In this document: in pieces, positions 1 to 64,000 of the stretch | How positions within the stretch are numbered: the stretch's first letter is position 1 | How the letters are laid out: the number at the start of each line of letters is the position of its first letter | NCBI GenBank assembly: GCA_000934665.2 | Contig: KZ538358.1 | Span: forward strand, 1-64,000 | DNA: 64,000 nt | Reading direction: 5' to 3' | Source of the DNA: Catajapyx aquilonaris | Lineage: Eukaryota | Program-made: the position numbers and the translations under genes | Notes under the pieces: generated by a model | Told to the model about the DNA's origin: nothing | Databases searched by the model: none | The model's input: the letters and a program-made list of their open reading frames with translations, nothing else

Positions 1-332
1 TTCCACTCAGAATACCCCAACTCGCAAAGATATGTTGAAAAATTTAGAATAACTATCAAGGAACTAAATAGGTAAAAACCTACAAATCCGGGGCCTACTT
101 ATGAGTTCACTACTTCCTTCTCAAACAGCATCCCAAATATTCAGTTTAACTAAACTTATTTCACTTTTCTCAAACAAGTATTCATTTGATCATCCATTGT
201 AGATTTATGTCTATAGACCACAATTCACAGGTAAAATGTAGATGAAACCTGCTCTGCACTTGCATGCCAGTACTGGGAGTACCCATTTTATGCCACTTCA
301 TTTTACACCAATTCACTTTACTCCAGTTACAA

Positions 333-826
333 AATTGAATCCATTGTTTCGAAAAGGACTGAAGTCCAGAGGGCCATACCATATTGATTTACAATTTCTC
401 TTTTTTCCACAAACACAAGGCCCTTACAGGTTGCAGTTAGGCACACATTATCGACAGAATCATCCTGGAGACGAATGCGCAGGAGTCATGGGTGTGCCTG
501 CAGACCCTCCAGGAACCACATTTTTGTGGTGCGGCGCGATGCGTCGTATCCACTCCCGGAACTGCCCACAGTTGAATCAGTTGTTTCGAAAAGGACTTCA
601 GTCCACACGGCCGTATACCATATTGATTTATTTACTTTTTTTTGCCACAAATGCAGTGACCTTACAGGTTAGCAGATTGTGCATTCGGCTCCAGGAGGAT
701 GCTATCCATAATGTCTGCCTAACTGCTGACCTGTGAGGTCACTGTATTTGTGGCAAAAAAATAAATTGTAAATCAATATGGTGCGGCCATCTGGACCTGA
801 GTCCTTTTCGAAACAACTGATTCAAT
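333..826. mobile_element. MITE/foldback element with about 115-bp TIRs and an internal extra copy of the TIR
   Basis: TTGAATC..TTGTTTCGAAAAGGACT.. occurs at about 335 and 572, and inverted ending at about 826. Confidence 0.7.
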
Positions 827-1143
827 TATTTTTGAAATTTTGTATATCGGATAATTCTGATAAAATTTAAAATAACAAAACATTCAAAAACACTACCCAT
901 TTCTGTCACAAAGCATGTGAGTCCAAACATGGCATTTCTTTTTAATGGTGCATTGTGGCAGGGTGTAAAGATAATTATATGCGGTACTGTATTATTGGTC
1001 TCTGCCCTCCTGTGTACTGCACTTCTTGCCAAAGAAGGGAAAGGAACCCTAGAACCAGATGACACTCAGCCTGGAACCTCCCATTAAACTTGTGTATTAA
1101 GAGTTTCAAATACTCAGCATTAAATATTACAGCAATATTAGTA

Positions 1144-1402
1144 ATGGATACCCCGTGATAGGCCCCTTGGGCCTCTTAGGGGATCATCTTTCGAATAACC
1201 CACTTTAATCATTTGCCTGTAATGTGATGGATTTTGATAGTGGGAGGAAACGGGAGAACCCCGAGAAAACCCACGCGAACACGGAGAGAACCCATCGAAA
1301 CTCTATCCACATAAGTATCCTCCATCCGACCCGGGGATCGAACTCGGGACCTTAGAGGTGGAAGGCTGCGGCGCTAACCACTCGGCCACCGTGTCGCCCT
1401 AC
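1144..1402 (-). mobile_element. tRNA-derived SINE with V-SINE-like central domain
   Basis: A/B boxes (TGGCCGAGTGG; GAGTTCGATCC) and core GTTCTCTCCGTGTTCGCGTGGGTTTTCTCGGGGTTCTCCCGTTTCCTCCCA. 16-bp TSD TACAGCAATATTAGTA at 1128-1143 and 1403-1418. Confidence 0.85.
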
Positions 1403-1652
1403 TACAGCAATATTAGTACTGTCTGTGAGAAGTAACCTATCACATTCACACACACACACACACTTACTACTTATATTATAATATTGTCTCATTTTACTCC
1501 GTTGTATTGCTGGAACCAATATTATTATCAGTGTAAAATGGGTGCTTCCTGTGTAGCCACCATATATGAACTTTCTAAAATCCAGTCACTCCCACTTTGC
1601 TTATTTGGGGGTAATATGGTACGTTGTTATTGATATTGTTATTTATACACAG

Positions 1653-4600
1653 CCAAGACAAGGATACGGATTCTTCGCCTGTGGAGATGGTAGTGCCAGA
1701 TAAGACTGAGGTCCTTTCAGCACGCAACCTGACGATTGTTGAGGAGGATGGCTCGCTAGGCTCAGGAGGAGAACTTGGAAGTAGTGAAGAGGCATGTGTT
1801 GGGGTGGATGAGTCTTCAGGTGCCGGTGGAACTACTTTGGTGGATGCCACTTCAGGAGTTCAATACCAGTTTCGTGCTGATGGCAGTCAGAGTGGACCCC
1901 TTACGTACAGAGTTGTCCATGTCGCTGCTGGAGGAAGTGATGGCACTACTTCCCCAACTGTTACTACCGCTGAAGCTCTTCCTCAAATATCATCATCTGG
2001 ATTTTCTACTACCCAGGTCATTACAAGCCCAATTAATGGGCAGTTTTATGTCATTGGATCACAAGATATGTTTGCTGCTGCAGCAAGTCCCAGGACTTTG
2101 GCCCCCAGGTCAAGTCAGCTCCTGGAGTCTGGAAGAGGAGGATCCACAGTAAGTAATCTTATTTGATGTGTATGGATGGGTGTGGGTGTGTGTGAGAGAG
2201 ACAGGGAGGGAGAGCTAGTCCCCAACAAATGGATCATGTCGCAATATTATTTGTACCATTTGAATATTACATAACTGGAGTCATGTGCTTTTCTGATACA
2301 ATATATTGTTCATGAACAATATACGAACTGTATTTTATGAAATCATAAAACTTAAAATTATAATTCTGGTAGGTTTCTAGCATCTTCTGTTGCCATTGAA
2401 ATTGCAAAAAATATCAAATTATTAACTTGAAAGTCCATATTTTCAATACTCAAACAACAGATATTCAAAAAGTGAGTTTCACTTCTTCATCTAAAATAAC
2501 CAGGAACAACTTCCAATAAAAATTATTGTGCCTTGCAACAAAATCCTGAGGAGATCCTTTCTGTTGGTCAAACTCAAGCATTTCTCCACATTGCTTAGTC
2601 TGTGAGGCCAACATGTTATAATGAACATTCTCTTTAGTCACATCTTTCATCACAAGGGGAAGGGTTGCATTCCATCACTCCTTCAAAGTAGTTGCCTCTG
2701 GATTTACCTGACCCAGATGCGAATGTACAGGACCGCTCATAAAGAATGGTACCACTCTATGGATGAAATATTTATTATATTCCTAACCCCTGGGTTGCCA
2801 CAAGTTTTTAGGTGTTGCAGGGAAGGCCAGGAACATGGAATAAAAATAAAGCAAAAAAGATAAGAAAAAAGCAAGGCAAAGAAGGAAAATTGGGGGGGAA
2901 ATCATCTCAAATCTACGAAAGCATTGCACCTGGTTGAACATTTGGTAATAAAAATTTTCAGGAAAAAATTGAGATGAGGGGGAGGGGTTGCCAGAGGTCC
3001 AGGAAAGTTTGGCCATAGGGTTGCAACTTAAGGTAGTTCTTGCGCTAGGAAACGGAGGGCAGGGGGTGGGGTGTTGAGCCTATGTTTATACATGGGACGA
3101 GCTGGCCAATACCAACTTCTGCGATTGTAAGACATTTCTGCTAGTATTTCTCTGAAACAGAGTTTTGAGTACGTGTTTCGCCTCGGATACGTTACGTGAA
3201 CATTTATTTGGGGGATTATAATTCCCACGTGCACTTTTGTCCCGGAGAAGAGCAGAAATATGGCTGTTCCAAATACCGGAAAAAGTGCCGGAAATCCGGC
3301 AACGTGGCATACGTTGGTATCCCTTATAAACAAAGTCTCGATGTTTCGATGTATCGATATTTCCCCCCAGAGATATATCGAGTTCTCGACCCCGATTATT
3401 ACATCGATATTTTAATAAAATTACAGTGATTTGAGCTTATCAGACATCGATATTTTATAAGTAAGCCATCGATATATCGATATCAATACATCGATAGTCC
3501 CATCTCCGCCGCCCCATTCGAACGTGCCTCCTTTGCTGGTAACTTAGGTAACTGTCTAGTCGATCAATAACTTGAGACCAGAGACCAATCTCCCATACAC
3601 AATCATACACAATCATACAGTACCGGACCGGCGTTTCATTCAGAAACTCCACGGACAACACTTGCACTTCCCTTGTCAATTACATGCCATTCTGAAATCT
3701 GCCTATAGGCGGCTCGGGATTTTCAAATCCCGAGCGAGGGCCGCCATGACGACCGTCGCTTACAGCGTTGCCACTTCGACGCCAACTGTAGGGTCCGCTC
3801 CTCACAAAGTGACGATTTGCGGGGGAATGACCATGGTGACCACTATGAAAATCGCCACTAAATTAATCTCCCGACTTTCCCCCACATGAATATGGTTTTT
3901 TGTTAACATCTGAATGTTATTAAAGAAGCTAGGGACACTTTTCTCGAGGCCCGCAGACCGGCTCCCATAAGGCTCCATGCATAAGGGGCCGCCAGAAGCT
4001 CAACTTTGAAAATTAATATCTCGCAAACGAGATAGACGAACCTCTTGAAACTTCACAGGCGCATGTGCGACATGCCCAGGAATGGATGGTGTGATTTTCA
4101 CGAAATTGTCAATGAATGGACTTAGCGCAAGAACTACCTTAATAAGGTTGGGAATACCTGGAGAGCTGGAGAGTCAGATTAAACATTTCGTACATAGAGT
4201 CGTACCATTCTTTATGAGTGGGACTGTACTCTAGGCACAGACATCCAGATACTCTCCCATAAGAAAAGCATGTAAAATTGTCCAGAATAATATTGCGCTG
4301 ATTATTTTTAAATGAAAATTGGGTAGTGCCGACCACATCTAAGGTATGCACGGACCTTTATTAGTTCTCTACGAAGGGAACCGTTTAGCAAAGGGCCCTG
4401 GTCTGCAGGCAGGATCAGGTGACAGAGGGGCGGTGCAAGATGCAAATGCTGAGGCTTTAAGGGGTCATTTTGTGCTTTTGCCTCCTGGGTGGTCAGTTTA
4501 ACAGACATTCCATCTGTGATTAAGCCAGAGATGGCCCTCAACTCCACACAAATTGGAAGGGGGAAGACCCGAGTTTGGTATCAAACCTTGGGCCCTTCCA

Positions 4601-7600
4601 TCTGTGGGTTCCACAGCACCACTCCCCCTTCCTAATATTGTGATTTGTGGTGATAGTACATGATACAGGGTGTTTCACTAGGTAGTCGCCCCAAAGAATC
4701 GACTATATTTTTCTTACCACTCTACCTAGAAAGGTGATGTTTGATTTAAATATTACCTTAGTTCATGGAATTGTGGCACCATTCACAATAAATGTTGGGA
4801 TTGAACTTCAACAACCTCCATACATACTCGAACGTGACTCGACGCGACGCTCCTTATTATCGAAGATCCTCCTCAGCATATCCTCATGAATGGTCCGGAA
4901 ACGTTAGAAGACTTGGAAAGCAACATTAGTGCAGTAAGCACTAATGTTCCTTTCCAAGTCTTCTAATGTCGAGGCTCATTGTTGTAAACACAACTCTTCA
5001 AATATCCCCATTCACGGCACTTGTGACCGGTAGGAACAGGATACCCAGTTTCTTGTGACAAAATCATGGTGACTTTTTCGGTCATTCCAGCAGCCTGTGC
5101 TTCACTTTTTCAATTTTTCTCTTTCTCTAAAGGACGTCATCTACCACTGTATTGGTCCAAAACACTCAGTGCAGCAATCCTGACTATTAATGTCGATATG
5201 CTGGGGAGGGCCGTTGATAATTAGGAGCATCGAGTCGCGTTAGAATGCGTATGTAGGTCATTGAAGGTCAAGTACAGCATTTATTGTGAATCAGTGGCGT
5301 AGGCAGGGGGGGGGCCCGGGGGGGCCGGGCCCCCCCCGAAATGTTAAGAAAAAGCAATAAATGCATTACATTATGTAACAGTAAAGAAAATTTTCGCGGT
5401 TTATGAAATCCTCCCCCTCCCCTCTCCGACTCGAATACTGTTATGATACGTCAAAAAAGTCTTACAATAGGTTACAATATTATGAAACGGACCGATCGGC
5501 CATGGGCCCCCCCCGAAAAAAATTTCTGCCTACGCCACTGTGTGAATGGTGCTAATATTCTCATGAACTAATGTCAGTTTTAAACCAAACATCATGTTTC
5601 GAGTCCTGGGGCCGGCAATCCTAACCGTAGTTTTCTGTGGTTTCACACGGTATCCTCAGGAGATTTCCAGGATTGCTTCCTAAATAATTGGCCACAGCCG
5701 CTTCCTTCCTTTCCTATCCTTGTCCCATCCATGAGGAGGTGCGGTGTCGGTGGGGAGTTTCTGACCTGCATCGTGGCGAACGGGGCCCCTGAGGGACTGC
5801 ACACAACCTGCAACTTGAGACATTGCACCTGCACCAGTGTCCCCCCCTCATTATCCCTGTCCTGTCCCCTTGCACTGGAGGAAAGAAAAATAATACAAGA
5901 AAATTGATGGTGGTGTACCACCCCCCAACAGGGCCCATGTAGGCCTGTCATGGGGTAAAACAAAACAAAACAAAATGTATGTTGTTACCCATGTAGATGC
6001 TGCGAAAAGAAAATAAGACCAGATCTCAGGGAATGTGTAACCCTGCAAAGTTTTTATAGAAACAAAATTTTATGAGGTAATCTAATTTGCTAGTTTATTT
6101 TCCCCCACAGGGAATTTACCGTTTGTTAGCCCGGAATCCTGTTATTTGGATATAAATGGAATAGGGGGCATTACTGATTCTCCCAGGGGTCAGCATTTAT
6201 CAGAAAGGGTCGTTAGATACAGGAATGGAGGGGAGAGTGTTTAACCCCAGCCTCCCAACCTTGCTGTCAATTCAAGCCTTGCATCGAGGTATGGATTAGG
6301 GAGTTTAAATTATTGCCAGAATATATCCTCCTTCTCGTAACAGGGAGGCATGCAGAGTGTGGTCAGGACATGCATCTCCAGTAAAAAAGACAGCAAGTTA
6401 CCTGTCTCAGTTACATTTAGAATGCACCTTCACCCAAATATGTAAACATACCTAATAATATTAGTGATCTACAAGGTCACTATTACTGTTACGTCAGATG
6501 TTGTTCCTAAATATCAGCAAGTTCGGAGATGTATGAACCAGCTTAATTTTGTAGGTTGAGTGTCACAGATATGGAATGTAATACTTGATTTGTAGTCAGT
6601 GCAGGTCAACAACCTTGTGAGGAAAATCACAGATATAGAGCCTGGTGCAGTGCCCAAGTCCGCAGTCCAAGGGGGAGTGATGGAGTACTCACTACAGTTC
6701 TGGCTGCCAATTTTTGTGGATGTGGCAGCATTTTTTGTGTCTGCTGGAGGGTTGCAGACAGGCAGGGGACTTTTGCTGTCTGAAACTGTTTCAAACAATT
6801 TGTTGACACCATCAAGTTGCACCTTTAGTCCTGGTGTCAACAGTTGAGTGCCCACAAATTGTTATATTTTTAAGATTATTATTATTATCATCACTACTTT
6901 TCTATAATCCGTGCTGAAAAAGAATATCCAAATCCACAAAAAGCAAGTTAAAACTGGAGTGAATATGTTATCACACTTCCCACTCTCTTCCCAGCTCTTG
7001 AAATGTGGGCTTGGACAGTGCACCACTACGTATGTGGAATAAACTGGAACCCTTCACAAATGTGTTATTGTTGCTTGCTTCTGGAGAGTCATCCATGTGG
7101 AGAATGTTTATTCTTGAAACTTCAGGGAGATAGAGCATCGTTGCAATAACATACCACAGATGGCAAGGTCTCGGGTTCGATCCAAAATCTGGGCTTTCCC
7201 CCCTTCATCTTGTGCAGAGTTGGGTCGTGTCATGTGGAATCTCCATTAGACTAATCCACCCTAGGGAACTCACAAAATGACTGTATATCACACATTGCAC
7301 TTGCACCTTGCACCTCCCCTCCTTGTCACTCCCACCTGCAGACCCAGTAGCTTTGCAAAATGATTCCACTTTGTATGCTATATGGTATCATAAATGATAC
7401 AGAATTGACATGTGTGACACCACCCTATAAACAAGTTGACTCATCACCTAGGTAGTAGTACCCATAGATTTTCACATTCCCCTTTAACAATTAGACGACA
7501 TATAGCGGTCAGAGACGGTGGGCCCCATGTCAATGGAGGCGAGACATGCACTGGTCATAGCGCCCTGGTGGACTTTCCGAACGGTGACTCATCACCAATG

Positions 7601-8887
7601 TGCATGTAGTACTACTTTCCCCCTGAGAGCAGCAGTAGTGTGCAGAGGGACAGCCTATGCGCCAACTGGTAGGGGCCTGTGTACTACTTCCAAGTGGGGG
7701 GTGGGCCAAGCAGTGTTGCCAAAATTTGGCAGTGACGGGTCCACTACTAGTATGGTATAATAAAGGTCTGTGCTACATAACATACCTTGCAAGGGGAAGG
7801 ACTACCCGGATTTTAAAATAATAAAAATAATAAAAATAATAAAATATAATTCAAAACCCCTGCCACTTTTGGATGCCCCACTGAATGTCAAGCTATGCTG
7901 TGTTTTTATTTCTGTTAAACTTGTTGCTATCGAAGAGGTGCTTTTTGTCCTTTGGGTGTCCTCCCATTTGCCACAGAGGGACGAGCGTCGTCGTGCCACC
8001 CACAATGAAGTGGAGAGGCGCAGGCGAGACAAGATTAACAACTGGATAGTCAAGCTCTCCAAGATAATACCTGAGTGCAGCCAGGAGCACACCAAGCAAG
8101 GCCAGGTTGTGGTTATTTACCCATGTCAATTATTGTGTACAAAGTTAATCAAGAGGTTGTTTTTACATGTCAATTACTACACTATGGCCCATCGGGCCAG
8201 TTTTAAGGCATTGCAAGTATTTTGAATGCAAATTCTATTCTTGCATACCCATACCGCTACCACAACAAAACTCCTCGGCAATGCCGGGTTCTCTGCTAGG
8301 CACTGGGGCTTAATATTAGAAAACTGTATGCTGCAACTCATAGCTTAAAGCTAAAAACCTGTCAGGCATGTCAGACTAGGTATTTGTTCCATGCTTTGCT
8401 TGTTACTATGGGATTGAAGAGTTAGGGCTAGCACACGAAAGAGTCTAGTTATGGTCCAGTTGTACTCTTGCAATGAAAAAGGGTTGGGCAACAGATGCGT
8501 ACGAGCATGATTACCCCCTCAGTGCAGTTTGTGCAATCAGCCCTAAGTTGTTACACACTTCTTCAATTTGCATTTTACCGTATATTAGAGAATCACTCAT
8601 GAAATGTGACTAATTGTTTCAATTCTCTCTTCCTTTCACCAACCACTTCATCCCATGGCTCAAAGAGCAAAGGAGGCATCCTAGCCAAGGCATGTGAGTA
8701 CATCACTGAACTTAGGACCAACAACCAGCAGCTGGGAGAAACCCTTAAAGAGAGAGAGCGTATCCATTCAGAGGCAGACATGCTTCGGCAGCAGCTGGAG
8801 GAGCTCAGAGCTGAAAACACAATGCTGAGGTCTAGGTTGCAACAGCACGGGATTCATGCACCAGAAATTGGCACGCTATCTTCATAG
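1653..8887 (+). CDS. USF: Upstream stimulatory factor (bHLH-ZIP), 5'-partial; exons 1653-2148, 7977-8105, 8666-8887
   Basis: USF-specific-region-like GQFYVIGSQDMF..PRTLAPR, basic region RDERRRATHNEVERRRRDKINNWIVKLSKIIP, helix 2 SKGGILAKACEYITELR and a Leu zipper. GT-AG junctions join in phase 0; stop TAG at 8885-8887. The start codon lies upstream of the window. Confidence 0.93.
2726..4228. mobile_element. Tc1/mariner-type MITE (TA-CAG ends) hosting a nested element
   Basis: TACAGGACCGCTCATAAAGAATGGTACCACTCTATG at the left end; inverted CATAGAGTCGTACCATTCTTTATGAGTGGGACTGTA at the right end. Confidence 0.7.
3032..4138. mobile_element. Non-autonomous TTAA-TSD DNA transposon (Kolobok-like GG termini)
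   Basis: Perfect 16-bp TIR GGTAGTTCTTGCGCTA/TAGCGCAAGAACTACC, flanked by TTAA at 3028-3031 and 4139-4142. Confidence 0.8.
4664..5595. mobile_element. Old Tc1-type long-TIR MITE, interrupted by later insertions
   Basis: Starts TACAGGGTG. Region about 4735-4880 has a degenerate inverted copy at about 5195-5291 plus 5541-5595. Confidence 0.6.
5292..5540. mobile_element. CAGTGGCG-type MITE
   Basis: TIR CAGTGGCGTAGGCAG/CTGCCTACGCCACTG; 7-bp duplication TGTGAAT on both sides. Confidence 0.85.
5597..5975 (+). mobile_element. 5'-truncated tRNA-SINE (same family as 47071-47258)
   Basis: GGGGCCGGCAATCCTAACCGTAGTTTTCTGTGGTTTC.. is shared with the 47071 copy; (AAAAC)n tail. Confidence 0.7.
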
Positions 8888-11726
8888 GAAGACAGCATAA
8901 TTGCAAGTTGGAGATGGAGGAAACAGAACTTTATTTGTGCTTTCACGATGCCTAATGTACAGTATGTATTGTTTTTTTTACGGGTATTCCATTATGGTGT
9001 GGATACTCACATTGTTGTCTTGGGTGGGCCAGGTCTGAATTCGGAAACCATAATAATTTTCAAGGTCATGTAAAACTAGGTTGTCATGAGAGGTGAGGCA
9101 AGCATACACAGAGCGTTCCGAGTATGCTGGTCGTTTTAGCTACTTCAATCACCTGGGAATCATTGGGCTACAAGCTACACAAACTACTTGGAGCAATGTT
9201 AATGAGAACTAACGACTCCTATACACCCTGCGTTCAGAAAACCATCATTTGCAAGTGCATGAAACTTTTTCTTGTTATGTGGATGAGCGAAGCAGGTATT
9301 CCAAAAACCTAGACTTATTAGTGTCTTAGGCAGCTTTTATGGGGACTGCTGGGAAGGCATTGTACTGCAAAAACCTGCTCCATGCTCTTGCATGAAAACT
9401 ACATGCTTGTTATGGTAGTTGGACAAATGCAATGTTAGCCTATTTCTACATGGCCAGCTTAGGTTTTATTGTAGTTACTACTGGTTTTATGACTTGTGAT
9501 CACAACTTATATTTTTAAATATACTTCAACATCTTGATATCATCTGATAGCATTAACAATGGAGGAGACCAGGTCTAGTGTACACAGACACTTTGAAGGC
9601 ACAGTTAGTGTAGAAACTACTGTTTGCAAGCCCTGCTTCAACAATGGTGACAGGATGTGGAATAAAGCATTTAGCAGTTATCAACAGGCATGATACCAAA
9701 TGAGAATTTTAGAACTACTTTTTAAGTTCCTGCCTGCTGCATGGCTCTTGTCAAAAGTTTCTACCTGTCTCCCTATCCTGCAGTAGTGACTTCCAAGTGT
9801 GTTCCCATGAAGTTTTACAGGTCGGTGCACACTTGTGGGGTTGTTAATATGTTATGTTCCACAGTTGGAGACCAGGCAAGTTATGCAGCAGGTGAAAACA
9901 CATGGAGCAAAGACCTCACTTGACATTTTGTCCCTTGATAATTGCCAAAATCATATATGGTTTGGCCTGCTGAGAGCCTTTTTCTTTATTGTGCCCTATT
10001 ATTAATGTTCATTCCACATCCTGTCAGAACTGAAGAGCCTTTTTTGCTGTTACTGTACTGTTAGTTATTACAGTTAGGCAGACACTTTAAATCAGAGCTT
10101 GAATAATTACGTGAGCTAGGTCACCCGTCGGTCCACAACCTACTGCAGTTTTAGGGAGATTGAAATTTTCCTAGCAGATTCAGTGGTGGTTTTTTGCCCT
10201 GTTGCATTAACGAGAATGACAGAGTCTCAAAGATATCTGAGAAGGTGAGAAGATATATTTTTTTATATGCAAAATTGCAACTGTGGGACATTCTGAATTT
10301 CTGTAAGTGATGGTGAAAATGTGAAGAGAATGCTTGCCAGCCCTGGTTTCCTCTAATGATATTGTCAAGATTTGAAATTTTCTGGGTATGGGTACAATTT
10401 TTGTACCCATATGCCACGAAACCTTGATACTGATATTCTGTTTGTCATGTTTAGCTTATTTTTTCCTTCACTTTCTGTGCTTATAGAAAAAAGACGCCAG
10501 CTCGTTACAGGTCATGGACAAATGCAAATATGTAAGACTATTCATATAATTATGTCCTAAGGATTTTTTCATAGTTATATCTAGTTTTTGTACTTGTGAC
10601 CAGAGCTGCTTTGTTTACATGGATAATGTCTGGTAGCATCAGTAGCTATATTGAGGGGTTTTTCATCAGTGTAGATTATAAATGAATGTTCTACTGATTC
10701 ATAATATTACAATCCAGGACAAAGGGAGGAAGGTTGGAAGGGGATGGTACAAACCAGTGCATAAGGCAGCTTTGAAGATTAGTGGTAGGCAAGGGTCTTT
10801 GTGATCATAAGACTTCAAAAATTTTGAACATTCCCTAAAGTAAATATCCTTAGTTTCTTAGTTTTCTCTTGCCCAAATTGAATGTATGATGCATACTGTG
10901 ACTTGACAATTGGTGCGAAATTGCACACAGTTCTCACCTGCACCCACATTTCCAGCTTGAATATGCCCTGAGTGGATCAGGTAATGAAAGTGTGGCAATT
11001 GAGACACCCACAAAATCTGATTCTAAACTTTGGCGAACACCACTATTGTGTTGACTTGGGTAGTTGGTGGCCTAACATCCTGAAGAGAGTAGATTTCTTA
11101 TAGTTTCATTTCTAAATTTGGCATTAGTGATATGCCTGTGAGGCTGAGGTGGACCAGTTTTTAGAAACCACCCTTCTGGTGGGTCTACTGGCATGCTAGT
11201 GTGAGATGGGATGTAGTCTACGTTTCCTATCCAAAAAATTACGTTCCTACTATAATTTGACACCACTGTGTGGCTAAGCAAAAAATAAAAATAAATTAAT
11301 TTGTTGCTGCAAAACTGATTTCCACTAGGTTTTTGTGATATGTAAGGTGATGAGTTGGAAGCTGAGTGATGTCAGGATTGGTTACTCAGCTGTACAACAG
11401 AATCTCGACTTAGTTCCCGGTGACATGTTTATCAGAGAAAATATTTTTGACAAATAAGTTATAGGAAAGCAAGCACTTAACAGATCAGCATGCCAGTAAA
11501 ACCCATGTTATAAACACCAGTTTTTACAAGTTCCGACTGAGCATTTTTCTATGAAAGATAAACCCAAGTGTACTCTGTATAAATGTGTGCACCAAAGGCA
11601 TTTTTATCAGTGGTGGCATTTGATCAAATGTTGACGGTTGGTGTTGCGATTAGTATTTCTGTGTATTGCATGTAACAGGTAATACTCTGCAAGGGCACAG
11701 AACCCTCTCTTCAGGTGGTTCTTGCA

Positions 11727-12092
11727 ATAATAATAATAATAATTAATAATAATAATAATAATTTGTGGGTAATGCTTTCACCCCTTCCGGGGTATATCGC
11801 ATGGACCTTTATTGTACTTTGAGTGATTCAGTACATGGTGCCTATTTAATTAAAGCCCGGGCCCACAGGCAGGATGACAGGAGGGGATGTGCAAGGTGCA
11901 GTGCATCTGACGCTGTGGCCATTTTTAGTGAACTCCCCCGGATGGTTTAGTCTGGGAAATACCACCCGAGACGAAGCCAGAGGTGACCCTGAACTCTGCA
12001 CGAGATGAAGGGGATGTCTCCGGGCTGGGATCGAACCCGGGACCTTAACATCCGTGGGCGCATACGTTACCGCAGCACCACTCCGCCTCCCC
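11727..12092 (-). mobile_element. tRNA-derived SINE, dominant family, full length
   Basis: Head GGGGAGGCGGAGTGGTGCTGCGG..GGTTCGATCCC; body nearly identical to the 31251 and 36734 copies; (ATT)n tail. Confidence 0.9.
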
Positions 12093-12396
12093 ATAATAAT
12101 AATAGTAACAGTACTGCCTTTTCTATTACCATGGAAGCTCGCTTTCAGGTGCATGAGTATAGGAGTAATGAAGACATGTCGGAACTTGTAAAAATTAGAG
12201 TGTATGTTCATGCTGGTCAACCTCATATTATGTGTAGGCCTAATACTAATGAAGGGAATTTTTTATATGCTGGCCACTGTCCCCTTACATTCTGTGGTGC
12301 AGGTAATGCTATATGTGATTGGAAAATGCATTTAGGCTGTGTTGCACTATGAGATGGTGCAACCTGGCCTTAATGAGAGGGAGGGATAGGTAGGAC

Positions 12397-12770
12397 CAGC
12401 CCCTGCTCACTCTCCCTCTTTTCGCGTGAGCTTACCTGATCTCCCCCACCGAGGGGGATTGGCCACGGTCGGCGCTAGAGTCAAGTGCCAAGATGGTGGC
12501 GCCTTACCTAGCAGGGCAATTCTGAACCCTTTTGGTCGACTCCGATTGGCTGGAGTTTTAAAAGGCCTGCTGTGCTCTTTTTAACCATTATACTACCTCC
12601 AGTCAATCGGGAGTCGACCAAAAGGGTTCAGAATTTTCCCGCTAGGTAAGGCGCCACCAACTCGGCACTTGACTCTAGGCCCGATCGTGGCCAACCCACC
12701 TCGGTGGGGGAGATTAGCTAAGCTCACGGGCGTAGCAATGTACTGGTATAGGGAGTGACTGGGGGCTTGG
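12397..12770. repeat. Long inverted repeat (foldback/MITE), core arms about 130 bp
   Basis: 12426-12556 is the near-reverse complement of 12597-12728, with additional degenerate outer arms. Confidence 0.8.
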
Positions 12771-13599
12771 TTGGACATTGCTACACATGTGGCAAACTTT
12801 CTGAAGGAACATCTTTTTAAATAGTACTTAAAATCATTGACTGCAAAGTGGGGCTATTTCAGATCTCTTTTATATATTTTTTCATGTAATGTTAGTGAGT
12901 AGTGATTTCTTGACTTGGCATCAAAAGTTTCGAATGCGTAATACCAGGCCGTGTTCAATGGCAAAACAATTGTTCCTATATCTTGTTGCATTGTTGGGAA
13001 AATCAATATTTATGTTGTGTCCAAAATAGCACCAGTGCTGGGTATTTCCAAATACATCTCTTTTTTTTGAACATGAGAGACCCAACTAGGTCGTGTAAAG
13101 TTATTTTTGACTGTAAATAGCTTCCTTGAAATGAAAATGGAACTATAGCATGAAGATAATCATTTACTGCTGAATCATCACTCAAAAACAAGAGAATTCC
13201 TAGGCATCTCCTACTTTTCACTGTCAAGTGAGTGCCAGTTCTCAGTTGTCAGATTGAAAAGAAGATATGCAGCTGAATATTCTTTAATTTCCCTTCTCTC
13301 AAATCAATTTTAAGAACCACCCATAAAATTAAGAATTGCATTAATGTCATTCTGTAAAAATAGTTTTCTTCATTCTCTCTGAAATAACAGCCTAGCCCCA
13401 TTTTACAGTATTTCATTTCACAAGGGTTTTTTTTAAAGCCTGGATTCTGCATAATTAATAACAAATGACAAGTGATTTTAATGTTGCTATTGGCAAGGTT
13501 TGGTTACAACACCTTGGCAAAGAATTATGACAATTGTTGAAAATGTTTAATTGATAGGTTAGAGCAGGGCAAGTTGAAGCTATGCTGGTTGATTGGGAT

Positions 13600-13825
13600 C
13601 GCCAAATCAACTGAAGCTATCTGGCATAGGAGAAGGGGGGGAGAAGTGATTTTGGACTCTGGGAGGAAACCAGAGAAAAAACCCCCCAGATAACCCATGT
13701 GAACACAAAGAGAACCTCTTGATACCCTTTCCATGTGAGAATTCTTTGTCCGATCCGGGATTCGAAAGCGGGACCTCAGAGGTGGAAGGCTGTGACATTA
13801 GCCACTACACCACCATGCCACCTCC
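13600..13825 (-). mobile_element. Degenerate copy of the V-core SINE
   Basis: CTGGGAGGAAACCAGAGAAAA.. and GGGACCTCAGAGGTGGAAGGCTG resemble 1241-1400. Confidence 0.6.
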
Positions 13826-14411
13826 AAGACATGCTGTGAAGTTGAAATGAATGTATTTGACAGAACTTAGATAAGACAGTGATCGAAGGAAGACAAAGAT
13901 ATGAACAATATAATTCGAATTTTCAGAAAAAAATTAAAGAGCATAAAAACCATCAACTTGCCCCACTCTTACATTTAAATATAAGCATGTCTGGTCATGA
14001 ACTTAACTCTATTTGTTCTCAACTCTTGAAATCCTTCTGAGACAAGGCTATTTATCACTGCAACCGTTTTTATGGTAGGTAACAACCTGAAAGGCAACAA
14101 AGGCTTCTGCTTTGTTGGCAGCAACTTATGCATATGTTGGATTTTCATCTGTTGCTGCAACGTAACTCACAATAGGTTACAGTGATGGGTAGTCTGGTCA
14201 AGTGACCCATAATAGAAATGTAGATGCCCCTTAATTATTATTGTTAAACCAAATTTAACCCCATCACAAGATTGAAAGATGCATGGATGATAACACAGCC
14301 TTCTGAATCATGCTTATAATGACCTCTTTAAGTTACCATATTGGGAACTGAGAGGCCTTTTTTTCCTGTACACTTGTGAAAATGTAGTGTGAACTGTAAA
14401 ATGTAGTCTTA

Positions 14412-14709
14412 AGGCCATTTCACAAATTTATTGGAAAGTGAGCTGGCTAAAAAATGGGCATTTAGGGAGCCAAAAGTAAGCGGCACCCAATACATTGTGG
14501 TGACCAATCTCGGTAGCGAATTTACTAGATACCAACCAGTAGTTGGACTTGGGGTGAGTGTAAAGGAGGCTGAAAAGGGTTCACAACTGTTGGAATGCAC
14601 TCCCATGGAGTGGTTGCTACTTCGCTGCAAATTCACTTGTTTCATACCCTTATGCCACTGCTGTCCATTTTTTGACCTGCTCATTTTCCACCAAATTTGT
14701 GAAAGGCCT
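14412..14709. mobile_element. Short-TIR MITE (AGGCC termini, PIF/Harbinger-like)
   Basis: AGGCCATTTCACAAATTT at the left; AAATTTGTGAAAGGCCT at the right. Confidence 0.55.
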
Positions 14710-15137
14710 GTTACTGAAGATTATTTTTTCTTGCATAATATGGAAGAAAGTGTACAATTTGTAAATCATGTACAAAAATACAATACAGCCAAAGAGAACC
14801 ACAGTGTGAGTTTTATTCCCATTTTTAATCTATAGCCAAGGAGAGCCATGATAGTGGTTGTCTTCAACCCAAAGAAATCAGTCGCTGAGGACATTACAAA
14901 GTTAAGGACCTGAACTAAAAGACCAAAAAAATGACCAAATGTTTTATCATAATATTACCTTATAAATGATCAATTGAATAAAATAATACATCATTGTAAA
15001 GGCGAAAACTTGTCTAAAATAAACCGTTTGTGGGGTTCCTTTGTTATATTTTCTCTTTATCATGTTTAACCTTATTGAAATAACCTCCGTCGCAAATGTC
15101 AATGGGTGGAAATGAAATAACCACTGTCACAAATGTC

Positions 15138-15253
15138 AATGGGTGGAATTTTCGTCGTACTACTAGTTACTTTTAACTTAGCAGTACCAGTGTAATCCAA
15201 TGGTACTGCTAAGTTAGCAGTAACTAGTAGTACGACGAAAATTCCACCCAATG
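15138..15253. repeat. Palindromic mini-element (related copy at about 29795-29890)
   Basis: GGGTGGAATTTTCGTCGTACTACTAGTTAC..AACTTAGCAGTACCA pairs with TGGTACTGCTAAGTT..GTAACTAGTAGTACGACGAAAATTCCACCC. Confidence 0.8.
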
Positions 15254-16012
15254 TGAATATTTTTTGTAACAGATAAAGTTATCGAGATGATCTGCACAGA
15301 GATATGTAGAGGAAGGATGAGAGTACAAAAATCAATAAAACATTATTTAATGGAAAAACATTAAACCGTTTCTGCTGATATAAAAAACCTCATAAACTGT
15401 CACAAAGTCACCCCCACTAATAGTGGCCTTTAGTGAATATCAAAAGCATGAGCTGCACTGAATAATAATAATCTATTCAAGCTGTGAATTTCTGATTGGG
15501 AATTACTTACTGGAACAACATTGGCATTGAACATTATAGGGATGGAATAAATTTTTTGCTGGTCAGACCTTGCAGGCATTAAGGATGGGTTCATGGCTTC
15601 ATGCAACCTAACACTCTTTGGATAACCACTGTAACGTATAGAGCCTTGGCCTCATCAGGACATGGCTCTAAGCATGTCTACTCTACCTATAGTGTACTGT
15701 ATTACCAGGAATTAGAAACGAAATTCATTGCAGAAATATCGCACATTTAAAAAAATCAGTTACAGAGTGATGGATTTGTTCACATATGACTTACGGAGAT
15801 GATACCATTTCATGTTTAGATTCGTCACATACCACATATCCTGCAAGTTATGCCATACTCCTACCACTACTGCTACATGCCTACATTGGTCGAATGACTC
15901 GCAGGATAACCCAGTTGTCCACGTGTCTGATGGCACTAAACCTTATATAGGCCTACTAGTAACTAAGATGCACATGCATAAATTGTGTTGAAAAGAAACC
16001 AGCAGTTTAAAA

Positions 16013-16810
16013 TTGTACCACCTTCTTGGAATATGTGCAACAGCAACACACAACTTCTCTTATTGTGGGAAGGAGCTGCAGGTAAAATATGAAGCCCGCC
16101 TGACAAAGCAGCTCTCTGGCCCCAAGTGCTATGTCATTGCCAAAGTAATGAAGGTGATGGCAAACTGCAAGATAACTGGACCTGGTTACTTTGTGAGTCA
16201 CCCTGGCAGCTCAGTGATTTTATACTCCTACAAGGCACATGCTGGTATCGATACCTGTACCCTCTTTAGAATGGGTTCATCTACGTGCCCAAACCATGTA
16301 TTCATTTGCACTTCAACGATATTAGCAATGTTACCTGTGTTATTCATATTCGAAATAACAATTTCTGCTATTTTGAGATGGAGACCAAGACTGGTGTTGT
16401 TCGCACATTCAGTATAGGTATCAATAGGAGGATTATGTGAAGCTTTTTGGCTTCATCGCAGGCCTGAATCTGCCAGTGAAGAAGCATGGTAAGGAAGACA
16501 AACCATTGCTTGCCACAGATGAATTATCTTGGGAGCAGTGGCCATGACCATAAGTCAGATGCATACTTGGCCAGAGTGAAGATGGAGCGGGATGAGGGTA
16601 AGGACGATAGATGTGTCATGGAGCAGAGTTTGCAGAATACATATAATAATTAAAACAAAGCAGAGGGACTTCAAACCTGCAGAAGAGCAGGATGATGTCG
16701 CTGAAAAGTAAGGAGCTCCAACCGTGAAAATGATGGTAACAAGAGTGGAAGTGGGGCCAAGAAGGGGAAGCAGAATGCTGAGGCTGAGGTTAAGGATGCT
16801 AAACTTAAAC
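16013..16810 (+). pseudogene. SSRP1: Decayed SSRP1 (FACT subunit) copy covering the middle domain and acidic region
   Basis: Across frames it reads ELQVKYEARLTKQLSGP..VIAKVMKVMANCKITGPG.FVSH.G..YKAHAG / YLYPL*NGFIYVPKP.IH.HF / EDYVKLFGFI / DAYLARVK (16558-16581) / DFKPAEEQDDVAE. These blocks are collinear with SSRP1; there is a stop at 16267-16269 and several frameshifts. Confidence 0.85.
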
Positions 16811-17167
16811 AATTCTTGTATGGAGGCCATACCCAGCCATAAAGTTCAGGGATGTTGTTGGTCATCCTTGCAATAGTGTTTTGCTTGGAATAAAAAATAA
16901 TTCATTTGATAAGTTGCACCTTTTCCCTTTGTTTGAAGTCAGACATTTACAAAGTCACTAAGTCATAATAAAATTTTAGACCATGTAGAAGTGTCGAGTG
17001 ACATCACTGACCATATTCTGTTGATGGAGGATTAAAATGTAACCACTCTAGAATTTTATTTATATTCATACGGTTCACTTCATTTATATTCAGATTTTAT
17101 GCACTTAACACTTGCCATGCTCTCACCCATAATGTGTTTTTTGGCATTTTTAAATGAGCAACTAATA

Positions 17168-17423
17168 TATGAAGACCTTGGGAGAAGAACGATCAAGGTC
17201 CACCTCAGGTGAAACTGAGATATTGCCATTTCGTCAAATTACGAAGGCCCATAAAGTTCCATTGTAAATCCCACTTTTGGGGCCTTCCATATTGGACTCT
17301 GATCATTACTCATAACCACGACCAAACCATCATATTCTACGCTAGTGAAACTATCATCTGAGATATGTAGCTCATTTTTGACAAAAAGTGGACCTTGATC
17401 GTTCTTCCCCGTGGTCTTCATAT
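17168..17423. mobile_element. TA-flanked MITE
   Basis: TATGAAGACC..GAAGAACGATCAAGGTCCAC and inverted GTGGACCTTGATCGTTCTTC..GGTCTTCATA. Confidence 0.75.
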
Positions 17424-18667
17424 TATAGTACTGTACAGTACATACGTTGTTTACACTGATTGTCAGCAGACACATTGCCTCCAAGTTGTTCACTGCCAAT
17501 CTTGACAGTGCTGTGAATGTTCTCTTGGCTGTTTGGAAGAAGTCATCAGCTGGGTTTTGCCCCAGCTCTCATACTTGCAGTCTCTACCCCAAATTGGGCT
17601 ACAAGCCTGGAGTCCTAGCTGGTACCAAGATATGTACTCCCCCCAACCTTCTTTGCATATCCAGATTTTGGCCTCACTGATATTTATGCCAAGAAGTTTT
17701 AACTGAGTTTTGCTTCAATTGCAATTAATTGCAAACACAAGGTGCAGTTAGGGTGGCCAGACATCGTCCTTCTTTAGGATGGACAGTCCTTCTTTTGAGA
17801 ACTCTGTCCTTCGTCATTCGCCACCTCAAGAAGGACGTTGATTCGTCCTTCTTTTTGGGGCCCGTCTAAAATAATATTGTTAATTTCCTGACCTGTACTA
17901 GAACAGCGGAAAGTTCATGAGCAGAAGCCCACAATAACCACTAGGCACTCTTGGAGATGGCTAATAAAGGACAGAAATACAAAAATAGGCTCCCTTGATT
18001 TGTGAAGTAAGTGAACATGGTTAGTACATGAGTATGTTTTCTATGACTTTTTATGTTGTATACAGGGTGATTCTCCCGAAACCGAGCCCACAAGGAATTC
18101 CACACATCATGACTGTGTAGTAGAGCAAATTTCAAGAGGAAATTGCAATGTTCTTTCTAACAATAAAATTATTGCCGCGGACGGGTGAGCAGAGGTGACC
18201 CTTCCTCTATCCAGTGTCCCTCCAGAATCTTCAATACAAGGTACTCGTTAAGAAACAAATTTTTATTAAAACCAATCAATATTACTAATGATCATCAATG
18301 TGAACAACCTGCTTCACATTATCAATCAATGACATGATGTCTCAGAATGCTATCTACTATACATGTATCTTAACATTCCTCATTATTGTCATTAATTTTA
18401 ATTATTGTATGGTTCTCAATGAAAATTGACATGTGCTTACCTTGTATGATGCCAAACAAGATCTCCCTAATATAATATAATATAAGCCCTAAAGCATATG
18501 CTGGAAATTGTCCCCCAGCATACAAGAATTTTTGAATGCGAGTCTGCATATTGGAGTATACAGGGCCGTGCAGATGGGAGCGGGACAGCGGGCTACTTGT
18601 ACACCTAGTCGCCCATATGGCAAATAGACGAATTCAACATTTTCATAATTTTTCAGGAGAGCCTATA

Positions 18668-19435
18668 AAGAAACCTGCAAACTGCTCTAGAAAAAAGCGA
18701 ATGCCAGATAAAATCATGCAGAGTGGGGATAGTGCACAAAATGTACGTCCCATGCTCATGTGGCACGTATTAAGCATGTACTATGCATGTATCAACGATA
18801 TTATTGTTGCGAATTCGCCCCTTTTTTCAGCTTTTGCTTGGACAAAGTGATCGTTGCAAAAAGGACGTATACGGTATATGAACGAGTATCGATAGGACCA
18901 AATTCACGTCGCGCTTAAAAATCACTATTTAAAATCGTGATTCACTTGCAGTGCGATTCTTAAATCGCGTATACGTTATTCGTGATTTTATTTAATTCCG
19001 TCACAAAGCATGCAAAATTAACTTAGTTCTTCCCGAATAGATTTATATTGACAATGCGCTTACTCCTCTTAGGTAGTCTATTGTTTGGTAACAATAATAC
19101 CTTACTTACTCAGGGTATACGGTAGGTCTAGAAACAGGAAGACATGTTTTTGTTGTTTTTTATATTATTAATTATGATATATTACTAGTTTTATCGATAT
19201 GATTATGTGTTGTTATAGTTGAATTGTGTGTCCTTCTTCGCTGACTGCCTCTAGATGATGATAATGATGAATAACGGAAAATAAAAATGTAAAAATAATC
19301 AAATTTTCGAAGCCTCAAGAAACCTGCAAACTGCTCTAGAAAAAAAAAAGGATGCCAGATAAAATCGTGCAAAATGGGGATAGTGCACAAAATGTACATA
19401 CGTCCCACTCTCATGTGGCACGTATTAAGCATGTA
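18668..19435. repeat. About 110-bp direct repeats (18668-18780 and 19317-19435) bracketing a CpG-rich spacer
   Basis: AAGAAACCTGCAAACTGCTCTAGAAAAAA..GGGGATAGTGCACAAAATGTAC..CTCATGTGGCACGTATTAAGCATGTA is present twice. Confidence 0.8.
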
Positions 19436-19540
19436 TTCAAGGTGCTACCCAAAGTTCCCGAACTGATTTTTTTCTGAAAAATGAGATTACCGCACACCTT
19501 ATTTTCCTTAATCACCTTCGAAGTAGTCCCCTTTTGAACA

Positions 19541-20122
19541 TACGAGGGAGGGTCAAAAAGTTATCTACCTAGGTATGAAGGACATGTGTTATAACTTATT
19601 CAATGTGATTTTTTCTCTATGTAATCTCCCTTCATCTCAATGCACCTGTGTAATTTGTCTGAAAGCGATCCGATCCCACTTGAAAAAAATTCCAAAGTTT
19701 GGTCTGCAATCTATTGGTCTACCGCCATTTTCAATTCATTATCAGCGCAAAAATGACGTCCCCGAAATTCGTATTTAGGTGACGAAGCCACTCTGGGCCA
19801 GGTCAAGAATGTAGGGTGGATAATTCATCACTTGGAAACCCCAGTCTCTGATGGCATCTTGAATAACGCAGCAGGTGTGTACTGGGGAATTGTCGTCGAT
19901 CAGACACACACCTCTGGTGATCTTCCCGTGTCGTTTTGAAGCAATTATTTCTCTCAGTTGCTTTAGTAGGTCAGCGTAGATACTGCCGGTGATTGTTGTC
20001 TTATGGTGCATGTTGTCTACCAATAAAACACCTTCAGAATCCCAAAATATGTGGCCATAATCTTGCCCCACGAAGGTTACGGATGGCACTTCTTGGGTGG
20101 TAAGGAATTCGCATGCTTCCAT
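19541..20122 (-). mobile_element. Mariner transposon remnant with transposase fragment
   Basis: TIR-like TACGAGGGAGGGTCAAAAAG. Minus frame reads FWDSEGVLLVD..TITGSIYADLLKQLR..DNSPVH..YPPYILDLA (a decayed YSPDLAP). Confidence 0.85.
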
Positions 20123-20199
20123 TGCATGGACTCCATATGTGTTTCAGGATCCCAGGTTTCGTCTCCGGTCACTATCTGGGGATACCGTCCCCTCTCGTA

Positions 20200-20420
20200 G
20201 ATACCAATCCCAGTGCTTTTCCAACTAGAGGAATTCTTTGTGGAAGTAATTTTTTGTTATGGCTCTCGGCACCACCTGCGATTCTTCGTGGACCTGGTTT
20301 ACGGAGTCAAATCTTCTTCCTTTCAACTTAATTGTCACTGTCGGGAATAGGGCGAAGTTGCAGGGAGCTAAATCTGGAGGAAAAGGTGAGTAAGGGACAA
20401 TCTTCATGTTTTGGGACGCA
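20200..20420 (-). mobile_element. Second mariner transposase C-terminal fragment
   Basis: PPDLAPCNFALFP....LKGRRFDS motif. Confidence 0.8.
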
Positions 20421-20437
20421 CACAGTACCCATGACAA

Positions 20438-20862
20438 TACAGGAAATTTAACCTACCGTCACTTTGGGAAATAGGGCTTCTAGGCGGTCACTTTGAGTAT
20501 ATGTAACATGGGTCTCTGACACATAGCTACTGAGATAATGTGCTTCAAACACATGGTATAAAATATCCTGGTACGTAGGCATACTCTCCAAGTGACCTTC
20601 CCTTTTTCATTTAAATTTAAGGTGTTACCATGTGATTTAATTGTAATTTAAGATCTTTTAGGTGTAGCAGGGAATGGCCTAGGCAATGGAAGTATCGGAA
20701 GCAGTATCCGAAACCTATAAGCTGGGATAATGCACTTTTTATTTAATGCTAATTATCTCGGTAACTATGCATCGGAGACCCATGTTGCATATACTCAAAA
20801 TGATCGCCTAAGATCCATCTATCATTTCCCAAAGCGACTGTAGGTTAAATCCAAACCCTGTA
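20438..20862. mobile_element. Tc1-type MITE
   Basis: TACAGG..TTTAACCTAC..CTTTGGGAAAT..TTTGAGTATATG.AACATGGGTCTC, with an inverted copy ending CCCTGTA. Confidence 0.75.
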
Positions 20863-22845
20863 TATTGCGCTTGCTGTTATCTGCTCTCCTTGGTGCATAG
20901 ATGGCTGCACAAGCTCCTGTCAAAAAGGGGCTAGATGCAAGCATGCCTATGATTGCAGACAACTACAGCAAATAGTGTTTCACATCCACAAAATATTTGG
21001 GTAGTTCTGTATAACAAACACCTTCATATTATTAAAAATTACTGCATTACTGGTAAGTATAGTAAAATTTAATGTGTTTTTCTTCAGCCCTGTCTATTTC
21101 TTCCTAGCGAGGCCCAGTTTACGACTAGGCAATAACCATGCACATTGTCTACTCCAGAAACCAGTTGAAAGCACAGCAACTGTCATTTCAATTGAACTTT
21201 TCCACTTTCAGCCTCCCACTGAAATGACTTCCCTCCCGTCTGTTCCTTTCATTTTTTCCCACAATTTATTTGTTTAATTTCAACCCATTTGCACTAGACC
21301 TTTCACAAAAATAGGAGTTGAGCCGCTAGGGTAGCCTCCTCTCGCGAGCTATAAGGGAGTGGGATTGTGGGGTGTAGGGTGACATTTAGAAATTAATTAC
21401 AGCCAAAGTCAGGGTCCAATGGGGGTGTGACAGTGACCTTGTCGACGAAAGGCAAGTTTTGAAGTGTCTTGTCGGCCTCTTGATGGGACTTCACTGGGCA
21501 ATTGAGCAGAACAATATGCTACTTCCGGCAGGTTTTACAGACCCGAATTAAGGTTAGCAACAGAGTTAGTCTATATGTAAACAAAAGTTACGGTAATAGT
21601 TAACCTTAAACCATGTTCATACAACCGGCCCCTAGTGGTGTAAATAACTAAAAAACCGCCAAAATTGTACGTGGTGGATTTGTCTTGTACAGAAGCAATA
21701 TGAAGTTTGCAGAACTTGATTGTATTTTATTTTTGGTGTCATAAAACAAGGCGACACTGAAAATAAATAAAATATGCCATTGGTCCAACTTAACTTGCAT
21801 TTATTTACTTCTGATGAGTGACTACCAATTCATTTTCATCAACAACATGGAAACAACAACCATCAACAACAAAAAATAAATTCAGGGAGGCATAAGAATG
21901 AATATCCTAGGCAAATAACATGGGTAATAGAAAAATCTGATGATGTTTATAATATACCAATAACTGCTTTGACACTTCAATTATTGCCTGATAAAGGCTA
22001 GCGATACAAATAGAAAATAAAAATCGCCACCAAAAGGATAAATGGGACAGTTCAAAATAAAGATGCTATTCAAAAAATACTGCTTCTTTATGACAGGGAG
22101 GACCTCTTTATGTTCATATTATGCGGTGTGTGTATGTGCACAAATGCGAGGGAGTGCACTATTTGCTTTAAATAACTTTTTTTTAGGAAGAACACATGTG
22201 CAGTTGTGCCAAACTCCTGTCTATTATAATACATGAATTAATAAGCATATGTATATGGTTATGCTAACACACATGTACATACACTCACTACAATTGCACT
22301 TTTGAACATGTAATACAAAGTACAAGTACAATCTGCACAAAAAAGGACTAGTAGTGGGTCTCCCTCTTTCTTTTACATGCGCACTTACATGTATTGTCTT
22401 GAACCTTGTTTTGCAGCTAGTCCAGTCTCCCATCATAATTATTAAGTAAACTCTGCTGGCAAGTATGGCTTTCTTTCTTTGCTCTTCATCAAAATAAACC
22501 CAAGGATAAAACTATCTACAAACGGGTTTGGTAGTTCATAATTTCTCTCACACTACTCGAGTACTTGGAAATCTAGCCACTTTGTAGAGGAGAGGAATAA
22601 AATTATCTACACACACACACGCACGCACGCACATGCACACACAATGTTGCATACGCACAGAGATAAACACTGCATGAAGGAATGAACAACATATTCGTTA
22701 TGTGGAATGTGGTGGTGGAATTAAACAGGGCAACCCTTTTTCCTCTCCCCCAGACAGAACAAAATTGTGCTTCCCCATCACCCCATATTTTTTTGTTGCC
22801 TACTGACCTCTGACTAAGAAAAAAATAGTTGGCGGAAGGAACGTT

Positions 22846-32186
<9,341 letters not shown>

Positions 32187-32258
32187 CTTCTCCTGCAATT
32201 GAAATAAAACAGCATGTGACTCCAAGCATGTGACCCACCAAATCCGGTTCTAACTCAC

Positions 32259-33340
32259 CCCCTCTGGCTCTCAACCCAGTCCTACCAGCACACACTCAAA
32301 CCCGGCACCCGGCAGTCTCCAACCCACCAACAGGCCAATATGGAATCGCCACAGAAACCAAAATACGGCTAGAAGGCGAGACACTCCGCAAGTAGTGGGC
32401 AGGTGACACTCGAGCAGACGAGGAGGAATAGAGCAGGGTTGACGCAGGCCTAGTCTCGTGACACCCCCCCTACTTACGCCCAGAAAATGAGTACTAGAGT
32501 ATGATTGTTGCGGCAACGTTGGCGCAGTCACAAGATGCCAAAGTGGTGGCTGGAAGGTGGGGGGTGTGACTCAGGGGCGCGTATGAATTCACTGTACTGA
32601 GGGCTGGTCATGAGCTGATAAAGTGATTTGTCAGCTGTGGGTACACGAAAGGTGTCGCCGAAGCTAGGGGAAAGGTGGGGTGATTTTTATTTTTAGGAGC
32701 TGCAAACCCTGGGGATAATCATGCTCAGATCATGAGGCAATGCATCATATACTGATAATCAACGACGGGTCAATAGCATGAGCATGATCTAGTGGTGTGG
32801 TCGAAAAGTAAATAAAGATATTCGATCGCAATGCAGCATGGTTTTTATTTCCAATCCTGATGGTGGTCATCGGTGGTCATACACAGAAGTTAATCTATTA
32901 ATCACTACAAGGTGATTAACTAGCATGTTGTTGCGTAACATGATAAGTAAATGTGGATGAGTCGCTTTAAAATTGAGTTTGCATCCAATCGACTTAACAT
33001 GGATACGGCCATATTTACAAGTTGACCAATAACAGCATCAGAAATAGATCACGTGATCTAAGACTCACAAGATGGCGTCGTGTTGCATTAGTAGTTTGAA
33101 CCTGGCCACCCTGAAACAGGTGCTGGAGAAGGGTGGAAAAAAAGAGATGGGATAAGGCGAAAAGGGGAGCCATACCCCCAGTTAACCAGCCCCTGCCTTT
33201 ACCTGCGGGGGCTTTTCCGCCCAAATTCTTCATTTCTTAATTTTACATTAGATCCCAAGCCCGGGGTCCTGTGGGTCCAAACGCAGCCTGGCCCCGTGTG
33301 CTATCTTCAGGGCTCGAACCACGCCTGGCACGTCCATAAA
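32259..33340. promoter_or_regulatory. Bidirectional CpG-rich promoter and 5'-UTR region of V-ATPase A and NAA50
   Basis: Head-to-head genes with locally high CpG. CCAAT at 33026-33030, palindrome TAGATCACGTGATCTA at 33045-33060, YY1-type CAAGATGGCG at 33068-33077. Confidence 0.7.
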
Positions 33341-36300
33341 ATGACTCGGTATGACTGCATGCCTGCATTTCCCACCATCTGGTTGATATAATAATACGCA
33401 CGTGTGTGGGGGCGACGGCAATGCAAGAAGGAAATCAGGCGAGGCCTACTTGTGTGTGAATGTGTTTAGACAGAATGCTGTTCTATTTCATGTTGCCATA
33501 AGCATGTGCTATGTTAGGTAAGAACTATTTCGAGTAGTGCAGAGGGTTGCTGTGTTGCTGGATTATTACTGGTAACTGTAGGCAGATTTATTTTTTTTTC
33601 AGTATGTTTGGGATGAAGCCAAATCAACAAAGGCTGTCTGGTTAATTTCTCTCTGTAATTTGAAGGATTCAGATGAGTGTATCTTTGTATTGGGAATGTA
33701 TGTGATTTAAAATTCCACACTGGTATAGGGTTTAGTTTTGTATGCATGTTAATTAGAAACATTCGTCACTACTTGATACCACTTTCAGGTCCGTTCCTTG
33801 CTATTTAGTTCTCAGAAGATAAAAGAAATCATTGGTAGTCGTAAATATATGACATTCCAATTTTTGACTCTTTGTGTTATTAATATGTGAAAGATTTAAA
33901 ATGCCTTGACTGAGTGCAGGGCTTCCATTGCAATGAGCAGTCCTGAACGGTAAACTTGAGTACTGCCATTGTATGATTTTTTAAATAATAATAATTGGGT
34001 TTAGTGCACTGCTCATGCTGGGCATCTGGCACAGTACCTTTAGTTTTGCTTTTTAGATGTACAAGCTTTTGGTTCTTTTTCGTAACGCCCAGGTACCACG
34101 TAAGCGAAGGGGGATGAGTGGGAGGGGATGTGCAATGTGCAGTGCAGTAACGTTGCTTTGGTCATTTTTGTAATCTCCCCCGGGTGGTGGTTCTAGCAGA
34201 AATCTCACCCGAGACGAAGCCAGAGATGACCCCTAACTCTGCATAAGATGAAGGGGGGAATGCCCAGGCTTGGTATCGAACCTGGGACCCTTACGTCCGT
34301 GGGCGCATACGTTACCACAGCGCCACTCCATCTCCCCCTCATTGTATGATTTTTGTCACATTACTCTTAAGACATTCATTCAAATGATGGAGTCCATGTC
34401 TGAACGTGGTGCAAAAAGTGCATGCATCTTAGACGTAGGTTTCTTGTGATATATGAAACAAAATTGCTTTACATTAATTTGGAGATATTGGCTCCATTGC
34501 AGAGATAATTTCATATCAATTTGATGTTCTACCCAGCCCCCTGACACAGCCCACCTACATGTATGGTGACGGTAGGTTAATAACTGTGTCCTGGCCAGAC
34601 GGCGCTGACGGCGGATGTCCCTCCAGTGGTCCCCTCCATTCTCTGCTGCCATCTTGAAGACCCATTCCGGTGGCCAGCAAGTCAATCTGCCTATGGGTGG
34701 ATGCCCCCAAAAAAATATGCTAAAAAATAAGTACGGTACTGCTCGGTACTGCTAGCTATCTTTAGTCTAAGTGAAATAAATAGTACACTTACAATGCTCG
34801 GTAAATGTGCAGAAGGCATTCTGGACACACCAAAAATGTCAAGTGAGCAGGAGGTGATTGTAAAAGAGCATTGTAAGTGTACTATTTATTTTATTTAGAC
34901 ATGACTAAAGATAGCTAGCAGTACCGAGCAGTACCGTACTTATTTTTCGGCATATTTTTTTTGGCACCCACCCGTAGGCAGATTGACTTGCCAGCCAACC
35001 GGAATGGGTCTTCAAGATGGCGGCAGACAATGGAGGGACCACTGGAGGGATTCCGCCACCAGCGCCGTCTGGCCAGGACACAGGTGTTAACCTACCGTAT
35101 TCGAGGAGTGTCATAGGCCTGGTTCTACCCATGACTAAAATAGAGAATGTCCTTCATGTAAGGCAACCAAAGTTGGACAGGTGTTTGGGAGGGGCCATAA
35201 CCTGTGGGATGAGTTTCATTATTCGTGTGTATGACAAAACCTAAATTGGCATGCGAGATAACTTTGTAATGTAGCTGAAATCACCAAAATCAACTAGAGT
35301 ATTTTGTCTTGTAATGCCACTTGGAACCTATTATGTCACGTTTATGAGCTACAAATGATGTCACCACGGTTGTCACTGCTAAGCACAACAATAACAGTGG
35401 TAACAAAAGTAATGCCACTTGTATCTTATAACAATCAACCACCTACTATAAACAACGTTTGCTGCTGCTAGGTGATATATAAAGAATCTAGCCAGGTTTC
35501 CTGTAGCTCCAAGACTTATTCACCATGGGAAACTCCCCAAGCACTGAAGCCGTTGTTCGAAATTTACTCCGGTTGGGGAACTTGGAAAGCAACTGTGATG
35601 TTGTCCAACGTTTACTCAGTCTGGGAAGCTTGCCGACCTCTGAAGATTGTTATGATGGTTTAGTCAAACTGGTAAACTCCCTGAGCTTGGAGGCTTCTGC
35701 CCCATTTTTGTTGAGCCTGGACGACTGGGTGGACTCTGGCGAGGCTTTCAGAGATTTGCTGACTTTGGAGGACTTGATAGAGCACATAGGTCCTGTACCC
35801 CCAGAACCTGAGGAAGTTGAAGAACCTGCCCCAACATTTCGAATGCGTCTAGGGTATTTATTTATTTATTTATTTATTCAGACCCATTGGGGTTTTAGGG
35901 CAGGTGCATCTCTTGATATAATCTACCACAATTATCTTAATCTAACATTGAGAGTCTTTTAATTATTTTATCAATACAGTTGAAGTTATTTTTAGCTTCG
36001 GAATAATTGCAATGTGTGTCAGATTTATTAAGCTTTCTAGAGGTAAAGAGTGGGATATACTTGGGCATTTCTTCAATGAAGCCTACAGTGGACTTGTTTG
36101 AAAATTAATAAGAAATGATGTTATTTGACCTTACCCATTTTAAAGATTGACTCTTACAAGTCATTGCAGATTGTGAAGAGAAAAACCAGGCTTGTTTTAC
36201 TAGGTAAATCATGATTGTGTTTTGTTGAGTTTGATTGTGAACTTGGTTTTCTTAACGAGAGCTATTTGTAATGTGGGCACGCTGGTTTCCATCCTTAGAA

Positions 36301-36734
36301 AATAGCCTGCCGTTTATGAGGGCAGCATAAGAAATTTTTACAGATGATAATTTTGAACGCTTTCTAGCTCTTGCAAATAGAGCATACCCCTGATTCCTAT
36401 TATGTACATTAATAGAGGTATCATTTTAGAGTTAAATCATTTTAGAAGTGTTAATATTTCTGAGTTTTATATTTAAAATAGTGGGCCACGATCCACCTAT
36501 AACTCATTTCTATCTATTTGTGAAAAATATTTGTGTACGAAACAACTTTCTGGAAGATTGAAAGGGGCACAATGATTATTCTAAAGGTGATTCATGTACA
36601 AGAAAGATGACTTCACAGCTGTTTATTGTCTAGCCTTGGGAGTATTCTAAGTGCTCTTGATCAATCTAGACTTGCTACATGAAACCCCAATTTGTCTTGG
36701 TGGGCCTGTGTGGCTTTGGGGTAACAGAACCATC

Positions 36735-36784
<50 letters not shown>

Positions 36785-39700
36785 CCGGGGTAGTGCTTGA
36801 CCTCATCTGAGGTATGCAGCACGGACCTTTATTTATTATGTCAAGTAAGTACATTTGGAGCCTTTATACGTAGCGCCCGGGCCCACGGGCAGGATGACAG
36901 GAGGGGATGTGCAAGGTGCAGTGCAATGTCTTAAACGTGGCCATTTTTAGTGAACTCCCCCGGGTGGTTTAGTCTGTGGAAATACCACCCGAGACGAAGC
37001 CAGAGGTGACCCTGAACTCTGCACGAGATGAAGGGGGTGTCCCCGGGTTGGGATCTAACCCGGGACCTTAACATCCGTGGGCGCATACGTTACCGCAGCA
37101 CCACTCCGCCTCCCCTAACAGAACCATTATTGCTCATCTTGTGTGCCGCAGCCCAAAGAACATTATTGGACTTTGCCAATCTGTAGCTTATCAATTGGCC
37201 ACAGCCAACGACAACAATGAGTAGCCAGGGCCCACTACTTCATGGTAATGCAACCCAAACTCCCCATCTTCATATATTTATCCCAGGTACAGGAATGAGA
37301 GCACAAGATACAACCAGTGGGAAAGGTTAGATAAGGGGGGCTTGGAAGCTAGTTCATTTTTAAAAGGGGAAAGGGTTATCGTGAGAGGCTCTAAACTCGA
37401 CTTGGGCCATTAAACTGCACCAAGATGGTTTTACAGCCCTGGTGTCATAGACCAGTGGAATTTTTGCACTCAGAGAAATTAGCTACAGACACCATTGTGC
37501 AAGTCTGTGACCAGCTATGCAACTGCCAGTGTGGTTGTAAAAAAACTTGTTGCATGCATGTTCTTTTCAGGAAACTATTTTTATCCAGCATTTTTGTTTG
37601 GAGGGTGTGGCTTCTTTGTCTCCTGACTAATGGGAGATTAGTTGCCTCCAGATGTGTTGATTTTTGGATTGGAGTTAATGGGAAGAGAGCATGTGCAGCT
37701 GTTGATATGTGTCTTATGGAGGCTACAGGCATGCTGTGTGTAGAGAACAAAATAATGCATCTCTTTTCTGATAATCAGTCTGAAAGTATCAGAGTAATGT
37801 TTTTATGATGATGCCTCAACACTAATTGTTTCAGCAATCCTAGTTGCACCAAGACCAGGTTGGAATCACCTTGAAAGACTGCAAGATATGCATGCACATT
37901 CTCTCCACAATCTGTTAATTCTGTCACTTGCTTACATCTGAAACAGGACAGCTTTCCCACTTCCTATCCAAATATCCTTATAATGTTTTTGTCCTCTAAG
38001 CTAATGTGCAATAAGGTGATGTGATAAATATAAACATGTCACTTATTTTTTAAATGAAATCCTACTCTAGTACAGAAATTCTTTCTCTCTCTTTTTCTAG
38101 TGCGAAGATAGAACTGGGCGATGTTACTCCACACAACATCAAGCAGCTCAAACGCTTGAATCAAGTGGTCTTCCCTGTGTCATACAATGACAAGTTTTAC
38201 AAAGATGTTCTGGAAGCTGGAGAACTTGCCAAACTTGGTAATACAAAACCAGGACAAAACATTCTAAATTCTTCCTTTAGGAACTTGAGTCTGTGCCAAG
38301 GCCTGCTGTGCAGGGTGCACTTGATCTGAAATATCTTGCCAATCAATTGTGGCACTCTGAGAATTGTACAGAGAAAAGAAAGTGTCCAAAACCTCATTCA
38401 GAATCTGGTAATGAAATCAGAATGCATAAACTCCACATATATTGTCCTGCAGGAGCTCACAAGATATTTGTAGGGAAGGGTGTAATGGGTTTAAAATTTT
38501 AATGGTTATTCAGATATTAGGTTGTGCACTATTGTCAGTTCAAGCTCTTGCCCAACTCTTATGTTCATCAAGGGAGAAATGTTCACAAATTTGAATGATC
38601 CATAACTCCGTTAGCAAAATATATTTCAGAAATGGCCATATGCACATTTGTTTAGGGCGGAGTACTTCCACTTTAAAAAATTTGAACAAAATCTGAGATA
38701 CTAAGGGTAAATGTTGTATTGAACTGATGTGGAACGACCCAAAGGTGGATTTTAAAAGTCAAATGCATGCATCCCTATGGTCAAAACTTGGCCAAAAGTT
38801 TATTCCACATCCAAGTAACTGTATGAGAATATGGTTACAGTAATAGAGGCAATATCCTTACTGGGAAAATCGTATGTTCTTCCTTACATCTCAAGAGCAC
38901 CATTATTGTTGTATGTTATCATGAGAGTCTGATGCTAGAAGACAAGACTCATTTGCATTAAGTGCACTGGTGCAGGTGTTGTTCATTGCTACGAATGTCT
39001 TATATATTAAGACGTAATTTTAATAGCATCATCTCTTTGGTAATAGATTAATAATTGATAATTTCTTTTCACAGCCTACTACAATGACATAGTAGTTGGA
39101 GCTGTATGCTGCCGCATCGATACATCGGAAAACGCACGCCGCCTTTACATAATGACATTAGGCTGCTTGAGGCCATACCGCAGGCTTGGAATAGGAACCA
39201 TGATGGTGGAGCATGTGCTCAACTATGTCCAGAAAGAAGCCAACTTTGACAGTGTCTTTCTGTAAGCATGTTTTCATGCATTTTCTAGCATGTTAACTTG
39301 TAGTCTGAATAGTTTTTTTTTAGGTAATTTAGGCCATTAGTTGTAATTGCGAGCAGAGGGAGTTGGCATACAAGTGCTTTCACAGCTACAATTCAGTTTC
39401 CCAAGTGTGTAACCTTGAGGACTCGACCGCTTCCTTCCATGTATTTTTACCCTTTGGTGGATGGAAAGGAAGCTTGGTCCTCCATGCCTTGCATGATGTA
39501 GGGAATGTGTCTTATCAGAAAGTAAAGTAATTTTGGATACAGATTTATTAACCATGTATTACACATCGTGTATTGAGAGTAACAACGACATTGTGCAAAC
39601 GCCATAAGCTTCAAAGTTGGTCCTGTCAACCACAGTGTGGCTTGATGTGACAGTTAGCTTCCACTAGATGGCAAGCAAGTCAACAAATGATACGGTTAGG

Positions 39701-41523
39701 ATATGGTATGAAGTGGAGATAATCCAAGGTCGTTGAAAATGGCGTGTTATTTGAATGGGCTGAAGCAGCATTTTTTTTTTGGAGCTGATTTGATATAGAC
39801 GTGGATATGAAATATCCAATTACATGTCTAAAACTGCGAAGAGTAGCTCTCTCATCGCCATTTGCGGCCATTCTAATTTTGTCAGCACTATTTCATCACA
39901 ATTTTTTGGCGGCACAGGCACAGTATTGCCTGAGGGTTGAGCCCTAAGTCATTGTTCACATTTTTATTCAAATACTGTAAGATGTATGGAGATGATGACC
40001 TTTACTGCGTTTTGAAGGTCCGGTGATTACAATAAATTTGATCTGGTATCGCCCATATCACGAGGGAGGTGGGGAAACGAAAGGGGATTGTGACCCCCAC
40101 CATTCCATCATTGCATGGGGGGGAGGGGGGGGGGGTGTTCCCTTTTGTTTCCCCCCCCCCTCCCTCGCGATGTGGGCGCTATCTATCGCCAGAGCTGCAA
40201 AGCTTAGCAAAGGTCATCTCTGTATATGTTACTGTTCTTGAGGAAAAAAATACGCCCCATGACTTTTGACTCAAATCATGTAACTTCAAAGTCATTGGGT
40301 CAGAGATGACCAAAACATCACAAAAACCATCCTTACGTCGCCTATGATGAGAAAAAGGCATTAGAATTCTTATATTCCCAAAATCAGAAGGGTTAATGTG
40401 AAAATACAGTGACTGGGATACATTAATGCACAACACAATTTATGAATATTTTTTTACTTTCAGCTACAAATTTTCCACTGGGCTGAAATTGATAAAAATT
40501 GATGCAATACTAGCCCGCACTAGCCCCTAAACCTTGTCTAGAGGTGGTCAAAACTACTACTACAACACCCACCTTAACATTGTTGGAGGATAGTACCAGC
40601 TAGTAATTGGGGAAGTGTTCTCAAGCGTGTCGGGGTATTAGTGTCATGTGTGAAGTGAAGAGAGGCAGCCCTCAAGTGACCATGTAGTGCAGCAGGATGC
40701 ATTACATGGTAACAGGGCTCTTCTTTCTGAAATCAACTGTGATTAGGGCTTGTATGTGCTAGAGAATAATGCTCCTCCCCAGTTACCAGCTGGAATTGCC
40801 CTTTCACAACATGGGGCACCACCACACTGTACCCTCATCATGAAAGACCACCTAAATCTTAAGTTGCTTGAGAGATGGATCAGTAGAGGAGGGCCAGTTG
40901 CGTTGCTTCTTAGGTTGCCTTTTGTAAGGAAAAACATTGTCTACCATGTTACGAGCAAACTACGTTAAATGGGACGCTTGCTGTGGTTACAGCTGAGGTG
41001 CTACAAAACTTATGAACATGTATCAAATAACATCACATTTGGTTTGCAACAAAAGGCACCTTTATTGAAATTTATTGAAAAGATAATGATGGGAGGAAAA
41101 AACAACTGGGTTTCCTTTGCCCCAATGTAAACTAGATACGTGTGTGATTAACTGATTATTTGATCTGGCTGCCAATTGTTACTACATATTGGATATGGAG
41201 GAGTCACATTGTCATTCTTATCCAACAGGCACGTGCAAGTGAACAATGAGAGCGCTATTCAATTCTACCGGAAGTTTGGTTTCGAGATTGTGGAAACAAA
41301 GGAGCACTACTACAAGCGCATTGAGCCAGCAGATGCCCATGTCCTGCAGAAAACCCTACGAACACGCCCCAACAACACTGCTTCCAGCCCATCGCAGCCC
41401 CAGGCCAATGGTGATCACAACCCACAACACAACCACAACCATCATAACCACCTTGTTCACCACAATGGGAGTAATCAAAGCATCCAAGAAGACGAGAAAC
41501 GTGACCGAGAAAAACAGGCCTGA
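33341..41523 (+). CDS. NAA50: N-alpha-acetyltransferase 50 (san orthologue, 208 aa); exons 33341-33348, 38101-38237, 39075-39261, 41229-41523
   Basis: Spliced product MTRAKIELGDVTPHNIKQLKRLNQVVFPVSYNDKFY...AYYNDIVVGAVCCRID...LYIMTLGCL.PYRRLGIG...FLHVQVNNESAIQFYRKFGFEIVETKEHYYKRIEPADAHVLQK. All junctions are GT-AG with consistent phases; total 627 nt. Confidence 0.95.
33982..34339 (-). mobile_element. Diverged subfamily of the dominant SINE
   Basis: Shared head and body (CACCCGAGACGAAGCCAGAG); TSD CATTGTATGATTTTT at 33967-33981 and 34340-34354. Confidence 0.85.
34570..35097. mobile_element. Long-TIR (about 230 bp) foldback MITE
   Basis: CGGTAGGTTAA..CTGTGTCCTGGCCAGACGGCGCTG.. with an inverted copy ending TTAACCTACCG. 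Confidence 0.85.
35525..35854 (+). CDS. Candidate orphan ORF (about 110 codons) nested in NAA50 intron 1, interrupted by a LINE tail
   Basis: TATATAAA at 35476-35483, Kozak CACCATGG, N-terminus MGNSPS, Leu/acidic protein-like composition. It runs into the (TATT)n tail of an antisense LINE. Confidence 0.4.
35855..36620 (-). mobile_element. Decayed 3' fragment of a non-LTR retrotransposon
   Basis: (TAAA)n tail at 35855-35878. Minus frame reads IPLLMY..G....LQELESVQ...*KFLMLP..TAGYFLRMET, resembling a LINE ORF2 post-RT region, with stops. Confidence 0.6.
36734..37115 (-). mobile_element. tRNA-derived SINE, dominant family, young full-length copy
   Basis: Long (AAT)n tail; TSD TAACAGAACCAT at 36722-36733 and 37116-37127. 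Confidence 0.92.
40740..41080 (+). mobile_element. Tc1/mariner-superfamily (DD37D/maT-like) transposase remnant
   Basis: SQHGAPPH....KDHLN....RWISRGG resembles QQDGAPPH...RWIGRGG. Confidence 0.6.
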
Positions 41524-43039
41524 TTGTTTTTAAAAGTACCCAACCCTCCCCCTCAAAATTTTAACTAATCATTACTGCTTCCCTCCCCTCCCAAAACATC
41601 CCATTTTGATGTTCTATTTGTACCTCCTGCCCAAATCCCCAATCAAATTATGTCATGCAGCTTCAAGTTCGCTAGAGAAAAGTGGGGACGAGGACAATTT
41701 GCACAGGATATGTAAATCAAGCTAAGTTCATGTTTATCATCATGTCACTTTTGGCAGTGAGCGATATTTCAAGAGTGTTTGTGTTACTCCTTCCAAACAA
41801 TTTTTGGCTCAACTGAAGGGTTTGATTCACCTAATAAAATCAAGTGTCATACTCTTCCATTCATCTGGCATTTGATCAAGAAGGAAGTGACAGTTGCCAG
41901 CTTATACCAGGGGTATGTTTTAAGTTCTTTTATGCCCCTTTCTTGTGTATGAGAATGGTAACTTAAGGAACACAGTTTGTTTGTTTTTCTATGCAGTTCA
42001 CCTGACAAGGAAGGAACCGACAGTATTTAATCATGGATTTGCTCAAAAACCAGTTGATTGCCACACATTGTTTATGATTGATTATGGTCATTTATTTGGA
42101 ATTGTTTACATTAATTTGTTTGGAATCTCGCATGTTACACGAAGAGCAAAGGTGATTTCCTCCAATCAATGATGCAAAAAATGTATGCTGAAGATATCCT
42201 GAATCCCTCCTCCTTTCCCTCTTTGCACTCATTCTATCCACATTTCTTTACTATTTCCACTGCTAAGAGGGGATGTAAATAATGTTGTTACTTACAAAGT
42301 GGCAAGAACGAGAGACATGAGAGAGAGAGTGAGAATGAGCAAGCAAGTTGTGTTGGTTAGGTTGGACGAGAGAACATGGGAAAAAAAGCAAACCAATTTG
42401 TACAGAGGTATACCTGAGTAAAGTGAAGAATGAGTGAAATCAGTCTTTTATTTCATGTTCTGTCTTGAATTCCTAATGAAGAGGTCTATGCATAGGCACC
42501 TTGGTTCCTGACAGTCTTTTGACCCCCTAACCTTGGCTGAAGTTTTATACACAAGCAAATACAAGGGTTTGTCCTTAGCCTTGTCCTTCAAGTTTATAGG
42601 CTTGGTAGATAGATAGTTACCTCCCATCTCCATTGTTAGAGGAGTCAAAATGGCAAGTAACACCAATGTTTGAATTCTTCTGGTACTCTGTCACATGCAC
42701 GTTGTAAATGTTTGCGTGATTTTGCACTTCACTGATCAGCAGCATTTGACTGTGGCAGCTGGAGATGCCATATTTAGTTCATAAGCAAGTTTTCCACAAG
42801 AATGTTGTCACTTATTGGCTAGTCCCAAGGACCAGGAACTGGGACAAGGGTCAAAGCTTGATTTGAGGAACTCGCTGAAGGGCAAGACAAAGGACGTGCG
42901 AGGGACCAAGAGACAGGACAGAGGATGGAGCAACCTTCATGGATTGGTGGATCTGAAGGTTGAGGGGACCCAACTTGGTTTTAGGTATTTCATATTTAAT
43001 GCAGGTAGTATTGTCCATTATGAAATTGTTGGCAACGAA

Positions 43040-43157
43040 ATAAACATGTTAGATAATAATCTGCCTCTGGAGGTACCACCTGACTTAAATACACAAAGTT
43101 TGTACAATTAAGTCAGGTGGCACCTCCAGAGGCAGATGATTTCCACATGTTTATTTA
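43040..43157. repeat. Hairpin/palindromic element downstream of the NAA50 stop
   Basis: TCTGCCTCTGGAGGTACCACCTGACTTAA pairs with TTAAGTCAGGTGGCACCTCCAGAGGCAGA. Confidence 0.8.
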
Positions 43158-45243
43158 ATATCTGTCATGTTAGCACTTCTCAAACTTCACGACACATGCC
43201 ATTCATTTTCAGAGGTGTACAGTACAAGCATTATCCAGTACATTATACCTCCAGTAGCATGCGTTGTAGAATGACTAGCAACATAATGTTTACATCTCAT
43301 AAGTGAACTGATGACCAGGAAAGCTGCATAAATCCAGTGAAATTACAAGTCCCCCAAAAACTTTTCACCAACATCAGGCTACACCTGACAACATTTATTC
43401 AGCAAAAACACCTACAATATCACACTGTGTAAGCAGATTGTCATACTACAGCATGTATCTGTACCAAAGTTTTTATCTCAGGGGCTGATCAAGAATGAAC
43501 TGATAGAGTAAAAATAATTTTATCATAATTATGTTGATAACATTTCATTATAAGAGAAGGTGGAAAATTTTGTAGCTTAAATGTGAAAGCAACGATTTCA
43601 ATTTGTCATTTTCCTTTTTCATACAAAAGGCAAGAAGTTAGCAATAAATTTTTATTATGAAATCATCCTGTTGATCACAAATATGTACTGTATGTCAAGA
43701 ACACCATGTGAAAGAGCCTTGTAAGATAAGTTTATGCAACATTTATACTGCATCTTGAAAACACCATCAGTGAAATGAAAGAAGTGCTTCATATATGTTC
43801 ATATCATGTTAGTTCTCTGAAATGTCACCAAATGTCGGTTACAACAGTAATGCTGAGAGCAACTTTTCTGTCCAATTACTTATGGTCCTGGATTTTATGT
43901 TGAAGTTGTCACTCACATGTCCTAGCACCTTCATTGCTTCTTTCCTCTGCAATTGCAAAAATTCAGTTAACAACCAGACACACAAAATGATTTAAGTCTT
44001 TATTAAATGTGTAGTCAGAAGACAAAATGTAAATGCTACTGTTGACTAGGTATAATCAAAATCTCTAAAGCTGTACCCAGCAATGAGAGCCACACAACAT
44101 ATATGCTACGATTGCCTTGCAAGGCAACAAGTGATTCCGTTTATCATGAAGTGCAATAGTTGGGGGCAGAATGGTCCATTGGCGATGTCCCTGGACAGCT
44201 AATAAGCATAAGCTGGTGGGTGTCCTCCATCACCATCGCCTTCACTTCGTCAGACATTTTCCTGAGGCTGTCTTTTCATTCACCCTGTCCAGGCTTCCAT
44301 ACTGGCCCATTGTCAATAGCATGGTTATGTGGCAATGACGGCAATCCAGAGAGGATGAGTAGATTCTACTCTCCTCGGAACACCTTCTGTCCCTTAGCAA
44401 GCCAGCATGTCACACACATTGACATACACTACTGGAACAGGTTTGTGCAATATTCCCTGATGCAAGTGAAAGCACTACTCACAGTTGTTATTATTAATAA
44501 TTGTTATTATTATACATCACACTTATCTTACCAGGTTTTATTGTAAATTCATATGCTGTCACAGGCCTATACAGGTTTAAAGCTCTCACTGTGGGCTCAA
44601 GTTAACTATATACGCTTTCTTAAATCATACTGGATGACAGTATACAATGTTGTACTATGCCAGATGAAAATATTGAGATGATATTTTGAAGTGAACTAAT
44701 AAAATCATCTCAATATTTTTGGCCATTATAGTACATGTCATAACATGACAGGCATTTATGCTCTTTTGATTAATGTCTTTTCACTCTTTGTAATTTTACT
44801 ACTTATAGATTCTGGTCAAAATAATTATTAGGTCAAGATCTACTGAGAGCCCATAGGAAGAGGATAGTGAATTATTGTGATACTCACATGCCCAGTATCA
44901 GTGCTCATCCTAACAAGACCTATTCTAACTTACACAGAAGTCTTAACCGAATGATTAATTAGAGTGAGTTCAGTCTGACAAATATTTCTCACACATCAGT
45001 ACACCATGTGATGTCCCCTTTGCGTCACTGCATGTTGTGGTTCCCATAAATGCGCAGTAAAAGTCAGGCACCTTCACCAGTCACAAAAGGGCATCTGAAT
45101 ATTTCATCAATATCTTTGGTAATGCTACATATTGCCTGAAGGCCCAAGATATTGTCAAACTAAAATGTTTCTCTTTTCCTTACAAAAACTCACAATGCAA
45201 AGATTTTAAAAATTGGAAATCATTACAATACACTGATTTCATA

Positions 45244-45674
45244 CAGGGTGTAACTGAACTCAGTGCACAGACATATATGACTGCCTTCCTAGGCACCAGA
45301 GGATTGATTTAGGTAGAGGAGTCATTATATCTGGGCTTACCGAGATAATTGCCCCCAAACATGTAGTACAAAATATCCTGTCGGTTAGGCCACCCATCGA
45401 ACCCTCCCCCAGTCAGAAGGAGCGATTAGGCAAAATCGTTGTGTTGTGGTTTGTAATTTCAATTTGTTCTGAATGTCGCTGCTAATTTTGAAGAGCACTG
45501 GCACTTTCACTGCTAGTTACAAATCACTCTTTAGCCAAATCGCTAACTATCAGGTGGGTCGATTATCTCGGTAATGCGGCGGCCCAGACATAATGACTAC
45601 TCTACCTAAATCAATCCTCTGGTGCCTAGGAAGGCAGTCATATATGTCTGTGCACTGAGTTCAGTTACACCCTG
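45244..45674. mobile_element. Young Tc1/mariner-type MITE
   Basis: Perfect TIR of more than 70 bp, CAGGGTGTAACTGAACTCAGTGCACAGACATATATGACTGCCTTCCTAGGCACCAGAGG..; TA flanks. Confidence 0.9.
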
Positions 45675-46658
45675 TATATGAACATGCCTGGGACAGGGAG
45701 CCATGGTGGGAGCTTGTCTCTAATTCCATCTATTTAGCTTCATACTTAGCCCCAAATTAAGAAGTGCTTTTTGTACATCAACCAAGCTCATAAGACAGTC
45801 CTGACCAACTAACTTATCTTAATAGGTGGCATTAAGATGATAAGAGAGTGGATCAGGACTGCCTTATTATGAGTCTGGTTCAAGTGCACTTTAATAGGTG
45901 TGTATATAACAAGATTATGAACACACTTTTATACATTGTTCGAGCCCCCCCCCCAAAAAAATCCTTGCGCCAAAAGCAAAATAGTTGTCTTACTTTGACA
46001 TTTCTTGTTATGAACCTTTACTATTTTTGCTTAAACCTGACATGAAATATGAGGGCTAAGTTATTTCAGATGCAGTTCTACCAAAGTGAGCAAAGGTGCA
46101 TGTGAAAAATATTGAAACAAAAAGAACTGCAGAAATGCAAAAAAGGACCTAGAATAAGCTAGTTATTAGCTCTTAGTGACTTAGTGGTACACATCATTTC
46201 AGATCAAGATACAATGTGAAGGTACTCAACTGTTACGTACAGCACCTGCTCTTAGCTAATGTCAGTACCCAGTGGTGAATGCACATCCAGTTAAGAAAGG
46301 AAATATAAATTCATGGTGTACACTCAGTCTACTGATGACGATGCTGCAAAAGTACTAACAGAGGCTGCTTGGCATGTGAGAAGGCACCAAGACAAAGTAC
46401 AAATGAGTAGCAACCTGTATATTTTAAAAACTTGGTCAGTTCACTGCAGGCCAGTAAACACCAGGTTTGTTTATAAGATTATAACTGTTGGGAATAAATT
46501 TTGTTTTTCTTCTTTTAATTCCACTTGTGTGCATGCATCTTATTGGTGCCCTTATAACTTTAAAAAGGTTCTAATGATTGACCATCCCTGTAGCATGCAT
46601 TCAGTGTTAGTGGGGCATGGTAGTTGAATGGTTAAGAGAATGACTGGCTATCAGACTA

Positions 46659-47031
46659 CAGGGTGTCTGAAAAGTCCAGAGCCAAATCACAGTAATGTCA
46701 CAGTAATCAACATGTCTTCTGTCATGTCCCGCACAGGTATGCAGGGTGGAAATGTGTGGTTGGTTCTTAAACAGATGGATGAACAGGCAACCTTCCTATC
46801 CTGTGCTGTTTTCTGAAAGGATAATTTATTGCGTGGGCAGCATGAAGATTCGCAATATGGCACACCTCCGCACCAGGAATGAGGACAAATGACATACCAT
46901 AGGTCCAGATATTGTTTCCTATGTGCTCAACAACCTGCGATTCAGCCTACAGACCTGTGCAGACCTTGATGGAGGACATATTAAACAATTACTGTGATTG
47001 GGCTATGGTGCAGGACTTTTCGGACACCCTG
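46659..47031. mobile_element. Internally deleted Tc1-type element
   Basis: CAGGGTGTCTGAAAAGTCC pairs with GGACTTTTCGGACACCCTG. Confidence 0.75.
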
Positions 47032-47070
47032 TTGATAATAATCAGGTCTGGGTTTCATAGCAGCCCCACA

Positions 47071-47258
47071 ACCGAAGCAGTGGTGGCGGAGGGGATATGG
47101 TATCCGACTGCTAATCGGGAGGTCCTGGGTTCGATCCCCGGGGCCGGCAACCCTAACCGTGGTTTTCTGTGGTTTCCCACGGTCCCTCCAGGTAAATGCC
47201 GGGGTTGTTTCCTAAAATAATAGGCCACAGCCGCTTCCTTCCGTCCCTATCCTATCCC
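47071..47258 (+). mobile_element. tRNA-derived SINE (second family), 3'-truncated
   Basis: A/B boxes GGTGGCGGAGGGG and GGTTCGATCCC; body matches the 5597 copy. Confidence 0.8.
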
Positions 47259-47855
47259 AAAAAGTACAGTAAAATGAAAGCAAAGAGTTCCAGGCAAAAC
47301 AAACTTCCACCCTAAAGAGCCGATGGCTGATAAGGGGTATGAATTATTACTGGTATGCCACTGTTTGCAGAGTAATACAGTGAATTGCCTAGAGTGGTTT
47401 TCATTCAGTTTATCAATTCAGACAACACTTCCAAGTGACCAATCTGTAGCCTACCATTCAACTATCAGCACAATAAGACAGTAAAATGGACTAGATACTC
47501 AGAAAATATTTGCTTATGTTGATGCCAAAAAAACACTTCAACGAGATTGCTCCTCCCAGGAAAGAAGGTCCACTTTTTGCTAAGGGACCCAACTTCAGAT
47601 GGGGCTGTCTATTATGTTGCCTTTTCCCTTCGTTTGATGATAAAATATGTGCCTTATAATTAATGTTTCTCCCACAATTGGATTCTAGATTATACTGTAT
47701 ATAGAATCTTGTTTCATTCTAGATGGTAAATTCACACCTTGAATCAATCATTCCATGCATCAGTTGCACTTCAAGCAACATATCTGCAGCAATATAGGGC
47801 GTGGAAATGTGTAAAATCAGAAACACCTCCACCTGTTTGTCAAAATATGCTAATA

Positions 47856-49130
47856 CAGTGAAACCTGCCCATTACGTACCCTGGGTATAGCGGAAACCTA
47901 TCCATTGCGGAAATTTTTCTGGGAATGGGCATATGCATAGGCATGCAATGTGTTTTTTGACGGATATTACGGAACTTGTCCAACGTGGAAAAGGAAGGGA
48001 TGTTTGGCTCCCTTCAGAAAAAATCTCTGTCCATAACAGAAATCAAAAGGTTTACATTATCTTCTGCGAGTCACAAAAATAGAAACTACAGGCGGGTTCA
48101 CTCTCGTCCCTCCCAGGCGGCCTCACTCCCTTTCTGCATGATCCAACATCATACTGTGTCTCATAATTACTGGAATTGCTACCGGCCAGTGGCCTTGTAG
48201 ATAAAAAGTGAGGAAAGGGGCCCTTGGCCCTCCCACAAGCCGTCTTTCCATTTTCCAAAATTAGTAATTTTGGTTGGAAAATGGAAAGACGGCTTGCGGG
48301 AGGACCAAGAAGATTTTGACTCGTGATTTGTAAGTGCCCTGCCTTCAAGTTTATTTCACTGTTCAGTCCAGTTTTAAAATGTCAGGGAAAAGGAAGGGGT
48401 TGACACAGGCCCAACGTATTGCCCATGTCTTGGCTGATGGGGTCCAATAGAGCAGGCAAAATTAATAGTCGAAAAACTTGGTGAGGCAAAATTTAGTGCT
48501 TCAAATGAGTGGCTGGAAAGTTTCCGCAACAGATACAGAATTTCATGGAAAACAGCGTGTGGTGATGCAAGTGTCGTGAATCTCAGAGACATAGAAAATT
48601 GAGGTGTTGACAGGAAAAACAACGGGTGTCCAAAATTTTCATACGAGCACGAGATTATCGGGCGCAGCCTGTGTCATTTTTCCAAGTAATATTTTAAAAA
48701 GATTCCAAGTCTCATAAAGAAGTCACTGTAACGCTTGAAAACCTAGTAATAAAATCCAACAAGGAGTGTTTTTTGTCTTTTTCTCAAAATCATGCTTTTG
48801 TGATATCTGTTGTTTTTCCTATCAACGCCTCAATTGGAAGAAGGTGTGAAGCGTTTGTTCGGGGTATTCCAAGGAGGGCATTTTCAACTGCAATGAAACT
48901 GCCATTTTTAGATGTGCTGTACGCTGGACAAAACAGACTATTCCACAAATATGCTACTTTATGGACTGCATCATATTGAGGTAAGATGATGATTTTTGCT
49001 CTCCCATTTTCCCCTCTGTCTCATCGGTAAAAAATGTCGGTAACGTCCTGGATCTGAATATAGCAGACACCTATCCATTACGGAAAAGTTTTGGGGTCCC
49101 TTGTGAATCTGCAATACACAGGTTTCACTG
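47856..49130 (+). mobile_element. Tigger/pogo transposon remnant
   Basis: TA-CAGTGAAACCTG...CAGGTTTCACTG-TA ends. Plus-strand fragments FSASNEWLESFRNRYRI (CENP-B HTH-like) and FNCNETA (decayed FN.DETG). Confidence 0.85.
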
Positions 49131-49358
49131 TATCATGCCTGCGGTTGATTACTTTATGAAGCACTTTTGTGAGTTCTAGTCAAAATTGCAAATCCCTACT
49201 CTAGATACCCCCATGCATCATCCACCCAAGGCACACTCCCTGATGTCCAGCCAATGATAATACAGCATTAATCTCCCCAGTACAGATCTGCCGTCAGATG
49301 TAAGAAGACCGTAAACGGTCTTTTTGCATCTGACGGCAGAGATAGTGTTTAGCACATA

Positions 49359-49917
49359 CCGTATTACCTCTCATATTGCGGGACGCCGGTATAAAACGAG
49401 GTCGACCAGCATGCCGGTATAACCCGGGGGTGGCCGTCATGCGGCGATAACCGAGGTAGATTTCCATAATTTTGATCCTTGCCAAATTTTTTTGAATGCT
49501 TCTGGTACAATACTAAAATAATAATGAAAATGGGCGAGTGTACAGGCTGTGAGAATGTGTCAGTTCTGTTGCACAGGGCATTTAAAAAATGTAGATTGTG
49601 TGACCAATCCCATCGTCAGCCTGTTTTGACAGGGGAACCCCCTGCTCTAACATACTGTTTAAATAGAGATTATTGCCAAACACTGCGATTGAAAACAATA
49701 TATGGAATGGGCACCCTATATGGAAAATGTGCCTTTTCGATAGCCTTTACGTGAATTTCGATTTTCAGGTAAATAATGTCAAGTTCAGAAAGGATAATGT
49801 AACTTATGTGAAAACCTCGCCTTATACCGGCATGCCGGTATAGCCACCAGATCATGCATTTAAAAAAACTGGTCGACCTCGCCTACACCGGCATGCGCAA
49901 TATGAGAGGCAAAACGG
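49359..49917. mobile_element. TA-CCG-terminated Tc1/mariner-type MITE
   Basis: CCGTATTACCTCTCATATTGCG..GAGGTCGACCAG and inverted CTGGTCGACCTC..CGCAATATGAGAGGCAAAACGG. Confidence 0.8.
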
Positions 49918-50641
49918 TAATTAACAGAGTACTAATATATAGCTGCAGATTGCCCTGCTCTGATTATCTAGTCATAGCAGACCCACATGTAAGTAGAGTT
50001 GCATTCCCATGCACATGAGACAATATTGAAGGAGCTGATTAGATTGCTGTGATTGATACTATTGATCACGCTGGATTAGGGATTAAAATAAACACTGTGA
50101 GGGCCAATGATTATGGATCCTAAAGTCAGGTGATAAAAATGGCTTCCCATTTTTGCATGCCAAAAAATATTAATTTTCGACTGATTCATCTCGTGGAGAA
50201 ATGAAAGCTTATTTGGACCTTATTTCTGCGCAGAAATGCTTTATAGGTCACACCATAGATTTTATCAAGGTATTCAAAATCTCATCAATTCATCATGGTT
50301 TTATCATCATCCATTTTTGTTAAAATCTTGTTTGAAATGCCAATTAAGGCTCACATTTCCCTAGGAAAGTCACCCCCCACCCCAACCCCATATTACAATC
50401 AATATGGGGTTGGGGTGGGGGGTTTTAAATATCTGATACATTGAAGAGTCACTGTCATTATACCAGATGGGCTTCTCCCTCATTTCAATAAATGTTGAAG
50501 AAACATTTGATGCAGGGCATGACATATCTGCTATTAATAATAAAAGTCATTTTAATTGTGGAAAAGTTCTGTCACAGATCTTCTGTGTATGCCACTGGTA
50601 TATATTATGCACTGCTTTGCCAATTTTTAACACTCAAAATT

Positions 50642-52139
50642 CTAGTAGCACCTCCTTGATGATTCGGGATACCTTTCCTTCAGTTCAGTCTTGAATTGCC
50701 TGAAGAGCATCCTGTTCCGCTCTTGATCCACTTCCTTCCCTGCATGAAAACCATCTCTGGTCTTCCAACCTCTATGCACCAAAAATGCATTACCTCCCAG
50801 GACTGAGAACCTCCACCCAGCTACATGCAGTTCACATGCATGGCTCACGCGGTTAAATCCATACTGCCGGAAACGCTCATCATAGAAAGGTGCCCATGAC
50901 CTTGCTATATGAAATGGTTCCCAAGGATCTTTCCACAACACCTCAAATAAAGGTGACACACTGCCTGTGTCACGTTCCCAAGCAGTGTAATCAGTGTTAG
51001 CTTGGCATCGCCAACAAAGTTCCTGGTAGAAAGGTCGCGCATCACCAGCATGGACTTGTGATAATAACTCAAGCTTTCGACGGGGAATGGTGGATCGCGA
51101 TTCGTATGCTGGTAGGACATACACTGTTTTCTCACTTCGCCGTGTTGGGTTAAACAGGCGTGCATCCCGGGCGTAGTGCAAAAATGACTCCCGTAAATCA
51201 GCACTTGGGACTAGATCAACATCTACCACTAGATGAAACTCACTCTGTGCATTTCGACGTGCAACATTCCGCAGCAAGTTAGTTGGGTAAGGGACATCAT
51301 AGGAATATGATACATCAGACTCACGTCGCAGCAGTGCTTCACGTACAGTGTCACATGACTCAAAAGGGGGTGTAACAGTAGGTGTAGAGTCACCTGAGTT
51401 TAGTGGCACAACAACATGCACTGTCAGATTGGCACGCATTAAAGGCCAGCATCGTCGCAGGCCTTCTATTGCTGAGACAGTGTCAGTGACTTCAGACCGT
51501 CTAGGTATAAAAATAGCAGCAGAGACAGGTCCACTCCAGAGCTGAGCTAACTCCAAAAGGTTCCAGAGATGGTTTGGTGAACTCTGAGTGACTAAAGTGA
51601 CATCCTGTGTCAATGTGGTGCTTGGTCCAGGGGCAGCCCAGGGGCGGTGATGTGGCCAGGGTGGTAGGGCCCAACCATGAGACAGGCGTTCCACCACTCT
51701 GTATTCTCCACTGCTGTCGAGGACTCCACCTACACAGGCCTCCCGAACCATGTCTTTAAGACTTGTCTTTGCCTGATGAAACAAATAAAGTCTTACAATG
51801 CAATGCTTGTTTTAAAGAGGGTAAGAACACCCCATATAATTTATCATGCACATTCATTTATTATATGGTGGATAATCACTCCATTATTCTACCAAATTTG
51901 GCTTGAACTATGCAATAGCTTGCCTGTTCAGTGTGTCCATTCCCTGTACTTCCTCCTCCTCCTCCTCCTCCAGATGATGAAGAAAACCTTGGGGCCCTGG
52001 TGTCTGGGTCAACCATCTTCCTCTGCCTAGCATCTAGCCTGGACAGAAGGAGTAGATGCAAGCCCTGCAATACCACCACCAGGGCCACCAGAAAGAGGAC
52101 CAGGCGTCCAAATGCTGCTTGGGGGGCGCACACCCACAT
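50642..52139 (-). CDS. B4GAT1: Beta-1,4-glucuronyltransferase 1 (GT49 family, type II membrane, about 448 aa); exons 52139-51924 and 51772-50642
   Basis: N-terminal TM segment (LVLFLVALVVVLQGLHLLLL), YPTNLLRNVAR, DxD motif VVDVDLVP, WEPF, YDERFRQYGFNRVSHACELHVAG, AFLVHRG. The exon join uses CAG|GCAAGC (GC donor). Confidence 0.88.
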
Positions 52140-52483
52140 TTTCTCTCCAGTGAGCTCTATCACATGACTCTTCCTGGTTTCTTCCGTCTACTTGAAAAAA
52201 AATTTAAATGAAAAAACCTATTTTGATGTTAAAGGTTTGCTTCCTTACATGCTGATACCTAATGCAAATAATGCAAACATATTGCAATTGTAGGAACTAC
52301 TGGCAAATTCCTATCAGATAATAACAGCTTATTACGCTGCTTAAACTATAGCTTTGGGATTGGGGAATGGCACCATTATGAAACCAACAAACATCACTAC
52401 ATGTGTTGTGTGTCTCTACCTTTTCATAGAAACCAAAATCTGACATTACAGCTTATTGACAGGAAGGATCACATGTCGTGAGG

Positions 52484-52640
52484 CAGTGATGTAGCTAGTG
52501 GGGTTCAAGGTCACACGAGTTTAGGTGAATGTGGGAGATTTCAATGGGTGTGTATTTATGGGAAGTTTGAAACATGATTTTTTTTTAATCCACAAGTTTC
52601 CACCCCCCCCCCCCCCCCCCCCNCCTCAGCTACGTCACTG
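52484..52640. mobile_element. hAT-like MITE with 8-bp TSD
   Basis: CAGTGATGTAGCT/AGCTACGTCACTG ends; TSD TCGTGAGG at 52476-52483 and 52641-52648. Confidence 0.85.
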
Positions 52641-53269
52641 TCGTGAGGGAAGTTGCATAAGTGTGGTCCTTTGAAATGATAAGGTGACACAAATCTTGGC
52701 TGGGATAGCTAATATGAGGAACAAAATTTAAAGATTTTCACGAATGTACTATATGATGTTATCCACATGGCATGAAGCATGCTCACTGACCTATTTTTGG
52801 TCCATATGAATGTGCCCCTTGCATAAAGGCAACTCCTGAACGGTTCCTTCAGTGGTAAAACTAACTCAACACCACATTACATCTGTCAGCTACACAACGG
52901 AAAATGAAATTCCGCCAATCTCATACTGGACAGTGCCAGAGAGATTTCAACCTATGTGCCTCAACGCGAAAACAGCATTAGCCGCTCAAGAGCTATCCCA
53001 ACTTCCATTGACGGAATGTCCTTAGCTTGCTAGAAACATCATTCAATTGATTAGAAAACCAGCAATCTATTGTCACACTTGTAATATAAAATTATTGGGT
53101 GGTACCTGTCTCCTTTGCACTGCACACGTGACCTAAGTACTGGGGCATAATCCTATCATCAGACAGTGACCTCGTCACCTCGACATATGTCAACGACAAA
53201 GTGTCTCCCCAGCATTAGAACTTCCCTAATGCCCTACAAGCTTTCAAAAGTTATGGACAACGTGAGGTG

Positions 53270-54161
53270 TTACTTACGCCGGTTTACTTGCCACCGGCAT
53301 GGCAAGGTTGCATGAGTTTCCAACATTCAAGCCATCCTCTTGAGTCATTCAAGTCCACACAGACAAACTATGGCACCAAACTAATATTGTCCACTCTGAT
53401 TTTCATTAAAATTTTCCTTCCACCTGGACAAATCGTGGGCATTCTACGTGCATACGGCCATTAGATCTAACATTAATTAACGCTTGATCTACCGTCAAGA
53501 CACTAATCAATACCGTTCCATGTTGCCCAAGCGAAATTTACATTGGTGGCGCCATTTTTGGCATTCCGATTTTTTAGTTATTTCTCTTTATTGAAAGTAC
53601 AACATTCTAAGTAAAATTAATATCCAATAATTGTAGTATTTCTGTTCCTAATTCACATTTTACATTCAAAATTTTAAAGCCTGAAAGAGCAAAATTATAT
53701 CAAGTTGCCAAGTGCAACAAACGCATGCCCGCGCATGCCTTTATTCGACATTAAATATCAATAAAATATAGTTATTTAATTTTGATAATTACAAACATTT
53801 GGGCAGGTATCATATTTATTAACACATATCTATTTCAGAGCTTAAAATTTAAACTGTGCATTAGAAATTCCATGCGTAGAGTATGTAACATACTGCGCAT
53901 ATGACGTCACGTAGAGTTCATAGCTTGTGAACGAATCAGAAGAAGCGTCAAGGGAGGGCCAAGCTCCTTGAGCCAGCCCTCTTCAAATCATCTGGCAACT
54001 CTGTTAAATCAGCCGTCCTTTCCGGTCTGTCACTTCCGCCGCCATTTTGGTGTAGAAGCGTGTTCGTCAGGTCGCCTACTCTAGCCGTCGCCTGTCGTTT
54101 GCTCACATCCGTACCGGACGCTCCTGCTTGATTCTCCTAACCAGCCAACCATACCAGAGTC
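53270..54161. promoter_or_regulatory. Bidirectional promoter of B4GAT1 and RpS29
   Basis: CpG-rich. CRE TGACGTCA at 53902-53909; GCGCATGC NRF1-like motif near 53730; YY1-type GCCATTTT near 53551 and 54041; pyrimidine tract CCTTTCC near 54017; minus-strand GTAAGT donor at 53277-53272. Confidence 0.6.
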
Positions 54162-56538
54162 ATGGGAGCCAAGAGTCTGTGGTGTTCTCACCCCAACAAG
54201 TTCGGACAAGGATCCAGGGCATGGTACGAATCGTGTGCGAACACGTTGTATGTAATGCGTGGTTTCAAACATGGCTACTAACCTTACATTTCGTTTGCTC
54301 TGGTGAGGCTCCGTATGAATTTGGGCGTTGGGCTGAGTCTTATGTTAGCCTTGACCATTTTCATAATTATGCACAGCACGCATGGTACCTCTTGCGCGTA
54401 ATCTTTTAGTGCCGGACAGCTCTTTTGTAATGGTTAAAGCCCATGGGCCGAATTCAGAGAGGTTGCTTAACGTAAACGCGCCCGATTAAATCCTTTAGTC
54501 ATCCTCGATTAGCAAATTTAACCAACCTGCTAATACAAAGACGGCGATTAGCGCTAAACGCCCCCTAATCGCACTTGCTAGCACTTTTAAATTTGCTAAT
54601 CGAGGATGACTAAAGGATTTAATCGGGCGCGTTTACGTTAAGCAGCCTCTCTGAATTCGGCCCCATATTTGTAACTATTAAATGGTTACTCTCTCCGAGT
54701 TAACCCTGGAACCGTGCCGTGGGGTCTTCTTAGACCCCAAGGAAAAATGCATTAAAATGATAATTACAATGAACTTTTGCCATATTTTTTACAGTATATA
54801 ACAGGAAGTGCAGGTTTATTTTGAATTAGCGATCCTTTTAGGCATTGTTCAAAGAATGCTTGTATATAGTCAATACATTGAAGTATTATATAATAATTAA
54901 TAAAAATTAAAATATGGTGGGGTCCGAAAAGACCCCATGGCACAGTTGCCGTAATACTCGTAGGCATGGCACGGTTCCAGGGTTAAAAATGCTTTAAATA
55001 ATGCATCTGCATTGGGCCCTAGTATCAGGCGTTATGTTAAAAATGCTGGTAGCTCCAGTTAAAATGCATGGTAAATTGAAGCCATCATCACTCAAGTCGC
55101 CTAGGTGCTACTGTTGCTCAAAGTGTGTTCCCAAGCTCACAAGAACGAGATTTTTCAAGCAGTTTCAGAACTTTTTGGTATGAGTGAGAGTCAACTAGGG
55201 TTCCACAATCTTGTTTCAGTTCTTTCACACATGCTTTCACTACCACAGATTCTTACCAGCTTGGGACCACATGGCATCTTGCAGCAACAGCATGCTCCCA
55301 CGAGCTTCAAACTTGGAAAATAATTTCTTCCACTTGGAATCTCAAAATTGATTCCAACTTTCATATGCATTATTTGGTTTTTTTAAGCATACAATTTAAA
55401 GTTTTTATACTTGAGACGGTGGCCTTTTTAGTGTCCTTGACCCATTTGTGCACATTTCTGCCTGCATGGGCATTCCCATCTTTCATTTCGTGTTGGGTTG
55501 GGTTGTCTCTGGCTTCGCACAGGGTGGGATTTGCACTTAGATTTAGACTAACCACCCAGGGGAACTCACAAAAAGACCAGTCGCAAAAGACATTGCACTT
55601 ACACCTCCCCTCTTGCCCACCCACGCCAACAAACCCAGGCATTTTGCCGAGAATGGACCCTCGAAACTATCCCTGATGAAGAAAATAGATGTTAGTGCAA
55701 AAACCTTGGAGGTATATACTACGCCCATTTAAAAAGTTAAATAGAAATAATTATCTTTGGAAGTGAGTTGTATACTTCAAGCCCTCCTTTGGTTTACCAG
55801 TAGTGGCTTTTGCCCAGTCAAAAGGTTAGGCTTGGTGGCAAGAGTGATCGACACAGGCTTACAAAATCTGATGCCAGGGTTCTAAAATGCATCAATTGAC
55901 ATACTGTGTTTGGTGGTAGCTATGTGGTATCATGTGGCTCTATTAATTGCAGTAAAAACTAACAGTAAGGGAGGCGTGGTAGTCTAGTGGTTACGCCACT
56001 GGCTAGCCAAGCGGGAGGCCGGGGTTCAAATCCCATCCCAGTCACCTCTGCTTGGCCGGGTCTTTTTCCGCTTTTCACCTGACACGCCGGGGCAGCATTG
56101 CACTCCCTTAGCTGCCCGGGGCCAGAGAAAAGGTCTGGTGTATCTGAGAGAGTCGTGAGTGACTATAAACCGAGGATGCCCCCCCTTGGGAACCTTTCCC
56201 TCCCCCCAAAACGAGCCGAATGGCTCGAGCACAGGGTAATAATAATAATAATAATTTAAAAAAACTAACAGTACTTACTTTTGGAATGCAACAATAGTTT
56301 ATGTGCCTTAGAGTGTTACAATCACTTGTAAGCATGATTTCTAATGCATCGTGACTGTTTTCACAACAGCCGTGCCTGTGCCAACCGTCATGGGATCATC
56401 AGGCGGTATGGGATCAACCTGTGCCGGCAGTGCTTCCGAGAGTATGCCTGTGATATTGGGTTCCGGAAGGTAACAAATTTTTTATATAGGTGTTGTTGGG
56501 TGTTACTACTTTTGATCTTTTCTTTACAGTACGAATAA
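54162..56538 (+). CDS. RPS29: 40S ribosomal protein S29 (uS14)-like, divergent, 56 aa; exons 54162-54223, 56370-56469, 56530-56538
   Basis: [56 protein letters not shown], with a CxxC...CxxC zinc finger. Coding exons of 62/100/9 nt; AATAAA near 56594. Confidence 0.92.
54445..54663. mobile_element. Young palindromic MITE (GGGCC termini, PIF/Harbinger-like) in RpS29 intron 1
   Basis: About 75-bp near-perfect TIRs; 3-bp duplication CAT. Confidence 0.88.
54700..54986. mobile_element. piggyBac-like MITE
   Basis: TTAA-CCCTGGAACCGTGCC ... GGCACGGTTCCAGGG-TTAA. Confidence 0.88.
55968..56255 (+). mobile_element. tRNA-derived SINE (third family)
   Basis: A box TAGTCTAGTGG, B box GGTTCAAATCC, terminal hairpin GAGCC-GAAT-GGCTC, (TAA)n tail. 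Confidence 0.8.
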
Positions 56539-56714
56539 CACAGGAAGGCCAGTGGACCACCTCCAGGGGAAGACGATGGAGGCAGCCTTGTACAATAAAA
56601 AAGAAGGAATTTAACTTTTGTAATTATTTCCGGGGAAAGAAAGGCACACCTGCAATGTCTTTGCGTGAAGTGTAGGTAGTTTTCATGGTGACCCGAGATA
56701 TGTTAGTGGTGTCT

Positions 56715-57373
56715 ATAGGCAGCCCACGATAACTTCCAAATGACGTCATTGTTTTGTTTACCCATTCCTAGTCAACAGAAATATGCCGAACACACCTCTG
56801 CAACCTCCCATTGTCAAGTTTCCACAGAGATGCCCTCATGCAACAATTGACGTAAAAATTGCCAAACAAATACCTTAATTGTTGTATGAGGGGATGTCCA
56901 TGGCAACTTTTTTTTAAATGTTTATTTATTTTACGCCGTGATACAACTGTAAGTCGGTATAGGGGGGTGGGATACCACCATCAGTTTGCTAGTATTTTTT
57001 ATACTTTTTTTTCTTTGTTCTCCATGCATGGAAGTAACGAAATGGGGGTAGGGATAGGAATTTTTGGGGAGGGGGGACAAGTGCAAGTGCATTGTCGGAA
57101 ATGGGTCATGTGCAGTCCCCCTGAAGGCTAGGTTGCCAAGACACCTTAGGCGCGGGCCAGAGACCCACTGACGCAGGCAGAAGGTAACTCCCGGGTGGGG
57201 ATCGAACCTGGGACCTTCCGCACAGCAAGCTGAGACGTTACCACCACGCCTTCCCATCTCCATGGAAACTTGAAAATGGGAGGTTCCAGAGGTGTGTTTG
57301 GCATATTTCTGTTGACTAGGAATTGGTAAACAAAATGATGACATCATTTGGAAGTTATTATGGGCTGCCTATA
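56715..57373. mobile_element. Long-TIR MITE with a nested minus-strand tRNA-SINE (about 56909-57257)
   Basis: TATAGGCAGCCCA..ATAACTTCCAAATGA arms are inverted; the SINE is flanked by a TCCATGG(C/A)AACTT duplication. Confidence 0.8.
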
Positions 57374-59721
57374 TCTTGGGCTAAGGGTGGAAAGAAGAAT
57401 GGGAAGAAGCATATTATTTATGCATTGGTCAATGACATACATGCTGCCATGTTATTGATGTGGAAGGGATGAGTGCCCATTGAAAGTCCACATCTCAGGC
57501 TGATCTCAGTTGATATGAGAAAACCCTCTGTCCAACCCAGGGTTGAACTCAGGATCTCAGTGGAAGGCTGCAGTTGTGAGCTTGAGTGCCACCTTAACTG
57601 CACAGTTGATAACAGTTATATTTAAAACTAAGTCTCAAGGCCCACCTACCTAAAAGCCAGTATCCACGTAAGAGATCCTCGTATGCGAGTCCTCTTACGT
57701 GAGAAATCTTGTACGTCGAGACGGACTCTTTGTCGCCTTGGGGCCCCTCTTGTCTCTCTAAAAGGGGATTAAAGTTGAAAATTTTCAACTTTTCCTCTTT
57801 CCTTGTATCCGGGCATGCGCAGTTGGCTCCTCGTATGCGAGAAATCTCTAATGTGGATACCGGCCTTAAGACTGCTGGTAGCAAAACATAAGCATGACCT
57901 GCTAATTGGCATTGAGATTGGTCTGGTGTGTGTCTGCCATGCTTACATTTTTCTAGTGAAACACCCTGTAGTAACCTTGTGCAAATGGCCCTTCATAGTA
58001 CTCATTTTTGGGTTAGATGTAGATGAAGTATGGGAAAGCCTGTCATACTGAGATTGGGAGATCAAGGTAAAGCAGATTTTTTTTCAGAGGGAGAAAAAAA
58101 ATGCAACTAGCAAAATTGTTGGGCTTCCTTTTAATACTTAATTGGTACTTGATTTGCACCTTTGGATCATTTAAAAATAAGAATGAAAGTATTCATTTTC
58201 ATAATGATTTGAACTCTCCAGGTACATAAGAGTGAGATATACTGCAGAATATACGAGTATATACGAGTATGTCTTCCAGTTGGGAGAGGTTCCTTTGCAA
58301 ACAAGTTCTTAGGTTGGTTAGTTCAGTCAATGAGATGAACTTGAGCAAAGGAGGACGTGGAATATGGAGTTGAATGTTGAAACGAAGTGTGTATATTGCA
58401 TGAAGAAAAGCATTCCTTGCAAAATATCGCATGCACATTGAAAATATCAGTTTGTGCCATACCGGTACCTTGCTTGGAAGGCAGAAACTGGATAAAGTGC
58501 TAGTAAAAGTTGCATAGGGCATCCCAAAGAAATGTCAAATTGTGAGGATAGGATTATAAAATACAGTATGACTGCACCTCATTTGTCAACAGAAGAATGA
58601 CCCTTGACACATCTTATTTGTGTCAGGACTATGTCTATCCCGCCTTGCCCGCCGACCGGCCAATGAAACCTAACCAAACGTTTGCGAGACAGCTTAAGTT
58701 GATACAATGGCCTGCCCAATCCTATTTCTCCCAATGTAACTGCTATGAAGAGCTTGACAGCTATTAGAAAGGTAGCTCCAACCAGTTTCTATCTAATCAC
58801 AATGCTAAATTCCAAAGCGTTATTAAAATGCATCACTTTTGCAGGACCCGCTATAAGATCATAATTATGACTAAGGAACGGATTTTTAGGTTCTAAAAAA
58901 CCCTCAAATAGGTAGGCACTTAGGCTCTGAACAGTCAAAATAGGCTCTTAATAGGCGGTAAAAATCAAGCTGGTCCTAATTTATTATCATTTCTACACAA
59001 TACTACAGCCTACTCTTGCCCATGGAATTATGCGCCACAGTAACAAACTAGCAGTTGTTCCATATTTTCGTTGGTTAGTCGCAGTTATTCGGTGATGCCT
59101 GTCTGACAATACATTTCTATGCGCTGAAAATGACCTTTAGACGTCACACAAAGCTTCTGGATCATACTACATGCCTACAGCTTCTTCGCCCTTCACAGGT
59201 TGAAGTGGGAGAGATTCTTTGAATGGAAAACCTGCAGAACTCACGAAAATATTACGAAACGGCGTCAAAAAGGTGGAAATAGGTGCAAAATAGAAATAGG
59301 CGGTAATAGGTCCTTTAGGTCCCAACGTCCAAAACAGGCAATTCTAGGTTCTATAAAACTACGATTTTTGAGGTCCTTGTGTTATGAAACGGATAGATAT
59401 TTTGGTTCCGGTGTTCTGGCTACAGAATAAAAAGTAGGTAACAACTTAGAAATCCGTTCTCTAATTATGATTAATGATAATCCTGAATTGTGTTATATCA
59501 TGTGTGTGTAATATTATTCCACAAACTATTACGCCCCTTCAGGTAAGGTGAAGCAACGTTCAAGTGGGGTGACGGCCAGGTGGTATTATCTTTGTGAAGC
59601 AAGTGCCACTATCTTACCAATCTCCTTCTAGCAAAGGGATGAGTCAGACTGCGATAAGGAATATATGGATAGCTTCAAAATAAATACTGCGTTTTATTGT
59701 CACAGGAAGAAGTGGAAAACC

Positions 59722-61629
59722 ATGAGTGGCAAAATTTTACTTGGCGTTCTCTTGTCCTGTGTTATCCTGCAGGTTGTGCTTGCGTCTCTTTCACCAGAGA
59801 ATGATGATTGCTCCCTGAAGAAAAAGAAGGGCAATTGCAAGGGTCGATTTCAACGCTACTATTACAACAAGGTAAGCAGCATGTAAGACAGTGACAGTCC
59901 TCAACGTGAGACTGAATATGCACATTTTGTTATGTTTTAAGAGGTTTTCAAGAGAAGGTGTAATAGCTGTGATTTGTTATCATTTAAATGGAAGTTGTTG
60001 CTTGGACAGTTTAGTGATACTACAAAGTGGTGAAAATTAGTTTAAATGCTACAACCTTCCTATTCTTTATGAGCTTCATACTGCCATAAGCCACTCGAAG
60101 TGTGAAAAGTGTTATTCGAACTTACTTAGTTCTAGGACAACAAAGACCTGCAGTGAAAATGGTATTCTTTGCATTAATTTACAATATTTTGATATGCTAC
60201 ATGTTACTTGCAAGCGTGGTTTGTGGTTTCTTTGTGGATTCTATCCTCAGCCTGGGCAGCTTTTGTCTTGATTATTTGAAGAAAACTTTGAAACGTATGC
60301 GCTCATGGATGTAAGGGTCCCGGGTTCATTGGGGCCCGGGCATTGGGGGGCATCTTGTGCAGAGTTCGTGGTCATCTCTGGCTTCGTCTCGGGTGGGATT
60401 CCTTGAGACTAACCACCCAGGGGGATTTCACAAAATGACCGCAGCAACGACATTGCCCTGCACTTCGCATATCCCCTCCCAGTCACCCTTCCCTCGCTCA
60501 CTATACCCGGGCGTTATGGAAAAGGACCAACAAAGCTTGTACACCTAAAAAGCAAATAAAGGTACCATGCCAGATGCCCATTAAATGGGAGGTGCACTAA
60601 CCCTATCATTATCATTATCATCATCATCATCATATGATGATAATGATAATAATAATGATAGGGTTAGTGCACCTCCCATTTAATGTTAAGGAGACTGTTA
60701 ACCCTTAACTACGTAGGTGGAGCCTGAGAGGCTCCAAGCACTATTTAAACGCATGTAACTTTATCATTGAATTTTATTTTCCCCTGGCCTTCTGCACCTT
60801 AAAACCAGATTTACCAATAGCTTACAATCTTTGACAAGAGCCAAACTGGAGGCCAGTCTTCTAATGATCTTGGATATGGCATAGATCAGATAACCTATTT
60901 ATCAAATATGGCCTTTACTCTGATTTTTATAGGTATAAATGACATTGTCCATGACCTATTTTACACTGGCAGGAATGAAATACGATATTTAAAACAAAAC
61001 TCCCCCATTTTTGATGCAACATTCAAGACAAGCCCTGTTTCCATTTTCATGGAAGCAGACTTACAGGCATATGCATATTGGAGGGATGATGATTAGGCAC
61101 TTTTTTTAACCACTTAACTGCTTTAATGTACTTCAGGAATAATAGCACTCATGACAAGACTTTCCTGAAATCTTGAGCTGTCACTAAATGGTGGCACATT
61201 ATTCCCTATTTCAGATTACCACCACTTGCAAGAAATTCAAGTATGGTGGATGTCGAGGAAATGCCAACAATTTTGTCTCAAGAGATGAATGCGAAAGAAC
61301 CTGCCATGATAAGGTATGTGGTCAGTGCCACTTTTATCCTTCTGGAAATTTCTAACTATATCTCCTTTCTGTAGCACCGCCACACTAAAAACCAACCATC
61401 TGATTATCATCGCTGCTTGCCTGCTCCTGTAGTGGGCCACTGCAAAGGCTATGTGACACGCTATGCCTATGATCAGGTAAATGCGTTGTCCAAGCTGTGA
61501 CTTTTTCGTCTCATATTTGGTTTCCTTCAGGAATCACACACCTGCAAGAAGTTTATTTATGGTGGATGTGGTGGAAACGAGAACAACTTCCGTAGTCTAC
61601 ATGAATGTAAGAAGAATTGTCTTCAGTGA
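59722..61629 (+). CDS. Secreted double Kunitz/BPTI-domain protease inhibitor (149 aa); exons 59722-59871, 61215-61313, 61375-61476, 61531-61629
   Basis: Signal peptide [21 protein letters not shown]. Domain 1: [45 protein letters not shown]. Domain 2: [45 protein letters not shown]. All introns are phase 0 GT-AG. Confidence 0.93.
60300..60635 (+). mobile_element. Diverged dominant-family SINE in Kunitz gene intron
   Basis: CATCTTGTGCAGAGTTC..TCTGGCTTCGTCTCGGGTGG body; the tail matches the 33982 subfamily. Confidence 0.8.
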
Positions 61630-64000
61630 ACCTGGACACACAAAACATACATGAGGAGCTTCAAGGGTGTTTCATTTTTTATCTTAATATGGGTATGAAA
61701 AACAAGCCACATGCATATGTAATAGTTCGAACTGTGCACAAAATCCTACGGGATGTCTGGTGTGGTAGTAGTGTTAAGTAGCAAGCCATGGAAAGTGTTC
61801 TGAAAACAGCTCACATCTACCATTGTTCAGGACAATGCAAAGTCCTTCACCTGCCCCTTTAATGGGGTCTACACACAGACAGTTTTACCAGTTTTGGTCT
61901 TAGTGTCAAGGATCTACCAATCGGCATGGACTACTAAGTCCTTCGCCCTGGAGGCTCCATGAAAACTGCCTGTATTGGCCTGTATGTAGACCCCTTAACT
62001 GTCTACAAAGGGCATGCTTCCCACACACTCCCACTAAAGGAGAAACGCAATACAAGTAATAAAATTTTTGAATTATCGTCTCCCTTTTCCTCAATGCGAG
62101 AATCACCTGAAAGAATTTCAGAGGATTCACAGCAGCCTGCTCAACACGTCATTTGTGCACTGGTTTGTGATCCATAACCTGGTTTAGAAACATATTCAAG
62201 GCTACTGCCAGCAGTATAATAAAATCAAACTCACTACTATGACTGAAATTTCAAATAGGATCAGAGCAACCTGTACTTGGAGTTCCACATGCACAAGTCC
62301 ATTCCTTCATTTGCAGAAAAAACATTTTTTGAATGCTCCCTCATGTCATGTCTTGGGAAGTGTGCTACAAGAGCCACAAACTAACTTTTCCAGGAACACT
62401 GAATGTAGTAAGGAGAGCTCAACAGGGTAATCGTTTCGACGTTGTAGTGCCACTGCACCAATACAGTAAAAACAACAAATATAAAAACCAAGATTTTTAA
62501 TATGCCATTTATCCAAACAGTAACATTCAGCAAGTAAGCACTTGTATTGTGTACCGTCCTGTTTTCAGCATTTTGCTTTTTCATGTTATTTCTTAAATAT
62601 ATATATAATATTATGTATAGTGTATACTGTATATATATATATTTTTAATCATCCCACAGTTTGTCACTGGGAGTGGAGTAAATTAAAGTGGGTGGAGTGA
62701 GGTGGGGGCAGTTTAGGAATAATTATCACTGGATTCATGAAACATAACAAATTAGAAGTAATTTGAGGGGTTGGTCCATAATATTGCTGACAAGGCAGAA
62801 CAAATGAACAGAATGAAAGAGTATACAAGTACACCTTGTGTCACAAAAGTCAGTCCAGATCAGTGTAGGTGGAAAGTTCACATAATCACCTAACTCAAGT
62901 TGGATGCTTTGTAAAAGGTGTGGCGAACTGCATGCGTAAGCATGCGGTGTGTGCGACTCTTAGCCAAGCTACCACCTGGAGTCCTTGGGATATTTCCACT
63001 GATACAGATCTGGGTTGATTTTTGTTCCACATTGCACATACATATAACAGAAATGCATTTTTTTCCCCAGAAAAGCTGTTCCATCAAGCAGCAAACAAAA
63101 ATACCCAATTTTATTTCAGGCAAGGGCTATTTTGTCACTGGTAAATTTACTTCCCAGTTTGGGGTTTCCAAAAATGTGCCAACTCCATTTGACGACTGTC
63201 ATTTTTCCCTTCATTTCCACAATGTTCTTCCTTCATTCCAATATTATTAAATACATTAAAAACATGTCATTTGCTTTTTCACTGGTACACCAAAAACTCA
63301 AGACTGATTCCTACACAAGTCAGGTGCGAAAAAGGTGTGACTCTACACTTTTTTGGGGGGAGCAAGGGGGGGAGGGTGGGAAGGGATTTGATTTTTAGTT
63401 GTAGTCTGCCTGCTTTTTTTCAATATACTACATCTGTACAAAGAGCTAAAAGCAAGTGGAAGAATACAAGTCCTTAAAAAAAAGTTTTTTTTTGCTGTTT
63501 TCTATTTTGTATTCACACAGCACTAAATTCACTACAAACCGTTAAATTGAACACAGTTAATTTTTTTGGTTGTTGGAGAATTTTTTGTCTTCCTTAATTT
63601 AATTTCTCACAGCTTTTAAAATCACGATGACACTTAACTGTTTTTGTATTTTTTTTTCAATATTGTACAACGTTTTTTTCCCGTTTACGGTTTTTAGAAA
63701 AATTTTCTTACGAGATGAGTAGTAAGTCATGAGGGCATATTTGGGGTTCCTGGGGCTTTTTTTTTTTTCTTGAAGGAGATGGGCATATGGGAAAAGAGGA
63801 AGGAAGTGGTTAGGATAGGCAGGTAATTGATTACATGTTAAATTTGTTAGGTGGTTAAGTAAGCAGACCCAAATTATAAAAAAAATTACCAGCCTTAGTG
63901 TTACACTTTTCACAAGTAACAAGAGTTGGTTTTTCTTAAGTCAATGGCATTGGAACTGAATCTTGATAGGGGGAGGCCACCACTTTCTGTTTCAAGTGCC

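Follow-up and report, generated by a model that had tools for sequence, protein, structure and literature searches.

A repeat-built orphan open reading frame, possibly a proto-gene, in intron 1 of NAA50 in Catajapyx aquilonaris

Short-unit tandem duplication in previously non-genic DNA is described as having made the coding region of AFGP, in which the unit is 9 nt long, the non-coding ancestor has been demonstrated in sister species and the function is known (PMC6410882). The AFGP open reading frame (ORF) possibly existed before, or independently of, its promoter, and no homologue is reported for it outside its lineage (PMC6410882). The ORF described here appears to share these traits. It lies within a window of 64,000 nt from Catajapyx aquilonaris (assembly GCA_000934665.2, contig KZ538358.1, positions 1 to 64,000), in intron 1 of the arthropod NAA50/san gene and on the same strand. 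In contrast to AFGP, its unit is 48 nt long, the copies are 40–55% diverged, and it is known here from one sequence alone.

DINE-1/Helentron-like and MITE-satellite elements are non-autonomous and carry internal minisatellites beside a microsatellite. The array underlying the ORF likewise adjoins a microsatellite in a mobile-element-rich intron. Unlike these elements, it has no second copy in the 64 kb and no terminal repeats or stem-loop ends identified, and its units retain an open, exon-like frame.

The N-terminus of the predicted peptide can be compared with the proteins of another study, in which 339 of 4,369 clones began with Met-Gly and 90 of these were picked by two prediction programs; a Met-Gly start by itself is insufficient to establish myristoylation (PMC4550359). 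The ORF shares the Met-Gly start with these proteins, and its Asn3 and Ser6 fit the consensus. It differs from them in owing the motif to a repeat unit and in being only putatively translated.

The tandem array and the frame it carries

The MGNSPS ORF occupies a stop-to-stop frame of 151 codons, starting at 35507. Its parts are listed below by their positions in the window.

35525–35962, + strand: ORF from ATG to stop, 145 codons; codons 1–109 (to 35851) are coding-like and the last 36 consist of (TATT)6 and AT-rich DNA
35504–35506, + strand: in-frame TAG bordering the array on its 5' side and shutting the frame upstream of the ATG; also part of an acceptor-like tttcctgtag/C
35507–35783, + strand: degenerate tandem array of ~5.8 units of 48 nt (16 codons), from self-alignment and autocorrelation
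35525, 35573, 35621, 35669 and 35717, + strand: starts of the full array units, with a weak sixth at 35765, from in-register alignment
35525–35542, + strand: MGNSPS start, homologous to LGNLES, LGSLPT and LVNSLS, which head units 2–4
35784–35851, + strand: non-repeat acidic, Pro-rich tail GPVPPEPEEVEEPAPTFRMRL, read from the sequence
35855–35878, + strand: (TATT)6 microsatellite, from the sequence

The initial annotation had described about 110 stop-free codons opening with MGNSPS, an acidic Pro-rich stretch and a Kozak sequence. The frame runs for 109 codons before the microsatellite, the acidic stretch was found as the non-repeat tail at 35784–35851, and CACCATGG is present with the ATG at 35525 (A at −3, G at +4). 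The GC content is 0.48–0.50 across the ORF, compared with 0.33–0.38 in the flanks.

The recurring LLxL units that had been noticed in the peptide belong to a strict 16-residue (48-nt) periodicity beyond chance, a repeat structure that is new in the present analysis. The unit consensus is LGN(L/S)x(S/T)...LLx, or LGN(L/S)x(S/T)xE....LLx in its long form of 16 residues. Pairwise identity between units is 45–60%, where composition alone would give ~26%, and the MAFFT alignment of the units contains zero gaps. The peptide is similar to itself at offsets of 16, 32, 48 and 64 residues, with scores of 54, 35, 32 and 20, and none of 500 residue shuffles scored as high as the value at offset 16. At the DNA level, the autocorrelation was 0.49, 0.45 and 0.44 at offsets of 48, 96 and 144, against a maximum of 0.41 in 1000 codon shuffles. 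The coding-like region thus consists of short-unit tandem copies, as expected of a de novo ORF or proto-ORF formed by tandem duplication.

Tandem Repeats Finder detected no other array with a period of at least 24 nt and more than 2.1 copies in the 64-kb window, which contains no second minisatellite suited to an indel-load comparison. An apparent extra unit after a SINE (QRTLLDFANL near 37150) was missed by both nhmmer and tblastn and was taken as chance. An LRR or TPR identity for the LLxLG units was also rejected, with Pfam returning nothing; the 16-residue period falls short of LRR and TPR repeat lengths.

The N-myristoylation consensus is M-G-x-x-x-S/T. Under the PROSITE-type rule for NMT substrates, Gly follows Met, position 3 is not charged, aromatic or Pro, position 6 holds a small residue (Ser/Thr preferred), and Pro is excluded at position 7. 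The N-terminal M-G-N-S-P-S-T fits this pattern when read by eye. With the units in register, the ATG takes the place of the Leu codon (CTG/TTG) found at the head of every other unit. This indicates that MGNSPS is repeat sequence with a new start and did not evolve independently. Since MGxxxS corresponds to the LGN(L/S)x(S/T) of the unit with the first Leu codon mutated to ATG, the motif does not count as separate evidence of design. Within the ORF, the G..S/T pattern appears again at the heads of units 2 and 3, and unit 4 retains the Ser only; the motif belongs to the repeat rather than to the N-terminus. Its conservation as an N-terminal feature was not observed, the protein searches having returned no relatives.

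Several properties of the frame count against coding. The array overhangs the ATG by ~18 nt upstream and ends at the in-frame TAG. The length of the ORF is unremarkable, with an ATG ORF of at least 145 codons appearing in 61 of 100 Markov-simulated windows. An AlphaFold2 single-sequence model of the peptide had a mean pLDDT of 46, which is too poor for a fold search.

Codon usage and divergence of the units

Codon usage was scored by log-odds trained on 807 codons from the window's own exons. Read in the ORF frame, the stretch 35525–35851 scored 0.15 per codon; the five remaining frames gave values from −0.24 to 0.02, and 35879–35959 scored −0.24 per codon. The ORF ranks 7th of the 38 stop-free stretches of at least 109 codons in the window. 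The six stretches above it are all exon-like (three ATP6V1A, one glycosyltransferase, one NAA50 and one USF-like), and the best unassigned stop-free stretch scored 0.025. A selection bias counts against coding, as the earlier reader chose the ORF for being open and protein-like.

Collapsing the repeat to a single consensus unit and adding the 29-codon tail left 45 codons, which scored 0.245. Of 1492 open non-genic windows, one scored as high; of 483 GC-matched windows, none did. The 29 codons of 35765–35851, which overlap the tail, scored 0.30, a value reached by 0.3% of length-matched open non-genic windows. The consensus unit scored 0.149 (4.8% of random open 16-codon windows are as high), and the five units scored no better than expected from neutral decay of the consensus (12% of simulations equalled or exceeded the score of the five units). 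The codon usage of the ORF ranks with that of the window's true exons, also after correction for the repeat, in agreement with the earlier reading of a coding-type frame.

The five units show 74 positions off the consensus and zero indels. The local neutral yardstick, composed of SINE copies and foldback arms, has 90 gap openings per 473 mismatches (0.19). At this ratio, ~14 indels would be expected in the units and the Poisson chance of none is ~1e-6 (hand arithmetic); at an indel ratio of 0.05, the chance is ~0.025. Among the units, pS is 0.53 and pN 0.475, giving a ratio of 0.90, and neutral simulations yielded a median pN/pS of 0.88, with 59% at or below the observed value. The unit identities at the first, second and third codon positions are 0.56, 0.43 and 0.54, and third positions are no more diverged than first. 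As pN/pS is neutral-like and third positions are not extra-diverged, nothing shows selection at the amino acid level. The five-unit frame stays open in 9.5% of neutral substitution-only simulations.

NAA50 intron 1 and the elements around the ORF

The elements flanking the ORF and the adjoining NAA50 exons are as follows.

33341–33348, + strand: coding part of NAA50 exon 1, ATGACTCG, two codons plus 2 nt, with the donor GTATGA next
35311–35331, + strand: copy 1 of a 21-nt direct repeat with the 13-nt exact core GTAATGCCACTTG, from repeat comparison
35409–35429, + strand: copy 2 of the same 21-nt repeat, lying 98 nt 3' of copy 1
35476–35483, + strand: TATA word TATATAAA, a putative promoter word with its last base 42 nt upstream of the ATG
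35852–35859, + strand: candidate splice donor GG/GTATTT, with the exon end at 35853, leaving 2 nt of a codon like NAA50 exon 1
38101–38237, + strand: NAA50 exon 2, acceptor ttttctag/T, encoding (R/G)AKIELGDVTPHNIKQLKRLNQVVFPVSYNDKFYKDVLEAGELAKL

The ORF had been proposed to possess its own promoter, and the words cited for it are in place: the duplicated 13-mer GTAATGCCACTTG at 35311–35323 and 35409–35421, and TATATAAA at 35476–35483. The two copies of the 21-nt direct repeat are 86% identical, and GTAATGCCACTTG has exactly two matches in the window at no more than one mismatch (at least two matches in 0 of 100 shuffles). The window contains six copies of TATATAAA, where 3.2 would be expected, and 11 of 100 shuffles held at least as many. 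On reading the sequence, no Inr-like word was seen at the expected distance from the TATA word, and the putative promoter is a TATA word only.

NAA50 exons 1 and 2 together read MTRAKIELGDV, matching arthropod N-termini such as MTRGRIELGDV and MTRSKIELGDV, and place the ORF in NAA50 intron 1, as previously stated (exon 1 at 33341–33348, exon 2 from 38101). The suggested donor G/GTATTT likewise exists, with GT at 35854 preceded by GG. Among the 22 GTs in the ORF, three share the donor phase, and only that at 35854 has a purine at +3. The distance from the ATG to 35853 is 329 nt, or 109 codons plus 2 nt, and the missing third base comes from exon 2. Exon 1 ends in this phase as well, and exon 2 follows in frame, as in an alternative first exon of NAA50. 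For the candidate donor at 35853/4, exon 2 is the most obvious acceptor, and the frame fits. A cassette exon (acceptor tttcctgtag/C at 35506/7, donor at 35853/4) was rejected as a coding route: its 347-nt length shifts the frame, and the +1 frame entered from exon 1, which is that of an ORF at 35472–35660, stops near 35660.

The ORF shares its strand, gene and exon 1 donor phase with canonical arthropod NAA50/San, and could replace the 3-residue exon 1. All six canonical N-termini that were read open with MT(R/K) or MRV, and in each of them IELGD is reached within 9 residues. Among the 120 listed NAA50 relatives longer than 170 aa, 118 measure 171–252 aa, and the two longer ones are 427 aa with ankyrin-repeat Pfam domains and 629 aa with PF00909. 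None of the 120 measures 253–426 aa, and they thus offer no precedent for a long NAA50. Among the literature matches listed, none deals with an extended or lipidated NAA50, judging by title or abstract opening.

The coding-like stretch ends at a (TATT)n tract, as the initial annotation stated, namely (TATT)6 at 35855–35878. The further claim that it is cut by a LINE was not borne out, the microsatellite alone being demonstrable. On the minus strand of 35870–36725, the longest frame is 57 aa, leaving aside two through an (ATA)n tract, and the three longest (48–57 aa) have no Pfam match above the cut-off. Neither a reverse-transcriptase nor an endonuclease remnant was found on the minus strand downstream of the ORF, and the DNA after (TATT)6 has no second copy within the 64-kb window. 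The insertions in intron 1 comprise a foldback element and two SINE copies, and one of the SINEs has a target-site duplication of 12 nt. The SINE family matches seven other places in the window; 35099–36720, by contrast, has no second copy there. Comparison within the window detected neither an LTR nor a TIR nor a target-site duplication around 35099–35880, and Rfam returned no family for 32000–39000.

Short hairpin-forming words stand at some LINE and SINE 3' ends. Read by eye on the minus strand, a hairpin-forming ACCC-CAAT-GGGT adjoins (AATA)n.

Origin of the ORF

With the ORF peptide as the query, Pfam gave 0 families, and HMMER against 1.84 billion protein representatives gave no accepted homologue. 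The only two HMMER matches, P0001 and P0002, were rejected as internally repetitive proteins aligned in 8–9 short stretches, the best P0001 stretch spanning the Pro/Glu-rich query residues 79–104 alone. PDB sequence matches to KDM3B (18 bits, E 0.035) and SPT16 (E 1.3) were treated as noise. Viral and metagenome contig scans returned no relative of the ORF, and the Protein Atlas no usable match to the peptide. The array comprises about six decayed 48-base units with no match to a known gene, virus or transposon, and therefore the ORF is at best a young species-specific proto-gene. We tentatively favour the explanation that the ORF originated within NAA50 intron 1 as a young coding sequence or proto-ORF restricted to its lineage.

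A doubtful but serious alternative is a decayed, non-coding 48-bp intron minisatellite with a frame left stop-free by chance. The TATA word, the ORF and its MG start would then be coincidental, and nothing would be translated. The neutral-like pN/pS of 0.90 and the 9.5% of simulations with an open frame are consistent with this explanation, as are the abundance of long ORFs (≥145 codons) in 61 of 100 simulated windows, the 4.8% of random windows matching the consensus unit score of 0.149, the empty homologue searches and the low-confidence structure model. The array also passes the ATG upstream to reach a stop, and the six copies of TATATAAA, against 3.2 expected, fit a coincidental TATA word. 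The absence of indels from five units with 74 mismatches, however, departs from the local 0.19 gap openings per mismatch, and the tail and the consensus plus tail are exon-like to a degree that 0.3% and 0.07% of null windows reach. Nor does the window hold any other comparable array by Tandem Repeats Finder (period ≥24 nt, >2.1 copies).

Earlier selection elsewhere, before landing in the intron, would fit both the coding-like codons and the indel-free frame, if the ORF represented the 5' portion of a cargo or gag-like gene from a transposon or virus, or a gene fragment copied from elsewhere, truncated by a LINE whose tail is (TATT)n. The abrupt end of the coding-like signal at the microsatellite, the word ACCC-CAAT-GGGT beside (AATA)n on the minus strand, with its likeness to some LINE and SINE 3' ends, and the other insertions of the intron (two SINEs and a foldback element) point in the same direction. 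We nevertheless consider this origin unlikely: similarity was absent from Pfam, the 1.84 billion representatives and the viral and metagenome contigs; 35099–35880 lacks an LTR, TIR or target-site duplication; 35099–36720 has no second copy in the window, where the SINE family matches seven other places; and neither a reverse-transcriptase or endonuclease remnant downstream nor a continuation of the frame beyond the insertions was found. The capture of viral or transposon cargo suggested in the initial annotation thus found no support in protein, viral or metagenome matches or in element ends within the window. The suggested nested, lineage-specific gene fared better, as the frame does lie in intron 1 on the same strand, and its lineage restriction is apparent from the empty searches. 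Taken together, the listed sequence features were recovered without the LINE or a working promoter, and the interpretation keeps its nested same-strand position, exon-like codons and donor without the cargo gene or the LINE cut.

In the proto-ORF explanation that we favour, tandem duplication multiplied a 48-bp unit in intron 1 some five to six times, after which the copies diverged. Each unit would encode one 16-residue segment, predicted at low confidence as a single short helix, with the 23-residue acidic, proline-rich tail coming after the array. Mutation of the Leu codon (CTG/TTG) of the first full unit to ATG provided the start, and MGNSPS came free with the repeat. The array, the source of the ATG and its motif, the exon-like codons, the lack of indels and the compatible frame are demonstrated, whereas transcription, translation, lipidation, splicing and any function of the ORF are putative. 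If transcribed from the TATA word ~45 nt upstream and left unspliced, it would give a 145-residue protein running out in AT-rich DNA; if spliced from 35853/4 to 38100/1, it would give NAA50 read in frame and lengthened by 110 residues at its N-terminus. We regard as quite improbable the full version of the latter, in which an intronic promoter and a repeat-born exon spliced to NAA50 exon 2 yield a species-specific, myristoyl-anchored isoform with the 110-residue extension. If true, a de novo sequence born from a minisatellite would have redirected to membranes an N-terminal acetyltransferase that is conserved and ribosome-associated.

The ORF is thus an orphan built from a repeat and possibly a proto-gene. 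If it is not translated, it cautions that a decayed minisatellite can pass for a gene through its open frame, exon-like codon usage, MG start and neighbouring TATA word, and motif-based calls on frames of this kind therefore need a prior check for internal repeats. If it is translated, it would be a clean, datable case in which intronic tandem duplication yielded a helical-repeat peptide together with a start codon and a lipid-anchor signal, and it might give an essential, deeply conserved enzyme a new N-terminus.

Setting of the ORF in NAA50 intron 1

The window is an animal locus, and the genes assigned in it include the following.

Genes of the locus.
23.5–29.5 kb, minus strand: exons of the V-ATPase subunit A gene (Pfam ATP-synt_ab match)
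Exon 1 33341–33348, exon 2 from 38101, plus strand: NAA50/san gene, N-terminus resembling arthropod NAA50
50645–51811, minus strand: Glyco_transf_49 (dystroglycan-type glycosyltransferase) open frame, single exon, 389 codons (E 1.7e-94)

NAA50 exon 1 is ATGACTCG, with GTATGA directly after it, and ttttctag immediately precedes exon 2. The two exons together encode MTRAKIELGDV, to be compared with MTRGRIELGDV, MTRSKIELGDV, and MTRNSIELGDV in arthropod NAA50. The exon positions and this N-terminal match place the ORF starting MGNSPS (35525–35962, plus strand) within intron 1 (4.75 kb), 2.2 kb from its start and nested on the same strand, as the initial annotation had proposed. The V-ATPase gene and NAA50 lie head to head (29148–33348) with a few kilobases between them. 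ATP6V1A and NAA50 are probably arranged divergently side by side in human as well, in which case the pairing would be conserved from very far back and might have a bidirectional promoter in common. A His/Asn/Gln-rich tail (41400–41520; ...NPQHNHNHHNHLVHHNGSNQ...), absent from the six relatives inspected, closes NAA50 here.

The ORF spans 145 codons from ATG to stop, the first 109 of which end at a (TATT)6 microsatellite (35855–35878). Its length alone carries no meaning: when the window was simulated with a second-order Markov model, 61 of 100 runs contained an ATG-ORF of at least 145 codons, and the window itself holds three longer ones. All sequence words quoted in support of an own promoter and start were found in place. 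The duplicated 13-mer (35311–35323 and 35409–35421), the exact core of 21-nt direct repeats, is the sole such pair in the window and is unusual (two matches in 0 of 100 shuffles). The TATA word TATATAAA (35476–35483) is one of 6 copies in the window, versus 3.2 expected. It lies 42–49 nt upstream of the ATG, whose −3 base is A and +4 base is G, and no Inr-like word was seen at the expected start on reading the sequence. Between the 21-nt repeats, a stretch of 45 nt (35334–35378) contains three copies of TGTCAC; these words could be binding sites or chance.

Unspliced, the ORF ends 36 codons into AT-rich, non-coding-scoring DNA (−0.24). The suggested donor, GG/GTATTT at 35853/4, is present and leaves two codon bases over, as does NAA50 exon 1, so that a candidate splice to exon 2 would read ...RMRL-G-AKIELGDV in frame. 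The ORF contains 22 GTs; only 3 share this phase, and among these three just the 35853/4 donor carries a purine at +3. The phase match is still about a one-in-three event. Among the matches listed (n = 120), 118 NAA50 relatives measure 171–252 aa, and the two longer ones have 427 aa with ankyrin-repeat Pfam domains and 629 aa with PF00909. Titles and abstract openings of the papers listed in a literature search name no extended or lipidated NAA50 isoform as a topic. Use as an alternative first exon of NAA50 would make up only a minor share of a host-coding interpretation. A cassette exon entered from NAA50 exon 1 was rejected, as its frame differs and stops near 35660.

Tandem repeats in the peptide

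The LLxL-type segments belong to a strict 16-residue periodicity. Ungapped self-alignment of the peptide scored 54, 35, 32, and 20 at offsets of 16, 32, 48, and 64 residues, the value of 54 being reached in 0 of 500 shuffles. The DNA identity was 0.49, 0.45, and 0.44 at offsets of 48, 96, and 144, versus a maximum of 0.41 over 1000 codon shuffles.

Units of the array, in register.
Unit 1: MGNSPSTEAVVRNLLR
Unit 2: LGNLESNCDVVQRLLS
Unit 3: LGSLPTSEDCYDGLVK
Unit 4: LVNSLSLEASAPFLLS
Unit 5: LDDWVDSGEAFRDLLT
Sixth unit, weak: LEDLIEHIGPVPPEPE

Similarity extends ~18 nt beyond the ATG on its upstream side (LQDLFT versus FRDLLT), with an in-frame TAG (35504) directly at the 5' edge of the array, and fades near 35783. 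AlphaFold2 without an alignment gave one short helix per unit at low confidence (pLDDT 46), which weighs against coding.

The MGNSPS start fits the N-myristoylation consensus. The MGxxxS motif noted initially is present, but it loses its value as independent evidence: the ATG aligns with the Leu codon (CTG or TTG) that heads each of the other units, Gly2 is found again in units 2–3, and the position-6 Ser/Thr in units 2–4, indicating repeat sequence plus one Leu-to-Met change. The motif is neither an independent coincidence nor independent evidence of design. A Met-Gly start is not sufficient for N-myristoylation; one study records it in 339 of 4,369 human clones, 90 of which were picked by prediction programs (PMC4550359).

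Relatives and mobile elements

The peptide matched 0 Pfam families. It found no match in a word-indexed protein search at near and longer lengths, no usable match in Atlas, no relative in viral and metagenome contig scans, and only noise in the PDB. HMMER against 1.84 billion representatives returned two internally repetitive proteins, each aligned in 8–9 stretches; the best stretch of the top match spans only the Pro/Glu-rich query residues 79–104. The failure to find close relatives carries little weight: Catajapyx NAA50 itself also lacks a near-identical entry in the protein collection (best match at 69% identity across 73% of the query).

Nor did the Pfam, protein, and viral/metagenome contig searches assign the ORF region to any transposon, virus, or LINE family. 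The LINE said to cut the ORF could not be confirmed: no minus-strand frame after the microsatellite exceeds 57 aa, the three longest (48–57 aa) lack a Pfam match above cut-off, and the window contains this DNA only once. Other repeats do occur at the locus.

Repeat and mobile elements in the window.
34569–35098: 530-bp foldback, ~430 bp upstream of the ORF, arms 83–89% complementary, centre near 34833
36735–37117, 33984–34337, 31248–31611, 11726–12092, 25367–25674, 60292–60616, 7154–7328, 4321–4632, 55464–55599: nine matches to a SINE family of tRNA origin whose tail is of the (ATT)n type
19778–20143, minus strand: mariner-type transposase fragment (Pfam Transposase_1, E 5.6e-11)

The foldback, which has no other copy within the window, probably arose by insertion of a foldback or MITE-type element. 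The SINE at 36735–37117 carries a clean 12-nt target-site duplication, TAACAGAACCAT; the copies are 66–90% identical, with ~0.19 gap openings per mismatch.

Coding signals and origin

Codons were scored with a log-odds table trained on 807 codons from the window's own exons. The in-frame score of the 109 ORF codons, 0.15 per codon, exceeded that of every other frame and placed the ORF 7th among 38 stop-free stretches of at least 109 codons. The six higher stretches are all exon-like (three ATP6V1A, one each glycosyltransferase, NAA50, and USF-like), and the best unassigned stretch was well behind (0.025). Since the repeat inflates the codon sample, the array was collapsed to one consensus unit plus the 29-codon tail; this scored 0.245, a value attained in 1 of 1492 open non-genic windows and in 0 of 483 matched for GC. 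On its own, the tail scored 0.30, which 0.3% of open non-genic windows reach.

The units have diverged in a neutral-looking manner (pS 0.53, pN 0.475; ratio 0.90 versus a simulated neutral median of 0.88), with third codon positions no more diverged than first, which counts against coding and would suit a non-coding minisatellite relic. The five-unit frame stayed open in 9.5% of neutral simulations with substitutions alone, and 12% of simulations of neutral decay from the consensus matched or passed the units' codon score. Selection bias also speaks against coding, the stretch having been picked for being open and protein-like. The five units nevertheless differ from the consensus at 74 sites without an indel, are spaced exactly 48 nt apart in nhmmer, and opened zero gaps in MAFFT. 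SINE copies and foldback arms in the same window show 90 gap openings per 473 mismatches, a rate at which ~14 indels would be expected versus none seen. It is as if frame and unit length had mattered and residue identity hardly. This pattern is harder to match with a minisatellite that simply decayed, or with a copied piece of coding sequence from elsewhere; we regard the minisatellite relic as possible, if doubtful, and a mobile-element or copied-gene fragment as unlikely.

Among known systems, the nearest is a proto-ORF formed when a short non-genic unit is duplicated in tandem, the origin shown with comparative and functional evidence for the gadid antifreeze glycoprotein gene (PMC6410882); the Catajapyx ORF would be a candidate of this kind. 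The frame is a genuine orphan ORF built from repeat units. That it is host coding sequence or a proto-gene has, in our judgement, slightly less than an even chance, and its preserved frame and length, with residues hardly kept, fit a young, loosely constrained coding sequence.
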